A DNA stretch of 63,880 bases, filler included, from Vannella sp. (Eukaryota), in assembly GCA_023345925.1 (NCBI GenBank). It is 7 parts of 7 records of this genome, joined end to end, with 100 filler letters (N's around TTAATTAATTAA, not from the genome) between each part and the next. Parts side by side here need not be neighbours in the genome. Positions count along the whole stretch, not along the records: positions 48,689 to 58,657 come from JAJQQN010000857.1; 6 more parts are not named here. The stretch is one strand, 5' to 3'. The notes beneath the pieces were generated by a model. That model was not told where the DNA came from. It saw only the letters and a program-made list of their open reading frames with translations, and did not search any database. The stretch's first letter is position 1; each line of letters begins with the position of its first letter. Shown here one piece after another: positions 1 through 63,880 of the stretch. Both the position numbers and the translations under genes were made by a program.

Positions 1-425
1 CCTCGTTGCGCAGGCCTCGAGGATTTTCTCCCAATCTGAGATGTGGGAGAGTTGGGTTGGCAGCTTCTCATCTGTCTGTTTGTTCCAATGATCCACGATG
101 TGCTCGTTCGCCCCAACTCGGAGTGTCCTGCCTCTACTGCATCAAATACGTCCCTACAAGAAGAGCCCAATGGCGGTGTTCTCCAGGTCTCTCTTGAGAT
201 CTAGTCCTCACTTGTACAAAGAGCAAAGAAACGCATTATTGAGTACAGTCGACTCACTTGCGACTGTCAGATGTGAATTGCTTCCTCCAGCTAGGCCAGA
301 GGACGTGGTTGACTGGGTTGTTCACAACAGAGAGTTCACCGCTAAACGTCCGCTGGACACGTTGAAAAGTACCTTGAAAAGGGGACAGCAAGTTGGGTTG
401 GGTACTAAAAGCAGTTCATTCCGCC

Positions 426-3400
426 ATGGCCTTGGCCGTGTGCCAATCTCGTGGATGTTCGACCTCCTTGGAGACGGAGCGGATTTTGAGATGCAAAGTG
501 ACTGGTTGCGATGAGTCGTACTGCCAGAGTTGCTTTGAGAAGATCGAGGCGGAGCCAGGGAAGGAGGACCACGAGTTTGCCTTCTTGTGTGAGGGGGGCG
601 ATGGTTCTTGTGCTCTTGAAGCGGTGTGGGAGTGTCAAGAGGAGACCATCGCCTTCTGTGATGAATGCTTCAAAGAAGAGCATCAGGGGAGACGCCGAAG
701 CCACAGCAAGATTGCCCTTCAACGCAAACGCCTGAAATGTGAAGAAGTCCCCACTCCTGACGTCTTCGACGCTGCCTGCTTTGGAGAGATGAGACACGAG
801 ATCGTTCTAGCTGATGAGGAGTCCAAATGGATGCAGATCTCTGCAGAGAACTGGAACCGCTTCAAACGCGAGGCCCGTGATGAATACTCGCCCGTAGTGT
901 CGTTTATTGGCTCTACAGGCACCGGCAAGAGCTTTCTGGTGAGCTCGTTTGTGGGTGATGACAAGTGAGTTGCTTCTCTATCGCTCTAGGGACTCTAAAT
1001 GATGAGAGGAACTAGGATGGGACCTGCGGTCGCCCCTATCTCGCAGAAGGGGTCTACATCGGCCAATATCAACCTCTACCACGCTCCAGGATATGACACA
1101 GAAGAGTTCTCTTTCCGTAGGCTGCTCCTCCTCGACTGTGAAGGCGACGGAGGGACGGTTCCTGAGATGCTTCGCCAACGATGGGTGAGAACGCCGCTTA
1201 TCAGCCCTGTGAACCCGATTAACGGCCTTGAGTAGAAGCCACTGCAGAGTAAACTGAGCAAGAAGCTCAACTTGAGCCTCTCAGCGAACCGAACGCACAT
1301 CATCAGGGAGGAATTCCCCCGTTTTGCCTATCTATCAAGTGATGTTGTCGTGTTCCTTGAGACAGTTGACTTTACTCGTATCCAAGACTACTTGGCCAAG
1401 TTCCAGAAGTTCATAGATGCCACTCAGAAGGGTGTTCTCAGCGCTAGTACACCTTCTCTGCTCATTATCCAGAACAAGGTGGACCCGATTGCTGTTGGGA
1501 ACCGCCTTTCTGTGAGCGAAGCAACGGAAGACTTCCTTGACTTGGCCTTCCCACTCTGCAAGAGCTCGAAAGGAGCTAATTTGAGGCGGAGGTCAAGTAA
1601 CTCTGATTTCCAATCGATTGCAGACGATATCTCCGAGTCTGCTGAGCGAGATGGCATTCAAATGCTAGAAAGCGATCCAAGGGCATTGAACAAGCCTCTA
1701 AAGGAGGCTGTCAGACGAGGCCACACTCGTTCTAAGAGTTCTGGGAGTGGAAAGAAAGAATCAAGCAGGAAGGAAAGTAAGATAAGTCTTCATCGCAACG
1801 AAGCCAATGAGGCCAGTCCAGTGGCGGAAAAAAGGAGAAAGCGGAGCCACCATCCACGAGAAGGAGCATCCAGGCTGCGTTCTTTCGCAAAGATCAAGGA
1901 GAAGGGTAAACCTTTAGAGAAAGCTGAACAAGAGCTGGTACCGTTGGAAATGGATCACCTCGACGATGATAACGGGAACGAAATGAAATCTAACTCGCCC
2001 CGGAACGAAAAAGGTCTTCCTGTTGACGCCTCCCCTCCAAAATCACAAAAAGGCCATTCAAGAGAGGAAATTTCGCAAGCTATTAACATTCCCGTTCGTC
2101 CTGATGAGCGAACCAGCCAACGTTCTCCTTCGTTCAAAATCATGTCGCCGGGCAAAGGGACACACCGCCTCCCGGAAGATTCTGTTCCTGCTCGGGCTTT
2201 GAACATGCTTCAAGGAGTTGAAAATGAGGTAACTCGGCTCCTTCCCCCTGGTATGGCAGAACGAGTGGAGAAAGTTAGTCTCAATGTGAAAGAATCTGTT
2301 GGAGGAGTGGCAGACCGAATGAGACAAATGCACGGGAACATCGCAGAGAGTGCTGACATTCTCAAAGGAAGGATGCGATCTGACGCTGCAAACCAAATGA
2401 GTGAAGAAGAACGCGTAAAGGAAGACAAAAGACGACGAAAAGAGTTTTTGAGTAGCTTCGAGTTGATTCGATGCGTGCGCATCCCTAATTACCGCTATGT
2501 TGGAAGCATTGAGCCTTATCTTAAGGCATTCCGAGATGAAGTCAAGAAGATGATTAACCACCACGCCGCAAAAAAGCTGAAGAATGGGACAAACTACTCC
2601 GAAAGTATCTGGCTAGACATCACCAAAGAGCTTATACAGTCTTGCACGTCCTTCTCGGACTCCAACGTAGGAATTCGGATGGCTCAGATTGTTGGCAAAG
2701 TGATGCAACCTGCCACAGGAGAGGGGTTATCCAACTCCATCTACCATTTCTTTAATACCCTCCTCCGAGATCAAGTCAGCAAAGAGCACTTTCTCGAGAT
2801 CCGTGCGGTGACAGAGAATTATCTGACTCTCATCTTGGCTAACCAACTACGCAAAACGGGCACCAAAATTGAGTCTCGTTCCCTTTTGGAGGACCCAAAG
2901 CACCCTTTCCGTGAGTTGTGTCACCACATGTTCAACTCAGGGGTGACCGCTATCTCGGGTCTTTGTCCGTGTGAGTTTAAGTCTCGAAAGGAGGCTTGCA
3001 CCCAACTGAAGAAGGACCATGGAAGCCTCCACCGGTTCAATAGCGGCAAGAAGAAGAACGGATCACTGGTATTCACCGAGCCAGAAGGACTTCTATTGAG
3101 CGACCGTGAACAGGAATTTGCTTCTGGTGTCTACAAAAACCTGAAAATTTTCCATGCTGATGTAAAAAGATCAATTTTGATGCGAATCGAGAGTTTGGCA
3201 GCGATTGAAAAGCCGCCAATGATGAGGAGCAAGGCAGTCAGTTCAGAATTCCCTCGCTGCCTTTTGTGCTTCTCAAACCCCCATGATACGCTGCTGCGTT
3301 GTCGTCACTCTTTTTGCAAACATTGCATGAAGGAAGCGGAGGAGTCTGGAATGCCCTCCCTTTGCTGTCCTCTTTGTGACGAACCAATGGGTCTAATGGT

Positions 3401-4751
3401 AGATCTCTATCGTGTTCCTGGTCGTGCTGGATATCGAATCCTTTCGCTAGATGGAGGAGGAACCAAAGGAATCATTGAGCTGGTCATTCTCACAAAGATC
3501 ATGGAAAAGCTGCCAGGATGCTATCCTTACCAACTCTTTGACCTCATTGTTGGCACTAGCACCGGTGCCATTGTCGGCGCCGCTGTTGGACTCGCCAAGA
3601 AGAGTGCCGAAGACGCACTCACCCTTTACAAACAGTTTCCTGCTCAGATCTTCAAGAAGACTGCCGTTACAAACGTGAATGTCCTCAAGCTTGCTTATCT
3701 CTTGATGGGAGGGAAGCATTTGTATCGCATTAGTGATTTGGAAACTGTGCTTTCTTCCTTGTTGGGGCTGGACTGCGATTTTATCGAGACAATTAATGAC
3801 CCCGAGATCCCCAAGGTTGCCCTTGTATCAACCAATTACTCTGACAACCCAATGCACCCAACACTCTTCTGTAACTACAGTCCGAGCAACACACTCTCCC
3901 AGTATGACACTGTTGATTACTGCTCAACGTGCAAGATCCATCAGGGGATGGTAGCATCAGCAGCGGCACCTATCTTCTTCAAGCCATATAAGATAGACAG
4001 TACACTCTATATTGATGGCGCCCTCTCAGCAAACAATCCAACGGAGCTCGCTGTCAATGAAGGGGTGAGATTGTGGCCAGACCTCCAAATAGACATGCTC
4101 CTTTCCCTAGGCACTGGAATTGCCCCACTTGGTGACACAGTGTCTGATTCTCTCTTCTCATGGGCAGCGACTTTAGCAGCTCAAGCAACAGATCCAAACG
4201 TCATCCACCAGAGAGAAAAGCTGAAATTCGCTCGGATGAGAGAAGAGCGAGGCTCTTTGGCTGATCGGATTTACTTCCGACTGAATCCAACCGAAGTCAC
4301 AGTCGACATTGATGCCACAAACATCAAAGTCTTGGAAACGCTGTGCGAAGACACCATTGCCTACCTGGAGACTCCTTCTGTGAAAACGGAAATGCAAGAG
4401 CTGATTAGCACGATTATAGCGAAAGGCTTCTATGTCTCTTCTGAGGTGGACTTTAGTCCGATAGCTGAAGAGAAGATCAAACTCTCTTTCTCTGTATTAA
4501 CGCGGATTCCTTTGGACCTTCCTGGGCATAAGCTTATGCTCACTTATGAACCTCAAGGGAAGTGCCCTCCGATTGAGCAGACTTCAGATGAGGTTTTGGA
4601 AGATAATCGCTCTCATCGGATAAGCTTTGTTGCCCCTCTAGGGGCTGTTATTGGGGTGACTGTCCAACTGGTTATCGGCCCTAATGAGGCACCTCTGCAC
4701 GTCTCTGGAAGCCCTTTCTCATTGGTAGGTCACTCTCATTCCTTTTCCTAA
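426..4751 (+). CDS. Multidomain protein (~1407 aa): B-box-like Zn fingers + P-loop GTPase + RING finger + patatin-like phospholipase; exons 426-964, 1016-1184, 1236-4751
   Basis: GCCATGG start at 426. Two 51-nt GT-AG introns (965-1015, 1185-1235) join three ORF-track fragments in frame. Motifs: two Cys/His clusters; GSTGTGKS (G1), LLLDCEG (G3), NKVD (G4); CLLC...CRHSFCKHC...CPLC (RING); DGGG, GTSTG, DGA (patatin). Confidence 0.85.
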
Positions 4752-4816
4752 CTAACAGAATCCAGACCATCGCTCCTGGTCAAGGCCACGTGAAGCCGTG
4801 AACAAAATGGCATTCG

Positions 4817-5024
4817 TCATGATGACGAATCATCCACTGTTATTACGTAATAAATGCGGTGTTGCATAGAACTTTCAAAAGAAAGTTTCTCTCTAATTTG
4901 TCCAATATCCAAACTATCTGACTGCTCTTCTTCTTCCTCATAAACCGAAATCCCTTCTTCCCTTTTTACCGAATCATTATCATTATCATCAGACTCATAA
5001 TACATACTACTTCTTAATTTCTCC
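4817..5024 (-). CDS. 3' end of an unidentified acidic protein, truncated by contig edge
   Basis: Frame is open from the gap to the stop at 4817. No recognisable motif. Confidence 0.35.
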
Positions 5025-5124
5025 NNNNNNNNNNNNNNNNNNNNNNNNNNNNNNNNNNNNNNNNNNNNTTAATTAATTAANNNNNNNNNNNNNNNNNNNN
5101 NNNNNNNNNNNNNNNNNNNNNNNN
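5025..5124. other. Artificial contig linker (N44-TTAATTAATTAA-N44)
   Basis: Identical 100-nt spacer with stops in all frames; occurs six times in the window. Confidence 0.99.
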
Positions 5125-5524
5125 AGAAGAGGAAGAAGAGGAAGAAGAAGAGCTGGAGCGAAGATGGCCCCTCCCCACACTGCACCCAACTCTTGTACCG
5201 CTCTTTTTCTCGCCTTTCAAAGGACCCAAATCGTCTTCACTGCTCAATAAATAGACGCCGAACCCACTTACAACTCATTCGTTCAAGGTGCAGTCTTCCC
5301 CTCCCGTCAATTGAGTCACTTCTTTCAAATTGACTTTTTGTGAGAATCAAGCGGAATCTCACGTTGTCATCATACACCGGTTCCGTCTCCAGAGGGAAGA
5401 GTGGAGATGAGAGAGAAGAAAGTCAATTCATTGGCCAGAAGGAAGAAAGTTGGGCCCAAAGAGACTATCAAATGGGCACACTTTTTCAGGCCTCTTCTCC
5501 AAGGAATGGAATCCAACCACGGCA

Positions 5525-6241
5525 CTAAAAGGCATCGACCTTGTACTGAACCTTGGTTCCCACCTGATGAATGGAAGTGTTCAGGCTCCGAAGTTCAACT
5601 TCTTCTGCATTCTCAATCTCGACTTCCTCTGTCTCCTCCCACTCTGCAGGGACCTCGACACCTTGATCAGTGTACGCTAGAAGGTCAAACTTGACTCGAG
5701 TCTCTATCAATGGCAAGTACGTGACGGAAGCGCAGATCTGCCTGATGATCGCTTGAATGTCTCGTTTGATCGCTCCGCGATCTGCCGTGGCGGAGCTGTC
5801 CAGGTGAGTGTTCCATTGCAATGAGGAGAGGATGCCTTACTTCAGAGGCTGATCGTTCTCGTCGTTCTCCACCTGTACGTCAAAAGTCCACATCTCGATG
5901 GGCGTGTTGTCGTGGAGGGAGCTGATGACTAGGTTCAGACGAGAGAGGTTGTGGTTCTCTAGCCAGAGGCCCACTTGCTTCATGTACTTCTGGAGGAACG
6001 AGACCAGCTCGGGGTCGTCCGCAACGAAAATAGGGATTCCGTACTTTTGAACGCGCTTAAAGGAGCTTCGCGGGTAGATTCCGCGCTGGTCGAGGATGCT
6101 GCAGATGCTATCTCCAAAGAACTGGCGCACAATGTCGCAAGACCCTTTCAAGGTGAGTGTGTTCTCAACGAGTGACGTTGTTCGGCTCTTCCCTCCCGTC
6201 AATAACTCTCACCTCCGCTGACCAAGACAAGTACTCACCAT
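5525..6241 (-). CDS. MAD2: Spindle checkpoint HORMA protein Mad2; exons 6241-6239 (ATG only), 6187-5841, 5795-5525
   Basis: TLTLKGS...SIL.QRGIYP...F.RVQKYG and IQAIIRQI.ASVTYLP...LRSLNTSIHQV are Mad2 signatures. Introns 6188-6238 and 5796-5840 restore the frame. Confidence 0.95.
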
Positions 6242-6291
6242 GGCTGCTGAATGCGATATGAATGGTGTTGTCAGCTCAACTGAATTGTAAC

Positions 6292-6323
6292 TTTCCCGCC
6301 AAAAAAAAAAAGAACTTCCCAAT
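6292..6323. promoter_or_regulatory. E2F-like site TTTCCCGCC (6292) and CCAAT box (6319) upstream of MAD2
   Basis: Exact match to the E2F consensus TTTSSCGC ~50 bp upstream of the MAD2 ATG. Confidence 0.5.
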
Positions 6324-6334
6324 CAGTGCAATGT

Positions 6335-8044
6335 TTATTCTTCAGATAAAAGGAAATCGATGGCTTGGTCTAAGTTATTGCCGCATCTTTCCAATGTTGC
6401 TCTGCAGCGAGATGAAGAGAATCCCAAATTCTCGAGTGCGGCAACGTTTTGCTCCAACAGGTGATCAAAGGGCTTTGGAGGTTCTTCGAACTTTTCATTC
6501 GAAGGTGGAGGTTGGTGATAGCCGTGGGCCTCTCCCCATGAATCCATTGGATAGTATGGATCCTGGGCAGGCTCGTTTTTAGAGAACTCATCGCGCCGAG
6601 GGGAGGGTGAGATATCTTCCGCTGCGAAGTTAATCACAATGGGAGAGAGAGGGAGGATGAGGGTATCGTCTTCAGAAATGATCATGCATTGTTTCCATGA
6701 GAGCTGCCCAGCTGCTGCGGCAGATGCAGGGAACGTGATGCCGACCCTGGCCTGCGCGCCTGGTGCAAGTGGGGAAATCATCGCGTCCAGCCCGATTTCA
6801 GCCCCAACTACCAGTCGAGTACCTTCTGGCCAGGGGACATCTCCAGTATTCATGACAACCCAAGACTTGTTGAACTCTTTGTTGGCTGGCAGCTCCGACT
6901 CATTTGCAGGAGATCCACTCTCCATCTCTTTGCCTTCATAATGTACCACTTGGGCCTCAGGTTGAACTGGTGGCTCCCCGGTCCCAAAGGAGAAAAACGA
7001 GGGTCCTGATTGAGCGGGGGGTTCCTCTTGAATCTCAGGCTGAACTGGTAGCGGCCCGGTCCCAAAGGAGAAAGCCGGTTGAGCAGCGGGGGGTGCAGAA
7101 TCCTGATCGGCTTTGAGGTTGAGAGAGCTGGTATGTTCATCTTCCATTGGTTCTTTCTTCATCTGAATGGGTTTGGAATCAGAAGAGGGCACTGAGGCAT
7201 TGCTCACTTCTATCGCACTCTGGTCTCCAGAAGACAGTTGGTCAGTACCTCTTGAAGCTGACAAATCTGATAGCTGGAAAGGTGAAGAGTGAGGCTCCTG
7301 TGGCTGAGGAGGGACCTGAGATACTGTCCGTGGGTCCTGGATTCCCATTTGCAAGAAAGAAGAGATGTACGCTGATTCAAGAGGAGCAGACCCTTCTCCA
7401 ATGTGTGTCACCGAGGAGCTGTCAGGAATGGAACCGAAATGACTTGGTTCAGGGTGGGGCGAGCCATTGAAGGATCCAGAGTTGGGATACATAGTGCTAG
7501 CGTGTGTCGAACCAGCGAAGGGAGAACCAGGGTAAGCAGTGCTGGGGTAAGGAGAACCAGGATACGCAGTGCTGGGGTAAGGAGAACCAGGATAAGCAGT
7601 GCTGGGGTAAGGAGAACCAGGGTAAGCGGTGCTGGGGTAAGGGGAACCAGGGTTGGTAGTGCCAGGGTGTGTACCAAGATAGGGGTAATCAGAGTAAGTG
7701 GTTACAGGTGGGTACGGTCCAAGAACCGAGCGCGTTACAGACTGGCACATCGTAGAGGCCAAGATGTCGTCGCTGCGCTGTCCAGGTTGGACGACGTAGA
7801 AGCGTGAGTTGGTCAAACGAGTGATTTGATGAAGGTGACTGATAGCCTCCACTAACTCCTGGTCGCAAGAGACAGTCACCAGCTCCTTCTCCTCGTCAAA
7901 GTACTTCAACGAGAAAGCTACCTGCTGAAGCTGAAAGGCGCTCCTCACGCGATCCAGTACATCCTGATAGTGCACTTCATCTGCCTTTAAAGCTATCCTT
8001 CGTACATCATCTCCCCGAGAGACCTTGAGGACGACCCTGGACAT
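6335..8044 (-). CDS. NBR1: NBR1-like selective autophagy receptor (PB1, FW-like Ig domain, UBA)
   Basis: N-terminal PB1 (VVLKVSRGDDVRR...LKYFDEEKELVTVSCDQEL), FNKSWVVMNTGDVPWPEGTRL (NBR1 FW domain) and C-terminal UBA (LENLGF...NNLDQAIDFLL). Intronless. Confidence 0.8.
   Translation of the reverse strand: MSRVVLKVSRGDDVRRIALKADEVHYQDVLDRVRSAFQLQQVAFSLKYFDEEKELVTVSCDQELVEAISHLHQITRLTNSRFYVVQPGQRSDDILASTMCQSVTRSVLGPYPPVTTYSDYPYLGTHPGTTNPGSPYPSTAYPGSPYPSTAYPGSPYPSTAYPGSPYPSTAYPGSPFAGSTHASTMYPNSGSFNGSPHPEPSHFGSIPDSSSVTHIGEGSAPLESAYISSFLQMGIQDPRTVSQVPPQPQEPHSSPFQLSDLSASRGTDQLSSGDQSAIEVSNASVPSSDSKPIQMKKEPMEDEHTSSLNLKADQDSAPPAAQPAFSFGTGPLPVQPEIQEEPPAQSGPSFFSFGTGEPPVQPEAQVVHYEGKEMESGSPANESELPANKEFNKSWVVMNTGDVPWPEGTRLVVGAEIGLDAMISPLAPGAQARVGITFPASAAAAGQLSWKQCMIISEDDTLILPLSPIVINFAAEDISPSPRRDEFSKNEPAQDPYYPMDSWGEAHGYHQPPPSNEKFEEPPKPFDHLLEQNVAALENLGFSSSRCRATLERCGNNLDQAIDFLLSEE
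7521..7650 (-). repeat. 30-bp tandem repeat (~4.3 copies) encoding YPGSPYPSTA
   Basis: Unit ggagaaccagggtaagcagtgctggggtaa is directly visible. Confidence 0.95.
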
Positions 8045-8104
8045 GGGAAGGGAAGAGGAAATGAGTTTTCCAGTTCCCCTCTGTCTGATGCACCCCAGAG
8101 CAAG

Positions 8105-8998
8105 TCAGCTTGTTCGTTTAATGTAAACGACGTAAAGGAACCCCAACGCAATCAAGGAGGAGGTGAAGGCGAGGAGAATGATCGTGTGTCGAAGGCGGCG
8201 GCGTTTGATCGCTTTCATCGTTTGATTGACCTGCGGCATGCTTCCTTTGGGGTTGTTTAGCGAGAGAAATACAAGGATATGAGGAGGTGGTACCTTTGGC
8301 GAGCTCTCGGAGACGAGAGGCTCCGGAAGTGAGGAAGCGACCTTGGCCTTCAAGGGCAGAGCGGATGCGATTGCCATTTCTGCTTCGCAGTGAGATGTGG
8401 GTCTTGATTTAAGCGGTAAAGGTTACTCTATAAAGTCATCTGCTCTTCCTTCTATCATGCCAAGTGACACCTTCTCTTCTACGAGAAGATCCATCTTGTC
8501 ACTCGACTTCTCCTCCGGAGTACTTGCTGAGTGGAGGAGTTGGAGTCTCGCTAGGAGCTCCTCTTCCATCCTTTTCGTCTTTTGGAATAGTGTCTGTTGG
8601 TCACAAAGACGGACTCGATGGGAGTGGACAAGGGAACGATCACGTCCCTCTTCAGGAAGCCCGACCTCCATTTGCGCGATCTTCTGCTCTAACTGAGCAC
8701 AGTGAGTGATCCTCTCCATAGCGTGGATCGCTCACACCTCAGAAAGCATCGTTGAAACCTCTGTGGACAAAGAAGACGACTCAGAGGATGGCGATGACAC
8801 TCTCAAACGTTGCACACTGCCCGAATAGCGTTCCTGTAAGGACTCCAAAGCCGCCTCCATCTTCCTCGCCACGACCCTTGCCTCTGCAAGCTCCCCTCCC
8901 GTCAAAGGGACCACAGCTGGGTGGGTGGGGGAGTGAGAGACCTCTGTCGCCCACGGCGCGTCCTCGGTCGAACCAAAGCGTATCCCCTTGCTTCCCAT
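8105..8998 (-). CDS. Golgi Qb-SNARE, Gos1/GOSR1-like (4 exons; alternative start 9016)
   Basis: Spliced product ends ...IRSALEGQGRFLTSGASRLRELAKGSMPQVNQTMKAIKRRRLRHTIIL plus a C-terminal TM anchor, the Gos1/membrin pattern. Confidence 0.7.
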
Positions 8999-9056
8999 CC
9001 CCAGGAACTGCTCCATCAGAGGGGAACTTAGGGGAAGGGATCATTTCGTGCGGGCG

Positions 9057-11513
9057 ATGCGCGGTGGGTGGGACAAGAGCTCTGTCGGAGACTTTGTCAA
9101 TGGACAGTTTGTTGCAGCTCCTCTTGGTGCTCCTCGTGTTGCTCCTGTTGCTCCTGTTGCAGAGGATCTGAGTGAGTGTCTCCCTCCAGGTCTGAAGCTA
9201 CCAGTGAACCGAGCAGGTTCCTCGGTTCCTTCTGGGCTGGTGGACCTTCCTGATTCAGGTCCTTTCCCTATTCCCCGGTCTTCATTTGAGCAAGAGACGT
9301 CTTTCTATCGAAGTGAAGCAGCAGGCCTTCTTCCCCTTGGCTTGTTTGGAAGTCCGCAATCTTCCCCCTCTCTCTTTGGTCCCCCTCAAGCGGGCCCAAC
9401 GCCCCCCTTCGGAGCTTCCACAAGAGTGTTCAATGTAAGTGACCTTGAGAATCGGTTGACAGCCGAGTCTGCCAACCCTGGAGGGAGCTTCTTCAACCAG
9501 CCAACTGAACCGCCTCCTTTTCGGCAGTTTCTTGGCGTAGAGGCTGCCTATCCCATCTCACAACACCCATATCAGGTCCCTGGTTATGGTAGTGCGAACT
9601 CAACCGATGCAGAAAGTCTCTCTCATATGCTGGAGCGCGCACGTCTCCAGGATCCACCAGGAGGTGCATTCCCAGAGCACCAAGCGGCGGAAAGGCGAGC
9701 TTTTTCAAATGCTCCGCCGCAGCAGAACTTCAGGGAGCCCTTCGCAGGGTTGGGAAGCCCCTCTCCTGCCATTCGCCCTTCCCGCGAGGAGCTCTTCGCA
9801 ATGCAGCAGCAACAACAGCAGCAGCAGCTCCAAGCATTACGTAACATGAGTCCTCAGATGCAAGAGCAGTACATTCGAATGCAGCAGCAGCAGCAACAGG
9901 AGCAACAACGGTTGTATCAGATGCACATGGCGCAACTGAGAGGGATGACGCCGCAGCAGCAACAAGAATATCATACCTTTATGCAGCAACAGCAGAACCA
10001 GAGAATGTCTCAACAGCAACCTCAATTGAGACCATTCCAACCAGACGGAAGGAACTTCAATGAGGTCCAGAGACCTTTTGCAGCCACAGAAGCACCCCAG
10101 GAACCTCCACTTATAGCTAGAAGAGAAGAATCTTGGGCTCACACCCCTCAAACCCAGGAGAATCGGCAAACTCCACAAAGCGAAACCGGCAATGCTCGGC
10201 CCCCAAGACAGAGGCTGGTCGTCACTGATGTTGGCCCAAATGATCCAAAGCTGACTCCAGAGGAAGTTGGATTTATTGTGACGCGCATCTCCGATGAGGA
10301 AATCGAACAGCTGGAGCGGGAAGAGCGGAAACAGGAAGAAATGTCAAAGATCATCCTTCCTCCCCCTCCACCCGATGACAGGAGGACTGGCACTTACCTC
10401 ACTACTCGTTCTAAGCGTATTCTCGGGAAGGTATGAGCTTTCCATTGAATGCAATGCTCCTAGCTTACATCATTTCAGCTGCCTCCCCTTCTTGAGAGAA
10501 AGGAACAAAGGATCAATCAGGCTATCACTTCACTGCTAGAGACTCTGCAACCCCCTTCGGCTGCCAAAGCCAACAGGGAGAATTTGCTGAACAAGATGCA
10601 ACTCATTGTCGACTCCATTTGGCCAGGCAAGGGAGCCAAACTTCATCTGTTTGGTTCAAGTGCGAACGACTTCTGCCTGAAAGGACATGATGTTGATATG
10701 TGCCTCACAGTGGATCCACTTATTGGTGAGAAGGCTGACATCATCACTCTTCTTGCAAACGCATTGCCACCTGACCAAGTGAAAGATGTTAATCCTATCA
10801 TCTTTGCTCGAGTACCTATTCTGAAGTTCAAAGATATCCAAACTAACCTCTCATGCGATATCTGCATCAACAACATACTTGCTCTTCGTAACACGAAGCT
10901 GTTGGCCGACTATTCTGCAATTGATCCACGGCTCCGTATTTTGGTGCTTGTGGTCAAATTTTGGGCTAAGAGGCGCTCAATTAATGAGCCGTTCACTGGC
11001 ACTTTGAGCTCTTATGCGTACGTTCTAATGTTAATTCAGTTCCTGCAAACTCGAAGTCCCCCTATTCTTCCCTGCTTACAAAGAGCCATTGATAGCAACA
11101 CCCCTCAAGTCACCATTCAGGATTTCAATTGCACTTACAATGAGGACATTGCCAGTTTTAAGAACTTTGGAAGGAACAATAGAGACTCACCGGCTAAGCT
11201 CCTAGTGAACTTCTTCCAGCTCTACGGATTCGAGTACGATTACATTCATTCAGTTATCTGCGTGAGAACAGGCGGTTTTGTCTCCAAAGACGCAAAGCAG
11301 TGGATGATCCCTTCCAATCCCCGCGAGTGTTCCTTCTTTGCGCTTGAAGATCCCTTTGACACAACTCATAACTTGGGCCGCGTGGTTCATCGAGTGGGAG
11401 TGGAAACCATCCGCAATGAGTTTGAGCGCGGATACAAGATTCTGGTCAAAACTGGTGATTTGGAGCGAACCACACGGCAGTACACAGAAGAGAACCCAGA
11501 CACTCGATGGTGA
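9057..11513 (+). CDS. Cid1/URT1-type terminal uridylyltransferase (~802 aa) with long disordered polyQ N-terminus; intron 10431-10478
   Basis: LFGSS...DVDMC...CDICINN catalytic aspartates, GTLSSYAYVLM, and LEDPFDTTHNLGR (nucleotide-recognition motif with the His typical of TUTases). Confidence 0.9.
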
Positions 11514-12858
11514 TTCTGATCATAAATAATTCCGAACAATTATCAAAACAAAGCTGAAGGAAGAGCGAAAGAAGCGGAAGATATTTTGAGATATTTTGGG
11601 ATAGTCGCATAGCTTGCTCCACAGAGCACTTTTTGGTCTCGGTCTCATGGAGTTTGTAGAAGAGGAGGACTCCGATTGCCTTCCCGGAGGGATGTCCCAC
11701 CAAAGGAGCATCCATACCATACAGAGTAGCCGGAGCAAATCAACTGCCCCTTCGAACATCAAAACGTGCCTCTCAAAAGTAGTAGGTTCTTCCTATTGCT
11801 CCCGCCTGTTCTAACATGAGGTAGTACTCCAAGAAGAAGCTGTCCTCGGAGCTCCTTTTCAAAGCCTCCCCAGAAAGCCGAAAGTTGCGACAGCGAGCCA
11901 AACCCCCAAAGGCTCCTCAAAAGCCAAGAAGAAAGAAGATCCAGGCCACAGCACGGGAGCTCAAAGGGTTTGTGTGGGAGGTGAGTCTATGGAGGAACCC
12001 CCAGGGAGAAGGCCACTAACTTGCTGGAAGGACATGTTCCCTGAAACTCCGTGCGTTCGAAGGGAATCTGGGTAAGCTCCTTTCATCTAAATTACTGCGA
12101 TTCAAACAAGTTTTAGGAACCGCACGTTATCCAGCATCCGAACCAAACGACAGATCCCAGAATTGAACATGTTTGGAGAATAGGCCCATTCAACCGCGAG
12201 GTTGATCCTTCTTGATAACCAACAGACATAAGAAACGGTTAACTGCATCCTAAACACCGAATTAGTCTTTCTGTCTTGGATAGATCAGTCACGAGAAGGA
12301 GAGAATTCACCGCCCAACGGAACTCACCTTGATTCGTGGTGTGACTGCAAACATCGAGTACGCACATAGGGGACCCAAGCATAGTCATAGTCTCTCAGTG
12401 GCAGTCTTTGGACATTAAGATTAAGTGTCGATTAGACAACTTTACCCAAGTCACTTATTCTTTTCAATACCCCATTCCTGTTCTCTACCAAGCCCTTCAG
12501 TCCCTGCAAGACTACTAGTAGGTCCTGGAATCTTGTTGAGTGTCGAGCTCGGATCAACAGATAGGAAAGGGGCCACATTATTGGTACTCGAGCTTGCTGA
12601 CAGGAATTCATTCTGATCTCTTGGCTAAGGGACGCTCCTTTGTAGTATGATAAGGAAGGTATGAATACGAACCAAGTTCCAGCTCCGAACATCCCTAGAA
12701 GGAGAAGAGGAGAATTCTCTCCTCGGCTCTTGAATGATCTCCAAACGGGCAGTTCAGGAAGCTCATCTTATCTCCATTCGAGAAGCTTTTAAAGTCAAGT
12801 CGTTGAAGGATTGTCTCTGCTTGGCCATTTCACAGGCCACCCTCACCATTGGTGTGCA

Positions 12859-14318
12859 ATGCTATTCCGTGGGGCGACCTTCCGGATTGTCAGGAGATGC
12901 GCTGTTTCCCACGAAGAAACGCTGATGGAACGAACCATCGAATGGGCAACTGGTCTACCTGGAGTAAGCTTTATCGATGAGTTCAATCGTCCGCTGACTG
13001 GCCTCCAGAAAGAAGCTTCCCCAGAAGTCCAGGAAGTCCTTGCCGATGTGCAATCTCCTGTCCACAAGGCTGCTCTTGTGGCCATCTGCAAACACATACA
13101 GGTAAAGCTTGCCTCAAGCCCACTGTGAATCAGGCTGAGATCCTACAGAAGAGGACCTATCTCATCAGGAGGAAGGACTTTCTCCTCTTTGCAGGGGGTC
13201 CAATGTTATTGGAGCCGTATGGGTCTCTACAGAAGCTCCTTCAGCAGAACACAGATCTACTTAGCACTCTCAATACCAATGCTCCTCGCAACTACTGGAA
13301 GGATCAGTCCCACCAGCGCGCATTCTTGGAGTCTCTGGCGTCTAGCAAGGGACTGTCCGTCCCAGACCAACTAGATCAGATCTCAAGAAACGAAATCGTC
13401 CAGTCTGGCGGTCGTCAGCTCCTGAGGCAGCACCCATCTTTGTACTCGATGTGCAAAGCTCTATATCCGGACTTCCCGTGGACGTTGTCCTCGTTTGCCA
13501 GGACTCCACGGGGATCTTGGGATAGTACATCAAACCAGAAAGAGTTCTTCGACCAGATGATCCAAGAGTTACAGCTTCCTAGTCCCCTCAGCCTCGCCGA
13601 GATCTCTACCACCGAGGTGAAGGAGAGAGGAGGGCGCTCAATCATGGACAAGTACCCCTCCTACTACTCTTTGCTACGAAAACTATATCCAGAGCAAGAT
13701 TGGAGCATTGCTCGCCAGCGAATCCCACGAGGTCATTGGGGGGAAAGCGCGAACGTTGCTGAGTTCGTGGAGGCTGTGCGCCAGACATACGCCATCAAGA
13801 CGAAAGAGGACTGGTATCGAGTATCTCTCAATCAGCTGGGAGAGATAACTGGAGGAGATCGCCTCCTTCGATTATATGGTGGTCTTGGCGCTATCCTCGC
13901 TGAAGTCTATCCTGAAGAGCACTGGGATACCCTTCGCTTCAAGAAGAGAGACAAGCGTGCTGCACAGCGCTTCCTGTTTGTCCAGCTCAGCCGCCTCTTC
14001 CCCGCTTACGAGATTATCGAAGAGCACAACCATGCGGATGCTACACGGCTTTCTGGTCAAACAGTGGAACTGGACGTCTTCATACCCGCTCTTGGCTTAG
14101 CTTTTGAGTATCACGGGGTGCACCACTACAAGGAGACCACAGCTTTCGGTCCCATCGAGCTGTACCTCGAAAGGGATCAAGAAAAGCTGTCTTTGTGTCG
14201 CCAATGTGAAATAGAACTGGTTGTAATACCCTACACTTGGGATGGTAAAATCAGCAGTCTCAGGCAACAGATTCCCGCCCGTTTTTTGGAACAAAGCGAG
14301 GAGAAAGGATTTCATTGA
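12859..14318 (+). CDS. Repeat-array + Vsr/DUF559/RAP-like PD-(D/E)xK nuclease-fold protein (~470 aa), putative organellar presequence; intron 13102-13148
   Basis: N-terminus MLFRGATFRIVRRCAVS. Three ~74-aa repeats (PRxxW...F...GGxxLL...YPxxxW) plus a partial one. C-terminus ELDVFIPALGLAFEYHGVHHY...RDQEKLSLC...IELVVIPYTW. Confidence 0.8.
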
Positions 14319-14471
14319 TAAATAGGACAAACATACACGGTTGGTTGGGTTGGTAGGAGCTTAGCTTCTGTTGGTGGTCTTGGGCTTTCGCATGTCCCAG
14401 ACGAAGGAGAACAGAGGGGAGATCATGGCACGCAGTGGGGGTCGATCAAGTTTTGTATCTCCTTGGACCCC

Positions 14472-14571
14472 NNNNNNNNNNNNNNNNNNNNNNNNNNNNN
14501 NNNNNNNNNNNNNNNTTAATTAATTAANNNNNNNNNNNNNNNNNNNNNNNNNNNNNNNNNNNNNNNNNNNN
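14472..14571. other. Artificial contig linker
   Basis: N44-TTAATTAATTAA-N44. Confidence 0.99.
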
Positions 14572-14933
14572 AGCAGCCACTTTCTCTGAGATAAGAACAA
14601 GCAATCCTATCTTGAAGGAGGAGAGCTCCTTTCGAAGCAAAGATGCGAAGCCCTCACAGGCCCATGAGCCTGTTCAGAAGGTTCCTTTGTTAAACGGTGT
14701 GCTCCATTTGTCATCCTTCACAACCTGATCAAGAATGTGCGCTTCTGCATGAAGTTCAACTGTCTGGAAAGTGAAGTCAGGAAGATGGTAAACCAACGCC
14801 CCACAATGCAAAGAATAAATAGTATTTTATACTCGACACTCTCGAGAGGGCCACTTTCTGACTGGACTGTGTTGAGTTTGGTTAACCTGAAGCGGGAAGG
14901 TGGTGGGAAGGCGCTGTCTTCTGAGGTGATGTC

Positions 14934-15434
14934 TCATCTTTGTCCTAGTAAATCAGAACAACTGTGTAGGAGTGCTGGAGAAGCGCAAGGACGATCCCTT
15001 CGAAGGAGAGGAAGCAAGTGGTGATGGCCTTCTTCAGTAGCCCAGTCGATTGGTGAGGCTCCTTGAGAGTCAAGGAAGTCTGCACGAGCTCCCTTTGCAA
15101 GGAGAGAAAGGATCACTTGCTCTTGGTCAGCCTTGACAGCCCAGTGGAGAGCAGTTTCGCCGTAAACATTGATTGTGTCGACTTGAACGCCTTCTTGCTG
15201 CAATAAGAACACAACAAAGCGAGGGTCTCTTCGAAGAGCGGCAAAGTGAAGGACAGTGCTGCCCATATCCGTCACATCATGGATATCAGCCAGCAGTAGA
15301 GTCAGCTGGTTCTCGCAGAAGGAGTTTCCCACCAAGGCTCGGAGTAGAGGTGACCACTTCTTCATCATGGAGGAAACAAAGTGATGATACGATCGCGAGC
15401 CTTTGAACCAACAAAACACGATCAAAACCCCCAT
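14934..15434 (-). CDS. Small ankyrin-repeat protein (start uncertain)
   Basis: GSTVLHFAA, GETALHWAV, GASPIDWA ankyrin motifs. Confidence 0.85.
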   Translation of the reverse strand: MGVLIVFCWFKGSRSYHHFVSSMMKKWSPLLRALVGNSFCENQLTLLLADIHDVTDMGSTVLHFAALRRDPRFVVFLLQQEGVQVDTINVYGETALHWAVKADQEQVILSLLAKGARADFLDSQGASPIDWATEEGHHHLLPLLRRDRPCASPALLHSCSDLLGQR

Positions 15435-15942
15435 TTAGGCCACATTCTTTGAACCGAAATTCCGCCAGACCAAATCGGTGCTTTGCAAGTATCTCTCCTT
15501 CACAGCTCGATAAAGTAGAGGCATTTTTGTGATTTCGTAGGTTGTAAGCGAAATCCCACGTCTTCACTCTCACCTGCACACAGCATTGGTGTGCTCTGAT
15601 TGGTGGCTTGCGCGTCAAATTCCTCAGCGGACTGCAGTAGAGTCTTGAGCTCGCCGACAACATTCCGTTTTCCAAGCCGTCTACGCTTTGCTAGGTCGTT
15701 GGCTGTTCTTGATTGGCTGGGAAAAGGGACTCGCATCACTGGACCCCTGGATGGAGGTGAAGAGTGACAAGTCGCTAGCGGGTGCACTTTTTGTTTGCAC
15801 AACTTCCACGCTTTCTTCTCTCCAACCCTCCACCGAACGATTGGGTTGGACATGCAATGTTTCTTTCCCTCTAAGAATGATTTCCCTCAAAGCCCTTGGG
15901 CTTCTCATAAAGGGCTGATTTACTCATCTCTGAAAAAGTGAG

Positions 15943-17174
15943 TTACTCTCTTGGCTTGCGATCTCCGTTGGAGCCCATCGCAGTGGGATCCATACTGGGA
16001 TAAAGTTGCGCGCCAGAGAACGCATGAGAAGGGACACCACTTTGTAAGGCCAGGGGTTGGTTGGGTAATGTGGGGATTGAGCCGCGTCCCCATGCCAAAC
16101 TGAGTTGGAGACCATCAATGTTCAGCTGGCGGAACAAGGTGCGAGCGGCCTGTTCCGCTGCTCTTCTATCTACGAAGGTGACAAAGGCTGACTCCAGCTT
16201 GGGCATGACTGCCACTGATTGGAGCTCACCGAAAGGGGCAAACTTGGCTCTCAGGCTAGCCTGAGTGACAGAAGGCTTGATTCCTCCGACATAGAGGGTG
16301 GTTATCGAAGTGTCTTGAGGAGGAACCAGTCGCCCTCGAGTGGGCTTCTTCTCGGCTTCTTGATTGGGAGGGCGGTGGATGGTCCTTCCGTGTGGTCTCA
16401 CATCGTCATTGATCTTCTCATGCCTGAGGGCCATTCGTCGTGAGCGACGCCAGAGTGGGAGGGGAGGGAATGCCTACTTGTGGGGACATTCAGTGCCACG
16501 GTGGCACGTGCCCTTGAGGAAGAACGAGCAAGGGCGAGCTTCCACTCTGAAGGATTCAGTCTTCTCGCTGAGGATCTGAAGCATCTGATCGGGCGTGGTG
16601 GTCTCCCGTTCCCTTTGGGAGATGGCAATCTTCTTGTTGTGAGGACTATACGCTTCGGGTGGCTGATGTAACCTACCATCTTTGGTGCTTGGTCCATAAA
16701 GTACTCTCTGTTGGCTTCAGACGTGGGCATCGGCACGGCAGAGTTCAGAGCTTGGTCACGGATGTGAGAGGGGAGGCCTAGGAGCTTCTGTTAGTCTCCA
16801 CATGGATATAGCTTGCATCATTAACCCAATACATACCATATTGAAGGTCCAGGATGCACGTCTGACACACGTTCTTCAGTTTAGCGCAAACTTGGCAGAT
16901 GAGCGTCTGCCGGAACCTTTCCCTTGGTCCTGGGCGCCAACGGAAGACTGTGTATGGACGAGAACAGGTCTTACACTCCTTCCCAAACTTCTCCTTGGTC
17001 TACATCCATCGCCCGCCCATCAGGCCTCCCTCACGCTCTGTAAGGGCGCTTTCATACCATGCGGATGTACGGGTTGTCTCCCAAACAGCCCTCACAGAGG
17101 ATAGGGAAGTCAGTGTCCTCCCAGGACTGCTTGTGGTCGTCTTGCTTACGACGAACAATGCTTGTATGCGACAT
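15943..17174 (-). CDS. RBM22: Pre-mRNA splicing factor RBM22/Slt11 (multi-exon)
   Basis: [23 protein letters not shown]-terminus, CCCH finger, [17 protein letters not shown] and LYPSMDP tail. Confidence 0.93.
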
Positions 17175-17212
17175 AGCCCGCGGGGAAGGCTTGGCGGAGA
17201 GGAAATGGTTGT

Positions 17213-18040
17213 TTATGACGTTCTCGAGAGAACTGCCAGGCTTGGGTGTTGTAGACCGCCTTGTTCCAACTACGAGTGTGAGTAGGAGATGAGAGGAGGG
17301 CGGTAGCTTACCCAATCGATGTGGAAAGCTTTGGCCACGCGTTGGAAGAAGTGGGCCTCGTCTGCAGGGTTTCGCGAGGAGAAGGCGAAGAGGACACGCG
17401 TAGAGGGTCTACTGACTTCCATCATGCTCTCAAGGAGGGCATCTGAGTGCTTCAGATTGTAGATGCAGTCGCTTACGATCAAAAGGTCAAAAGGGGGCTG
17501 TAGATCAACAGTGGAGCTTCCCCTGGGAAGGAATGGATTAGTACAGGTTGCATGTAGAGTCAGTAGACGGCTTGCTTACCATTGAAAGCCTCTGGCTACT
17601 GCAGACGATCGATTCAGTGTGATGTTGATGTCGAGGAGAGGAACAACCTCCTCCAGGTCCGTTAAGACTACTCTCTCAGCTCCTGCGTGTTGTTACTTGT
17701 ATGTTCTTTACTTGAGGATGCACATACCTAAGCGACTGAGGACTATCCCTGCTAACCCCGTACCCGCCCCAAGTTCTAGCACGTGCAGGCCTTGAAACGC
17801 ATCAGCATTGTCTTTGTGCTGTTGTGAGACCCAATGTAGAACACGGTGGTACTATAAACAGTGTCAACAAGCAACTAGGAGCGAGAGTCTACCAACCGCG
17901 AACCAAACTTCTCCCGCCACACCACCTCCTTCATCCGTTTGCACGACAAAGTCTTCTCCAACCAAGGAGAAGTGCTTTTGCGTCGATTCATCCACTTGCA
18001 CGAGGCGGCTCTTCTTTATCTGCTGCAAAACAGCGTTCAT
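17213..18040 (-). CDS. METTL21/Methyltransf_16-family protein lysine methyltransferase (multi-exon; start 18040 or 18118)
   Basis: Spliced motifs [40 protein letters not shown] (DxxY). Confidence 0.85.
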
Positions 18041-18142
18041 GAGACGGAGTGTGCGGAGAGAAGAGCTGCAATGATGAAGTCGTGCTTGAGGATGTCCTGA
18101 GCAGTGTTTGATTCTCATTAGCCATTTAGAGGAGGTGCAGTT

Positions 18143-19310
18143 ATGGGGAAGGCGCTGTTGGGGGCTAACTTTGTGTTGCTTGGTGTTGTGATTGCTCTAA
18201 GTGGCTGGATTGTGGTTCGTGCGACGCACAAGGAGTTGGTTCCTCTATCAGTGAAGCTTCAGCACGACTGCATGCAAGCGGCCTTCTTCTTGCAAGGAGT
18301 GGGATCGCCCCTTCCTTTCTCTCGGTGGATCGCTTCCATCCTCCCATCTACTGGAGTAGACAATAAGAGTGTGTTCTCTATTGAAGTTCCTTCCTTACAA
18401 CCCAATCGTACGAAGCAGGTGGTCCCTATCCGACTCTACGCTCCCTCATCCCCTCGTGTAAGGCACTCTACAACTCGTTTTCAGGACTGATCGCAAGTAG
18501 AGGAAGCACGGAAAGGTACCTTCTTTAGTCTGGCTACATGGAGGAGGCTTCGTCTTTGGAAGCGTTCGAGATAGGGCGAGCGATCGAATGGCGCGCTCTC
18601 TGGCAGACCGTTTGGGGGTCTTTGTCATTGCCATCGAGTACTCTTTGGCTCCTGAGCATCCATTTCCAGATGCCCTTGAAGATTGCTACTCCGTGCTGGC
18701 CTTCATGAATGATGGAGAGGCTGATTGGCTGAATGGCCAAGGCCAGTTCTCCCATCTGCCGCCAATCGCCCTTTCCTTCACGTTCATTGGAGGTGTTAGC
18801 GCGGGTGCCAACCTAGCCATCCAAAGCAAACTCCTTTGGCTCAGTCGAGGCGAGGGGCAAGCAAAGTTCGAAGGCGTTTCGGATCACCATTCGCACCCGT
18901 TAGTAAGCCGGATGCGTTTTGCTGGTGAAATCCTTCTGAGTCCTGATCTGATGAGATCACCTGATACTGAGCAATACATGGTGGCGGAGTACATCCTTGT
19001 TGGATCAACAAATACGGTTCTAAGACAAATGTACCTGGCCAATCAGACGCTTTCGCATCCTCTCGTCAGTTTAGTGAACAATCCGCAGCTTGTTGGGCGC
19101 GCTCTTCTAAGGCCTCTTTTCTTCTCTGTTCGCCCCGGATTGTTTCATCAATGCATTCAAACTTTCCACGACAATCTCAATCAAGCAGGATTCCTTTCGT
19201 CTCTCACCACGTTACACTCTCTCCCTCATAGCGATTACATGATTAGAGAGAAAAGCCGGCTCACTTTCTTGAAAGCAGCAAAAGATCACTTGGAAACAAT
19301 TTTGGAGTAA
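18143..19310 (+). CDS. HSL/GDXG-family alpha/beta hydrolase with N-terminal membrane anchor; intron 18458-18500
   Basis: LHGGGF, EYSLAPEHPFPDALEDC, GVSAG nucleophile elbow. Confidence 0.85.
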
Positions 19311-19493
19311 ACCTGTTAAAGTAACATTTGATGTTTGGTGAGATCAATGTCAATTCACAAAATATGATGGTTGACGAATTGACCAACCGATCGAGCAATA
19401 ACATCATTCCTTCTATCCCATAATAGCCTGCATGTTGCCAGGATTGACTACGAGGAGGTATTTTCTGCGGTACTACACTAAATACACTAAAGA

Positions 19494-21266
19494 ATGCGTG
19501 TGAAGAACGAAGAAGATAGGAGCCTGAGTCTTGGAATGCTGTCCTTGCAAAAGGATCTCCCTCTCTTCTCTGGAACACATGTGGCGATGTGCCGTGTCAC
19601 GGCGACTGAGCGGATTGCTTCGGAGGACGTAGCTCCGGTGGGGTTGGTATTGGTGGTGGATGTGAGTTCGAGCATGGAGGGGCAGAAACTGGAAGCGTTG
19701 AAGAACACGATCTTGTTTGTGATCTCTTCTTTGTCATCCAAAGACCTACTGGGGATTGTGGAGTACCACAGCACTGCCAGGACAGCATTGACTCTCACCA
19801 AGATGGACCTCTCCGGAAAGGAAAAGGCGAAATCTGCCGTTCAAGCAATGAGAGCGACTGGACTGACTAATCTCAGCGGAGGGCTTCTGGAAGGCCTCCG
19901 CCTATTCCCTCCTGGTGACCCGATGATGGTCAAATCGCTGATTCTGATGACTGATGGAGAGATCAACGAGGGGATACTGACGTCCTCTGGAATCTCTGCG
20001 ATGGTGGACGCAACTGGAGTGGATTGTGCCATCAATACCTTTGGGTATGGTTGCTCTGTGCCAATGGAGCTTCTGGCTGCCATTGCAAGGCAGAAAGGAG
20101 GGATGTATTATCACATCCAGGATGTTGAGACGATTGCCTCCTCTTTCGCGGACTGCTTGGGAGGGATTCTCTCCATCCGAGGACAAGGACTCTCTTTGAA
20201 AGTTGAGTTGTCCCCAGATGTTGTATTTGGAAGGATCTTGACCGCACGTGAAATGGTGCAAGACGGGTCTTCTCTGAAAATGGCTCTGGGAGACATCCAG
20301 GATGGCGAAGAAAGAGATGTCCTTTTTGAATTCACTCTCAAACACTCGGAGGCCGGGACTCAAGTTGTGGCAAGCGCTACTTTGGAGTACTATGATGTCC
20401 TCACAGAAACGCTAACAACAGTTGGTTGCCGACTCTCGGTCCAACGCCGAGTGGCCGTGGATGACAAGAAAGATCTCCGAGTGGATTCAAGCTTGAATAG
20501 AGTCAGATGCGCTGAGTCTATCTCCGGAGCTTTCAAACTTGCCAGAGTAGGATTGTATGAGAAAGCAAGGGAGCAGCTCTCTCTTGCTATCCAGGCCATT
20601 CAGGCCTCCCCTTCTGGACAAGAAGAACTTTCTCAGTTGCTTGTTGGGCAGCTTGAGGCCGCTTTGGTCGCAACACACAATTCAGATGTGTTCTTCTCAA
20701 ACGGGAAATGCTATCTGGCTGCAACAATTGATATGCTCTATCAGCAACGCTCCAGTCCCGGTTACTCACCTGCTTACCCGCCTACTTACCCAACCAGTTC
20801 CACATCATCCTCGCCCACCAGCCCCTATCCAACTGCCGCAAGCTATTCTCCTTCAATTCACAGTCGTAGTTACTCTCCGCCGAGCCCTTGCTATTCTCCA
20901 TCAAGCCCAAGCTACTCTCCTTCTAGCCCATGCTATTCTCCGTCGAGCCCATGCCATTCTCCTTCGAGCCCAAGTTACTCTCCATCGAGCCCATGCTATT
21001 CTCCTTCGAGCCCAAGTTACTCTCCATCGAGCCCAAGCTATTCTCCTTCGAGCCCAAGCTACTCTCCTTCGAGCCCAAGCTATTCTCCTTCGAGCCCAAG
21101 AGACTCTCCATCGAGCCCAAGTTATTCTCCATTCTATTCCTTCCGCAATCCGGGTGAAGCTGAGAGGTCCCCTCTAGCTGTGAAGGAGCCGCCAAAAATG
21201 TTCCAAACTGCAAAACGCACCCAAATGCTCTCCTTGTTGCAAAGTGCCCAGCGCACCTCCGAGTAA
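19494..21266 (+). CDS. vWA-domain protein with C-terminal RNA-Pol-II-CTD-like heptad array
   Basis: MIDAS motif [18 protein letters not shown]. Twelve tandem YSPSSP(S/C) heptads. Confidence 0.88.
20871..21131 (+). repeat. 21-bp tandem repeat, 12 copies plus a partial, encoding YSPSSPS-type heptads
   Basis: Unit ta(c/t)tctcc(a/t)tcgagccca(agc/agt/tgc) is directly visible. Confidence 0.97.
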
Positions 21267-21347
21267 CCATTTAGCCTTTCACGATCCTCTGAAGCAGGGC
21301 TCCGCAGAGTATGGATACTCAAATACTAAGCCCATGAATGATGTTTG

Positions 21348-24300
21348 TTATCTCAAGTTTATCGACAGGGCGGGATGGCGTTGAGAAATCATTTCTAGAG
21401 CGTGAGAAGTTGTGTGGGTATTGCGCATATGAATAATTCTAAGAGAGCAGATTCCAGGGAGGTGAATGAGAGCACTATCAGAAATCATGGAGTCCTCCAC
21501 CCAAAGCACTTGAAGATGCTTTAGCACTTGCAGAGGGAGAATAGCTGAGTTAGTGATGTTATTCCCACTCACATCAACTTCACGAAGACAACTGAGTCGA
21601 ACCAGCTTGGCTATACAGTTGTCTGTTAGTGCTTGTTGGCGCAAACTAAGGTAAGTCAGCGAATGCATGTTCCGGAGGAAGTTGACTGCTTCATCTCCTA
21701 TTCCGTTCTCATTGACACGATTATTGAGTCTCAGTCGAACCAAGTTCTTCATTGGCAGGAGGAATGAGAGGTGCCCGATTGCACCCCTCCGGGACATCCA
21801 AGGCCTGGTGTTCGCAATCGGGTTTCCAGAAAGATCCAAATCAGTCAGATGATTTGCCATTCGAGAGAAGCTTTTGTGGTCAGTGTGGCGGTCCAGGCCG
21901 ATTTGGTTGAAGGACAGATCCAGAGTTTGTAACGCACTCATGTTGCTCAGTGCACTTACGCCCTCTCCGGTGATAAAATTGTTTGCGAGGCTGAGTCGAG
22001 TGAGAGAAGTGAGACCGGAAAAGACGCCTTCTATTGAGTCGTCATACATTTCGGAGTTTTCAATACTAAGGGAGGTCAAATGGGTTAACACAGCCAGTGA
22101 AGATTGCTTCCCAAGTGTGAGAAGCTGAGTTAAATACAATTCGTTAAGATCAGGTAGCTCCCTTAGTCGGTAGATACTTGTAGGGCTCAGCTCCTGCCCT
22201 GGGAGATGCAATGCCCGAAGAGTGGTTATTTGGATAATACTGTCAATCCACTCATCTGTAATACAACTTGCGTTCGTCCCACTTGCTTGCAATAGATTCA
22301 AACTGATGAGGCACTGAAGTTGGGGCACATGGAAGAGCACAAAGCTGATATTGACAGAGGAATATGACATATCTAAGAATTGTAATTTCCTGAGACCTGC
22401 AACCATTGCACAGAGCTGCTCTCCATTTCCACACTCTTGTAGATGCGAAACGTTTAGTTGTCGAAGGCTGTCCCTCATCTCCAGTAGGAAGCCCCAGCTG
22501 TGGATTCCGTTGCACCCTTCCAAGTTCAGATCAACCACGTGTGAAAGCCGTCCCCCAAGTTGGTCCAAGCTTTCAGCAGAGATAGTGCAGTGAGAAAGAT
22601 CTAAATAGGTGAAGGATTCTGCCAAGTCGCCCAACGAGACGATAAGTGATTCCGGACGAGAATCTGCTCGTGTACTTGTTCTCTGGAAGCGATCAGGAAT
22701 CATCAGACCTTGGATTGGTAGCAAGTTGCCATTTGGTCTTTGAAAAACGCTCTCGAATAGCCCAGTGACTCCGTATCTCCGAAGACTGGTATGGAAAACC
22801 TCTGTCAGTAGTGAAGGAGGTAAAATGGACAAGTCAAAGCCCCGAATCTTTCGTTCTTGATGAAATATGAGATCTCCTTCACCATAAAGGTCCATAACTT
22901 TGCGCATTGCAATGTCCCGAAGAGATATGGGTTGAATAGAAGTGAGCAAATGCCGCGACTCTTCGTCCACAACGTTCCAAATAGGAATAGAAACATGTTT
23001 GAAGAGTTCTACTTGCCCTTCTGCACTACGAGAGAAATATAAACGGCTCTTCCAGATGGGCACTGTGTCATCATCCGGACTAAGTCCCATCTTCCACCGA
23101 TAATTCACATCTGGCTTATTCCAAAACTCCAAGCAATAAGGAAGCAGCTCTCCTTGGGTGGAGCTATTCAGGTGAACTTCATCTCGTTCGAGCAAGTCAC
23201 TTTGGACCGCAATAAAAGAAGGAATCTTGATGAGCTGCATCCACTTCAGTTTGATCAGGAACCGTTGGCTGTACGCTCTCCAGTGATCCATCACACTCTT
23301 AATGTCTTTGGGAAAGAGAATGGGGACGTTTGGAAGCATTAAACCCCACGGCTGCTCGAGGAAGCCGAAAATCTCTGCTGCTTTCCATGCTTGGACCCCG
23401 AGGAAACGCTCACGCTCTATATCAACTGATAGACTGAGAGGAAAGGACTCTTTGGAAGCCTCAGTCTCATCAGATCCTCGAACGAGCCCGCTGATGCTCT
23501 TGATCGTGCTCTTTGCACTCTTACTGAACTCTTTACCGATCTGGGAGAACATTGAAGGGATCCAGTACTCTCCATTATCTTCTGCACGCTTGATCTGACG
23601 CTCCTCTTCGGCTCTGGCTTCTTCTGCCTCCCAACCTTGAGCGGCCAGTGACGCAAAGATGCGAGAGCAAGCTCCCTGGGTGATCCTCTTCGTATCAAAG
23701 CTTACAGAGAAGCATGTGTAGGTTACACTGTTCTCCTTAGATCGAGGCTGGAGCTTTCTGACCAGTTCTCCCTCTTCAAGCGACATTCCTTCCACCTTTC
23801 GGGGACTCTCTGGGTCTGTAGCCTTCCTCGGTGAATGAGAGCCATCACACGATATACTGGGCATCTCTTGTCCCTCTTTCTCAAGGATGGACTGGATACG
23901 AGCTCTCATCTCCACAAGAGAAGGTGTTGGAAACTGTTCTTCGTACAGTTGGGGAGAGGAAGGCTCCAGGTCGATGTGATTGGCCATTCCGACAACGAAG
24001 CGCTTTCCAAGACGAAGTCTGAACAGGTACATGCCCGACAGGACGTCCTTTGAAGCCTCTGTGAGTCTGTGATCATCAAAAGAGGCTCGTTTTCGCTTAC
24101 CCGGCGGCTGCTGTCCACGAGGAACTCGAATTGAGTGTCTTTTGGATTGTCATGTAAGATGACATGCTTGCTAGCTGCATAAACGACCTTGCGAAGCGTC
24201 TCTCGCCTCTCTGCGATGGTCGAGTCAACAAAGTAGACGTAGCTGTACCCAGCAAGCCGCCACTCCTCTGGTATATCACGACGATCAATCTCTACAATCG

Positions 24301-24379
24301 TAGGATGTCCTCCCCCTCCTGAACTCTCCTCCAGCACCGCGTACGAAGGCGCGGAGAGGAGGCTCTCATCCTGCCCCAT
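21348..24379 (-). CDS. Large leucine-rich-repeat protein (~992 aa); intron 24048-24100
   Basis: C-terminal half is LxxLxLxxN/C repeats. The intron joins ORF 23906-24379 to ORF 21348-24032 in frame. Confidence 0.85.
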
Positions 24380-24441
24380 CCGTGTGCCGTCAGGAGGTCA
24401 AGGAATGAGCCAAGGGCTTTATAAATAGCAAGAGAAGTCGT

Positions 24442-25113
24442 CTAGAAGACCAGCAGTAGCACTGGAAGCAGCAGAAGAGTCGTCTGGAGAGCACCAGCGC
24501 CAGCTTTAGCACCAAAGTCGTTCCCTTCTTGTGGGCTAATGATGGTCGTCATGGAGGCACTGCACAGGGGGATAACAGGCCCAAGAGAGACCTTGGTGTA
24601 GGAGCTATCTAAGCGGAAGCCGCTGCCAAACAGAGAAGGAATACCCCGGTTTGTGATGATGGGGTCCACTGAAGTGTACGAGAAGCCTGGCATGTTCTTC
24701 CCTCCTGCCCAGCTGGACACTCCAATGGGAGAAAACGGGTCTTTGAGGGGATTGAAGCCGTTAGGCTCCCGGTAGAGGTCAGGATCGAGGGCGCCGATGC
24801 GGCGGAAGGGAATGAACGTCTCTCCAGACGAGAACCGGTCCCGGAAGGAATTGGAAGAAGGAGAAGGACGCACGTATGTCTGTGGAGGTAACGGAGAGAG
24901 CTTCGAACAAGTCCACAAGTTGAAAACCGGCAAAACATCCGCCGTGCTCACGTACTTGTCATACGGGAACGGGTCCAAGATCGAGGACGGCAAGAATGAG
25001 AAGCTGAACCCATTGACACTCACCAAACACACCAAAAGCAACACTAACCCATCGCATCAGCACCCAACCCACACTCCAACACCACCACCCTTACCAGCGC
25101 CCTCACGTCTCAT
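24442..25113 (-). CDS. Secreted, probably GPI-anchored surface protein of unknown family; intron 25044-25094
   Basis: Spliced N-terminus MRREGAVLLLVCLVSVNG (signal peptide); C-terminal small-residue plus hydrophobic tail. Confidence 0.7.
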
Positions 25114-25165
25114 CTGTTCACTTAAAAATGAAGAAGAAAGAGGTTTCGAGCCATTCTTTCGGAGG

Positions 25166-25978
25166 ATGGGCGCAGCGACATCGACGGCGCGACCTTCGCC
25201 AGAGGATATCCGTGTTGGGGATGTCTTTGTGGCTAAGGAGGAGGACGGACTCTTCTATCGCTTTGAGGGTACAGACGAGGAGTTCGTGGAGGCGTTCGCA
25301 AAGGACCGTGAGCGCAACGATCAAGGAGGCGCGACGTTGTTGCGCCCAGGCATGACACTCTTCAATCATTCGATCTTTAAGCGTAAGCCTTCGTTGGCTG
25401 TCCTTCACATGTACAATGCGTGAGTGGGGCTGGGCTGGGAGGGAGCGGCTGCTTCTGGAAGTCGCACTTCTGACTCTCTTTGAAGAGATAACCAACTGCA
25501 GCGCCTCTGCTTGGACACAAACGGCAAACGGGTTGAACAAGACCTTGCTGGGCTACCTGAAAGCACTCCTTTGGGTACGCGCGCACCAGAGACGCTCTTC
25601 TGTTCTGACTCGGTGTCCAGCGGAGAACTACAACAACGAGAAGGGCGAGAACTGTGCTGCTCCCTTGTTCGAGCTCTTCATTAACCCGGACAAGAGGCAG
25701 ATCAGAGAGCTGGAGCGCTGCATCGGCAAAACCTACTGCGCCAACCAGTACAACGTGAGCCAGAAGACTCCCCTTTGTCGCTCTGACTGAAAGCATGTGA
25801 ATAGGAGTTATCTCGTCTGGCTAAAGAGAGCGTCTCCACCGAGCAGTATGCGAAGCAGTTGGAAGCGTTTAGCTCCTGTGCCATGAGCCGTCCTGAATTC
25901 GCTTATGTCCAGCGTGCCGTGGACAAGTGCTACGCTGAAGAAGAACACTTTAACGAGAGTTTCGAGATCTCCAAATAA
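25166..25978 (+). CDS. Hypothetical 4-exon protein with MGxxxS myristoylation-like start
   Basis: Three GT-AG introns with CTGAC branch points give a continuous frame ending ...ESFEISK*. Confidence 0.6.
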
Positions 25979-26154
25979 ACTTCCCGTGATGCCAGATCCC
26001 AATCCAACGCTCCATTCTTCTCTTTCAGGGACCCTTTCGCCTTCCTCTCTTGAAGGGAGCCCTAATTCTCCAGTAAGACTCGACATAGCAAGGATTTCTA
26101 TTGAAAGAAGCGACCGGTGACTCTTCCAGCGGATGAAGAGGAGCCTAATTCGAT

Positions 26155-26435
26155 TTAGGCTCGAATGCGGCGAGGATTCCTTCTCGGACGTTCATTGTCT
26201 TCCCTTGCTGGTGTCTGCGCGTAGGTTGTTTGCAGTGCTAGTTGCTGGGGGATGATTTCCTGCCATGCTTGGGCGTTAATCGTGGTTCTAGGAACGGTGT
26301 CCCGGACTTCCTTGATGAGAGCTGCATGCGACACCTTCAGTTTTTCAACCAAGGTTCTACGAAAGGTGTCCACTTCTTTGACGAGAGCTGCGTTCGACAC
26401 CGTCAGTTCTTCAACGCTTCTGGTTAGAGCGGCGT
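26155..26435 (-). CDS. 3' fragment of a protein with ~22-aa helical repeats, truncated by contig edge
   Basis: VSNAALVKEV / VSHAALIKEV duplication; frame open to the gap. Confidence 0.45.
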
Positions 26436-26535
26436 NNNNNNNNNNNNNNNNNNNNNNNNNNNNNNNNNNNNNNNNNNNNTTAATTAATTAANNNNNNNNN
26501 NNNNNNNNNNNNNNNNNNNNNNNNNNNNNNNNNNN
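26436..26535. other. Artificial contig linker
   Basis: N44-TTAATTAATTAA-N44. Confidence 0.99.
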
Positions 26536-26546
26536 AAGCGACTTAC

Positions 26547-27306
26547 ATATACTTCAGCTCACTTAATGTGGTCCATTCAGGAAGTACTCCAGAAAGCTGG
26601 TTGTTGTTCAGATACCTGAATCACCACCACCACCACGATCAATCAAAGCGCTTCTCTGGTGAACAAGATCTTGTTGATGGGGTACTCACACATGAGTGAG
26701 TTGAACCAGGTTGAGCCATTCAGGAACCGTTCCCGTTATGAGGTTATCATACAAGTAACTACAAAGGTTAGTTCTCCAAGAAGCAACAAGCAGAGACTCT
26801 TACATGAAAGTAAGCTGGGTCATATGGGACCAAGCAGGGAGAGTTCCTGAGATTGAGTTGTTGTACGCGAAGCTGTTTGGGAAGTGTGAGGGAGAAGGTG
26901 ATCAACGACAGCGGAGAACTAACAGTTGAGTAAGTTTCGTCAAGTGGGGCCAATCGGGAAGGGATTCGTTGATGTGGTTATCGGACAAGGACCTTCTCCA
27001 CCGTTAGAGATCCCAAAGTGCGAAGAGTTGCTTACAGGGAGGTCAGGTTGGGCAACATTAGATCAAGAAGGTAGCCAGTCAAGTTGTTCTGTTGAAGAGA
27101 AAGCGTGGTCACGGTTCCATTCAAGGGGCCGCAAGTAACACCGAACCACGAGCAAGGTTCCTCCGCCAAGCTCCACTGGTGGGGAACCAGGAGGCTCCAG
27201 ACGTCGTGTTATACAGTAGCATCAGAGACTCTTTTTCGTAGTATGGGATACACAGAACTGGAATCACAAGAGCTAACGCAACAACGAACCAAACCGCCCT
27301 GGACAT
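26547..27306 (-). CDS. 5' part of a secreted/receptor-type LRR protein with one LRR per 69-nt exon; apparent frameshift at ~27181-27184; truncated by contig edge
   Basis: Signal peptide and LRRNT-like cap (PCSWFGVTC). Exons 26992-26924, 26872-26804, 26758-26690 and 26615-26547 each encode LxLxxNxIxGxLPxWxxLxxLxx. Confidence 0.8.
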
Positions 27307-27687
27307 GCAACCGAAAAAGAATAATTGTTTAAAACAATTATTATGCGAAAATGATTAATTCCTTTTGGATTGCAATTTCGAAAGGGATATTTAAACTCCC
27401 AATTGACTCCAAATAAGGTGTCCGCCGCCCTGATATGTGTTGATTGCCTTTGTGCAGGTTGAACCCTGAGAATGTACGCAACCAAGAGGGTTCGCAGTCT
27501 GTGTGGAGTAATGTTGGTCTTCGTGGAAGTTGCTGCTGCAGGGGAGGCCTGCAAGCGGCTTGTGTTGGCTTGAAGGAAAGCTCGACTTGATGCAGATGAG
27601 GAGCGGCGCAAGGGAGCATGGAGAGGGTCAGAAGACATGCTCGATGTCAATCACTTTAAGGTGTGTTCTTTCATTCGAATTGTACAA

Positions 27688-27758
27688 GGTGAGGTGGATA
27701 CCACCACTTGGTGGCGTGAGGGTGAGGTGGATACCACCACTTATGGCGTGAGGGTGAG
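27688..27758. repeat. Intergenic 32-33-bp direct repeat (2 copies plus a partial) with internal hairpin ggtgg-ata-ccacc
   Basis: ggtgaggtggataccaccactt(gg/a)tggcgtgag occurs twice. Confidence 0.85.
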
Positions 27759-28232
27759 AGCAAATGAAGACATCATTAATGAGTACAACTACATAATCTT
27801 GCGTTTTTGAGCCTTCTCCCCTCTTGAAATGGAGGCTAAGTCTTCGATCTACTATATCCCTCCCAGAAAGAAAAGATCATCTCGAACACAAGTGCGCAAC
27901 TACCACAACAACATTATTCCTCTCTTCCATTCTGCCGAAAGTGCAGCTCCCTCCGCCAGAAGGACTGAGAAAACTTGCGTTCCGAAAAAGGTGCACGAGT
28001 TGGTCAACGTCCAACCGAGTTAAGGTTTGCACCACTTTTGTAGGAAGTTCCTGCACACTTGCTATGGAAGGCGCGACCAGGCGAACTCCACTTCTCAACA
28101 CGAGTTAAGAGGAGAGCCGCCAAACAACGAGGCTCGATTCCTTTTTGTTGTTGAAAGAGTCCGAGTTGCCTTCCTCCGGAAAGTCAATGATTTACAAATT
28201 AATAGATTGACAGATCGGGCCAGTTCTACAAC

Positions 28233-29618
28233 TTAGTAATACTGTGAAAGTTCTCTTTTCATTGCCTGCAATTTTGAGATATCCAAAGAAAGTCTCTCTT
28301 GAACTCGGTTTCTTGTTCGGTACAACAAGTAGGTTGAAGGGGTGCTCTGTAGGAGAGCTTTGACGGTAAATCCTTCTTTTGTAGTTAAACCCACAAACTC
28401 ATCCCCTTCATGTCCTCCCAGCTGGTACTGATAGGCCTCTCCGTCCTTAGTGACTCCGTGGACTCTCAGATAGCTCTGATTTGGGCCTTCAAAATGGACG
28501 ACTACTTCAGATACAGCAATTCCACGGTGATCTGGAGCATTCATATCCGAGTGGCTCAGGTCTGCCATGACAAGTTCGATGTTGTTGACAGTGAGAACCA
28601 GAGGAATGTCTCCGGTAGGTTTGTGTCCAACACAGACCCTTCTGATGCCCCCTTCTTGAAGGAAAGAGATGGTGGCACTAGAAATGGGAAGGAGTTCTCC
28701 TCTCTCTAGAAATGAAGCTACAATCGGAGATTGGGATGCCGATGCTGGCGTACTCTGCCAGGCCATGAGAGATTCCCCTCCTCTACTGGAGCGATCATGA
28801 TTCCATTGCGGGCGTTGGACAAAGTCATCCAACGCTTTGGAGGCGAATTGATTAAGATGGTTGACCCATTCTTGGACTCCTTTCACTCGATAGCCTGGAA
28901 CCCGAGCAGTGTCATTCATCGAGTCTTCATATCGAACTTCAATAGTAGGGACGAACTCCTTGTTGGTCTCCGTAACAGCCCCATGAATGAACAAAGTGTC
29001 TCCAAGTATCACTCCAATTTGGGCGGCTCGCAGGTATTCCAGAATCCAGCCCCCTTCCTCGTTAGCTTTGAGTACACTCTCTACAACTTCGTCGTCTGTG
29101 ACGGCCCTGCCACCCGCAGCAGACGATAACTCAGTTCTTCGGAACTCGAAAGTGTGAGGACAGCCCAATGTGGCGCTGTAACAGTAGCGCAGGCGATTTG
29201 CACGGGTGTTGCACGTAGATATGGGTTCATGAGGATCCTTGGACTTGCTCAAGTGGGCCAGGAACTGGGCTAGAGTGAGATCTCCCGTCCCAACCACCAA
29301 TCCGATCTCGTCTACCAGCCGCAGTAGATCCTCTTCGCTGAGCTCTGCAGTAAGCCGAAGCTTGTTGATGTCTCTGTTCCCCATCAGAAGGAAGACTCTA
29401 TCCGGGAACGCCCGCTTAAACCCCACGAAAAGGCGCGACAAGCGCTCGTCATCTGGCCCATTGTCGAAGAGATCTCCTCCAAACACGAACAGCTGACCTT
29501 CCTCGTGAAACAACAGACCCTCTCGCTCCACATCCCAGCGTAACACAGAGCTGGAGGCGACATATCGCTCGACAAAGGCCCAGGAGCCTTCCACGTCCGT
29601 CATGAAAGCCACCTGCAT
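28233..29618 (-). CDS. Calcineurin-like metallophosphoesterase
   Basis: TDVEG, GGDLFDNG, GNRD, FIHG and VGHKP metal-binding motifs. Intronless. Confidence 0.8.
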   Translation of the reverse strand: MQVAFMTDVEGSWAFVERYVASSSVLRWDVEREGLLFHEEGQLFVFGGDLFDNGPDDERLSRLFVGFKRAFPDRVFLLMGNRDINKLRLTAELSEEDLLRLVDEIGLVVGTGDLTLAQFLAHLSKSKDPHEPISTCNTRANRLRYCYSATLGCPHTFEFRRTELSSAAGGRAVTDDEVVESVLKANEEGGWILEYLRAAQIGVILGDTLFIHGAVTETNKEFVPTIEVRYEDSMNDTARVPGYRVKGVQEWVNHLNQFASKALDDFVQRPQWNHDRSSRGGESLMAWQSTPASASQSPIVASFLERGELLPISSATISFLQEGGIRRVCVGHKPTGDIPLVLTVNNIELVMADLSHSDMNAPDHRGIAVSEVVVHFEGPNQSYLRVHGVTKDGEAYQYQLGGHEGDEFVGLTTKEGFTVKALLQSTPSTYLLYRTRNRVQERLSLDISKLQAMKRELSQYY

Positions 29619-29805
29619 CCTCACTGGGCCACCAAAGAATGAGAGGAACCCATCAAGTGACACAGCTTCGCTTGTGAAGGCCAAGGAAAGCTCTATCGAG
29701 AGGTTTCTTCAAGTGACTTGCTGAAAGTCCCTCCTGATGGACACCCAGAGCAGACTGGGTGGATGGGGGAAGAGAAAAGTCAGATTTAACACGCAAGGGA
29801 CTTGC

Positions 29806-30673
29806 TTAGAAGCCCATCTCGGCCTGAAGAGCAGCAAGCTCGGCGTCTTCGTCTGTAAGGTTGTTTTGTGGGACAGCAGGGACTAGGAGAAGGTCAGAAA
29901 TGGCAGCAAGAAGGTCATGCTTACAACTGGGAAGGAAGTCTCCGGCTGGAGCGGCAACAGGGCGCTCCTTGGCACCGGCTGGAGCATTCAGCTCCTCAGC
30001 TTCCCGTAAAGCTTCCTCCTCCAGCTCTGCCAGTTGATCCTCGAGTTCAGACTAGGAGGGAAATGAGCAGTTGTCCCGTTTGGGAGCACCAGACCAACCT
30101 CGTCGTATAGTTCCCCTCCCAGGGGCTGGGAAATGGCGTCATTGATCTCTGCTGCGACCTCCATTTGCTCCCGGATCTCATCCATTGTATCATCTACTTG
30201 TTCAACTGTCCTGTGGTCTTCATGTGAGCACAAAGAAGGAGACAGGGCGGAGGGTGTGACGAACATGTGATTGTGGATAGACTTCATCGCGCGCGCTCCC
30301 ATGCGCATTGCATTCATAGCTTCTAAGGAGACATGGGCGCCTTCAATGGTCATCAACTGCTGTTCAATCGTCAAGCGAGCGCCTGAGAGCTTCTCCACCT
30401 GACTCTCATAAGTCTTTTTCCGTTTCAGAGCCATCATCGCCGCTAGGAGAGAAAGGAGGCGCCACTGTGAGCACTAGAAAGCCCTCAAAAGGTTCTCAAC
30501 TCACCTCTCTTGTTAGTAACAGCGTTCTTCTTAGCAGTGACAAGTTCGCGGTCCATCTTCTTCTGAAGGTACTCCTCCCGCTTCTCCAGAAGCTCCAAGG
30601 TTTCCTGTAGCTTACGAATACTATCCTGCGCACTGGGCGCTTGTTGTGCCTTCCCGAAGAGCTTGAGCGGCAT
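29806..30673 (-). CDS. SNF7: ESCRT-III subunit Snf7/Vps32/CHMP4 (multi-exon)
   Basis: IRKLQETLELLEKREEYLQKK, ALKRKKTYE, VDDTMDEIREQME, and EDAELAALQAEMGF* tail. Confidence 0.93.
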
Positions 30674-30798
30674 CCTCCTCGGGCGGTCTAAAGAATGAGC
30701 ATTTCCCCTCCTCCCCTTTAGCCTCTGCCATTAAATTCCCTTGGTGGAGTGATTTAAATCATCATTTTGAGTGCCACTGTGACAGTGCACCCCTTTCC

Positions 30799-31681
30799 AG
30801 TGAGTTTGGGTTGGGACTGAGTGGGGAGTGGGACTGAGTGGAGAGGGGCGCCAGTGTCTTCTCATCGCAACCATTATGAATGCCCGCATGACTCTTGCAT
30901 GTGGTTTGATAGGACAGGGGCCACGGTTGTGTTTGATACGAATGCCAGGTCGACGTACTATCGGCACTTGAGGATGAGGAAGATTCACCCTTGTTGCTCG
31001 CCAGGGACTGGTACCTTCTGTAAAGGAGGTTCAGGCGTGCGCTCGTGGGTGGATGGACCGGAGCGTCCTGAGTTAGGCACTGACAAAATGATTGAGTGCA
31101 TGCACACTGGCTGCCCTGAGACCTTCAACTACTGGCAAACTCGTTCCCAACACTACCGAACGTCTCATAAGAGCCTTTGCCCTTCACCAGACTGCCCAGC
31201 ATGCAGTGCAAGACGAAAACGGACTCGCCGCTTTCATTCTCTGGCTAAGGAGGAGGACGAAACTGATGGCAGCGAGGAGGACTCTCCTCCGCCTCCCAAG
31301 AAGAGAAGGGAGGCTCCTGAACAAGACCAGGTAGCCAAGGAAGGAGGTTCCCGGACTCGGTCTCAATCCCTTCCTCTTGTTGCTGAAGGCAAGCGTTCCT
31401 CGAAGAAGAGGGCAGCGGCTCCGAGTCCGGTGGAGAAGGACTTATTCAAAGCTCACAAGATGAAGCCACCGAGCGCGCAGTCTCTGGTGGACTTTGAGAG
31501 TAAGTTGGAAGAGCTGTTCCAGATGGTGATGGACAATCAGGACCTCTCTCGAGCATTGAATCACATTCTCATGTTTGATGAACCAACTGCCTTCTCCTTA
31601 TTGGCCTCTCCCATCGACGATGCGTTGGAAACGGTCGAAAATTACCTTGAGACTGAGCTTGCCTCCGACCCGGAGCAGTGA
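30799..31681 (+). CDS. Putative nuclear Zn-finger protein (two C2H2-like units plus NLS); ATG probably split by intron 30800-30854
   Basis: CPHDSC...HLRMRKIH and CMHTGC...HYRTSH units, CPSPDCPAC, PPKKRR. Confidence 0.65.
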
Positions 31682-32199
31682 ATCCGAATCTTCTTCTTCA
31701 CACTCTGAACCTTATCACTTTGATAACCTTTTCGCCTCCTCAAAGCCTCTCTCTTTGCCTGAACTTGGAGACTTTCGATGATAAACCTCAGTTCCACTCT
31801 TTCCAGTTTCTTGCACAGAGGCTCCCGCCCAAAGGGCACTGTAACCTTCCACGTAAACACCCAACACATCGAGAACAAGTGAACACTGCAAGATCTGCAG
31901 CCAGAAAAGAGGAAACTGCCAACCTTCCCGCCAGGGCGGAGATTTCCCGCGCAGGCCAAATGTACACTCCTCCGATGTCCTCATGACACGAATAGACGAA
32001 TAGACGACAAACGGACGACCAATAGATCAACCCAAAATGTCCCAAATGGCCGTCTATCCGCCTAATGAAAGTCCCCCCAATCGTCCCAGCCCCTTGTGAA
32101 GGCCACAAATACGAAGGGAGTTCTTAGATTCGAAAGGAGAGGGGGAGAGGGAAAAAGGCTTCCAGGAAACCAGTTTGTGGGGTCCCAAGCCGGGGAGGG

Positions 32200-33505
32200 A
32201 TGGGCTTGACTGGCACCCTGCTGGCTGTGGGTTCTTTGGTTGGAGCTGGGGGAGTGGGTGTGTTTTCAACGTTTTACAAGGTCTGTAAGCCGTCGCAGAT
32301 CCTGGTTCGTACGGGCCTTGGCATCAAGCAGATGGCGATCTCTCAGTCTGGGTTTGTGTGGCCCTTCCAGCAGCGTAAGGGTTCCGAGGAGGGTACAAAA
32401 GAGTGGTCTAATATGATAAGTAGACATCTTCCTCTCGAAGGAGCCTATCACGTACGAGTTTAAGCTTCACGCGATGACACAAGAGAAGATTGAGTTTCGC
32501 CTTCCCATGGTCTTCTCCTTCGCTCCTATCCTTCCTGAAGATGACTTGGAGGCAACTATTCGATACGCTCGATACTTCAGTGACAGTACGGATGACGCCA
32601 CTCTTCGACGGACGATTCTGGGCATTGTTGAGGGAGAGACGCGCGCTCTCACTGCAGAGATGACGGTGGAGGACGTCTTCCACAAGAGAGACATGTTTAA
32701 GAGCCTCATCGAAGATAGAGTGGGCCTGGAGATCAAAGAGCTTGGCCTGAGGATCATTAACGCCAATATCAAGGAGCTTATGGACTCGGACGAGAACAAC
32801 AAGTACTTTACTTATCGCAAGCAGAGAGCCATTGAGACCGCCAACTACGAGGCTCAGGTTGCCGTGTCAGAAGCTCAGAAGGTCGGGAAGATTGGGATTA
32901 TGGAGAGGCAGACAGCCACCCGAATCGCCTTGTCCCGCTTGGATTCTCAAGTTCAGACGGAAGAGAACAAGCGAAGTGAAGAGATATCCATCTCTGAAGG
33001 TGACTTGCAGGAAGCTATTGCTGCAGCTCGTCAGAGGAAGGAGGTAGCTGACATTGAGTCCAACATGGCTGTTCGTTCCATTGAATCAGACTTGCAGCAG
33101 CAAGTGGAGATTATTAGACAACGGCAGACTCTGGAGCAGCTTCGTGCTGACCGTCTTGGCCAAACCAAGGTGGAAGCGGAGCAGCAGATAGTGTGGGCGG
33201 AGGGACAATCCCAATCAAAGCGAGTTCTTGCTGACGCTATCCTCCACAAAGAAGTGGCAGAGTCATCTGGAATGTTTGCTAACTTGTCTTCTCATGGAAA
33301 AGGACTCTCTCAGATTATGGATGCTGCCGGTCAGGATGCCTCTGTTGTCAAATTCTACTTGGCTCTAGATTCTGGCGTGTTAGAGAAGCTCGCAGTGGAG
33401 CAGGCCAATGCTTTGCAGGGTATGAAGCCAAATATCTCTATCTGGAACACTGGTGGAAGCGTGAAGGTCGAAGGAGCACAGAATATGCCTACACTCGTGA
33501 AGTAA
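32200..33505 (+). CDS. Flotillin-like SPFH/band-7 protein; intron 32375-32423
   Basis: LHAMTQEKIEFRLP, GIVEGETR, LRIINANIKELMD and KPNISIWNTG match plant/fungal-type flotillins. Confidence 0.9.
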
Positions 33506-33525
33506 AGCTATCGTTTGATATTGGT

Positions 33526-34586
33526 TTAGTCCTTGCTGGTTTGTTCAGGCTTGTCATTGTAAGACACATGGGTTAGATACAATCCGTGAGCAGGGGCGAC
33601 AATCGGGATGATACTGGGATCGCAATTGTCCAGAGCTCTCTTCACATCAGACACTCGAATAGTTCCTAGACCCACAGAAACAGCTGCTGCCACCATTTTA
33701 CGCACTTGTCTGTACAAGAATCCATCGGACTCAGCAACAAAGTCATAATATCGAACAGTTTCTCCCATAGAAGGACACGCCAGAGTAGCCCAGGAAGACA
33801 GAGAACGTTCCACTTTGAATACAAAAAGGTCCTTCACCTTTTTGGGGTTCTGGGCACGTCAGAAACTGGTCTGACGGTATATCCTTGAGGACTCACAGTA
33901 TCTGTGGAGGTTGAGAAGCCTCGAAAGTCGTGAACTCCCTCCAGGATCTTGCAGGTTTCCTTCATCAGATCTTCATTAAGGTCAGAGAAAAGATGCCAAA
34001 TGATGTCTTCCTCATGCGCTTTCAGGCCTGAGTTGCTACAGCATGCTATTCTTCATGATTTGTGAGGAATAGGATGCTCTAAGCGTCAATACGAACCTGT
34101 AAACGTATGTTTTGGACTGGTTGGCTCGGCAATACCAATCGTCGGCCACTTTTTCTGCAGAATTGACCCAGATCCTCTCTCCACGATCATACAGATGATA
34201 GTTGATGGCTTTGCAGAGTGCTTCTGCTGACAAGTTCATCTGGAAGTCGAGGTGAGGGTCTCCCGTGAAGATTGGCCGATTCTCACTTGGTGAAAGTCCA
34301 CTTGGACTACTGCTCCCAAAGCGTGGACTCCTTTGTCTGTTCGCGACGTCCCAATAAGGCGCCCAGAACCAATGCTTTGGTCCTTATGAAACATCCTCGT
34401 GACGCGCTGAGCGAACAGAGATCAGGAATTGGTACCCTTCAGGAGAAGGAGCCTTCCTACCTCCAGCCTGGTGTGGATGCTTCGGTCATTGTCTCCTCCC
34501 CCATCCTTCTGCCATCCACAATAAGATGTTCCTCTCCATCCAATCACGAGCTTGAATCGACTCCAACCAGGGCCAACCACTCTCAT
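33526..34586 (-). CDS. TruA-family tRNA pseudouridine synthase (multi-exon; alternative start 34643)
   Basis: GTSYCGWQ, SRTDKGVHA (catalytic Asp), GVHDFRGF, GFLYRQVRKMV, APAHGLYL. Confidence 0.9.
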
Positions 34587-34763
34587 CAGCCTTCCACTAA
34601 ATGTTGACTCAAAGCGATTTTGTGGACAATTTTGTCTTGTCATTTCTCTCCGGTGATTAGTGATGCTTATTATTGCAATCCTAATTTCGGATTCCGGAGA
34701 CCCGGAATCCTTCGTTTTCAGTTCTAAATCTGGGTTTAGCGGGAGTTTCCGCCAAAATTCTGA

Positions 34764-34863
34764 NNNNNNNNNNNNNNNNNNNNNNNNNNNNNNNNNNNNN
34801 NNNNNNNTTAATTAATTAANNNNNNNNNNNNNNNNNNNNNNNNNNNNNNNNNNNNNNNNNNNN
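34764..34863. other. Artificial contig linker
   Basis: N44-TTAATTAATTAA-N44. Confidence 0.99.
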
Positions 34864-35260
34864 TGGGGAGGAGCAAAAAGCCCCAAATAGGAGAAGAACA
34901 CGTGAAGAAGGCCAGGGCGCAGAGGAGACTGGACACGCAGAGCCCAATCATAGCTGCGAGAGCATAGTCCAGGCGTTTGTAGCCAAAGAAGAGTATTGGG
35001 TAGAGGACGTTGAAGATGCTTTGAAGAAGGAAGAACAGAAAGGGTTGAGATGGCGCGTAGAGGGAACCGGAAGACCAGACGCCCACATACGCTATGAGGA
35101 GCGTAGCGTAACAGGTTCCCCAACCCACACGGAAGCTCCATCGAGGAGGCGTCACTTTACTCTGTAACAAAGACATGAACCACGTCCGATTCTCCTTTGC
35201 AAGATACCCACTAACGGCAGCTGTCCCTGCCGTGGCCACCAGGCCAACCGCGAGCTCCAT
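34864..35260 (-). CDS. TSPO: TspO/MBR-family membrane protein, 3' truncated
   Basis: W..L....TPPRW.F..GW...Y, Q..FN.LYP.LFFG, LLLP pattern. Confidence 0.85.
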
Positions 35261-35346
35261 CAGATAACGATAATGATTATTCTCATGTTTATATAAATAT
35301 ATTATAATATATGGAAGGCGTTGGTATTTAATCAGTCCCGGCGGGG

Positions 35347-36432
35347 TCAAAGGAAGCGGGCGCTTTTGTTTCTGTTTCTTTGGACAGAATGTGGGAGAGC
35401 TGGTTGGAGAGGAGATCGTGTGGGAGTGGATTGGTTGATCGCGTGGCTGAGTCCAAGTTCTCCATAGTGGTTGCATCCGAAGACGAGCAGGCCTCCTTCT
35501 TGTGGGAACGCTAGAGAATGGGATCTTCCCGCAAGTAGAGCGCTCATCCCCTTCAGTGAAGGGACTAAAGTAGGTCGGATTTGACAGCAAGTCTCACCCA
35601 TCCCCAATTGCCCTCCTCCACCCCATCCCCAGGACCATACGGCGCCGTTCTCATCCAGAGAGAGAGTGTGACTCCATCCACAAGAGATTGCAAGCATGGG
35701 AGGGATGCCACTGATTCGCTGGAGCTTCGAAACATCCTCAGAAGGGCGCCCCAGTTGGCCAACACAGTTGTCTCCAGCAGAGAAGACGCCTCCGTGCGAG
35801 TCAATGAGAATCACTCCTTCGTATAGGGCAGCCAGGCATCGAAGAGGTCCCTCAGAACGGTCTTCCACTTGGATGAGGGTCGGTTGGAGAGCTTCGTTGG
35901 TGTGGCCGAGTCCCAGTTGCCCTTTGGAGTTGTTTCCCAACACCCAGAGGCCTTCTTCGGCCTCTGCCACGAGGAAGTTGTTACCACAAGCTACTTTGAT
36001 GAGAGGAGGGAGTCCTTTCACTCTTTGCGGGAGAGAGGTTGCCCAGGAGAGGGTCTGGCCATTGATCGTCCACACCCAAAGGCCGCCTTCGGTATCGATT
36101 GCTGCGCAATAGCCCCCTACACCTACCAAAGCGATACATGGTAGCTTGGGTACTTGCTGAAAGGAGGACGAGGACGTAGAGAGACCAGCTTCCCATACAC
36201 CGCCCTCAGCATCAAGAACGAGGGAGGTTTGACTTCCACAGTCCACCTGAACCGGCTGCGGGCCATTCCAGGGGACCTCTACAGGCTTCCATTGATTGTT
36301 CTTGTGACCAAGACCGAGTTGACCGTCGCAGTTCCGCCCAAAAGCCCAAAGGCCTCCTTCAAGAGAGAGGAGGAGCGTGTGGTGACCAAAGGGCATTCCA
36401 ATGAATGGTATGTGAAGATCAATGCCGTCCAT
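35347..36432 (-). CDS. RCC1-repeat protein (start uncertain)
   Basis: Repeated W.FG.N..GQLGLG and CG..HTL motifs. Confidence 0.9.
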   Translation of the reverse strand: MDGIDLHIPFIGMPFGHHTLLLSLEGGLWAFGRNCDGQLGLGHKNNQWKPVEVPWNGPQPVQVDCGSQTSLVLDAEGGVWEAGLSTSSSSFQQVPKLPCIALVGVGGYCAAIDTEGGLWVWTINGQTLSWATSLPQRVKGLPPLIKVACGNNFLVAEAEEGLWVLGNNSKGQLGLGHTNEALQPTLIQVEDRSEGPLRCLAALYEGVILIDSHGGVFSAGDNCVGQLGRPSEDVSKLQRISGIPPMLAISCGWSHTLSLDENGAVWSWGWGGGGQLGMGETCCQIRPTLVPSLKGMSALLAGRSHSLAFPQEGGLLVFGCNHYGELGLSHAINQSTPTRSPLQPALPHSVQRNRNKSARFL

Positions 36433-36484
36433 ATCTATTCGAAGAGAGCTCACTCGCTCCCGGTCGAGTTCAGGTGTGCTAGGG

Positions 36485-37051
36485 TTAGGGTTTAACCCCT
36501 CTTCCTACGATATCTGACAGGGAGACCCAAGGGGCGTTGGAAGAGAAGATCCGATAGAAGGATAGCTGCACTTGGCCAGATACGATCTTTGGCCAAGGGG
36601 GAGGAGGAGCGAGGTAATCATCGAGTTGGCCCTCGCTGGAGGATTGAGGTTCTCGTAGCATGTGGGAGCGATCAGTGAAGAGGTCTGCTATGTAGGAGGT
36701 TGAAGGGATGATGTGGAACAGAGGAAGGTAGTCCTCAGGGAACTGGTGTACGGTTCGAAAGCTCTCGGTCAAGTACACGTCCAGTGGGCATGGAAAGGCC
36801 AAAGTGGTGTCAAGATCCCATACCAAAGGCTCCTGTCCCACAGGCAAAGTCACAAAGATGACATGATAGTCCCAAAAGCACTCCTTTGTTGCTGGTTTGG
36901 AAGAGATCCTTTGGTGAAGAATGGGGAAGTGGCTCCTCTTGCAAGAGATAAAGACGACGTACCCCTCCACATCCTTGAACTGCTCCTCTTGGCAAAGATG
37001 CCAGATGTTCTCCTCACACCACTGCTTCTGATACTTGTGCGATGCCAACAT
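36485..37051 (-). CDS. NTAQ1: Protein N-terminal glutamine amidohydrolase
   Basis: WCEENIW, WDYHVI and WDLDTTL carry the Cys-His-Asp triad; DRSHM. Confidence 0.93.
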   Translation of the reverse strand: MLASHKYQKQWCEENIWHLCQEEQFKDVEGYVVFISCKRSHFPILHQRISSKPATKECFWDYHVIFVTLPVGQEPLVWDLDTTLAFPCPLDVYLTESFRTVHQFPEDYLPLFHIIPSTSYIADLFTDRSHMLREPQSSSEGQLDDYLAPPPPWPKIVSGQVQLSFYRIFSSNAPWVSLSDIVGRGVKP

Positions 37052-37194
37052 AGCCAATGACCCCTCACACAGGGACTGGCCAATGGGAAGGAGGATTTCC
37101 CCATTTCTGGGCTCCTGATTGGTGGGTTGACCCGATTTTTTTGCTATGATGACGAAGGTTCTGCCGTTTAAAGGAAAAAGGATTTATGAGTCGT

Positions 37195-40100
37195 TTAAAT
37201 CCAAGCGGCCCATCCCTCGTACATGGAGGCGAGGTTGGAAGAGCTGGTGGCTTCTCTGATGGTTTGGTCGACTTGGTCTTCGACAGAAGCGTGGTGAGCT
37301 CGGAAATCGTTGCCTTGAAGCTTGGATTTGATGCGGCGCAATGCACTGATGGCGTATGTGTTGCGCTCTTGTTGGCAGTGGCCGGGGCTCTCTCCTCCCT
37401 CTTCGTCTCCTGATTGTAAGAGTGGTTCAGTGATCCCTTCCTTCTGGTCTTCCTTCCACTGAGCGAGCTGTTGTGTCGCTGCTTCACCAACATCTCTAAT
37501 CTGCTGGGCAAGTTCCTGTAGCGTTCCCAAAGTTTCCGGCAAATTGACTTTTCGTAAAGTTGGCTTCGCATTTGACTCTGGATGAAGCAAGGTTTTAAAG
37601 AGTGGCTGCCATTCTTCCTCATTGCGTATCATGAGAGCCCTGTACTTGGAATAGAGATTCTTGGTAAGTACATAAATGGCAGAGTCTGAGGCGGTTTCCA
37701 TTTGTCTTAGAATATGTCGGACAAGCGGGATGATGGCTTGGAAATGGGACAGAAAGTGTGAGAGTTGTTGAGAAAGAGAAGTCGCTTTGCCCAAGAAGGA
37801 TTTCGACTTCAGAGCGAGTTGCGTTTCCAGAGATTGCGTTGACGCACTTTGCTGTTGGGCCAGTTTCGTGTGATGAATCAAACCTTCTTTGTTGCTTTGA
37901 TAGGCGGTTCTTCTTTCCTCCAGTTGGATGGAGATATCTTTGATGGACTTGTGATGGGTTTGCAACATGTTTTGGTGATTAGTGAGTGCTGACAGCAGTT
38001 CTGAGGTCTCGTTCCAGATGTCTTTGGACTGATTGGATGAGGAGTTGTGGAGCTCTTCAAATGAGGCGATTCCTTTGCAGATTTTAGTGAGCTTCCGGAC
38101 AGCTTCTGTCGAGGATGTGAAGGCTGCCTGACGGGCGATAATCTGTCCGTGGACGAGAGTGTGATATCCTCCAGATCTTCTTTCCCAAGATACGAGCTCG
38201 TCTGTCTCTCTTTCGTTCTCGGACAAGGAAGAATGTTGCTTCTGAAGGAGCACTTCCTGCGCTTGAAGCTCCGATGAAAGGGAACTCAAGCGGCTTCGTA
38301 TTTTAGAGAGTGGAGTGGTTCCATCATCCAGAAGGCCTTCATGCATCAAGCTGAACTGAACGAGGAACTCTTTTTCTCGTTCAAGCGAAGTTCTGAACAA
38401 GTTCACACGGAGTTCATGATCACGCTCCAAAAATTGACCAGAATAGAGCTCCATGAGAGTATTCCGCAAACCCTCCACAGTTTCACCTTCACTCAAGGAA
38501 GGATTACTCGTATTCAGATTCACACTCTCTTGAGGTGCACTTGAAGGATGAGGTCCGCTGTTAAGCAAATTGCAAGCAGAGGCGAAGATGGGACCAATCA
38601 CGTTTGATTGAATGCAACCCAAATATGCTGAAAGGAGCTTGGTGGCGCTGTTGTATGTGGTCAGAGAACAAGATGAGTCAAGAGATAAAAGCTCGTTCAG
38701 AAGCTGGAGCTTCTGCAGCCCGAAAAGGTCGAGATGGAGGTGCATTACATTCTGAGAGCTTTCTTTTTGGGATAAAGTGGCTGCTTTTGCTAAAGCAGAG
38801 GTCATCAAGTCCAATTGATCCAATAAATACAGAATCTCCTCTTGATTGACGAGCATAGATCGTAGACTCTCACTGGAGTGGAGGATTTGGTGTTGGCAAA
38901 GATCAATTTGGTCTTGCAGAAGGGATGTACGTTGTTGCAAATCCTGTTGCGCAACTTTTCTATCTTCCATCTTCCGTTGTAGATCTTCAATTTCTTCATT
39001 ATCTTCCCAAGAGTGCTCGGTTACTGCATCAAGCTCTTGGATCTTGGCCTGAGTTGAACAAATTTGCTCTGATAGTGTAGAATCATCCTCACTCAGTCCC
39101 TCCAGCTCACATTGAGACTGTTGAAGTTGCTGAAGAGTGCGAGAGCACTCAATAAGAGCAAGTTCTATCTGGTTTCGACCGGAGCAAAGCTCATCTTTCC
39201 GCCCTGCAATTGTCATGATGATCTGTTCGAAGGAGCTCTCCATTTGGTCCAGAACTCCAGCAATTGCGGTGAAGAGTTGCTCCACAGACAGGCTTGTGTC
39301 TGAGGCCAGAACCAAGTCTATTACAGCACGAATTCCACTGACATTTGAAGCAAACCCTTCTGGCCAAGTTGGCTGCTCACAGAATTTGGACGCCTCGCGA
39401 GACAGAACTCCACAAAGAGATGTAGGGTTTACATGTCCTATTCGCGGTCTTACTGAGGAGGGCATCCGCTTGGCACCATTCAGTTCAGCCAAAAGAGACT
39501 CAGTATTTCTGAGACGGGTTGAAAGCATCTGGAATTCGTCTAGTAGCTGATGATTTCGTTGGTCTGAAGTCTCTAATTCTAAATCGAAGTCTTTTCCTGA
39601 TCTTTGACACTTGATAGCGAGATTAAGGGCTTCCTCTGTGTAAGCCACTTCATGGTCGCTCCAATAGGTTGGAGGTAGGGACACTGTTATGTCCTTGTAA
39701 CTTCCTAACAAACTAGTACATTCCAAGACTAGCTCCTGCAACCGAAGCTGGCTTTCTTGGTACAGTTTTAACGCCCCTTGGAATGGCACAATGATATCTG
39801 GTCGTTCAATCGACAAGCTCATCAGTTCTGAAGACTTATCAAAATCATAAGTTGGCTCAGAACGAGCGAGAGTTTCTGATAGCTTCTCAAAGGTGTTTCC
39901 ACGTAAGGAAGAAGTTATTTCCTCAATTGCAAGTCGCTCATCCTTTCTCTTTCTTGATAACTGTTGCAATTTCACTGAGATTTGTTGCTGAGCTGTGGTT
40001 GCCTCGTGAATGAGCCTTTTTGCCTCCTTCTGTTCACTCATAAGCTCAAGTTGCCTTGATTCTTGCTGAGTAATACTCTGCTTGAGCGCACATGCCTGCT

Positions 40101-43100
40101 GGGAGGCTTCTCCAGCTTCTTGGGAAAGTTGCAGTTGTTCTAGCTTAAGTTGAATTACAGAGGAAGCACGGGCAATAAGTTGGTCTAACTCTGGTATAAA
40201 GCCGAGAGAATTAGATAGATTATCTGCAGTACCAGGAGCGCGAGCAGCGAGTAGCTCCAAGTTGGTCTCCAACTCCATTCGTAATTTGGCTTGACTCTCG
40301 ACTTTGTCGAGAGTCCAATCCACCAAAGGGTCGTAGACAAAAGCTTCGAGGAGGGTGAGCAGAATCTCCTTATTTGATCGGAGGACATTCAATGTACTGC
40401 AGCAAGACGCTTGGAAGGTTCCCTTCGTTCCCGTCGGTCCGAACGACTTTGTTATCAGATTAGTTAAACGGTACGGGACTACTTCAGGTATCGCTAGCTT
40501 CAGCCCACGTTCAAAGCAGATGTTGTAGTCGATGTGAATGATCTCTCCACGTGCAAGATCCACAAGTATGTTGTCAAGGTGGCGATCACCAAGCCCGAGG
40601 ATGTACCCGATCATGGACATAACTGCAACAGAGCGTGTGAACGCAAGTTGCTTTCCCCACCAATGATCGGCTGTTGGAGAGGCGCACCAAAGTGCTCTCT
40701 CTAGCAGGTCAGCAGGAGCCTCTTTTTGTAAACTGGTGAAGACTTGTTGGAGGACTTCAGTTGGCCAATGCTTGCGAGTTCTCAAACTCATCTCTGAAAT
40801 GCCAACAGCCTGGAGGGCAGGCTTCATGGCTGCATTAAACTGTTCAATTGGGCGGAGAGGCACTTGTTTGCGGGTTTGCCAGTGTTTGTAAACCTGGAAC
40901 ATCGGCACTGCTCCATCTACCCACTGAATGAATCCGGAACGTCTTCCAGTGGGAATCACAGCGTAAGTCCGAGATGCCAGACCTTTGGTATCTGGTCTAC
41001 TGTGTTGGAAGAGTTGATTTGCTACTGTGAGGCACTGCATTATGCGCTCATCCAAGTGTAGATCCTCCCTACCTTTGAGAAGGTATGGATACTTCCTTCC
41101 ATCGCTTCCGAGCAGCGCCATCTTTTTAGGTTTGGTCTTCGTTGGAAGAATTGATATTTGTGGGCGGAAAGCTTGAACAGTCACTTCGCAGGAAGACAGT
41201 CCAGGCATTCTGATGATAGACCCTTGCATTCGTGCAAGCTTGGGACTGACATCTTGCAAGCGTAGCTGGGTTTTCATGAGTTGGGCGAATTGGTCTTTGA
41301 TTCTGTCTAACGATTGCCAAGCTTTCCAAGGATCTCCGTAGTCAACAGGAGAGCGGAACTGTTCCACAGCACTGAAGAGCTTTGGCTTGAATTCTTTTTG
41401 GAAAGCTGATTCAAACGGAGTCTCAGCGGGTCGGTTCAAAGTTTCCATGTAGTCTGCAAGCTGCAGCAAAAACAGTTTCATCAGAGATTGATACTTTTCC
41501 AAGATCTGGCGGTGATGTTCTTCTTTAGAACCGGAGGAGGAGAGGATTCTCCGATGCTCCTCTCTCATTGTATTACAACGAGCAGGAAGGCGAGAGGCAA
41601 TCTGCTCCAGAAGAATTAGTCCTGTCTCAGGCCAAAGCACTGTGAGTCGTTCAAATTCACACAAAGTAGTTTGAACTTGGTCATAGAGCAAAGGATGAGC
41701 CTTTTGCAGAGAAATTGCCAACTCATGGATGCGATGATGCCTTAAAGTACCAATTTGATACTCCTGTTCTCCAACTAGGATAGGATACATGATCTCATGT
41801 GGCCGATCCACTCCTAGTTTCATGATGAGGCGTTGGACTTCAGCTTGTATCGAAGAATCTGGATGTCCAAGCCGTGAAAACAATTGGGGAATGATACTGT
41901 GCCATACTGCAACTGAGGTTCCCTCAAGGCGATTTGAAAATGAAGATGCCACCTTGGTTCCATGTTTTGTGAGAACTTCAAGGATGCGCAGGGTTGCTGA
42001 GATCGTTTTTACGGCGTTTTGACTCCCTTCTGTTTGAAGAGAGATAAATTGGAAGTAGGAGTGCAATGCCTTCTCATGGAAAGACCAGATGGTAGACTCT
42101 TGGCTTCTTTTCAATTCACAAATAGCTGTGATGGTGTTTTCTGAAAGGTCTGGAAAGTTATTCGCCAAAACCATTGGGGAGCAATTGGGATGTTGCACAG
42201 CATTGAGAAATGTACTCCAATCTGTTGGGGTAGCAATTGCTTTGAGTGCGGATATAAATTTCCTTTGAGCGCGGTGAGCTTGCTTCCAGCACCAATCAGC
42301 CAGTTGAAAATGTACATTGGCAGAGGACGGCAGCGTCATTGTGGCGACGAAGAACGATTGTCCAGAAGCACAATTAGCATAGCTACTTCCGGCTGCAAGC
42401 AGGTCCTCTTTAAGAGGTGAGAATGGAGCTGAGTTATCTTCTTCTAGCCAGTTACTGAGTAAATGCAATGCTTCCACAGCTACTTCTGTGGATTGAGTCA
42501 GGACAGCCTCATCGATAATTAGGTGTTGAAGCTTGGTAAGAGCCACTCCAGGTTCATTCAAACGGATCACTTTACAGCGTTCTAGTTCCACAGATAATGT
42601 AGCAGGGATCATTGCTGCAATGCGTTCGTGCAGTCTCAAATTATTTTGTTGTCGAGCCAATGAAAGGTGAGGAAGTAAGTTATCTCCTGGGTTTCTGACT
42701 GTCCTAAGTAACATATTGCTGCAGCTAGCACCAATTTCGGATGAAAGCGCCACCCTCTCGGGGCCTGACTGGCTTTTTGAACCTGAGGCACATTGAAGAG
42801 CTATTTGGAAGGGAAGAATTTCGTTTGGATTGGAGGAAGTTCGTAATCCGGTTCTGCAAAGCGTCTTCAAATTGACTTGTTTTTCTTCGGAGGGTTTGGC
42901 AAGGTAGGAGAGTGCTTGGACATACACTTCATTTTGGAAGTCTGCTAACGAAAATCTCTTCTCTTGTGAAGCAATGACTGGAGCTGGTAACGAAGACTCG
43001 CTCTCCATATGATACAAGGCAGAAACGTATGAAGACTTATCATGGAGCGCGGTATTAACGCGATTTCGGACCTTCGTTGTGAATTGTTCCAATGAAAGAA

Positions 43101-46100
43101 GATTCCAGTCTCCCAGAGCAGCAGCGCACTCCACAAGACGAGAAGTCACAAAATTCGTTGTTTGATCAGAAAGGGGAGTTTGGCTGCAAAGAATCTGGCG
43201 ATACTGATCAGCTGCTGCTTCTAGCTGCTGATCAGCTTGATTACGGATTGCTTCGATCCAAGGAGCTTCAATTCCAATTGGAAAAGGAGGGGCGAATCGA
43301 TTCAAGAAGTGTTCTACATAACCAATCAAAGCATCACTTTCCTTTGCTATACATAGTGCTAATGCAAGTTGTGACAGGCAGTATTCAGCGTCAACTCTGA
43401 CGGCTGAGGTGGACTTGAAGGTTTGGGAATCAGCTAATTCAGTAAGGCGACACACTGAATGATAGATAATAGATGAAAGGTTGCCACTGACTACAGAAGC
43501 AACAACGGCTGGTTGCCGCATTCTTGCAAACCAATCGACACACACTTTTCGGTTATCCACAAAGAACTTGATCCCACTTGGCAGCGAGGACGCAATAGTA
43601 CCCTCACCAGCAATGAATATTCGCTTTTCCAGTAAATCAACAAACTGGAGGAGGGATTGGAGTGCTTGAGGAGATTCAGGGCAAAGAGATGACACAGAAA
43701 TTGGGGCAGAAGGATACTGAGGCTCCCACTGAGCAACATTCCAAAGCATCTGCTCAATAGCTCCGAGAGTTTTCATGGGGCTACCAAAATGGGTAGTGAG
43801 AAAAGCATTGATGCATAAATTGACAGCTTCCCACGACATCCAGAAACGGGCGATTCGGATATTAATTCCTGAAGCTATTTGCACGACTTGCTGAAGGGCC
43901 TCTGTATCGAGCGAGCTGTCAGCCTCCAGTTGTTTGGAAAGCGAGGATGGCAAACGAGTCAATTCTAAGAACCGATTCAGAAACTCTGATGAAATGGTAC
44001 ACTGGTGAGGAGCTTGGAGAAAACTCATGAACTCTTGGAAGTGAAATCCCTTGAAAGAGCGAGTGGGAGGCATGGTTAAAATCGCAAACAGGGTTGAATC
44101 CATCATAGTGGTAAACCTTTCTGGCGGGGCTAGTTGGAAAGGAAGTGATTCTAGAGCAGTTGCTGCTAGTCCTTGAATCGCTTCCGATGAGTCAGCAAGA
44201 CCAAACCATGCAAGAGCACGGATTGGAGAAAGGAGAATCCCGACATCTTTTGCTGGGGACTTGGTTAGTAGTTTGCATAAAACTATCCAGGCACTTTGGC
44301 GAATTGGGTGATCCACATGACTAAGAAGAGGAGTGACTGCAGGAAGGACACACGAATAGAGGTTATCGATCTTGTGGTCAAGAGAAGCATTGATAGTATC
44401 AAGAGCTAATAGAATAAGTCTTTTGTCATTCACTTTGGTTGTTATGTCCTTGAGAAGCTCAAAGACTCCCTTTACAATCGGATCAATAAGCTGACAAAAA
44501 GAATCACGAATGAACAGGTGTTGAATAGTCACTAAGGTACAATATTGAAGACGAGGGGACCTCATTATTGGCTCGACGTTCACAGGGTGATACTTTTGGA
44601 GGATGACACTCAACAGTTTAGCACTGTTTTTGAGAAAAGTTTCTCCAGTAAGGACCAACATGTCAAAACAGAAAAGCACACGCGATTGTGAGGCAGAAAG
44701 CACTCTGCTTCCTAATTCATTGAAAGTCAGACTGTGCAGAAGAAAATCCATCTCCTCCTCTATCAACAATTTCAAACTTCGGAGAGTGCTACTCTGGGCG
44801 AGAATAGAGTATGTCCCAAGAATAGCAGTGGTTATTCTACCGCTCCTATGATATCTTAAGCGAGCAAATGCTGAATGAGTGTCAAGTAGTCTCTTGAAAG
44901 GAGAGAACTGGGTGAGCATCCCCAGCAGGGAAAGCACAGAATTATTCAGCTCCAGCAAGCTTACTGTCATGTCCTCAGACAGAGAGGATTCAAGCTGTAC
45001 AAGCAAATAGTCTACGCACAGGGGGTAGTGAGCAGCTCGACTGCTCTCACTCATAGTTCGAAAGCAACGAAGTATCCAGTGATTGACTTATATCTGTTAG
45101 GGAAATTGCCGAATAAAACGAGTGGCGTTTACCTTGTGATTGCCTGATATTCGTATGGAGACTAAAGGCGAGGAGGCTGGTCAAAATCTCGCTCATTTGC
45201 TGCTCCATATTGGTAACAATCCCCGGGACAGTGGATCCAATGGTCAAAAAGCATCTGCACATATGAGTCGATAGGTTCTTCCGAGTGGTAGTCATCGTAC
45301 GAAAGAAGTGCTTGATAAATGGATGCTGTTTTTGCTTTAACGCGCTGGTAGGGGAGAAATGTTTCCACAGAGGAGTGCATTTGGATGCAAAAGCTCTGCA
45401 TGAGACCTGATGTATACCTGTCGTTGACTTTCCAAAGAGGAGCGAAGGTAACAAGTGTTTCCTCAATTGCCTGGCAACTTAGCTCCGGTAACTGCTCAGC
45501 TAATCGCCAGCCCAAGAGAGAGTCAACAATTGTCTGTCACGAACTGATGAGAGAAGGTTGTTTTTGTGATCAGGAGAGGCCTACCACGAAGTAAGGCGCG
45601 AATTGGCTGGTGAAGCGCTGATAGATCATCCGGATCACTTGGATGAGGTATGGGAGGCGATCGACAGTTATTGTGGAAGAGAGAGCTCTAAACTGGCGGA
45701 GTATTGAAGCTATTAAATGCCAGGGGAGGGCTACTCGGGCAAACTGTTGGAGAAAGATGAGCGCGAACCGGAATGGGGAGAGGATCTTAGTACCCCAGCT
45801 ATAACTCTCAAGGAAGCTTCTTGATAGCGTTGATCTTGACATCCTCGAAGTAGCCAATCAATCCCATACGAAGGAAGGACAGCACAAACCAAGGAGATGA
45901 TCTCTACCACGTTTTCTTGCTCATGCGGGCTTCTCTCTGTTAAGAGGGCAAAGAGAAGAGTTGAGAGAACTAACCGAGATGATGTTATAATGTCTTGAAG
46001 GGCAGCTAAGGCATCCCCAAGGTCACCCGACATGTTGGCCTCCTTCATTTGATCCAAGATGGGGCGGACGTTGCTCAAAAGCTGGTGAAGAGGACCACCC

Positions 46101-46204
46101 CTTCCCTTGCGTAATGCTCTCAGAAGTGAGGAGCGCAAGTGTTCTATCAAGAGTGAGCAAACTTCCCTTCTCCATCGCTCCAACCCACCACTAGAGTTCT
46201 CCAT
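37195..46204 (-). CDS. SMG1: SMG1 PIKK-family kinase (NMD); several short 5' exons then one ~7.9-kb exon; start 46204 or 46240
   Basis: ILPTKTKPKK...YPYLLKGREDLHLDERIMQ, GLGDRHLDN, IHIDYNICFE, long post-kinase insertion, FATC NLASMYEGWAAWI*. Confidence 0.95.
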
Positions 46205-46329
46205 AAAGTGGTCCTCATGAATGTCATTGAATTCTCGCATAAAGAAATATACAAATCTGGGAGGCTTAAGTGGACGAAAACGAAATCCTCGAAGAGTTGA
46301 GATATTATGACAAAATATCTCCCCATTCA

Positions 46330-47029
46330 ATGGCTGACCAGGAGCACCTTGCTTCCTTTGCGGAACCTTTGGAAGAGATGAGAAAGCTACGATACAGTAG
46401 GGTCAATGAGCTGGCTCAACTTCAGGAAAGAGTGAGGATGAAGTCTATTGAGAGGAAAGGTGAGAAAGCTCAACTTGAGGGCCCATCCTCAAGATATCTA
46501 CGGCACAGCTTTGCATGAACAAGTCCTAGAGACTCAAGCAGAGAAGTATTCCTTGAAGCAGATGAATGCCGCACTGAAGGTGACAATCATTCAACAGACC
46601 CTCGAGGTTGAAAAGCTCAAAAAGGGTTCGCAGCATTGCTGAAGTGTCCCATGATTACTGAGCTTCGTCATAGAGTGCGACCAAATGCTTCTCCTAAAGC
46701 AACAAAAGGATCTTCACATCAACAGATTGCAAGCGAGGAACACCGAGTTGGGGACTATGGTTCAGATGCTATCCCATCTTGAGAGTGTGAATAAGGCTGA
46801 TTGGTATGAGGAATACACGAGTTGGTGATTCTCACTCACCAGCTATTGAAGCATTCAACTCGTACAGGATAGAAACAGCCAACGGTCCGCAAGTGACGAA
46901 AGATCACTTGAAGAGAGGAGATTACATTGGAAATTGAAGATTCAATCCGTCAGTGACGAACTTGCGCGGGTCTTGAAAGAGAATTCTCGACTTCAAGAAC
47001 GTGCCAGTGAACTGGAGACATCCCAATAG
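46330..47029 (+). CDS. Hypothetical multi-exon coiled-coil protein
   Basis: Successive E/K/Q/L-rich frames separated by short GT-AG segments. Exon borders not fully resolved. Confidence 0.5.
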
Positions 47030-47038
47030 AGCAGCGTT

Positions 47039-47609
47039 TCAGACCAGTTGTAAAACGTCATCAAATGAATGCCCATCCTTGTCTATCAGAGACGGATCTG
47101 CTCCCTGGGCCAGAAGGAGTCCAATAACCTTCAAAGTTGATGAGAGAACGAGCTTTCTCGCCATTTGAACGCACCTGAAGCTCTCTTTGATAAGCTGCTC
47201 TATGAAGTGGGGTTTGAGAGTCAGAATTCACACGATTAGGGTCAGCTTTTGACTTGAGCAGATGAAGGCAGATGTCGTGGTGTCCCATGTAGGCTGCTCT
47301 ATGGAGTGGCGTATCTCCGCCTTCATTCGTCAAGTTACACTTCTCGAGGTTACTTCTGGCACACTCAATCTCCGGAAGGAGGCTACTCACATCTGCCTGA
47401 CGGTCCAACAAGAGGAGAACTATCTCTCGGTCTCCTGTCCTTGCCGCGTAGTGTAGAGCAGTGTACCCATACTCATCCTTACTATTCACATGCTGCGACT
47501 CTCGATCAAGTATCTGCCTGATCCGTCCACATTGCCCAGTTTGCGCAGCTCTCCAAATGCTGCTCATCAGCGGCGATGCGAACTCGCCGTGCTCTCCCCC
47601 GCACTCCAT
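47039..47609 (-). CDS. Small ankyrin-repeat protein, ANKRD39-like (3 exons)
   Basis: IWRAAQTG, GYTALHYAARTG, GDTPLHRAAYMGH, TPLHRAA. Confidence 0.85.
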
Positions 47610-47650
47610 AATGGCCCCAATTCTGCTATCTGGGCGACCTTTGGAATGTA

Positions 47651-48449
47651 TTAGTCCATCACCCAGCGGTTCTCCCTGATCCACTTGGTGCAACAATATT
47701 TTGTGCCTTTGGCCACCGGCATTCCTCCGTGGTAAGACTTGGGATCAAGTGTGTGATCACCTGTGTGGCTATAGAAGAGAACTGCTGTTCCACGGACACA
47801 GGGGACCATAAGCTCAGCGGTGGGGAAGATTGTTTCACCTCCCTCCTCGGGAGTTGCCAAGTACAGAAGGACTGTGGCAGTTCTCTGACCGGAAGCGCCG
47901 ATGTACTTCTCCATACCAGGTAGCTTAGTGTCAAAGTAGTCCCAATGTGGCTTGTACTGCTGCCCTTGTTGATACCGAAGGAGATAGAAAGGTTCCCCAT
48001 GCTCCACAGGCAGATGGGTCCACACTGCAATCTTTCCTTCAATCTTGGAGAGTACAGGGTCTCCAGGAGTAAGGAAGGCTCCGTAACTTGTCCTCTGCTC
48101 GGAGAGATTCTCGGCGTCGTTGGTCGCTACCCGAGACCGCTCCAAACCATGCTGGATACCCAGCTCTATGATGTGATCACATTCTTCCTCTGTAAGGAAG
48201 TTGGGGTAGACGTAGATGCGAGGCTCCACGGAGGCCACCTGCACCATCAAAGGATCAAAAGGCTGCGTACAAACTATCGAGGCCTGTCAGGACTGTTGGT
48301 GTGGGACTCAACGCCGAGAACTCACTTTGTTCTGCTGAGGGGATGGAAGCAGGTGCTTTGTAAATGTTTGAGAAAGCTAAAAGGCCCACAAACATCATCA
48401 GGAACGTCCCGACAGCGATGCCCACGGCAATCCGCCTTCTCGAGGGCAT
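47651..48449 (-). CDS. Plant/protist-type prolyl 4-hydroxylase (2OG-Fe(II)), type II membrane anchor, one intron
   Basis: EPRIYVYPNFLTEEECDH, RTS, HWD...H...K catalytic residues, TKWIR. Confidence 0.92.
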
Positions 48450-48588
48450 TATTTAATAACTTGGCATTTGCGGTGAGTGTTCCCGCATTCCCTGTCTTTC
48501 GTCTTGAGAAAATCCACAAGAGCGAGGGAATAGGCGGCAATCTCATTGACCAATGGAAGGCCCGGATTGGCCAGCATCTGAAATTTGA

Positions 48589-48688
48589 NNNNNNNNNNNN
48601 NNNNNNNNNNNNNNNNNNNNNNNNNNNNNNNNTTAATTAATTAANNNNNNNNNNNNNNNNNNNNNNNNNNNNNNNNNNNNNNNNNNNN
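48589..48688. other. Artificial contig linker
   Basis: N44-TTAATTAATTAA-N44. Confidence 0.99.
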
Positions 48689-49477
48689 ACCTGTACACCC
48701 CTGGTGGTCTTCTCGATCACATCCTCTCGACTCGTTCTATCAAGCTGGGCTACTTCCAAGCCTTGGCTATCCTCCCTTCCTTCAAGGTGGAGAACGGCGC
48801 TCACTTCCGGTTTCTATCCCGAGCTGGCCAAGGCGTTGATGTCTCGCGTTGCTGACCACTATGACATCTCTGACATTTCCATTGAATGGGTCTCCATTGC
48901 AGCAGCAGCTGACTTCTACCCCAGACACGTGGCTGGAGACTACGACGTCATCTTCATGGATCTCTTCAAGTACGCGATGTGGAGCGCTCCTGTCGCAGAA
49001 CGAAGCCAGCTTTGGGACTTCTCTTGCGCCACACTCTCTGCCAAACCGATACGTTACTACGTCTGCCCTCTGGCCGTCTCCGACGGCATCAACACCGCTT
49101 CGCCCTCCACCATCGATGGCCCTTCCACCTCCGTCGGGTTCATCGGAGGAGGTGCACAAGAGGCTCAAGCAAGAAGGAACTTCCCACGCTCTGACTTGAG
49201 AGTGATCGCTGACATCACCACTTTGGTGGATTTGTGCAAGAACAGCGGCATTGACATCGTTGTTGAGCTTCCCAGCCGAGCAGAGGCTGCTTTGAAGGGT
49301 ATTTACTCTTCCAGTGGCCCCATCGGAGCAGGTAACAGCGTTGGTGCCGCCTTCCGCAAGGATCGCCTCGTTGCAGCCCCCACACCCAATCTCGCCACCG
49401 TACAAGACAGCAACAGCAGTGCCTCCTTCTCCCTCCTCCACGTCCTGCTTCTGGCCACTCTCCTGGCTCTCTTCTAA
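48689..49477 (+). CDS. 5'-truncated surface protein resembling type-2 periplasmic solute-binding (SBP family 3-like) fold, with GPI-like tail
   Basis: SGFYPELAKAL...IEWV...GDYDVI...ERSQLWDFS pattern; C-terminus SNSSASFSLLHVLLLATLLALF. Confidence 0.6.
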   Translation, partial: TCTPLVVFSITSSRLVLSSWATSKPWLSSLPSRWRTALTSGFYPELAKALMSRVADHYDISDISIEWVSIAAAADFYPRHVAGDYDVIFMDLFKYAMWSAPVAERSQLWDFSCATLSAKPIRYYVCPLAVSDGINTASPSTIDGPSTSVGFIGGGAQEAQARRNFPRSDLRVIADITTLVDLCKNSGIDIVVELPSRAEAALKGIYSSSGPIGAGNSVGAAFRKDRLVAAPTPNLATVQDSNSSASFSLLHVLLLATLLALF

Positions 49478-49592
49478 GAAGACTCGCTAAAGATTGGTCC
49501 AATACGGACCTCTTCTCCTCCCAGGCCCTCCTTCTCCCCCAAGGGAGGCTTCTTCTTGGTTACATTTGATTGCATTTGATTGGGAGGCGGTG

Positions 49593-51080
49593 ATGGTGAA
49601 AGGCAAGAAGACCGGAAAACGGAAGGTGGCGAAGCAGGCTTCGCTTCCTCCGCTGGAACAGTTGGTGTTGAAGCTTCACTTCACAGGTGAGCTTGTACGT
49701 GGGTTTCGACCGGATCTGATCCGCTTGGAGAGCGGACTGGATGGGCGCGGGCGGGGTTACTTGGCGTGTGAGGCGATCCCTGCTGGGAAGCTGGTGCATC
49801 GATCAGCAGGGTATATCTTCTCTCCTACTGCGCCTCCTGCTGCGTTCCTTTCTTCAGTCCCGAAGGAGAAGCAACTCTCCGTCCATTTGCTCTCGCAGTT
49901 CGTGGACCGTCTGGAGGATGCCAGCTTCCCTACTACTCACCTTCACCGTCTCCTGAGTGAAGTGGTATGGAAAGGTCTTCAGCCTCAGAACCTGGACGAG
50001 TGGGAGGGAGCACAAACTCCTGAATCTCGCCTCATCGCCGAGTTGTACTGCCAAGCGACTGGGAGACCCAAAGAGCAGGTCGATAAGCTCGCACGCTTAG
50101 GTCTGATCGCTGTAGTCAACTCTCATCAAGTCCATTACGAGTTCGCCCAGCAAGTGAGCGATGATTGGGGTGTTTTCCCTTCTGCTTCGTTCTTCAATCA
50201 CTCTTGCTGGCCCAACTGCACTGCATTCTATTCCAAACAGACCAACGAGTTCTGGGTTCAGAGTATCAGAGACATAGCGCCAGGAGAGGAGCTCTCCATC
50301 AACTATGTCAGTCTTTATCTCCCTCGAGATGAGCGGATGTCCAAGCTTAGCCTTCAGTATGAGTTTGTGTGCAACTGCAGCAAGTGCAAGAGAGAGTGCA
50401 ACCGTATTGATGACTATTTGGAGGGTTTTAACTGCCCCAAAGAGGGCTGCAATGGTGCATTCCTTATGCAAGTGATTCCCGGTGACTACACTGACCGTGT
50501 ACCAGCCAGCGCTCTCTTCCTAAAGTGCACTCGCTGCGCTTTCCAAGAGAACAGCTCAGATGTAGCTGAGGAGCACCGGATAGCCATGGAAGGGATCATC
50601 TCGAAAGTAAGCCAGGTTCAAGCCGGGGCAAACGAGAAGGGTTTGGAGGAGCTCGGTCAGATTCTCTCTGCTGTTGAGAAAGAGATTAAGCAGTGGCTGC
50701 ATCCCTTCCATTCGTATGCGTTCCAGATGAAGATGGCGCGCGCCAAGCTCCAAAAGTATATTACAATGATCGATTCCGCTACCCAAGAGGATGTTATCGT
50801 TCAGGAAGGTGAATCTGAGGCCCTTGCCAAGCGCAGACACAACTTGGAGCGTCTTTTGGATGCTCTGGAGCAGGTGAACAAACTATCTGCAGTCATCTTC
50901 CCTCCCAACCATCCCCAACGAGCCCACATCCTTTTGGACATGGGGAATGTTAACAGCATTCTCGACCGCCCTGCACTTGGCAAGAAATTCATCACTCAAG
51001 GCTTGCAGATTCTCACAATCTCGCGGGGCGAGCAAATCGCCAAACAGCAACTCCAAAAACTGTTCTCCACGGAGCGCTAG
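49593..51080 (+). CDS. SMYD-like SET-domain lysine methyltransferase with helical C-terminus
   Basis: GRGRGYLA, FFNHSCWPN, GEELSINY, post-SET FVCNCSKC. No MYND finger seen. Confidence 0.88.
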   Translation: MVKGKKTGKRKVAKQASLPPLEQLVLKLHFTGELVRGFRPDLIRLESGLDGRGRGYLACEAIPAGKLVHRSAGYIFSPTAPPAAFLSSVPKEKQLSVHLLSQFVDRLEDASFPTTHLHRLLSEVVWKGLQPQNLDEWEGAQTPESRLIAELYCQATGRPKEQVDKLARLGLIAVVNSHQVHYEFAQQVSDDWGVFPSASFFNHSCWPNCTAFYSKQTNEFWVQSIRDIAPGEELSINYVSLYLPRDERMSKLSLQYEFVCNCSKCKRECNRIDDYLEGFNCPKEGCNGAFLMQVIPGDYTDRVPASALFLKCTRCAFQENSSDVAEEHRIAMEGIISKVSQVQAGANEKGLEELGQILSAVEKEIKQWLHPFHSYAFQMKMARAKLQKYITMIDSATQEDVIVQEGESEALAKRRHNLERLLDALEQVNKLSAVIFPPNHPQRAHILLDMGNVNSILDRPALGKKFITQGLQILTISRGEQIAKQQLQKLFSTER

Positions 51081-51506
51081 AGCAAGCAGCTGTTCCCAAA
51101 CTGGCTTTCCTCGTGCCATCATCAGTACCCGCCCTTTTCAGAAAAGTGGTATTCCAGATATACACTTTACTTCTCGCTCCCACCCTTTCAAGGAACCTCC
51201 AGATTACTCCAAGCCAGTCAGTTGGTGTAAAGGAGAATTGTTTTAGTCGAGGGACTGGTTGCGGTGAACTTCTCTCTCTTGGCTGCCTTAAGTAGCTATG
51301 CAGTAGAGGACCAGAGTCCCTATGGACCCATACGCCTGGTTTTAAAGGCCACAGGAGTGACAAGTTGGGTTCTTCGAAAGGAGCCAAGACTTACGAGTTG
51401 GTAGCTCCCCTTTGCTTCACCATGGGCTCATTCTACTTTGGAACCCTTCACATAGGACTACTGGATGTAAGAAGAAGGCCAAGTTGATGAAACAAGTCAT
51501 TTCTTG

Positions 51507-54496
51507 ATGTTCTCGCGGGGATGCTCGCGCCTTGGGGCTCTCCGATGGCTGCCCTTCGTAAGGAGGGTATCGTTAGTGAATGATGTGGGCATTGTGACAA
51601 GGAGCATGTGCTCCCTCTCGATCTCTCAGCTGGGAGGCCAAGAGCAAGAGCATCGCGTGATTCTGGAGAGGATTTGGAGGGAGAAGGGCGGTGACCAGAG
51701 CTTGCAAGACTGGTGGTACAAGACTCCTCTCGTAGGTCTTCGTCGATGTGGTGCTGGACCTGTTCTACGTCACTACCCGTCGATCAAGGAGTGCCTTTCT
51801 CAAGGTGAGCGGATTCGCCTTGCTATTAGGAGGAATCTCAGCTTGTGTAGTCTATCCTGAGCACGAATGGGATCCCTTTCACTTTACACACAAGCCTAGA
51901 CACTTTTGGGACTCACTGGACAACCAACGAGAGTACATGAAGCGATTGGAAAGTCATTTCCACGTCAAAGAACCGAAAGACTGGCTTTCTGTCAATGTTG
52001 CACACTTCACAAAGGAAGGAGGACTCACCCTCTTCCGAAAACATCCCTCATTTCAAGCTCTCCTCCGGGCAATGTACCCAGAAGAGTCTTGGGATGCCTT
52101 TCAATGTCGGACACCTCGCCGCTATTGGGAAGATAGCGGCAATGTGAGGGCTTTTTTAGAGGGCTTTGCAAAGAAGAAAGGAATGCTGCAGCCCGAAGAC
52201 TGGCTTTCTGTCTCCCACGGAAGCATTAAAGAAGTTCCTGGAGGAAGCGGATTCCTTTCGTGGTACAACTACTCGCTGATAAGGGCTCTGGAGATGGCGT
52301 ATCCCGAAGTGTCTTGGCGTCAAATGAAAGATGAGAAGCTTTCTGTCAAAGCTGCAGCAAAGGAGCCTCTCATGAACGTGGCAGAGATGCGCCAAACTTT
52401 TGATGCCATCGGCAAGGAATTGGGTGTCCAACACCTTGATGACTGGTACAAAGTCTCAGTTTCTGATATTAAGAAGCGCTCCAGCTTCATCCGTAAGTTC
52501 CCGAACAAACTGGAATGCTTCCGGACTGGTGAGTCTCTCCGATGAACCAACCCGTTGGCTCACTTTTGGGAGTGCCACAGTGTATCCAGAGCATAACTGG
52601 AATGCACTTATGTTTGACAGGGTTCCCAATCGGTGTTGGGCGGATCCTTTGGTGCAAAAACAGTTCTTTGAAACTGTCAAAGTGACGCTCGGAATCGAGA
52701 CAGAAGGACTCCTTGCTGTACCAACAAAGGAGTTCTGTCGCTTGGGTGGAACGGGACTGATGAAAGCGAATAAGAGCCGTAAATATGACGTTATTCTGGC
52801 AGGTAAGACAGAGCTAACTGTCAGTTACAGTCACATCTCACCTCCTTGGACAGTTTATCCAGAGCTTAACTCACAAGCTTCAGTGGCTCAGCAAGATCCA
52901 GAATACTGGAAAGATCTGGAACGTACAAAGGGCCTTCTAGAAAGGATTCAAGGGCAATTGAAGATTTCTTCTCCGCAGGATTGGGACAAGGTGTCCATTC
53001 GTTGTTTCACTGAATTGGGAGGTGGACCAATGCTGCGCTCTTTCGGCAGCTTGCGGGCAGTTCTGTCAGCGGGTACGTGCTAATGAATCACTCCGCCTTT
53101 TAACAGGTCAGAATAGTTTACCCCAATCAGGATTGGGCGCATCTTTCGCAGCACGTTCCAAACGGCTACTGGAAGATGCATTCCCACCAGCTCCAGTATT
53201 TCAGAAAAGTAATGGAAAAGGAACACCTTTCATCTCCATTGGAGCTGAAAGACGTTTCCAGGCAGACTCTCTTCGATTTGGGAGGAAGAACTCTCATTAA
53301 CTCTTTCCCTAGCTATTACGACTGTCTCACAACAGGTTGGGCTTCGCGTCACTAACTCCACTGAATCTAACTGGGTCTCAGTGTTTCCAGAAGAGCCTTG
53401 GAATGTTTTCGACTTCCCAAGTCTTCCTCGATCGTTTTGGAAGCAGAAAGAGAATCACAGAAAGTATTTGGACTGGCTTGGTAAGAAGCACAACATCCAA
53501 TCACCACAGGATTGGCAACGCGTTTCCGTGGATGACTTGAAAAAGTCGCGCGGCTACAAATTGCTTCAATTCTATGACAGTTTCTTCAGCGCCTTGCAAA
53601 AGAACTATCCGGAACACCACTGGGATGTTTTTGAGACTCGAAGAAACGTCCCCCGGAACTACTGGAAGGATCACAATAACTGCCGACTCTTTCTCGACCA
53701 ATTTGTGAAAACTCATAACATCTCCACTGCAGAGAACTGGTCGCGCATCAGCAAGGTAGATATCATCAACTTTGGTGGCTCAGGTCTACTTTATCGTACT
53801 GGCTTTATCGCGATGATTCGGGAGTATTATCCGGAGATGAATTGGAAGAACATTGTTATTCCTACCCGACTTCCAGCAGGACACTGGGATGATGATGATA
53901 ACATCCACCAATTCATCAAACAATTTGAAAAAGACTTTCGAGTTAGACGGCCGAGTGACTGGCTCCGTATCTCGTCCAAACAAGTGCGCGACGAAGGCGG
54001 TCAAAGTCTCTTGAAGAAGTTTGGAGGCCTCTTTCATCTGTGCCAGTGGCTACATCCCGAACATGAATGGGATGAAGCTGACTTTAAGAGCCGTGACAAA
54101 CGCTCTGTCCAACGCCTCTTGTTCGTCCAATTGCAAGAGATCTTCGCCGGGCAGGAGCTTGTGGAAGAGTTCATCCATGATGGTCTAACAAGGAGACTGG
54201 GCCGTGCAGTTGAGTTTGATGTGTACCTTCCTGACCACCAAATTGGCATCGAATACCACGGTCGCCATCATTACGACGACATTCCCTCCTTTGGGATGCT
54301 CGAAATGTACCAAACGCGCGACACCGAGAAGATCACCCTCTGCCAAGAGTCCAACATCACACTAGTGGTCATTCCTTTCTGGTGGGACTGCTCCATTGAC
54401 AGTCTCTGTGGCACTTTAGGACCCCTTTTGGCCGACCGATTCCCCCAAACCTTTCCGAGGCCCTTCAATTGTCCCATCAGCCTAGTGCCCCATTAA
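51507..54496 (+). CDS. Ten-repeat array + Vsr/DUF559/RAP-like nuclease-fold protein (~916 aa), putative mitochondrial presequence; exons 51507-51804, 51851-52528, 52581-52802, 52854-53072, 53117-53335, 53382-54496
   Basis: Five GT-AG introns join four ORF-track fragments plus one missed exon into a single frame. C-terminus EFDVYLPDHQIGIEYHGRHHY...RDTEKITLC...ITLVVIPFWW. Confidence 0.85.
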
Positions 54497-54559
54497 ATAT
54501 TATTTTAATGCTAATTTTAAGGTCAGAATCGTTGAAGGACCATTTTTTGGGGTGGCGAG

Positions 54560-55241
54560 ATGGTGAGCTTGCTCCAGGAAGGGGAAAGGAGCGGGATTGA
54601 CGGGAACCGCGCAGATCCACTTTGTGTTGTTGCTTAACCGTCAAGGCAAGGTGCGACTGACCAAGTGGTACTCTCCTTTCAGCCAGAAGGAGAGAAAGAG
54701 GACTGTTCGGGAGGCTACCTCACGGTATGCGTCTCCTTCCGCTTGTTTTGAAGCTGCTAACTCTCAGCGGTCGATGTTGTAGAGTTCTGGGTCGTCCAGA
54801 TCGTCTCTGTAACTTCATAGACTGGCGAGACTACACGCTCGTCTACAAACGGTGAGTTTGCCCCTTTCAGGAGCGCTGTTGGCTCATAAGCACGCGAAGG
54901 TACGCGAGTCTGTACTTTGTCTTCTGTGTGGACAAGAACACCAACGAGCTGATCATGCTGGAGACCATTCACAAGTATGTTCTGGCTTTGGACCGCTATT
55001 ACGAGTGCGTGTGCGAGCTGGACATCATCTATGGCTTCGACCAAGCCTTCTACATTCTCGACGAGTTCATCATGGCCGGTGAGGTGCAGGAGACGAGCAC
55101 ACGGCTCATCCTCAAGCACATCTACGACCAAAACGTTCTTGAGAAAGCTGAGGTGCGTCGCTCGCCTCGTCTCGGGGGAGCTGTCACTAACACAAGTTAC
55201 CGTAGGGGAAGAAGACTGGTCTGGCAGCTATCATGTCCTAA
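54560..55241 (+). CDS. Adaptor complex sigma subunit, most like AP-1 sigma (multi-exon; first exon is ATG only)
   Basis: MIHFVLLLNRQGKVRLTKWYSP, VYKRYASLYF, NELIMLETIH, VCELDII. Confidence 0.9.
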
Positions 55242-55786
55242 ACGCCCCGTCCTGGTGGATAAGACCAGTCTTCTCGCGTACAAATGAAGGATTTCCTTTT
55301 CTTTTGTCCTTCCTAGCTGCGCACCTCTCCGTACGGGGCTGTTCTTCGGTATGAAGTCAAAGCGGCTCCGTTCTTTATTGGCTCATGCCCAAGAGAAGGA
55401 GCCATACTCAAGGAAATGAGAAGTTGAAGAGAGAAGGGGAGAAGAGGCCGACTCCCATCTCTTGAGAACGAAACGTACGAGTTACATTCATTGAAGTGGT
55501 TACTTCCAAAGTCGTATGACTCCTTCTTCACCTGCAGTGGCCAGGAACCGGTCCTGACAATGGCCAATCAGACAACTCAATCGCGTGGTTGGTTGCTTTG
55601 TTTTGCTTTTGTGTGGGCTTGAGAGAGCGGTGTTATAGAGACCAAGTTTGCAATCACATTGATGTGTTGCACTTGGGCCAAATGTCATTTTGGCGGGAAA
55701 TCAAAGAGTAGCAGAGGCCGCAATTTGCCTCTTTTTCTTCTCCACTTGAGTAGGTACTCTTTTTCTTCTCCACTTGGTACCTGCCC

Positions 55787-56290
55787 ATGTCCTCTGAGGA
55801 AGCCATTCCTCTCCCAAATCTTGACATCAAGCAACTTCGTCGTCTAATGGGTGAAATCATTACTTTTAGTTCAACAGGCGATAACGAGTTCCACCTCAAG
55901 CACAAGATCTTACGGATTGTTGAAGACTTTGATATGCCTGCAACTGTTGGGCATGCTGAGATTCTGAAACAACTGAAGAAGTTGAACACCAACATGACTG
56001 AAATGCACGCCACGCTCATCCGCCGAACCAGTCTTCAACACCGCAAGAACCAAAAGGGTGGAAACACCATTCACTTGGTTCCTCTGCCGAGTGGAAGAAT
56101 CCCTCAACTCGAGCCTTTTTTTGGTGACATTGCCCCCACCAGCAACGTCAAGTCCATGACCAACCCCCAGCTAGATGCTGCATTGAAGGTCTACGGTATC
56201 CACTCTGTGCCTGAAAAGGAGCGCTTGGACTACTTCCTGCAACTTCTCGGTTACCCAGTAGAACTGGACAGAGAGGACGAAGATGAGTGA
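55787..56290 (+). CDS. Hypothetical protein, C-terminus resembling Mug135-like/DUF1773 domain
   Basis: Short coiled coil, then LVPLPSGRIP...QLDAALKVYG...LQLLG. Family assignment from memory of the motif only. Confidence 0.5.
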   Translation: MSSEEAIPLPNLDIKQLRRLMGEIITFSSTGDNEFHLKHKILRIVEDFDMPATVGHAEILKQLKKLNTNMTEMHATLIRRTSLQHRKNQKGGNTIHLVPLPSGRIPQLEPFFGDIAPTSNVKSMTNPQLDAALKVYGIHSVPEKERLDYFLQLLGYPVELDREDEDE

Positions 56291-56785
56291 TTGATGCGCT
56301 CATTGGCATCTGGCAGGTCCGAAACTCATTCTGAATAAACCCCATTTCCAAAACTCGTGTTTGCATGGAGAAAATCCTCGGAGCCAGGCGACCACCTGCG
56401 CAAAGAGGACCTTCACAAAAGGGCCCCATAATTGATGGCGACTGGATGGAATCGTATTTTTATATGTTTTTAGATTTTCAACTTTCTGTGTCCAACTGCA
56501 CAATCGGTCGCTCAGGCTCGTGGATTCTCTCTGAGTGTCCTGATGACCTCCGCCCCTTCAGGATAAGCTTTTGGTCTGATTTCATTTTTTGACTTCTGGG
56601 TGCTCCAAAGTCAAATGAGGAGAGTCATCTCCACTCACTCGTAGTGACTTTTCGGTCGCTGTTCCAGAAGATGCTCTTGGTTCGTCCAATGTGGAGACAT
56701 TCCAGACGGTGAAGCCAACCGAGGTCAGGCAGCAAAAGGATAAACGGGGTCAGAGAAGGAGGTGGAACGAGTTTATCGCGGCTTC

Positions 56786-58629
56786 TTACATGCGGAAGAT
56801 GCCAAACTGCGTCGGCTCAATGGGAGCGTTAAGAGAAGAGGAAAGGGCGAGGCCGAGAACACTGCGGGTGTCCTGGGGAGCGATGACACCGTCGTCCCAA
56901 AGGCGAGCAGAGGCGTGGTAGGGATGGCCTTCGCTGTCGTACTTGGCGCGGATAGGGTTCTTGAAGTCCTCTTCCTCTTGAGCAGGCCACTCCTTTCCAC
57001 TGCGCTCGAGCTTGTCGCGATGGACAGTCGCCAGAACGGAAGCGGCTTGTTCTCCTCCCATCACCGAAATGCGCGCATTTGGCCACATCCAAAGGAAGCG
57101 AGGGCTGTAGGCACGTCCACACATACCATAGTTACCCGCACCAAAGCTTCCACCGATCAGAACAGTGAACTTGGGCACATTCGCGCACGAGACGGCGGTC
57201 ACCATCTTCGCTCCGTTCTTGGCGATGCCGCCTTCTTCATAGGACTTGCCTACCATGAAGCCAGTGATGTTCTGGAGGAACACCAAAGGAATGCCGCGTT
57301 GGGAGCACAGTTCGATGAAGTGAGCGCCTTTCAAAGCGCTCTCGGAGAAGAGAATGCCGTTGTTTGCCACGATACCAACGGGCATACCGTGGATGTGGGC
57401 GAAACCAGTGACTAGAGTCTCTCCGTAATGCTTCTTGAACTCGTTGAACTCGCTACCGTCCACCAGACGCGCGATAATCTCGCGCACATCGAAGGGGATG
57501 CGCGTGTCCGCTGGGATGATGCCAGGTAGCTCGTCTGCCGAGTACAAGGGCTCTTTGGGTGCTTGAAGCTTCACCTTAACGAGAGTAGTGAGCCAAAGGC
57601 AGTACTATGAAGCTGCACGACGTACCAACTTAGGTTTCTCGTAGTTAAGAGTGGAAACGATCTGTCGGGCGATAGCGAGAGCATGAGGATCATCTGTCGC
57701 CAAGTGGTCTGTCACACCAGACACCTTGCAATGCAGATCAGCGCCTCCCAAGTCCTCCGCGGAAACAACTTCGCCAGTCGCTGCCTTCACCAAAGGAGGG
57801 CCTCCCAAGAAGATGGTGCCTGTCTTACGGACGATGATCGACTCATCTGCCATGGCAGGGATGTAAGCACCTCCTGCAGTGCAGCTGCCCATCACAACAG
57901 CAATCTGAGGGATGCCTTTGCCGGACATGCGAGCTTGGTTGAAGAAGATCCGTCCAAAGTGATCGCGGTCGGGGAACACCTCATCTTGGCGAGGTAAGAA
58001 GGCGCCACCAGAGTCGACAAGGTACAAGCAAGGCAAGCGGTTCTGCTCAGCAATCTCCTGCGCTCGCAGGTGCTTCTTCACGGTAATGGGATAGTACGTG
58101 CCTCCTTTAACAGTTGCATCGTTTGCTACGATCATGCACTCGCGCCCATGGATGAGCCCAACGCCAGTAACGATGCTGCCTGCAGGCACGTCGTCTTCGT
58201 ACAGCTTGTAGCCTGCAAGGGGAGACAATTCCAAGAAGGGAGAGCTACAGGGGTATTAGCAAACGAAAGGGAAGGCTCTACAGGCCGTACCCAGTGTCCA
58301 GCAAGCCCTGGATTCGCTCGCGAGCCAGAAGCTTTCCCCGCTTCTTGTGAAGGGAACGGGCTTTCTCATCGCCTCCCAGTTCGATCCGAGTAACCTCCTT
58401 ACGTAGATCCTCGATCTGCATGTTCAAAGCTGCTGCATTGTCCTGCATCAACGAGTTACAACACATCCCTCCCCAACGCGACCCAAACTACCTTAAACGC
58501 CTGAGAGCTCGTGTTCACATGAGTAGGCAACACATTCAGAGAGTCCGCATGCTGGGAAAGAAAGCCAGCCGAAGCCACCCGCCACAACCCCACCGAAGGA
58601 GCCCGAAGAAGCCTCCCCGCAGCCAGCAT
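56786..58629 (-). CDS. MCCC2: Methylcrotonoyl-CoA carboxylase beta subunit, mitochondrial (4 exons)
   Basis: [59 protein letters not shown]; Arg-rich presequence. Confidence 0.96.
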
Positions 58630-58657
58630 CGAAAGAATGAGCCCGCCAGGCCCTCCA

Positions 58658-58757
58658 NNNNNNNNNNNNNNNNNNNNNNNNNNNNNNNNNNNNNNNNNNN
58701 NTTAATTAATTAANNNNNNNNNNNNNNNNNNNNNNNNNNNNNNNNNNNNNNNNNNNN
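58658..58757. other. Artificial contig linker
   Basis: N44-TTAATTAATTAA-N44. Confidence 0.99.
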
Positions 58758-58805
58758 ATCATCCAAGAAAAAAAAAAAGGTTTTGAAAAACTTGGGTGGA
58801 ACGCG

Positions 58806-59538
58806 TTAAAAGAAGAGTGAATGGATCAGCACTTGCGCTCCAAAGGACAAGGGAAGGCCGATACATTGGTTCAAAGGAGAGGAAGTCGATTCCCTCGCCA
58901 CGCAGATATCCGAGAAGTAGAACATCTCTGCGCTTAGTACGCGCCACAGTACACCAGGGTAGACTTGGGCGATGGTTTACCAGCTGCCATTCGTCTGTTC
59001 GTACACGTGGCCGAGGTTTCCGATGGCTAAGACCACCATCAAGGTGATGACGGAGATGTACGCAACGATGGACATCCCATGAGGTACGCAGACCTGTTGT
59101 TGGGGTCCTTGGCCAAAGCAGCTTGACGTAGCGTCTGCCAGATGATGAAGGAGCGAGGAACCAACAAGAGGAGTCCCAGAAGGACCCAGTTGAGGCTGAT
59201 GGGAAGGCTGAGAGAGCTCCCAATGTAACACAAGTGGCCCAGAAGGAAGCTAGCAAGGCCAGCAAGGAAGAAATGCCTCGTCTTGGACAGAAGAAAGACG
59301 TCACCATTGTCCCAAGCACAAGTCCTAGGGCAATCCACGGCGCTGTGACGTCGCCACTTTCCAAGATGCCACGCGAAAGGGCTACAAGCAGGAAAGAGAA
59401 GCGCAGCACTTACTCACTACCAAAGTGTGAGAAAGAGAAGCCCCCTCGTCCAGCTCTCGGCCGAAATCTCTGTCCGTCAACTAACAACAGAACTCCCACG
59501 CTCACTCCACACATGGCTACGAAGGGCTCCGCACCCAT
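58806..59538 (-). pseudogene. Disrupted YhhN/TMEM86 (lysoplasmalogenase-like) gene
   Basis: Family motifs GDVFL, FLAGLASFLLGHLCY, AYISVITLM and FYFSD are spread over different frames, with an in-frame TAA and no plausible introns at the breaks. Confidence 0.7.
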
Positions 59539-60036
59539 TTCCACGTAATGGCAACGCGGTTTGCCACTGACTAATCCAACATTGTTCTAATCGAAGATTA
59601 TTGCTTGCAGTCACCAAAACTGGAACTGTCAGAACAGTGTATCCAGAAACTCTCTGGGAAGGTGCACCTTGGAACCCTCATCCAGTCCTGTCTACCAATG
59701 AGACGTTGACTGCCTTTTGTCATCCTGAAGGATTGGCTTCTTGGTAGGGTCGATGATTGCCCTCCAATCCAAACCCTAAAGAAGCCAGCTTCAGTTACAA
59801 ATCTGCTGTTAACAAACATGTCGAAGATCTCAAGATACGAGCGATGTTCGGACACAACGAGGATTAGCAATCACGACCTGGCAGAGTTTTCTCTTCTTGA
59901 AGCTGGTGATGATTACTCCAGATCATCTTATTCAATTGACGCCAAGAACCGTTCTCGTAGAATCTAAATGAAGATTCTTCCAATGTAATCAATCCGGAAG
60001 TTTAGTAATCAAGACAAATGATTATAGTGAGTTCTC

Positions 60037-63000
60037 TTAAAGTACAACCACAGATTGTGGTTTAATCAACTCCGAATTCTCCACAAGGAAGAAAGTAGCG
60101 TTAACCTTTCGCCTGATCCTTCGATATCTCACTTCAATTAGAAGCACACTGAAGCAAACAAACAGGACTGCGCCAGCAACAAGACCAAGAGAGATCCACG
60201 ACAGAGTGGAGTCAACGCTCTCAGAGCGGCAAGGATCGTCGCTCTTTTTGGAGTCGCTGACCAAGAGAAGGGCAAAATTGGTGAGATGGCTGGTCTGCCC
60301 ACAGATCAGTCCGTCCTTTCCCGTTTCCGTCAAGCAAAGGTCCTCGCATTTCCATTTGCCGCTCTTTTCATCAAAATAGCCCAAACAGGCGTTGCTCTGA
60401 GCTTTGGTGTCATTCAGAGGCAAGCAGATCGTTAAAGGAGAGTCCAGTTGAGTGATAGGCACTCCACTAGGATCCAGTAAAAGAATTTCAACAACGGTTC
60501 CTCCGATGACCAGATAAGAGTTACTCGAATTATTCCTGTCTCCCAGAGTTACTGTGAGAGTCAAGTTGGGCCGCAGAGACAAATCTGGTGGAATGAAAAG
60601 AATTGCCAGGGCACTGCCGTCAGTGCTCGGGATTTCAAGGATAGTAGATCTCTCATCAGTTGTTTTTTCCAAAGGGATTATAATCGCAGTCTGGCGAGGA
60701 GGACTGATTGTGGATACTAGAGAAACAGAGGGTATTTGTCCAGTTTCAGGGCCAATACTTGTCGGCGAAGGACTTTGGAAAATGGAAGAAAGCGGAGGTG
60801 ATGGTGAAGACGAAAGTGTTAAAGCGAGAGAGACTGAGACTACTCTTGGCTCGGTCGATGAAGATGGTTGCTCAGTATTTAGAGAAACTCCTGGAGAAGC
60901 CCGAGTTTCTGAATTAGTGCTGCTGAAAGAACTATTGAAAGGAGAGCTTGCTGAAAAGGAGCCGCTTTCTAATGAGGAAATACTCCGGCTTGGGGAGGCC
61001 AATGGCAAGGTACTCAATAAAATGTTCTGAGTGCTAGATTGAGATACCGTTCCACTGATGGAGGACAAGCGAGTTTCAGATGGGGAGGCAGAACCTGTTG
61101 CTGACAAGGAATATACCAAATTTGTCTGCGAGACAGAAGCAGAAAAAGAATTACTCAGCGATTCTGAGAGCTCGCTATTCGAGATAGAGAAAGAAGGAGA
61201 ATCAGAAACAGATGTTGTCCTCGAAGGACTCATTGATTTGGAAACTGAAAGACTGAGTAACATTGAGGGGGATGCAGACAAACGTCCTTCAGAGGAAGAT
61301 GACGTTAGAGACGGAGATTCAGATGAGCTTGGAGAGTCAGAATTTGTTCCTGAAGGGCTGACAGACTCTGATCCAGATGCTGAAGAGCTAACAAAAGTAC
61401 CAGTTGCTCCTGAAGATGTTCCCGATTCAGTCACTGAAAAAGAAGAACTTAATGAAACTGATGAAGACCTGAATCCAGAGACAGAGGAAGATGCTGTTGG
61501 AGATGTAGAATCAGAGACCGTGTGGGATTCTGATGTTGTCTCCGAACTACTCTTTGATTCGGAGAGAGAAGTAGAAGGGCTGAGAGTTGGCGATGCCGTT
61601 CCCGATAGACTTTCAGTTTCGGTCACAGAAATAGACAGGCTTAGGGACATTGATGTCGAATCAGATGCTGACGAAGTAGGAGAAGAGGAGCTGGAGGATG
61701 AATCGGATGGAGACTGTGTGGTAGACTCTGAAGGGCTTTGAGTTCTGGTCGCGGATGTTGAGATTGAGTCAGATGCTGATGAAGTTGGAGAAGGAGACTG
61801 TGTGGAAGACTCAGAAAGAGACTGTGTGGAAGACTCCGTAGGCGATACTGTTAATGTTGGAGACGGTGAGAAACTGGCAGATAGTGTTTCAGACTGTGAA
61901 GATGTCACAGAAGTAGAAGGACTAGCAGTTGCAGACATTGTTCTCGAAGAACTTTCGGATTCTGTAGCAGAATTTGAAAGGCTGAGTGATTTTGATGTGG
62001 AATCAGACGATGAAAGAGTGACAGAAGGAGAGATGGTTGGTGACTCAGATGCAGACTGCGTGGGAGACTCCGAAGGCGAACCTGTTAATGTTGATGACGG
62101 AGAGAAACTGGCTGATGGTGTTACAGACCGCGAGGGTGTCTTAGAAGCAGAAGAAGATGAAGAACAACCAACGAAGATGGCGTTTGAGGGAAAGCTAGAA
62201 GGATCTAGATTCGAGTCGATGAATCCTGATGTGGCCAATTTTGTCGTGGGGACAGAATAGCCGCTCAACCCTGGTAATCCAGCGCTCACACTGACAGTCG
62301 AATTTCCAACAGCGGACGAAGCGAAGTAACCACCGCCTCCTCCGCCGCCTCCTCCATGTGTTTGATCAACTGTGAGACCGTTCCCTCCATCCAACATCCA
62401 AGTGAACTGTTCAGCCTGGAAATTTGCTTTGTTGTTGCAGATTACTACTACAGTGCCTCCTGCGCCTCCTTCTCCCCAGTCAGATCAATAAGTACGAACT
62501 TTTGGGAGAATGTGAATGTACCTCCGGGTCCTCCATCGTTTGCGGCGGTAGCTGGTCTTTGTTCCCCTCTGACATCTACTACTGGATTCAGATAGAGAGG
62601 TTTGAGTGTTGTGTACGCGTGAATGTAAAGCAAGCCACCACCGGATAGACCAGCAGCCCACAGATTGTTCCCATTGTAGCCAAAGTCGTTCGGGGTGGTT
62701 CCGCCCCCTCCTCCACCTGAGCGGAAACAGATGAGAAATGATGGTTATTAACGAATGTCGTCTTACCGAGATACAATCTGGTCGTTGCATTGGTTGGAAC
62801 TGCAGCTCCTCCTAAACCTCCTTCAGAATCTGGATTTAAGACATCAATGGTACTTGGATAGTTTGCTCGCCATCCATCTCCTCCAGATCCAGCGTTCGAT
62901 CCTCCGCCGCCTCCGCTGTCAGTAAAGATGCCTCCTCCACCAGCGTTCCCAGGAGCTCCTTTCCCGCAATCGAACTGGAGCGGGTACGTCGTGTTGGTCA

Positions 63001-63682
63001 AAGTCGTGTATCCAATGAATCCTTCTCCTTTCATTCCGTTGAACGGACCACCAGTAGCTCTAGTGGCGATGGAGTTGTCTCGATAGTTGGAGGCAATCAA
63101 GTTGTTAGTTCCAACGAAATCCACAAATGGGATCGGAGGAGCTCCTCGGAACCCTTTGCCTTGGAGGGTTATGTTCCCCAGACGTATGTCTATACCTAAG
63201 ATAGCAAAGACACCGCCAGTGTTGCCATCCCATGGGGGAACGACTGGGGAGTCGACGATTACTTCCTTACAGACAGGCACTCGGATGGCTTGGAAGCGAC
63301 GATGTTCAACACTGGAATAGTTGTTGAGTAATGGTCTTACAAGGGTGATGTTGGGTCCTTGTACAAGCGAGATCAGAGCGAACTCGTACAAGCCAGACTC
63401 CCCCAAGTCGGTGTAACCGTTCCCCGTCGCGTTGTTAGAGCCGTAATTGGCGTCGTTAGAGTTGTTGATAGATCCTCCTTGCATTTGAATGATCATGAGC
63501 ACGTCTCCTGGCACAAAAGTCGTACAGTTGGCCACCTCTAATCGCTTCTCAGAAGCTGTCACTCCTCGACAATAAACGTCAACCGATCCTCCATTAGGAG
63601 GACAAGATGAGGGACATGGTGTTGCAGAGAGCATCCAAGGTATCAGTAACAACAAAGAGAGTCGACAGATGATCCCAATCAT
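60037..63682 (-). CDS. Single-pass surface protein: signal peptide, Gly-rich head domain, Ser/Thr stalk, GAIN/GPS motif, TM; introns 62717-62766 and 62469-62521
   Basis: CLGYFDEKSGKWKC...ICGQTSHLTNFALLL (GPS with H-L-T cleavage motif), one TM followed by a basic stop-transfer segment. Confidence 0.85.
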
Positions 63683-63880
63683 CACGAGGCAACAAAATGG
63701 TCCAAAACGGACCGTAAGAAGACTTCCTTGAATTTCGTTTTTTTTCTGATTTATCCTGTTTTATTCATGCCACATGCGATGTGGCTCAGGGATGGTTATG
63801 GCTAAGTTTTTAAAAGCCGTAAGGATTCCGGGGTGGCTGTATCTTCGTGTGGCTAAGCAATAACCATCCCTAAAATCCTT

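Follow-up and report, generated by a model that had tools for sequence, protein, structure and literature searches.

Homing endonucleases of the EDxHD type, such as I-Bth0305I (3r3p), have a bipartite layout in which a modular binding region of NUMOD/HTH elements is joined to a Vsr-like cutter, and parts of one report (PMC3239194) describe their composite E-D-x-H-D motif. The RAP proteins (FASTK family, OPR-RAP, HPR-RAP, and apicomplexan RAPs) form expanded families with predicted organelle targeting, in which N-terminal helical hairpins of 34-40 aa precede a C-terminal Vsr-like α/β domain. To our knowledge, all characterized nuclear-encoded, organelle-targeted proteins that combine helical repeats with a Vsr-like domain act on RNA. 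Sections of PMC12687428 identify FASTKD5 as an endoribonuclease, and sections of PMC11879112 report that the Vsr histidine is replaced by asparagine in FASTKD4, for which nuclease activity was judged lost. The Vsr/DUF559/DUF2726 clade, described in part of Steczkiewicz et al. 2012 (PMC3424549) as group 58, is prokaryotic and consists of single-domain or zinc-finger-linked proteins. Giant viruses, phages, and bacteria also possess proteins in which tandem DUF4379 zinc fingers, a small binding module, accompany a nuclease. In readers of the TALE/PPR type, modules follow one another in tandem, each combining a conserved scaffold with a few hypervariable positions.

Here, we describe a gene of Vannella sp. 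whose predicted product resembles each of these systems in part. Its family appears to be undescribed in the literature searched, which left subscription journals outside its scope and yielded neither a description of such a repeat-nuclease family nor a mention of DUF4046.

Gene organization and surroundings

In the window (the whole stretch of DNA analyzed, 63,880 nucleotides), N...TTAATTAATTAA...N spacers separate seven contigs from one another, and the gene is located on the contig spanning 5125-14471. Positions 12859-14318 (+) were read as a two-exon gene with a 470-aa spliced product, for which an orthologue encoded by an uninterrupted 455-aa ORF (P0003) was used as the intron-free reference.

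12859..13101, + strand: exon 1, 81 codons, ATG at 12859; P0003 homology runs through it
13102..13148, + strand: spliceosomal intron, 47 nt, GT..AG, phase 0
13149..14318, + strand: exon 2, including the TGA stop; its translation is P0001 (389 aa)

The spliced product aligned with P0003 without a gap at the exon junction (223/431 identical, E 3e-167), and the intron size is in line with the 44-52-nt candidate introns of a longer paralogue; the intron had been called "normal" in a preliminary description of this DNA. From its N terminus, the protein has a basic leader, then a half repeat and three full helical repeats of ~74 aa, which a conserved linker connects to the nuclease domain at the C terminus.

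That description had also presented the gene as the second, shorter member of a family, on a contig separate from that of the other copy. In agreement with this, scanning the entire window in six frames with the HMM revealed exactly two family genes, at 13284-14282 and 51696-54412.

51507..54496, + strand: paralogue with about 10 repeats and the same nuclease domain, on the contig 48689-58657; gene model inferred and partial

The quoted strings were found as well: MLFRGATFRIVRRC, RDKRAAQRFLFVQL, FEYHGVHHY, and RDQEK in the gene at 12859-14318, and RDKRSVQRLLFVQL, IEYHGRHHY, and RDTEK in the paralogue ORF at 53249-54496. The paralogue, whose start (MFSRGCSRLGALRW...) is presequence-like, contains at least five short candidate introns. 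The linker and nuclease domain are 50% identical between the two paralogues versus 24-33% for the repeats, as expected from the reported conservation of the linker and catalytic region beside strongly divergent repeats; the corresponding values for the gene and P0003 are 69% and 51-53%. Candidate introns occur at an equivalent place in five repeats of the paralogue, and the array therefore probably grew inside a eukaryote genome.

The neighbors of the gene include HORMA, an NBR1-like gene, and a Cid1/MTPAP-like nucleotidyltransferase, and both gene copies have ordinary nuclear genes on either side. A search of the flanks for bracketing repeats returned only chance-size matches of 14-22 nt, consistent with the earlier failure to see terminal repeats. 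Because of its spliceosomal intron and ordinary neighbors, the gene looks like a resident of the nuclear genome.

Five sequencing runs are listed with this DNA, all of them DNA-type biofilm or freshwater metagenomes, with no RNA run among them. As a separate observation on the surroundings, the MCCB neighbor matched Clydonella (EukProt) at 81% and bacteria at 77-80%.

The C-terminal domain

The conserved C-terminal region starts with a linker helix (RDKRAAQRFLF, in which Q273 is invariant) and continues into the predicted nuclease domain, which was modeled with pLDDT values of 83-95. The residues listed were read from the sequence in P0001 numbering, and conservation refers to 145 relatives.

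13947..14300, + strand: linker helix and Vsr/EDxHD-type PD-(D/E)XK nuclease domain, P0001 267-384
14067..14186, + strand: putative catalytic codons
14067-69, + strand: E307, kept in 110/145 (Q in 27)
14073-75, + strand: D309, kept in 144/145
14106-08, + strand: E320, kept in 143/145
14124-26, + strand: H326, kept in 144/145
14175-77, + strand: D343, kept in 145/145
14184-86, + strand: K346, kept in 144/145

E307, D309, E320, H326, and D343 were matched by eye, without superposition, to the E-D-x-H-D motif as given in the parts of the published report cited above.

When the nuclease domain was compared by VIA with 48,161 chains, the top match was the catalytic domain of I-Bth0305I (3r3p_B, Z 9.6, rmsd 3.1, 98/98 aligned), tied with the next two, the DUF559-like 3hrl_A (Z 9.3) and Vsr (1cw0_A, Z 9.1). 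RAP domains fell inside the tie range (9g6k_L9, Z 9.0; FASTKD4 9gek_A, Z 8.6; 6rd4_2, Z 8.3; 6z1p_AS, Z 7.8), and the two best Foldseek rows in the PDB were chains of the Toxoplasma gondii mitoribosome. At the profile level, PHROGs matched P0001 residues 300-369 with phrog_559 (3.4e-9), phrog_9084 ("homing endonuclease", 4.4e-6), phrog_3339 (5.5e-4), and phrog_7140 ("intron encoded nuclease", 5.7e-4), the names being PHROGs' own labels.

P0001 itself had no match in Pfam or NCBIfam, and sequence searches of the PDB gave nothing for P0001 or the family profile A1 (best E 0.27). Pfam RAP (PF08373) produced no row at E ≤ 1 for P0001 or for any of 11 members; it lay outside the 25 most frequent of the 108 families recorded for 80 members (hence in at most one member) and was found in none of 36 plus 74 proteins scanned at stricter cut-offs. 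Pfam DUF2726 matched the nuclease half of 16/80 members at E ≤ 1 (best 6.4e-7), mostly below threshold, and only P0107 exceeded the gathering score. The DUF559 and Vsr profiles were absent from P0001 and from the families listed for the 80 members, and NUMOD gave no match in P0001 or the members scanned.

Fold class and profile similarity place the predicted nuclease among those of the Vsr/EDxHD homing-endonuclease type. It is akin in fold to the Vsr/DUF559/DUF2726 clade but, unlike those prokaryotic proteins, belongs to a family of eukaryote nuclear genes that has a repeat array of its own; from Vsr it would differ further by presumably lacking the zinc site and the mismatch-specific features. 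The DUF4379-linked proteins have the same nuclease, 30-48% identical over the core, yet use another reader module.

The repeat modules

The preliminary count of ~3.5 repeats was reproduced by the family repeat HMM, which detected three full units and one weak half.

13158..13247, + strand: half repeat, repeat-HMM positions 31-59, spliced residues 85-114, weak (6.4 bits)
13284..13505, + strand: repeat 1, P0001 46-119, spliced 127-199 by HMM, E 2e-26
13506..13724, + strand: repeat 2, P0001 120-192, spliced 201-270 by HMM, E 5e-24
13725..13946, + strand: repeat 3, P0001 193-266, spliced 274-347 by HMM, E 2.5e-24

The half repeat contains the GG..LL..YGSL..LL part of the repeat profile. The repeat has a period of 74-76 aa, and the unit is predicted to form four helices. 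There is no Pfam model for it. Foldseek against the PDB gave a best E of 0.6, with annexin and TPR rows of low probability, and the best VIA score against solved structures was Z 4.5; no solved relative was thereby found, which does not of itself make the fold new. The repeat did not behave as a hairpin superhelix of the PPR/OPR/HPR type with 35-40-aa units, and solenoid rows were not significant (Foldseek E ≥ 0.6). TetR-type HTH DNA-binding domains made up most of the VIA list for the unit, at Z 3.5-4.5, which is under the reliability level of the tool.

Across 1,258 repeats, 72% were positively charged and the mean net charge was +2.5. Four repeat-profile positions that flank the GG turn (43/44/47/48) were identical in 25/36 comparisons between orthologues versus 7/36 comparisons among the repeats of a single protein, making them candidate specificity positions. 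We infer that the modules bind nucleic acid, because of their positive charge, their weak HTH-type likeness, and the presence near the GG turn of positions that vary yet are kept between orthologues.

The N-terminal leader

The presequence-like start noted earlier was recovered: the leader MLFRGATFRIVRRCAVSH is basic, with its first 18 positions free of acidic residues. The further expectation that most members carry presequences was not supported. Under a strict rule of crude composition (no D/E and at least three K/R in residues 2-21), presequence-like leaders were present in 41/109 relatives (38%), compared with control rates of 4.1% for internal windows and 3.0% for internal Met windows; under a relaxed rule, 47/109 relatives still lacked one. 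Import into mitochondria is a prediction drawn from crude N-terminal composition.

Family size and distribution

A family profile search returned 28,347 protein clusters (E ≤ 1e-3), of which 2,726 reached E ≤ 1e-30. The family is thus genuine and large, whereas its suggested expansion within this genome is conjectural. The idea of a constant effector joined to a variable reader also gained support, with the putative catalytic residues other than E307 kept in 143-145 of the 145 relatives and the number of repeats ranging from 1 to 25 per protein. The nearest Atlas cluster (score 0.96), drawn mostly from Tubulinea, is auto-named "RAP domain-containing protein"; the Atlas neighbors are from Tubulinea and Discosea, with one relative from Arcella. 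Other cluster names of relatives are "hypothetical protein" only, plus Arcella and Clydonella accessions.

The family is not confined to eukaryotes. Among the best 80 prokaryote loci, three encode repeats (3, 3, and 6) together with the nuclease, and two of these, L081 and L083, have a bacterial context as judged from their ORFs. Rfam gave no match on the three bacterial repeat-nuclease loci. The L083 member was observed to lie between direct repeats of ~400 nt (86-88% identical) and to adjoin an ORF read by eye as integrase-like. Prokaryote ORFs with the same nuclease carry DUF4379 treble-clef zinc fingers in 19/45 cases scanned and NUMOD in 1/45, and DUF4379 fingers accompany the nuclease in viral ORFs too. 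An ATP-dependent DNA ligase domain follows the nuclease in 3/110 scanned relatives, by a Pfam model that could match RNA ligases too.

In an unrooted nuclease-domain tree of weak resolution (FastTree, 123 columns), 40/41 repeat-bearing rows grouped with two bacterial repeat-bearing proteins, and two of the three bacterial members joined the eukaryote-type rows with support of 92. The 39 viral rows were separated from them by a 97* branch, as were the DUF4379 zinc-finger nucleases. Two ancestries had been suggested for the nuclease. The PHROG and VIA matches support its homing-endonuclease type. The giant-virus origin was rejected on this weakly resolved, unrooted tree, in which the gene is not nested among the viral rows, and the repeat HMM detected no repeats in 80 fetched viral loci, outside which giant viruses may still have some.

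Possible function

We tentatively propose, with less than even confidence, that the protein is a mitochondrion-targeted, module-guided endonuclease acting on DNA. The leader would take the protein into mitochondria, the array of three and a half helical modules (~75 residues each) would select a DNA site, and the Vsr/EDxHD-type nuclease domain would cut the selected DNA; such cutting might serve, speculatively, recombination-dependent repair or the sorting of mtDNA. The substrate would be DNA because of the homology of the nuclease, its fusion to DNA-binding treble-clef zinc fingers and NUMOD in prokaryotes and viruses, and the existence of bacterial members. The best, though tied, fold match to I-Bth0305I, the PHROG matches, the retained E-D-x-H-D residues, the positive repeats, and the ligase fusions all count in favor, and the conserved H326, in contrast to FASTKD4, suggests an active cutter. 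The family may comprise domesticated homing-endonuclease-type DNA cutters in mitochondria. It departs from the EDxHD enzymes in several respects: its N-terminal reader strings together helical modules of ~75 aa in place of NUMOD/HTH, the gene is nuclear with a spliceosomal intron and lies outside any intron/intein or mobile context, and the family is large and paralogous, with a presequence-like leader on the product. Against a DNA substrate, the RAP domains score almost as high structurally and act on organellar RNA, an expanded set of site-specific DNases for a small organelle genome is hard to rationalize, and variable, expanded arrays are typical of organellar RNA-binding families.

The closest rival, to which we give only slightly less confidence, is an organellar RNA factor analogous to the RAP proteins. 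The protein would be imported, its modules would bind transcripts, and the Vsr-like domain would cleave RNA at processing sites, as thought for FASTKD5 and OPR-RAP/HPR-RAP; the family would be the RAP counterpart where Pfam RAP goes undetected. The architecture agrees, as do the enrichment of presequence-like leaders, the name of the nearest Atlas cluster, the family size and variable repeat number (as in PPR/OPR/HPR), and the structural likeness (Z 7.8-9.0) to RAP domains of T. gondii mitoribosomal proteins, FASTKD4, a Polytomella ATP synthase subunit, and Tetrahymena mL104, along with the leading Foldseek rows. FASTKD5, on the sections cited above, shows that the same fold can cut RNA. According to part of a RAP survey (PMC8190603), Amoebozoa lack the domain or it escapes detection there, and a relative found here is from Arcella; the family may fill the place of a "repeat + Vsr-like domain" organellar factor that is missing from lineages in which RAP was reported undetectable. 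However, Pfam RAP was unmatched in the members scanned, the significant sequence matches are to DNA homing-endonuclease families, and the catalytic histidine lost in FASTKD4 is retained. The 74-76-aa four-helix units, with no significant match even among TPR solenoid rows, likewise differ from the 34-40-aa hairpins that accompany RAP domains, and the same architecture exists in bacteria, which have no organelles.

It is improbable that the protein is a non-cutting scaffold or adaptor that binds nucleic acid, a ribosome, or another complex through its repeats and nuclease-like groove. FASTKD4, judged non-catalytic in the sections of PMC11879112 noted above, offers a precedent, and the match lists include RAP-fold proteins that are structural parts of the T. 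gondii and Tetrahymena mitoribosomes; nevertheless, near-invariance of D309, E320, H326, D343, and K346, including the histidine that FASTKD4 lost, would be unexpected for a pure scaffold. We also give little credence to a selfish or foreign element (a free-standing homing endonuclease, or a recent giant-virus or bacterial gene) acting on nuclear or foreign DNA outside mitochondria: the homology to phage and giant-virus nucleases, the repeat-bracketed L083 member near its integrase-like ORF, and the many relatives without a presequence-like start fit this idea, but the host-size spliceosomal intron, the ordinary nuclear genes around both copies, the lack of flanking repeats, the same-placed introns of the paralogue that imply array growth in a eukaryote genome, the position outside the viral rows, and the repeat-free viral loci argue against it.

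A bolder form of the proposed DNA endonuclease seems unlikely at present. The ~75-residue unit would be an undescribed modular nucleic-acid reader with positions 43/44/47/48 setting its specificity, and arrays of 3-25 units joined to a constant, active nuclease would amount to a native TALEN-like programmable cutter in protist mitochondria, with bacterial forerunners. The TALE/PPR readers are a functional analogy only, with no relation in sequence or fold and with modules half as long; any recognition code of the module described here is hypothetical. Such a code, if true, would provide a new programmable binding scaffold. Whichever the substrate, thousands of clusters join a repeat that has neither a Pfam model nor a solved relative to a conserved Vsr/EDxHD active site, and the bacterial proteins of the same architecture offer a handle on the origin of organellar repeat-nuclease factors. 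Beyond the 80 viral loci covered by the repeat check, BFVD contained long alignments to proteins of Terrestrivirus, Yasminevirus, and Fadolivirus.

Structure of the focal gene and its paralogue

The seven contigs of the window are separated by spacers of the form N...TTAATTAATTAA...N, and the sequencing runs containing the stretch were biofilm and freshwater metagenomes only, so that its source is an uncultured eukaryote. A six-frame scan identified exactly two genes of the repeat-nuclease family, the second on a different contig as the preliminary description had stated. The focal gene, its upstream neighbor, and the candidate introns of the paralogue are as follows.

10464-11510, + strand: Cid1/MTPAP-like nucleotidyltransferase, next gene upstream of the focal gene (MTPAP-like central palm, 1.2e-30; PAP_assoc, 2.4e-16)
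12859-13101, + strand: exon 1 of the focal gene, ATG at 12859, 81 codons
13102-13148, + strand: intron, 47 nt, GT..AG, reading frame kept
13149-14318, + strand: exon 2, TGA stop at 14316-14318
51805-51850, 52529-52580, 52803-52853, 53073-53116, and 53336-53381: five candidate introns of the paralogue, GT..AG, 44-52 nt

The spliced focal product (470 aa) aligned without gaps over the junction to P0003, a presumed orthologue that is an unbroken 455-aa ORF from a public contig of 1,552 nt (223/431 identical, E = 3e-167), in keeping with the normal intron reported earlier. P0002 (371 aa), a public gene call on a near-identical contig, corresponds to 13203-14318; it begins at an internal Met (MLLEPYG...) and so is without exon 1 and the leader, and it has F in place of the focal protein's Y at one position of repeat 3. 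The neighboring genes are ordinary eukaryotic ones, encoding a HORMA protein, an NBR1-like PB1/UBA protein, and the nucleotidyltransferase, from whose position beside the focal gene we draw no inference. Flanking repeats around the focal gene were looked for and none were found, in agreement with the terminal repeats having been described as absent.

The family repeat HMM located three full repeats in the focal protein (spliced residues 127-199, 201-270, and 274-347; E = 2e-26 to 5e-24) and a weak half repeat (85-114), matching the earlier estimate of ~3.5; a conserved linker (RDKRAAQRFLF) and a C-terminal domain of ~115 residues follow. The paralogue (∼51.5-54.5 kb) has ∼10 repeats ahead of that same domain. 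Identity between the two copies was 24-33% in the repeats and 50% in the linker and nuclease, compared with 51-53% and 69% between the focal gene and P0003. The HMM repeats, the six-frame scan, and these identity figures confirmed each element of the original observation, including the conserved linker and catalytic region beside strongly diverged repeats. The paralogue introns are candidates, each closing a junction between partial repeat matches and selected for how well it fits the repeat consensus; all five sit at one point of the repeat, directly before V(Y/F)PE. If they are right, this shared position points to expansion of the array through copying of a unit that contained an intron, inside a eukaryote genome, and the 47-nt focal intron would be of normal size for Vannella sp.

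The repeat module

The repeat HMM detected 1,258 repeats in 167 collected proteins, which carry between 1 and 25 each (mode 6). The period is usually 74-76 residues and the consensus reads knYWksieNQRkFmd.L.kkLnlksldDWy.is...I..nGG..LL..Ynsl.kLL.siYPeypW.f.kFk; the C-terminal domain was present in 161 of the proteins. Pfam holds no model for the repeat, on which DUF4046 gave sub-threshold matches in 5 of 80 members. A fold model of three repeats (pLDDT 84.0) matched nothing significantly in Foldseek (best E = 0.6), and most VIA rows were TetR-type HTH domains (Z 3.5-4.5, the best row reaching 4.5), only a hint that the single unit may be a small HTH-like bundle. Net charge averaged +2.5 per repeat and was positive in 72% of repeats, and variability was highest at positions grouped about the GG turn. 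Positions 43/44/47/48 were identical in 25 of 36 comparisons of orthologous repeats (P0001, the 389-aa translation of focal exon 2, with the presumed orthologues P0003 and P0004) versus 7 of 36 within one protein; in this small sample, the pattern is as would be expected of specificity-setting residues.

The literature searched contained no description of the repeat or of the repeat-nuclease family. Passages of a 2012 PD-(D/E)XK survey list RAP, a eukaryotic group, apart from Vsr/DUF559/DUF2726, which is given as prokaryotic (PMC3424549). The logic of a modular reader joined to a Vsr-like domain is already known from RAP proteins and EDxHD homing endonucleases, so what appears to be new here is the undescribed reader module, not the overall design.

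The nuclease domain

An AlphaFold2 model (11-row alignment, mean pLDDT 80.4) served to compare the nuclease domain with 48,161 solved chains. The best match was the I-Bth0305I catalytic domain (3r3p_B; Z 9.6, rmsd 3.1, 98/98 aligned), followed by DUF559-like 3hrl_A (9.3), Vsr 1cw0_A (9.1), Toxoplasma gondii mitoribosomal chain 9g6k_L9 (9.0), the FASTKD4 FAST/RAP module 9gek_A (8.6), Polytomella 6rd4_2 (8.3), and Tetrahymena mL104 6z1p_AS (7.8). The predicted fold is that of the Vsr-like branch of PD-(D/E)XK nucleases; these scores are tied, lying within the tie range of the comparison tool, and structure alone therefore cannot tell DNA enzymes from RAP domains. Foldseek returned weak rows against the PDB (best E = 0.025) and 50 rows at E<=1e-3 against predicted viral structures, including DUF559 proteins, giant-virus "restriction endonucleases," zinc-ribbon proteins, and phage homing endonucleases.

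P0001 had no match in Pfam or NCBIfam, nor by sequence in the PDB; its residues 300-369 matched PHROG families named HNH, homing or intron-encoded nuclease (E = 3.4e-9 to 5.7e-4). DUF2726 was matched by 16 of 80 relatives on the nuclease half (best 6.4e-7). Pfam RAP matched none of 11 family members at E<=1 and was not among the Pfam families listed for the 80 relatives.

Among 145 full-length domains, which are best hits of a profile so that part of the conservation is selection by score, D309 was kept in 144, E320 in 143, H326 in 144, D343 in 145, and K346 in 144; these putative catalytic residues are conserved family-wide, and together with the variable repeat number they bear out the proposal of a variable reader and constant effector. 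Linker Q273 was kept in all 145, and position 307 was E in 110 and Q in 27. By eye, the conserved residues correspond to the E-D-x-H-D set described for I-Bth0305I in part of PMC3239194. In FASTKD4, by contrast, Asn replaces the Vsr His and the domain was judged non-catalytic (PMC11879112, in excerpt), whereas the repeat-nuclease family retains the His. Three relatives (P0096, P0107, and P0147) have two nuclease domains per predicted protein, which may represent read-through tandem genes or true duplications.

Distribution and phylogeny

An 11-member family profile scored on 1.84 billion cluster representatives gave 28,347 hits at E<=1e-3, a count that takes in proteins sharing only the nuclease, 7,598 at 1e-10, and 2,726 at 1e-30. 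Atlas neighbors were mostly Tubulinea and Discosea, one neighbor cluster being auto-named "RAP domain-containing protein"; few relatives had a named source, and one came from Arcella intermedia. Viral-contig relatives (n = 280) have only the nuclease core in common with the family, joined to treble-clef zinc fingers or a transmembrane segment, and the repeat was found in none of 80 fetched viral loci. Among 219 prokaryote-genome relatives, true repeats plus nuclease occurred in three of the best 80 loci (3, 3, and 6 repeats), from an uncultured bacterium, a Marinimicrobia single-cell genome, and a Deltaproteobacteria MAG; ORFs read around two of these loci (L081 and L083) were bacterial. Partner domains in 45 scanned prokaryote ORFs were DUF4379 zinc fingers (19), TerB_N (2), and NUMOD (1). 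The L083 repeat-nuclease gene (1792-3525) is flanked by ∼400-nt direct repeats (1372-1770 and 3569-3893, 86-88% identical), with an integrase-like ORF (by eye) and an AlbA_2/ATPase-type ORF downstream, and may lie in a mobile cassette.

A FastTree was built from 123 columns of 150 nuclease domains and is unrooted and weakly resolved. Of its 41 repeat-bearing rows, 40 grouped with two of the bacterial repeat-bearing proteins (support 92), and 39 viral and 37 prokaryote rows stood beyond a 97* branch. This grouping does not support descent from a giant-virus gene, an origin that the preliminary description had considered.

Leader and putative function

The focal and paralogue products begin with MLFRGATFRIVRRCAVSH and MFSRGCSRLGALRW, respectively. 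Among 109 relatives with leaders of at least 15 residues, 41 had no acidic and at least 3 basic residues at positions 2-21, versus 4.1% among internal windows and 3.0% among those internal windows that start with Met, by a crude composition test that differs from a targeting prediction. Presequence-like starts are enriched by this measure, and 47 of the 109 leaders do not pass a relaxed rule either. We infer from sequence that the proteins may be imported into mitochondria.

The observed facts fit a module-guided endonuclease, in which the variable repeat array would select a site and the constant, apparently active Vsr/EDxHD domain would cut it. We tentatively favor DNA as substrate because of the sequence-level kinship of the nuclease to homing endonucleases, its partnering elsewhere with DNA-binding domains, the architecture shared by bacterial members, the resemblance, though weak, of the repeat unit to HTH domains, and the ATP-dependent DNA ligase domain (PF01068, E = 1e-9 to 3e-7) that lies in the same ORF 100-200 residues past the nuclease in three diverged relatives (P0076, P0142, and P0114) of 110 scanned. 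Action on RNA is only slightly less probable; it draws on the analogy with RAP proteins (FASTKD5 is an endoribonuclease according to passages of PMC12687428), the structural scores for RAP domains, which come close to the best, the expansion of the family with variable arrays, the presequence-like leaders, and the report, in a portion of PMC8190603, that Amoebozoa are without detectable RAP proteins. A non-cutting scaffold is improbable, and it is equally improbable that the gene is selfish or foreign and works outside mitochondria.

Other genes in the window

An SMG1-type PI3K-related kinase (PI3_PI4_kinase, SMG1, and FATC; 37198-45087, - strand) is encoded by one uninterrupted 2,630-codon ORF, unusual beside genes with many short introns. 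The paralogue's contig also carries a gene for the methylcrotonyl-CoA carboxylase beta-subunit (56789-58255, - strand). This gene is no guide to the placement of the organism, since its best EukProt relative is from Clydonella sp. (Amoebozoa, 81%), with bacteria at 77-80%.

Follow-up and report, generated by a model that had tools for sequence, protein, structure and literature searches.

The 63,880-base stretch of DNA analysed here (the window), from an uncultured microbial eukaryote, carries on its plus strand the coding sequence of a 590-residue protein (19494-21266 including the stop codon; single exon as read; translation P0001), within a stop-free frame that spans 19491-21266 and has its first ATG at 19494. 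N-terminal beta strands (residues 11-37, 19524-19604; strands 11-17 and 28-37 in the AlphaFold2 model, pLDDT about 89-94) precede a vWA domain (residues 51-216, 19644-20141), which was assigned by Pfam PF00092 (E 1.2e-16; 61.8 bits, cut-off 23.8), is also matched by PF13768 and PF13519, and gave PDB profile matches to ITIH1, ArnB and vWA2. The MIDAS DxSxS motif of this domain lies at D56-V-S58-S-S60 (19659-19673); in an alignment of 21 family sequences conservation reached at least 90% for D56, S58 and S60, whereas T125 and D154 did not vary, and judged from these residues the metal site is intact. The rest of the globular part consists of a beta-sandwich domain (residues 228-318, 20175-20447; AlphaFold2 secondary structure, with Foldseek matches over about 400 columns) and a four-helix bundle (residues 328-417, 20475-20744; helices 328-351, 355-371, 378-393 and 397-417), the last helix of which continues into a conserved QR element (Q418-R419, 20745-20750). 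A poly(A) polymerase is encoded near this gene; protein-atlas leads on affiliation were broad, with Arthropoda and Nematoda for this enzyme and Streptophyta and Bacillariophyta for the vWA family.

The C-terminal tail begins with a degenerate lead-in rich in S, P, Y and T (residues 420-459, 20751-20870; predicted disordered) and contains 12 in-register heptads of the type found in RPB1's C-terminal domain (CTD) (residues 460-543, 20871-21122; TRF, translation and phmmer), followed by a broken 13th unit, YSPFYSF (residues 544-550, 21123-21143). It ends in a family-wide C-terminal motif, F570-x-T572...R575..M578, which matches the [FYW]xT..[KR]..M ends of homologues, with a predicted terminal helix (residues 573-589, pLDDT about 59-76; motif and helix together at 21201-21260). 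The array and this motif share one frame, which is open for all 590 codons and for 170 codons across the tail, and both ends of the protein could be aligned with homologues. The AlphaFold2 model (mean pLDDT 76.4, pTM 0.71) has pLDDT below 50 over most of residues 425-560, and the heptad-bearing tail is thus predicted to be disordered. The original prediction had described 12 in-register heptads behind degenerate units, in frame at the end of a MIDAS-bearing vWA protein and without RPB1 catalytic sequence, and all of this was borne out: the array lies in a single ORF with the vWA domain, and no RPB1 core domain was found by Pfam in the protein, nor among the window's 15 other largest ORFs.

According to the model, the protein has an ArnB/vWA2-like three-domain fold (vWA, beta-sandwich and four-helix bundle). 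The top Foldseek matches were 4fx5, ArnB (8s05; TM 0.77-0.78 by target length; E 1.7e-22 for 8s05_A) and vWA2 (5a8j; TM 0.74; E 2.1e-20), followed by ITIH1 and Sec23/24. PMC6509490 gives the vWA2/ArnB topology as vWA, beta-sandwich and C-terminal four-helix bundle, and states that the C-terminal part of ArnB bears phosphosites and is required to bind the FHA protein ArnA. The protein of the window shares with ArnB and vWA2 the three-domain body with a MIDAS, ArnB having a regulatory, phosphorylated C-terminal part, and in two members of the eukaryotic family (P0031 and P0035) FHA and vWA domains are fused. However, ArnB is archaeal and the protein of the window eukaryotic, and the phospho-Thr of ArnB sits in the helix bundle, not in a disordered tail of Ser-Pro repeats. 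The Sec23/Sec24 COPII trunk and plant WAV3-type proteins also share the vWA, beta-sandwich and helical core, but at lower TM (0.32-0.38 by target length) and without a heptad tail. The likeness to Sec23/24 extends to the trunk-like core alone, as no Sec23/24 Pfam domain, zinc-finger or gelsolin was found, and no RING match of a WAV3-type RING-vWA ligase was present in the window protein; WAV3_C matched the helix bundle of one homologue (P0246) weakly (E 0.039; 14.2 bits against 39.1). PF25524 (CPSF6 RSLD) scored on the helix bundle of the window protein (residues 335-396) at 27.0 bits, exactly its cut-off, and below threshold in three homologues, so this assignment is unproven; a literature search on the model found nothing. 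A secreted Ser-Pro glycoprotein was also considered and rejected, since the N-terminus has no signal-like hydrophobic stretch and the fold is of an intracellular type.

The array begins with YSPPSPC and continues as YSPSSP[S/C/R], position 1 being H in one unit and D in another. S2, P3, S5 and P6 are present in all 12 units and Y1 in 10; position 4 is Ser in 11 units and Pro in one, never the canonical Thr, position 7 is Cys in four, and amino-acid changes among the units are confined to positions 1, 4 and 7. It is the sole run of two or more tandem xSPxSPx heptads in the six frames of the window. TRF reported 20874-21130 both as 12.2 copies of a 21-base period (83% matches, score 339) and as 6.1 copies of a 42-base period (89% matches, score 374), and units two apart differ at fewer bases on average (2.2) than adjacent units (3.45). 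None of the 66 unit pairs is identical; 1-7 of the 21 bases differ per pair, with a mean of 3.2 (15%). Most of these differences are silent (pS 0.41, pN 0.071, pN/pS 0.17), a ratio that reflects few independent events, because many of the pairwise synonymous differences were inherited from one ancestral 42-base unit. The array region has two between-run variants, one at 20900 and one, within the broken 13th unit, at 21125, and both are synonymous; the globular part has one synonymous and two non-synonymous variants. From this pattern, the array units look to be under purifying selection. The absence of identical units, the low pN/pS and the two synonymous variants together mean that the near-identical units and recent expansion of the original prediction are only partly right.

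The RPB1 CTD is built on the heptad consensus Y-S-P-T-S-P-S, and CTD genetics has shown that Y1, S2, P3, S5 and P6 matter and that positions 4 and 7 are free. The array of the window shares with it the tandem arrangement, the retention of these five positions with freedom at 4 and 7, and the predicted disorder. It differs in having no RPB1 core, only 12 units, Ser in place of Thr at position 4, Cys at position 7 in a third of the units, a conserved helix after the array and no match to the Pfam CTD-repeat model: PF05001 (RNA_pol_Rpb1_R) did not report P0001 at E <= 1 or the tail alone at E <= 10. Among the homologues, P0246 passed this model with 10 stretches (32.2 bits against 20.3), and P0006 failed at 14.9 bits. 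Used alone as a phmmer query, the tail matched RPB1 CTDs at E values down to 2.9e-70, and RPB1 core domains were present in 111 of the 120 proteins among the matches listed and absent from nine. Eight matches that did not look like RPB1 were re-scanned: four contained the repeat only and one contained nothing, and the remaining ones, from draft animal genomes, combined MFS, MATH or peptidase M2 domains with the repeat (in P0175, with mere similarity in sequence to it); there, a real fusion could not be told from a gene-model error.

To our knowledge, the Pol II CTD is usually seen as the unique landing pad of one protein, and known mimics are single short motifs. PIE-1 contains a CTD-like motif. 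A literature search for CTD-like arrays on other proteins, one query of which was very loose, returned short mimics and Spt5 and no vWA protein. The non-polymerase CTD-like features described are the NIM of Trf4 and Sen1 and the C-terminal repeats of Spt5, and PIE-1, Pgc and Pem-1 are described as interfering with CTD Ser2 phosphorylation (PMC4186968, PMC7070488, bioRxiv 10.1101/2021.07.12.452040). The Trf4 NIM is presented there as a short CTD mimic that competes for the CID domain, and the Trf4/Sen1 class was defined through binding assays (PMC4186968). Like the window protein, these are non-polymerase proteins with CTD-like peptide features; they bind CTD readers or kinases through single motifs or differently patterned repeats, whereas the window encodes a full, near-canonical array on an unrelated vWA scaffold.

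The original prediction had also proposed a search for heptad arrays among vWA paralogs. At E <= 1e-30 the family comprises 9,009 cluster representatives; in the clusters looked up, the one named member, from Picozoa, belongs to a more distant homologue. Among 204 proteins inspected (200, three more and the window protein), eight had heptad tails, namely the window protein, P0006 and its 98% twin P0045, P0293, P0327, P0246, P0326 and P0328. The six other distinct proteins show 33-38% identity in the globular part, and their tails, in the same place, have 5-16 Y-S-P-x-S-P-x units. Over the seven distinct bearers, 70 loosely defined units were parsed by a rule that did not demand Y1, and Y1 was present in 64, S2 in 65 and S5 in 67, with positions 4 and 7 variable. 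P0328 has about 16 canonical units and then, at its end, a Lys/Arg-rich stretch resembling a nuclear localisation signal; within the array of P0246 lies a PKRK-type stretch. No obvious signal of this kind was seen on reading the sequence of the window protein. Tandem heptads were found in none of 80 related metagenome loci. The array occupies the most variable region of the family, where other members have only a few residues or unrelated repeats, and tails of a sister clade bear other short motifs (NPF and acidic-aromatic repeats); the variable tails of the family thus seem to serve as platforms for differing short motifs. Since the trait is this rare, it is not required for the core function of the family.

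In the family tree, the bearers form two clades, the window protein plus P0293 (support 95) with P0006 plus P0327 (98), and P0328 with P0246 and P0326 (100). The clades are neighbouring but separated by long branches, and to P0327, a heptad bearer and the nearest of the proteins listed, the path from the window protein is 2.25 changes per column. None of 500 label shuffles was as clustered as the real bearers, and one common origin of the heptad tails was not rejected (monophyly of all seven, AU p 0.136). The occurrence of heptad tails in two clades across long branches implies that the trait is not recent, being old enough to be common to both, which goes against the recent expansion that had been proposed. 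Judged by these comparisons, the array is no slippage tract peculiar to the window protein.

The read data consisted of short-read contigs from three DNA runs of one study. These contigs recovered the array edges (20821/20832-21014 and 21071-21535) and covered 20597-20808 and 20821-21014 without loose ends; no contig of the three runs bridged 20809-20820 or spanned the whole array, so that the copy number of 12 units is that of the window's assembly alone. This gap might be taken as a sign of an assembly chimera where the vWA body meets the array, and the array could also in principle be intronic or untranslated. Such an artefact is nevertheless extremely improbable, because the same vWA-plus-heptad architecture occurs in one frame in six independent assemblies of other organisms, the frame stays open across the tail, the array is followed in frame by the family's C-terminal motif, and the contigs on either side of the gap have no loose ends. 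As to where the heptads came from, the strong peptide similarity to RPB1 CTDs, and a 14-residue (42-base) unit that echoes the double-heptad length of the Pfam CTD model, could be taken to indicate recent capture, through ectopic recombination or gene conversion, from the RPB1 gene of the same organism. We regard this as very improbable, as the heptad tails are common to two vWA clades, the units have diverged at 15% of bases, position 4 is Ser in nearly all of them, unlike the canonical Thr, and a plausible seed exists locally. Of 110 family proteins parsed, 23 (including 11 near-copies of one protein) have an SP(x)Y element immediately before the C-terminal motif, and in clade B one full heptad adjoins the motif. 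This suggests that the seed of the array may have been home-grown, from an SP(x)Y element beside the C-terminal motif, and that the array probably grew from it by duplication of 42-base double units.

Combined with the above, we tentatively prefer, at slightly less than even confidence, to read the heptads as a genuine, translated part of an ArnB/Sec23-24-like vWA adaptor that evolution has retained, likely forming a docking tail that is disordered and multivalent: proline-directed kinases would phosphorylate its Ser-Pro sites, and partners that bind phospho-Ser-Pro or Tyr would then read them. As six distant relatives keep the heptads, the array is likely selected and probably a phosphorylation-controlled docking tail, not an accident. 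The globular part would bind a partner through its metal site, and the tail, by analogy with the ArnB-ArnA pair, could link it in a phosphorylation-dependent manner to other machinery; the analogy is one of fold, since at E 1.8e-16 the sequence match covers the vWA part alone. The readers and writers of the tail could belong to the same classes as those acting on the CTD, because the conserved positions are those that matter in Pol II. The constraint is not absolute, P0327 having Ala at position 5 in three of its five units and the tail of P0293 being degenerate (four of six units strict), and the rarity of the trait, at eight of 204 proteins and none of 80 loci, also counts against this reading. 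That rarity, the location of the array where the family varies most, the varying unit number, and a 21/42-base periodicity typical of slippage or unequal exchange would suit a low-complexity spacer, that is, a slippage-expanded Ser/Pro/Tyr-rich linker in which length, flexibility or composition alone matters and the CTD likeness has no functional meaning; a common SP(x)Y seed could even yield similar repeats repeatedly without selection on the array. We consider this unlikely, though a serious contender: most substitutions between units are silent and four positions are invariant, the heptad register and Tyr persist in seven proteins with 33-38% identity in their folded parts, and drift would not leave positions 4 and 7 free yet preserve Y1, S2, P3, S5 and P6.

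The tail could, on the other hand, be a true trans-acting CTD, recognised by the Pol II CTD kinases, phosphatases, prolyl isomerase and CID- or WW-type readers, so that a nuclear vWA protein would serve as a decoy or competitor, or would bring a MIDAS-bound partner to transcription sites or condensates. The retrieval of RPB1 CTDs by the tail alone, the agreement of conserved and free positions with CTD genetics (Y1 being frequent although not demanded by the parsing), the score of P0246 above the Pfam threshold, the putative localisation signals in P0328 and P0246, and the established existence of short CID-competing mimics such as the Trf4 NIM (PMC4186968) are consistent with such a role. Yet no obvious nuclear localisation signal is seen in the window protein, the family fold is of a cytoplasmic adaptor or coat-like type, positions 4 and 7 depart from the consensus, and PF05001 is silent on the window tail; the other motifs in sister-clade tails suggest that the tail serves generally as a motif platform and has no role in transcription. 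On balance, a trans-acting CTD seems rather improbable. We hold in similarly low regard the bolder version, in which a clade of uncultured protists would have moved the "CTD code" onto a vWA adaptor independently of RPB1, with CTD kinases, phosphatases and readers writing and reading the tail and the adaptor either titrating them or delivering MIDAS-bound cargo to transcription sites. The original interpretation is thus upheld in part: a CTD-type array on a non-RPB1 vWA protein that looks selected stands, and near-identical units of recent expansion do not.

If the docking-tail reading is right, a selectively maintained full heptad array on an unrelated scaffold, recurring in deeply diverged relatives, would amount to a natural experiment. 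It opens the questions of what the heptad alone suffices for (kinase targeting, reader binding or condensate entry), of how heptad arrays arise, from a local seed or by capture, and of whether CTD-type signalling exists outside transcription. The tail would also offer a first functional handle on the very large, uncharacterised eukaryotic family of ArnB-like vWA proteins.

The stop-free frame at 19491-21266 (+ strand; first ATG at 19494) encodes a 590-residue vWA protein, P0001, whose C-terminal tail contains 12 in-register heptads resembling the RPB1 consensus YSPTSPS (20871-21122, + strand). Tandem Repeats Finder resolved 20874-21130 both as a 21-base repeat (12.2 copies, 83% matches) and as a 42-base repeat (6.1 copies, 89% matches). 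The heptads run in the order [42 protein letters not shown], four times YSPSSPS and [14 protein letters not shown]; a degenerate S/P/Y/T-rich stretch lies upstream, and the broken unit YSPFYSF follows directly. A search of all six frames found no other place in the window where even two such heptads follow each other. The Pfam scan found no RPB1 domain in P0001, and there is no polymerase subunit among the 15 other largest window ORFs, whose products comprise, among others, a patatin-like lipase, an NBR1-like protein, a Cid1-type poly(A) polymerase, an LRR protein and SMG1. The original prediction, 12 CTD-type heptads in frame on a vWA protein with no RPB1 catalytic sequence, is thus correct, because the array (by repeat finding and translation), the vWA domain (by Pfam match) and the absence of an RPB1 domain are all seen in the sequence.

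The vWA domain spans residues 51-216 (Pfam, E 1.2e-16), and its metal-site (MIDAS) residues are conserved in the family alignment. An AlphaFold2 model built from 21 family sequences (mean pLDDT 76.4, pTM 0.71) predicted N-terminal strands (residues 11-37), the vWA domain (49-225), a beta-sandwich (228-318), four helices (328-417) and a terminal helix (573-589), with pLDDT below 50 over most of residues 425-560. Its top structural matches were the bacterial vWA protein 4fx5, archaeal ArnB (8s05, TM 0.77-0.78 by target length) and the ArnB paralogue vWA2 (5a8j, 0.74), with ITIH1 and Sec23/Sec24 ranking next; sequence matches to solved structures were confined to the vWA part (ITIH1, E 5.6e-27; ArnB, 1.8e-16). 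The architecture of vWA2 is described as vWA, beta-sandwich and four-helix bundle, and the ArnB phosphosites as sitting in a C-terminal part that is itself required to bind the FHA protein ArnA (PMC6509490). The family is very large: the profile search retrieved 77,488 cluster representatives at E <= 0.001 and 9,009 at E <= 1e-30. Additional FHA, SAM or DnaJ domains occur in some family members. No close orthologue of P0001 is on record: the top match is 41% identical, and no entry of the collection has exactly the P0001 sequence. The helix bundle (20496-20681, residues 335-396) scores exactly at the cut-off (27.0 bits) for PF25524, the CPSF6-like RSLD's N-terminal region, a match that is precomputed for several homologues and scores lower than the cut-off in P0246, P0293 and P0006. 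It could stem from true relatedness to a factor acting at mRNA 3' ends or from helical composition alone.

A typical family member has a short linker between a conserved QR element and the C-terminal motif [FYW]xT..[KR]..M, and the P0001 array occupies this linker. Heptad tails were present in P0006 (and in P0045, its 98% twin), P0246 and P0293 among 200 profile-search proteins, and a search with the carrier alignment yielded P0326, P0327 and P0328, giving 8 of 204 family proteins, or seven distinct ones. Six distinct homologues besides the window protein are carriers; none of 80 related metagenome loci had heptads. A loose parse, with [STA]P at positions 2-3 and at 5-6 as its sole requirement, gave the seven distinct carriers 13, 6, 6, 5, 11, 13 and 16 units; the count for the window protein takes in one other-register lead-in match and leaves out the broken 13th unit. 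Over these 70 units, Y1 (64/70), S2 (65/70) and S5 (67/70) are conserved, and positions 4 and 7 are variable. The array lies upstream of the C-terminal motif in the window protein, P0293, P0006 and P0327; in P0246, P0326 and P0328, one heptad adjoins the motif and a long array extends beyond it. The Pfam CTD-repeat threshold was reached by P0246 and not by P0006 or the window protein.

All heptad carriers fell within one 14-row clade (support 95; FastTree, 195 rows). In a quick IQ-TREE analysis (LG+C20; 28 rows, 459 columns, tails excluded, the near-duplicate P0045 omitted), clade A united the window row and P0293 (95) with P0006 and P0327 (98) at SH-aLRT 84, and clade B comprised P0328 with P0246 and P0326 (100) and was sister (98) to five heptad-less proteins; the window row had the longest branch (1.43). 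The heptad label requires two changes on this tree, a value equalled in 0 of 500 label shuffles, and a single group of all seven carriers was not rejected (AU p 0.136), so the heptads either were already present in the ancestor of both clades and were lost once, or were gained twice. Under both histories, they have persisted along paths that exceed two changes per column.

No two of the 12 window units are identical in DNA (1-7 differences per 21 bases, mean 3.2). The variable DNA sites are third positions of the Y1, P3, S4, P6 and position-7 codons, and amino-acid changes are restricted to heptad positions 1, 4 and 7 (pS 0.41, pN 0.071, ratio 0.17). Units two apart differ by 2.2 bases on average and neighbours by 3.45; many pairwise silent differences trace to one ancestral 42-base double unit, so few independent events underlie the pN/pS value. 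Of 110 parsed family proteins, 23 (11 being near-copies of one protein) have an SP(x)Y element immediately before the C-terminal motif, and in clade B a complete heptad adjoins this motif, which suggests a local seed, rather than RPB1, as the source of the array.

We tentatively favour, by analogy with ArnB, a selected, disordered and multivalent tail, in which proline-adjacent serines would be phosphorylated and then read by partners, coupling the MIDAS-bearing adaptor to them in a switchable manner. A neutral or purely compositional spacer, which we consider rather unlikely, would accord with the rarity of heptad tails in the family and the degenerate units of P0293 and of P0327, the latter having Ala at position 5 in 3/5 units, but substitutions between window units are mostly silent, and Tyr and register are retained across clades. 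The tail could also act as a CTD in trans or a decoy, sharing readers and writers with the Pol II CTD machinery; the heptad position pattern and basic, putative NLS-like stretches read by eye in P0328 and P0246 fit this alternative, which nevertheless appears quite improbable.

The five heptad-less sisters of clade B (P0007, P0008, P0206, P0192 and P0277) have at least two copies of [RK]FDS[AC]D[FW]x[LIM] in the corresponding tail, an acidic-aromatic motif that we take to resemble the Atg8-interacting (LIR/AIM) motif, and P0006 combines heptads with five NPF motifs, which are EH-domain ligands. Across the family, this tail may serve more generally to present short docking motifs. The C-terminal motif (21201-21227 in the window) pairs a near-constant Thr with basic residues and Met, recalling the repeated IETTRR-type phosphopeptides described for ArnB (PMC6509490); this Thr could be a conserved phosphosite for FHA-type readers.

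Known non-polymerase users of CTD-like peptides differ in having single motifs or otherwise-patterned repeats, such as the NIMs of Trf4 (PMC4186968) and Sen1 and the repeats of Spt5 (PMC7070488); PIE-1, Pgc and Pem-1 are described as blocking Ser2 phosphorylation (bioRxiv 10.1101/2021.07.12.452040). No vWA protein with CTD heptads was found in the open-access literature searched. In gene models from draft animal genomes, CTD repeats are joined to an MFS transporter (P0148) or a peptidase M2 (P0333); a mussel MATH-domain model, P0175, matched the window protein's tail by sequence, with no CTD repeat on Pfam re-scan, and P0176 combines CTD repeat and MATH domain in precomputed annotation alone. 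They could be genuine fusions or products of gene-model merging.

Three DNA runs, all from one biofilm-metagenome study, and no RNA runs contain the locus. Short contigs of the three DNA runs match the upstream body (20597-20808) and the array edges (20821/20832-21014 and 21071-21535). None of them spans the whole array or bridges 20809-20820, so the array copy number rests on the assembly. A chimeric join of vWA body and array is unlikely, because six independently assembled homologues share this architecture and the family C-terminal motif follows in frame. Window and run contigs differ by single bases at 20195 (S234S), 20245 (A251G), 20264 (D257E), 20900 (P469P) and 21125 (Y544Y, in the broken 13th unit); both differences in the array region are synonymous, against one synonymous and two non-synonymous in the globular part. 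These differences, seen at low depth, point to variation between strains or alleles of the population sampled.

Long single ORFs elsewhere in the window encode an SMG1 kinase (37195-45087, - strand, 2630 aa), a Cid1/Trf4-type poly(A) polymerase (10464-11513, + strand) and an NBR1-like PB1-Ig-UBA protein (6335-8104, - strand); none of these showed a functional link to the vWA gene. The window is gene-dense, apparently intron-poor and about 50% GC, a layout consistent with a small protist genome.

Follow-up and report, generated by a model that had tools for sequence, protein, structure and literature searches.

What does a protein of the amoeba Vannella sp. do that begins with an Arg/Ser/Leu-rich leader, continues through a long array of degenerate repeats and ends in a nuclease-like domain, and is its target RNA or DNA? 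Here, we analyzed the locus within a window of 63,880 nucleotides, which joins several contigs by N-flanked linkers and carries the gene on the contig at positions 48689-58657. The encoded 916-aa protein belongs to an amoeba repeat-nuclease family that is real, large and apparently undescribed. No description of this family was found among the titles and abstract openings retrieved from the accessible literature.

Gene model, leader and repeat array

Once five introns are removed, a single frame of 916 codons extends from an ATG at 51507 to a TAA at 54496, which confirms the spliced product of about this length proposed in an earlier note on this DNA (Table 1). The introns are 44-52 nt long and have GT..AG ends. 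All five are in phase 1 and each interrupts the Val codon directly 5' of the Y/F-P motif of a repeat, while exons 3, 4, and 5 (222, 219, and 219 nt) comprise one repeat each. Such agreement in phase and repeat position is far beyond chance and, together with the one-repeat exons, supports the splicing model, which was inferred from the DNA. One-repeat exons between phase-1 introns also suggest that the array may have grown by duplication of intron-flanked one-repeat exons. The gene is flanked by a SET-domain gene on one side and an adaptor small-chain gene on the other, and near-identical contigs covering it are present in three DNA runs of one study, one of which may be the source sample. It is a stand-alone nuclear gene with five spliceosomal-type introns and is not located within a self-splicing intron, an intein or a mobile site.

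Table 1 Features of the repeat-nuclease gene and its paralog, with positions counted along the whole window
Feature	Position	Strand	Basis or remark
Six-exon gene, 916 aa	51507..54496	+	GT-AG ends, frame restoration, homologues
Exons 1-3	51507-51804, 51851-52528, 52581-52802	+	inferred splicing
Exons 4-6	52854-53072, 53117-53335, 53382-54496	+	inferred splicing
Intron 1	51805..51850	+	phase 1, just 5' of YP motif
Intron 2	52529..52580	+	phase 1, just 5' of YP motif
Intron 3	52803..52853	+	phase 1, just 5' of YP motif
Intron 4	53073..53116	+	phase 1, just 5' of YP motif
Intron 5	53336..53381	+	phase 1, just 5' of FP motif
Predicted mitochondrial presequence (aa 1-36)	51507..51614	+	composition: 5 Arg but neither Asp nor Glu in aa 2-21
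Partial degenerate repeat 1 (aa 47-114)	51645..51894	+	27.6 bits (repeat HMM), split by intron 1
Nine full repeats of 73-77 aa, DUF4046-related (aa 115-783)	51895..54094	+	repeat HMM; last three modelled
Vsr/EDxHD-fold nuclease-like domain (aa 784-893)	54095..54424	+	phage matches, model fold, motif alignment
Key residues	Q789 (54110), D825 (54218), E836 (54251), H838 (54257)	+	motif alignment
Key residues, continued	H842 (54269), D859 (54320), K862 (54329)	+	motif alignment
Paralog, other contig of the window	12981..14318	+	3 full repeats ~13284-13949, Gln-type nuclease domain, 5' exons not placed

The leader had been described as presequence-like, and across the family this description is borne out by a depletion of Asp/Glu and an excess of a leader motif over controls. 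In residues 2-21, the mean number of Asp/Glu is 1.25 in 155 family proteins versus 2.86 in 108 viral and prokaryotic nuclease and repeat proteins, where the family rows are related rather than independent and the controls throughout come from non-eukaryotic N-termini or from internal segments, rather than from cytosolic proteins of these amoebae. The same stretch is free of Asp/Glu in 58/155 family proteins versus 7/108 controls, and the motif R-x-[FYL]-[SAC] occurs in 34/155 versus 9/110. A leader of at least 20 aa is present in 54 of the 146 family proteins examined. Asp/Glu account for 4.1% of these clear leaders versus 13% internally, and the motif is found in 16/54 of them versus 173/2700 internal segments and 10.5% of shuffles. 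The signal is diluted because many database entries are single-exon gene calls without the true start. The strict cleavage motif of this test is absent from the leader of the 916-aa protein. A similar leader is carried by MCC-beta, whose gene is on this contig too. Judged by leader composition, mitochondrial targeting of the family is likely.

Ten repeats of about 73-75 aa had been counted in the array. The repeat HMM recovers nine full units and one partial N-terminal unit, which with three units in the paralog upholds the earlier total of 13, but the YP-to-YP spacing is slightly wider, at 73-77 aa. The residues previously taken as an invariant scaffold do form conserved columns but are not strictly invariant (W 73-91%, GG 83-88%). 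Pairwise identity among the repeats of the 916-aa protein is 14-36%. The repeats are only mildly basic (mean charge +1.5). The last repeat of the family has R (134), S (136), and Q (132) columns of its own, unlike the inner repeats. Positions 2-3, 11, 19, 35, and 39 are variable over 1140 family repeats, yet conserved among orthologues (3 repeats x 5 orthologues). In seven viral or prokaryote-like arrays, 35 and 39 again rank with the most variable positions. From this pattern of variation, which does not amount to a code, positions 2-3, 11, 19, 35, and 39 are candidate specificity positions.

In a two-repeat model (pLDDT 94.5), each unit starts with a short and then a long helix, followed by four more short ones, and the fold matches of this model cover one unit at a time. 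This layout fits beads on a string, not a hairpin solenoid: the repeat models as a globular bead of five helices and not as the two-helix hairpin of PPR or TALE arrays. The length and predicted helix content of the repeat agree with the earlier statement that it is unlike PPR, OPR, and HPR repeats, while the idea of TALEN/PPR-like reading with one repeat per base is not borne out by such a globular model. Searched alone, the repeat model matched no chain at a Z of at least 5 among 48,161, a result that does not establish a new fold, and no viral structure at E ≤ 0.001. The best weak fold rows (Z ≤ 4.5) are TetR-type helix-turn-helix (HTH), LOTUS, and FF domains; TetR-type DNA-binding domains make up many of them, and RNA-associated LOTUS domains are also present. 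In hhalign, the repeat profile reached 5.8% with TetR and 3.3% with HNH_repeat (PF18780), just above 20 column shuffles. The modelled HTH likeness is weak and is best treated as a lead. In Pfam, the last exon had no match, and the rows for exon 2 and the paralog were no better than chance. A SAM-domain reading (Pfam SAM_TNK in 2/22 members) was rejected, as the listed fold rows gave it no support.

The C-terminal Vsr-like domain and its active site

The earlier note had placed the C-terminus in the Vsr/DUF559/EDxHD/RAP branch from a pattern of the form D-x(9)-E..H..H..RD..K. This pattern is present as D825, E836, H838, H842, R858-D859, and K862, and matches of the domain in PHROG and phage genomes are homing, intron-encoded and VSR endonucleases. 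Modelled with AlphaFold (pLDDT 94), the domain returned a Vsr-like PD-(D/E)xK-type fold. Its best structural match is I-Bth0305I (3r3p; Z 10.6, rmsd 2.6, 98/98 aligned), and further matches include Vsr (Z 9.7), a DUF559-like protein (Z 9.4), FASTKD4 (Z 8.3, rmsd 4.2, 106 aligned) and mitoribosome or ATP synthase subunits from Toxoplasma (Z 9.0), Tetrahymena and Polytomella (Z 7.5 and 7.2). Sequence searches of the PDB gave no useful match, and Foldseek against the PDB no row at E ≤ 0.001. A Vsr/DUF559/EDxHD/RAP-type fold of the C-terminus is thus supported by the predicted structure. A homodimer prediction for the end of the last repeat plus the nuclease domain scored 0.06 and gave no verdict.

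For I-Bth0305I, the active site is given (PMC3239194) as Glu170, Asp196, Asn208, His213, and Asp222. Motif alignment to phage VSR-type endonucleases identifies Q789, D825, H838, H842, and D859 as the counterparts, so that the first EDxHD glutamate (Glu170; Glu25 in Vsr) is replaced by glutamine. The replacement is not peculiar to this protein: the first position is Gln in 154/159 family domains versus Glu in 73/78 viral domains. The remaining active-site columns are kept in nearly all of the 159 family domains (D in 157, E in 154, H in 155, D in 157, K in 154). Read from these alignments, the active site is under selection but altered. As the first Glu is Gln family-wide, nuclease activity should not be assumed. 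That D, E, H, D, and K are almost invariant although these 159 domains are diverged argues for a working ligand or metal site.

Family, relatives and likely origin

With the last exon (370 aa) as query, the number of matching clusters (50% identity) is 6675, 3084, and 963 at E ≤ 1e-3, 1e-10, and 1e-30, respectively, the two weaker tiers of which will include nuclease-only and prokaryotic matches. In 175 fetched family proteins, arrays vary from 2 to 25 repeats and the nuclease domain is present in 164 and absent in 11. Thirty family proteins looked up included 11 from Cavostelium apophysatum, one from Heterolobosea sp. BB2 and one from Vannella; these named members are transcriptome entries, and the family is therefore expressed. 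Most Atlas clusters near a homologue are from Tubulinea and Discosea, and a few members are bacterial or from giant viruses. A metagenome scan returned one unrelated AT-rich repeat locus and no orthologue of the 916-aa gene. The tree of last repeat plus nuclease (163 rows) is marked by lineage-specific bursts, and places the 916-aa gene in a group of five orthologues (support 0.98, 47-69% identity) whose hosts differ widely in composition. Paralog bursts alongside orthologue groups are the pattern of PPR and OPR families. The size of the family, its leaderless viral and prokaryote-like relatives and the family-wide Gln go beyond the earlier note.

That note had pointed to a loose resemblance of the repeat to DUF4046, which could be substantiated. 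BLASTP links the repeat, at E 1e-8, to a DUF4046 protein from Bacillales that PF13255 had retrieved independently, and the repeats of a homologue match DUF4046 Atlas clusters with TM 0.54 and 0.70. Comparison of the repeat and DUF4046 profiles gave 99.9%, a partly circular value because 14/17 template rows had been found with the family alignment. The 916-aa protein has no Pfam PF13255 match, and a precomputed PF13255 label of one homologue was not reproduced. On this sequence evidence, the repeat is a remote DUF4046 relative, homologous to the repeat of proteins from Bacillota and DPANN archaea, and in the 916-aa protein scores below Pfam detection. To our knowledge, DUF4046 (PF13255) has no known function, and no paper naming it was found in the accessible literature. 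The C-terminus of the Bacillales protein was considered as the same nuclease but rejected; it is PD-(D/E)xK-like by eye and has no family-profile match.

Related repeats or nuclease domains occur in 23/301 and 17/201 DPANN genomes searched. Some of the DPANN loci fetched encode proteins of repeats alone, and others fusions in which the repeats follow sigma-70 region 2, a domain that preceded the repeats in 3/3 cases tested. Five viral contigs (four distinct) encode leaderless repeat plus nuclease-like proteins with three to six repeats, next to giant-virus-type neighbours (RPB2, RPB5, XPG, and SWIB genes). Within-array repeat identity is 50-70% in four viral arrays versus 26% in the 916-aa protein, and the family median is 33% (169 arrays). 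Two of the viral repeat proteins have DUF559 above the cut-off and Glu, and two have another Vsr-like motif and Gln. At least two leaderless, prokaryote-looking proteins with 8-10 repeats and a Gln-type domain fall within the family clade, so the Gln swap may predate mitochondrial use. The repeat-bearing viral genes surfaced with one query protein only: viral scans with two other query sequences gave no match, and viral and prokaryotic scans with another query were nuclease-only, the repeat occurring in none of the 80 kept of 367 viral matches and none of 20 prokaryotic loci. The family nuclease was monophyletic relative to the viral domains in two FastTree runs (support 0.51 and 0.88; three aberrant rows dropped). 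The repeat plus nuclease layout exists as a free-standing mobile-type gene, to which the amoeba family adds a leader, introns and diverged repeats. The leaderless versions in giant-virus contigs suggest a mobile-nuclease origin, and descent from a mobile homing-endonuclease-like gene is likely.

The layout recalls several known systems. EDxHD homing endonucleases such as I-Bth0305I (PMC3239194), together with the Vsr/DUF559 nucleases that phages and giant viruses encode, share N-terminal repeated binding modules and a C-terminal catalytic-fold domain with the family, in which the D, H, H, and D positions are kept in the motif alignment. However, the family differs from these enzymes by Gln for the first Glu, a repeat that is not NUMOD, a nuclear gene with spliceosomal introns and a leader, and conserved orthologues; the 916-aa protein is no EDxHD homing endonuclease in the strict sense. 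RAP-domain factors (human FASTKD1-5, apicomplexan HPR-RAP, algal OPR-RAP) also combine a leader, helical repeats and a C-terminal Vsr-like domain, and one Atlas cluster of a homologue is automatically named 'RAP domain-containing protein'. Their repeats, however, are hairpins of 34-40 aa as opposed to the ~74-aa, five-helix repeat, and Pfam RAP or FAST had no match in the 916-aa protein (E ≤ 1) or in 22/22 family members (E ≤ 0.1). Unlike RAP, the family domain is nearer to phage nucleases in sequence and has an almost intact active-site set. The RAP/FASTK-like layout is likely a convergent assembly, and the family not a member of RAP/FASTK. With PPR, OPR, and HPR proteins and TAL effectors or TALENs, the family shares a variable-length degenerate array with a fixed scaffold, a variable surface and an enzyme-like end, but its repeat is twice as long and models as a globular unit without a hairpin.

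Possible functions of the family

Our tentative reading, which comes close to an even chance of being right, is that the protein is a domesticated mobile nuclease that now serves as an RNA maturation factor in mitochondria, by convergence with RAP/FASTK proteins. An RNA role is favoured because expanded organellar repeat families are mostly RNA factors and because the Vsr fold has already been turned to mitochondrial RNA. The Vsr-like FASTKD4 binds mitochondrial RNA without cutting it (PMC11879112), and FASTKD5 cuts mitochondrial RNA (PMC12242768). A survey of 54 eukaryotes detected no RAP proteins in either Amoebozoa or Excavata (PMC8190603). The named members of the repeat-nuclease family come from these same groups. 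Many fully active DNases in one matrix would presumably be hazardous, and the Gln swap would fit an altered activity. RNA binding by the family is putative and argued from analogous systems. Counting against it, the closest nuclease relatives of the C-terminal domain are DNA enzymes, and the mild repeat charge, the 11/175 proteins without a nuclease domain and the weak HTH likeness also weigh against this reading, as do the sigma-70 fusions in DPANN archaea, the missing strict leader motif and the leaderless proteins with a Gln-type domain.

As an RNA maturation factor, the protein would be directed to the mitochondrial matrix by its leader. The beads, each with a putative HTH-like core and a basic P-R-x-Y-W arm, may bind successive short duplex or structured segments, so that each repeat would read several bases and not one. 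The specialised last repeat might position the target at the C-terminal domain, which would then either cut RNA, as FASTKD5 does, or clamp and protect an end, as FASTKD4 does. Intron-flanked one-repeat exons would let arrays gain, lose and shuffle modules, giving rise to lineage-specific paralog bursts and new targets.

Alternatively, the beads could read duplex DNA in the manner of a zinc-finger or NUMOD array, giving a mitochondrial DNA-binding factor with an mTERF-like role, whose Gln-type domain would nick or merely clamp mtDNA as transcription starts or stops, or during replication or recombination. The DNA-nuclease ancestry of the C-terminal domain, the resemblance of the giant-virus versions to free-standing homing endonucleases and the many TetR-type domains among the weak repeat fold rows speak for this proposal, and sigma-70 region 2 fused to the same repeats in DPANN archaea hints at DNA reading. 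These fold rows, however, are below significance and include RNA-associated LOTUS domains, and many-paralog organellar repeat families are mostly RNA factors; we consider a DNA-binding role somewhat unlikely. An active, site-specific DNase engaged in conflict, which cuts foreign or rival DNA in mitochondria (from introns or plasmids that invade, or mtDNA of the other parent) or whose genes are still selfish mobile elements, would account for the rapid lineage-specific expansion, the same architecture in giant-virus contigs and the retention of four of five EDxHD positions. Yet the first Glu is replaced, the 916-aa gene has spliceosomal introns and resides between ordinary SET-domain and adaptor small-chain genes, its orthologues, 47-69% identical, occur in hosts that differ widely in composition, and its repeats are more diverged than the viral ones (26% versus 50-70%), which renders this proposal improbable. 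More improbable still is a structural role, in which the protein would be catalytically dead and form part of, or help to assemble, the mitoribosome or some other complex in mitochondria. It could explain the conserved orthologue group and the RAP-fold subunits of Toxoplasma and Tetrahymena mitoribosomes and Polytomella ATP synthase among the C-terminal fold matches, but not readily the near-invariant D, E, H, D, and K, and an array length that ranges from 2 to 25 repeats is better suited to variable targets than to one fixed complex.

A bolder proposal, which we consider unlikely, is that the family represents a further independent class of modular nucleic-acid readers, built from 74-residue HTH-like beads and expanded in amoebae for mitochondrial RNA processing. 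Each bead would read a fixed short sequence via code residues at about positions 2-3, 35, 39, and 44-49, and the beads would have been shuffled as one-repeat exons, fused to their own nuclease and acquired from mobile genes. Such readers could possibly recognise insertional-editing sites, as in the heterolobosean BB2, in which the recognition of 475 such sites is unexplained (PMC5421314). A link of the family to RNA editing, drawn from one BB2 protein, is speculation. If this proposal were true, the family would offer a natural re-programmable reader-cutter scaffold and, if the beads do read sequence modularly, a new framework for engineering proteins that bind RNA or DNA.

Under the favoured reading as an RNA maturation factor, the family makes it possible to test how a mobile nuclease may have been domesticated for gene expression in organelles, and the viral relatives with a full active site provide a contrast in a single residue (Glu to Gln). 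The family also offers a first functional handle on DUF4046. With the same layout but a different repeat, it may be the convergent substitute of Amoebozoa for RAP proteins.

Viral relatives

On the giant-virus contig L182, a single long frame joining RPB2 domains to two glycosyltransferase families is followed on the same strand by a repeat-nuclease gene that is broken into two frames (see the table). Three other viral-contig loci (L003, L004, and L044) encode nuclease domains with Gln at the first position of the EDxHD motif, and these Gln-type domains occur without a DUF4046-related repeat.

Repeat proteins of archaea and Bacillales

In six DPANN archaeal proteins (L108, L112, L114, L116, L117, and L118), an N-terminal sigma-70 region 2 domain precedes DUF4046-related repeats, the sigma domain being confirmed by Pfam for L108, L112, and L116. 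A DPANN archaeon (genome G668, contig C30, locus L122) carries at least three repeat genes side by side, all of which lack the nuclease and whose repeats are 62-75% alike. The C-terminal PD-(D/E)xK-like motif set of the Bacillales repeat protein L104 matched none of the profiles tried.

Features of the viral, Bacillales, and Vannella sequences
Feature	Location	Strand	Description
RPB2/glycosyltransferase frame	L182:32-4918	+	1629 codons; giant-virus contig
Repeat-nuclease gene	L182:4983-6319	+	two frames; giant-virus contig
Bacillales protein	L104:205-1806	-	five DUF4046-type repeats; C-terminal PD-(D/E)xK-like motif set
PB1 + NBR1-type Ig + UBA domain protein	window 6335-8104	-	
Cid1/TUTase-type nucleotidyltransferase frame	window 8937-11513	+	Gln/Pro-rich frame before it
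von Willebrand A (vWA)-like protein	window 19491-21266	+	vWA label by eye
SMG1-like kinase	window 37195-45087	-	one open frame, 2630 codons
Linkers (six)	window 5024-5124, 14471-14571, 26435-26535, 34763-34863, 48588-48688, 58657-58757		

Other genes and make-up of the window

Short peptide repeats occur in the vWA-like protein, where roughly 15 YSPSSPS-like heptads stand in tandem at the C-terminal end and resemble the RNA polymerase II C-terminal repeat, and in a p62/NBR1-like autophagy receptor (the PB1 protein) with short PGSPYPSTAY repeats. The SMG1-like kinase occupies a single open frame, in a genome elsewhere rich in short introns. The Cid1/TUTase-type frame and the Gln/Pro-rich frame before it are probably a single gene.

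A short non-coding stretch at about 56340-56670 is matched by many different contigs with very high summed depth (three runs) and is perhaps a dispersed repeat. Each linker consists of an 11-base all-frame stop spacer flanked by two N runs. As the window joins seven contigs, its two repeat-nuclease paralogs are not neighbours.

Follow-up and report, generated by a model that had tools for sequence, protein, structure and literature searches.

The region 51507..54496 (+ strand) of the window, by which we mean the whole 63,880-nucleotide stretch of Vannella sp. DNA that was analysed (assembly GCA_023345925.1), is part of a eukaryotic nuclear gene, in which five predicted introns all fall at one and the same position of a 74-residue protein repeat. 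As predicted, the gene is a very clean case, in a tiny-intron microbial eukaryote, of a protein repeat whose period is marked by introns. On balance, this layout was probably inherited from old tandem duplications of intron-bearing, repeat-length DNA, with the introns predicted to be constitutively spliced. The periodic introns are likely to be left over from exon duplication long ago, and not to form a functioning device for swapping modules.

Removal of five GT-AG intervals from this region yielded one open frame of 916 codons in six exons of 298, 678, 222, 219, 219 and 1115 nt, the junctions being predicted from sequence alone. All features lie on the + strand. Exon 1 (51507..51804) carries the start codon, an Arg-rich presequence-like N-terminus and, at residues 45-99, the latter half of a repeat. 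Exon 2 (51851..52528) codes for repeats R1-R3, and an identical ORF product, P0169, is present in a public collection. Single repeats, as delimited with the repeat HMM, are coded by exon 3 (52581..52802; R4), exon 4 (52854..53072; R5) and exon 5 (53117..53335; R6). Exon 6 (53382..54496, including the stop) codes for R7-R9, a capping YPEHEW motif and a C-terminal nuclease-like domain. The intervening introns are all in phase 1: intron 1 (51805..51850, 46 nt, GTGAGC..TGTAG) splits a G|TC Val codon before YPEHEW; intron 2 (52529..52580, 52 nt, GTGAGT..CACAG) a G|TG codon before YPEHNW; intron 3 (52803..52853, 51 nt, GTAAGA..GCTAAC..GACAG) and intron 4 (53073..53116, 44 nt, GTACGT..GCTAAT..AATAG) each a G|TT codon; and intron 5 (53336..53381, 46 nt, GTTGGG..CACTAAC..CTCAG) a G|TG codon before FPEEPW, so that the next residues are YP or FP throughout. 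The initial annotation had described five phase-1 introns that all split Val before [YF]P, and internal exons of 678, 222, 219 and 219 nt, all multiples of 3; the sequence bore out the former in a single frame, and the spliced frame the latter.

A shorter paralog of 470 aa was located at 12859..14318 (+), consisting of an exon at 12859-13101, a phase-0 intron at 13102-13148 (HIQ|KRTYLI) and an exon at 13149-14318, which codes for three repeats, preceded by a half repeat, and for the nuclease domain. The suggestion that the last three repeats plus nuclease share one exon in both genes held roughly, the large exon of the paralog including the half repeat too; the likeness did not extend to the intron, which is single, in phase 0 and elsewhere in the repeat. 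Elsewhere in the window, ordinary nuclear genes were observed (patatin, NBR1-like, MTPAP-like, VWA, LRR, RCC1, SMG1 and SET).

The register of the introns was determined with a repeat HMM of 74 positions, which was built from the gene's own repeats and refined on 168 relatives. This HMM gave nine full matches on the spliced product (E 1e-13 to 5e-30), corresponding to nine repeats of 73-77 residues with the period kept without gaps. The matches abut exactly at all five spliced junctions (99|100, 325|326, 399|400, 472|473 and 545|546), and all five introns lie within the codon at HMM column 1 of the repeat, confirming at sequence level the claim of an identical repeat position. The chance of five random introns sharing one of the 222 nt positions in the repeat was 4e-10, and was still 1e-7 with only a quarter of these positions eligible. 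Altogether, 5 of the 10 repeat junctions of the main gene carry an intron.

Intron-bearing and intron-free junctions differed in the residue coded. Val was coded at all five junctions with an intron, and the five without one code M, A, N, Y and L instead (Fisher p = 0.004). Among 668 repeats of relatives, the junction residue was Ile in 33.5%, Val in 20.1% and Leu in 17.7%, and of these three residues only Val has a codon beginning with G. The exclusive use of Val at the intron junctions, together with its being the sole G-starting codon of the three, points to coupling between intron and codon. The splice donor favours G at the last exon position (-1). The G|T of the split codon would fit this preference, and would explain Val where relatives mostly have Ile.

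The splice signals and the consequences of irregular splicing were also inspected. A branch-like CTAAC, CTAAT or CTCAC motif was found by eye in four of the five introns, and the exon flanks at the five sites read AAG|T, CTG|T, CAG|T, CGG|T and CAG|T. The neighbouring AP-sigma-like gene, named from its translation, has comparable short introns (about 48-57 nt; donors GTGAGC, GTATGC and GTGAGT), indicating that the short intron type is normal for this genome. Retention of intron 1, 2, 4 or 5 leads to a frame shift and an early stop, and retention of intron 3, the only one with a length that is a multiple of 3 and with no in-frame stops, adds 17 residues. When exon 2, 3, 4 or 5 is skipped, the frame is kept and a V[YF]P junction formed anew, but this frame-keeping follows from geometry alone and is not evidence of use.

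For introns in relatives, a metagenome scan was carried out, in which 23 loci were fetched and 11 had repeat matches. In locus L012, each of the three repeats carries a phase-0 intron at the same HMM column (LGITK|ASDW, LGVKQ|LSDW and MGIQN|PEDW), with two more introns in the nuclease part, and L015 carries two phase-0 introns in the same register (LGVKK|HSDW and IGITQ|PEDW). The frame breaks of L006 are the same as those of L012; at the level of the HMM, the matches of L016 are the same as those of L015, and L017 gave a single match ending at the same column. L001 is intron-free across four repeats, and the introns of L004 and L009 lie at non-periodic places. The phase-0 intron of the window's paralog, in its leading half repeat, is within one codon of the L012 column, and of the two window genes the paralog is the nearer to L012, at 32% over 324 residues against 27% for the main gene. 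The class-A intron of the main gene (Val|YP, phase 1) was found in none of the 11 metagenomic loci with repeat matches. Judging from these predicted junctions, the family repeatedly shows a single intron in each repeat at a fixed column, and does so in two registers: Val|YP in phase 1, and before xSDW in phase 0. By manual mapping, both periodic registers fall in loops between predicted helices.

The age of the array was examined from the repeats and from the introns themselves. Repeats of the main gene are 13-38% identical in pairwise comparison. Beyond the splice signals, no similarity was detected between introns (all 10 pairs z < 2 against shuffles), an absence that is expected if the duplications are old. 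A repeat tree was constructed from 43 repeats of nine proteins, after matches covering fewer than 56 HMM columns were dropped. In this tree, 22 of the 40 inner branches are open, the placement of R1-R6 lacking resolution among them; R3-R6 form long branches without a stable place, and nuclease-adjacent repeats group across proteins. R7, R8 and R9 pair one-to-one with repeats 1, 2 and 3 of P0001, a relative sharing 70% identity with the last exon; starred support goes to R7+r1 and to the clades in which R8+r2 and R9+r3 lie. R4, R5 and R6 were placed apart and formed no clade, and a forced clade was not rejected (AU p = 0.448). The repeat-level phylogeny called for by the initial annotation showed the collinearity of R7-R9 with P0001, and neither found nor rejected the grouping of R4-R6. 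As judged from sequence divergence, the duplications are old. Block duplication of R1-R3 and R7-R9 was also considered and is left unproven, as the in-register similarity of the two blocks (30% identity, 122 bits) is no stronger than that between R1-R3 and the paralog (28%, 117 bits); the two blocks were not paired in the repeat tree.

Start points of related proteins, among them P0001-P0004 with identities of 48-70%, were compared with the exon boundaries. P0001 begins exactly at the Val position of intron 5, and P0002-P0004 begin inside the equivalent of R7; these start points fit a break of the ORF at the R6/R7 junction in relatives too. The repeat arrays of P0007 and P0013, relatives derived from transcriptomes, are uninterrupted.

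Periodicity far beyond chance, together with the habit of one intron per repeat in relatives, makes growth by duplication of an intron-bearing unit the best reading of these results. A tandem duplication one repeat long, including the intron, would leave the new copy with an intron of its own, matching the first in repeat column and phase, and repeated rounds of such duplication would produce the one-repeat exons R4, R5 and R6 flanked by phase-1 introns. In the intron-free segments R1-R3 and R7-R9 plus nuclease, introns may never have been present or may have been lost. As R4-R6 do not form a clade, the direct signature of exon-by-exon duplication is missing. The proposal that the array grew by exon duplication is accordingly plausible from the exact periodicity and the second register in relatives, while the R4-R6 clade that would mark it was not found.

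The repeats might instead have been amplified first, and the introns later inserted repeatedly and independently at the same conserved context. Two periodic registers within one family could reflect such a site preference, and five of the six phase-0 sites that were read are preceded by AAG or CAG, which resembles a proto-splice context, making independent gain more possible for the phase-0 register. The classical proto-splice site has G after the junction, and this G is absent from all five flanks in the window. Moreover, placement of five introns on one nucleotide of 222 requires an extreme site bias, and no common intron sequence marks a mobile intron family. Independent gain is, on this evidence, an unlikely origin of the introns in the main gene. 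Another possibility is an error in the gene model itself: junctions could be off by a few codons, intron 3 could be coding, or the gene could be decaying. Near every site there are other frame-preserving GT..AG pairs, such as the acceptor 9 nt upstream in intron 1, which adds 3 residues, and the repeat HMM score does not separate proposed from alternative junctions (594.0 for several); intron 3 can be read through; and the family profile gives its lowest scores to R3-R6 (38-56 bits, the other repeats 70-91). Against this stand the proposed donors, which by eye are the best GTRAGT matches among the alternatives and better than the donors of the other pairs, the gap-free period of 73-77 residues in the spliced product, the significance of nine out of nine repeats and the intact state of the family-conserved residues in the nuclease domain, leaving a partly wrong model quite unlikely.

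The initial annotation had further raised the view that exon skipping or intronic recombination could add or remove modules in frame. For such use of exons 2-5, with a change in the number of modules and in recognition, one may point to the in-frame skipping of each of these exons and to the repeat number in the family, which ranges from 3 to 25 across the 168 relatives fetched. However, homologous recombination would find no substrate in dissimilar introns of 44-52 nt, the repeats are of old and divergent sequence, and the order of R7-R9 still matches that of a relative with 70% identity. In genomes whose introns are this small, splice sites are generally considered to pair across the intron and exons to be rarely skipped. 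This view thus gained no support, and we regard working cassettes as highly improbable. A broader version, in which the family is an unrecognised modular class for targeting nucleic acids, built of 74-residue five-helix modules ahead of a Vsr/RAP-type nuclease, with modules bounded by same-phase introns re-programming the targets in evolution and possibly also through exon skipping in the cell, also appears quite improbable. Duplication of an intron-bearing unit, long ago, is the reading that we carry forward.

The gene belongs to a large, uncharacterised family without a Pfam name. In order, the product consists of the presequence-like N-terminus, the half repeat, nine full repeats, the capping YPEHEW and a C-terminal PD-(D/E)XK domain. 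By eye, the N-termini of both the main gene and the paralog are Arg-rich and poor in acidic residues. Pfam search of the six window exon products detected no recognised family; weak, sub-threshold hits of exon 2 to Zn_ribbon_Dof (E 0.028) and NTP_transf_5 (E 0.056) were dismissed. The Pfam RAP model (PF08373) gave no match to these six products at E <= 1, nor to any of the 74 scanned family members at E <= 0.01. DUF4046 (PF13255) gave no match among the window products, and among the 74 relatives there were weak matches to DUF4046 in two (best E 9.4e-4) and to DUF2726 in one. A protein atlas gave a similarity to DUF4046 of 0.88, together with links to Tubulinea and giant viruses, all of which are treated as leads only; the automatic name of the atlas cluster is 'RAP domain-containing protein'.

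The last-exon product found 12 + 9 relatives in a word-indexed collection, and an exhaustive search with the last exon gave 6675 cluster representatives at E <= 0.001 and 963 at E <= 1e-30. With exon 2 as the query, the sole match was the identical ORF product P0169 of 265 aa. A scan of viral contigs yielded four loci that match the nuclease part only. Across 74 sequences, residues D279, E290, G293, H296, D313 and K316 (last-exon numbering) are each conserved in 90% or more, and the nearly invariant family motif is E-[YF]-x-G-x-x-H, which we take to resemble the ExDGxxH motif of DUF559. A non-exhaustive literature search found no publication on the 74-residue repeat family, and 'DUF4046' was not mentioned in the literature searched.

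The C-terminal domain was next compared with solved structures, using an AlphaFold model of the last exon (pLDDT 83.7). In this model, residues 238-354 of the last-exon product (54095..54445, +) adopt a Vsr/DUF559/RAP-type PD-(D/E)XK fold. The best superposition was on the catalytic domain of I-Bth0305I (3r3p_B; Z 10.6, rmsd 2.6, 98/98 aligned), and the domain also fitted Vsr (1cw0_A, Z 9.6) and the DUF559-like NGO0050 (3hrl_A, Z 9.4); the Foldseek probability was 0.98-0.99 for 1vsr and 3r3p_A. It was further matched to the Toxoplasma gondii mitoribosomal chain 9g6k_Ld (Z 9.0, rmsd 2.4, 96 aligned), to the RAP module of FASTKD4 (9gek_A; Z 8.4, rmsd 4.2, 106 aligned) and to 6z1p_AS (Z 7.3), with the RAP-module comparison spanning residues 238-359. 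A PDB sequence search with the last exon and a 12-sequence profile gave no meaningful match to solved chains at E <= 1.

Each 74-residue repeat is predicted to form five helices. Foldseek with the whole model gave weak similarity to mitoribosomal repeat-RAP chains (E 0.018-0.26, TM about 0.2), and a two-repeat model gave no Foldseek match at E <= 0.001. The best VIA-align scores (Z 5.0) were to small helical domains, describing one repeat as a small bundle, and were not taken as a fold assignment. A mitochondrial destination is predicted for the protein and, by analogy with repeat-plus-RAP proteins, its helical modules might hold nucleic acid for the nuclease-like domain.

The organization resembles two known protein systems in part. 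With the repeat-plus-RAP organellar proteins (FASTK, OPR-RAP, HPR-RAP and mitoribosomal RAP), it shares N-terminal repeats and a C-terminal PD-(D/E)XK-like domain. RAP proteins are described as having variable helical repeats and a conserved C-terminal RAP domain (PMC8190603), and the RAP domain as having probable endonuclease activity (PMC13126933). The products here differ in that the Pfam RAP model matches neither them nor the 74 family members, and in that the repeat, with 74 residues and five predicted helices, is no helical hairpin of 34-40 residues. The C-terminal domain finds its best structural matches in Vsr, DUF559 and I-Bth0305I endonucleases (Z 10.6-9.4); unlike them, the domain described here follows a long eukaryotic repeat array, to which it is fused and which has a presequence-like N-terminus in front, and it has no sequence-level match to solved chains at E <= 1.

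Introns and repeat-protein genes have reportedly been treated by Street et al. 2006 and Paladin et al. 2020. With repeat arrays grown by tandem exon duplication, the main gene shares one repeat per exon, introns at a constant repeat position and in a constant phase, and exons with lengths divisible by 3. It differs from such arrays in a host genome with introns of about 45-57 nt, in having an intron at only 5 of 10 junctions, in copies too diverged to tell which exon gave rise to which, and in the second register (phase 0, mid-repeat) seen in relatives. Exon-phase symmetry is given as a hallmark of module exchange in PMC3632108, and introns of spider silk genes are described as defining the boundaries of ensemble repeats in PMC9779670.

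The exon-per-repeat layout is a known pattern, of which this gene is a new and probably ancient example within an uncharacterised repeat-nuclease family. It represents no new kind of mechanism, and nothing suggests dynamic use of the architecture. The main gene and its second-register relatives form a natural test case for distinguishing copying of an exon-plus-intron unit from later intron gain. As the family has the layout of organellar repeat-plus-nuclease RNA factors with a different repeat, its members may merit study as possible sequence-specific organelle factors.

The intron-bearing repeat junctions of the main repeat-nuclease gene lie at 51804/51851, 52528/52581, 52802/52854, 53072/53117 and 53335/53382 of the window. 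A Val codon was found at all five of these junctions and at none of the five intron-free repeat junctions of the same gene, and the relatives carry mostly Ile at the same junction residue. The Val bias at intron-bearing junctions looks, from the sequence, like a splice-site constraint on the coding sequence. Intron 3 (52803-52853) is 51 nt long and lacks in-frame stops. Its retention is predicted to add 17 residues at a repeat boundary, leaving the protein frame unbroken.

Periodic introns or frame breaks were also observed in three metagenomic loci encoding relatives, L012 (4756-6130), L006 (1590-2900) and L015 (4760-5330). In L012 and L015, phase-0 introns stand before xSDW at a single identical repeat column in two to three successive repeats, and the frame breaks of L006 match this column. 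The nuclease part of L012 contains additional introns, one interrupting a conserved motif as EFQ|ERHHY.

The 470-aa repeat-nuclease paralog (12859-14318, plus strand) begins with MLFRGATFRIVRR..., which, as in the main gene, appears presequence-like as judged from its residues. About 1.3 kb upstream of this paralog is an ORF for an MTPAP-like (mitochondrial-type) poly(A) polymerase (10464-11510). Downstream of the main gene (54494-54575), the spacing is very compact, with about 70 nt between its stop codon and the start of the next gene, which is AP-sigma-like as read from its translation and has a short intron directly after its ATG. Elsewhere in the window, an SMG1-type PI3K-related kinase with PI3_PI4_kinase, SMG1 and FATC domains (37195-45087, minus strand) is encoded in a single open frame of 2630 codons, unusually long and without introns, though the genome is intron-bearing.

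No Pfam model recognises the repeat-nuclease family. Its cluster representatives number in the thousands, and repeat counts run from 3 to 25. In the protein atlas, clusters from Tubulinea and from giant viruses lie among the neighbours of the family.
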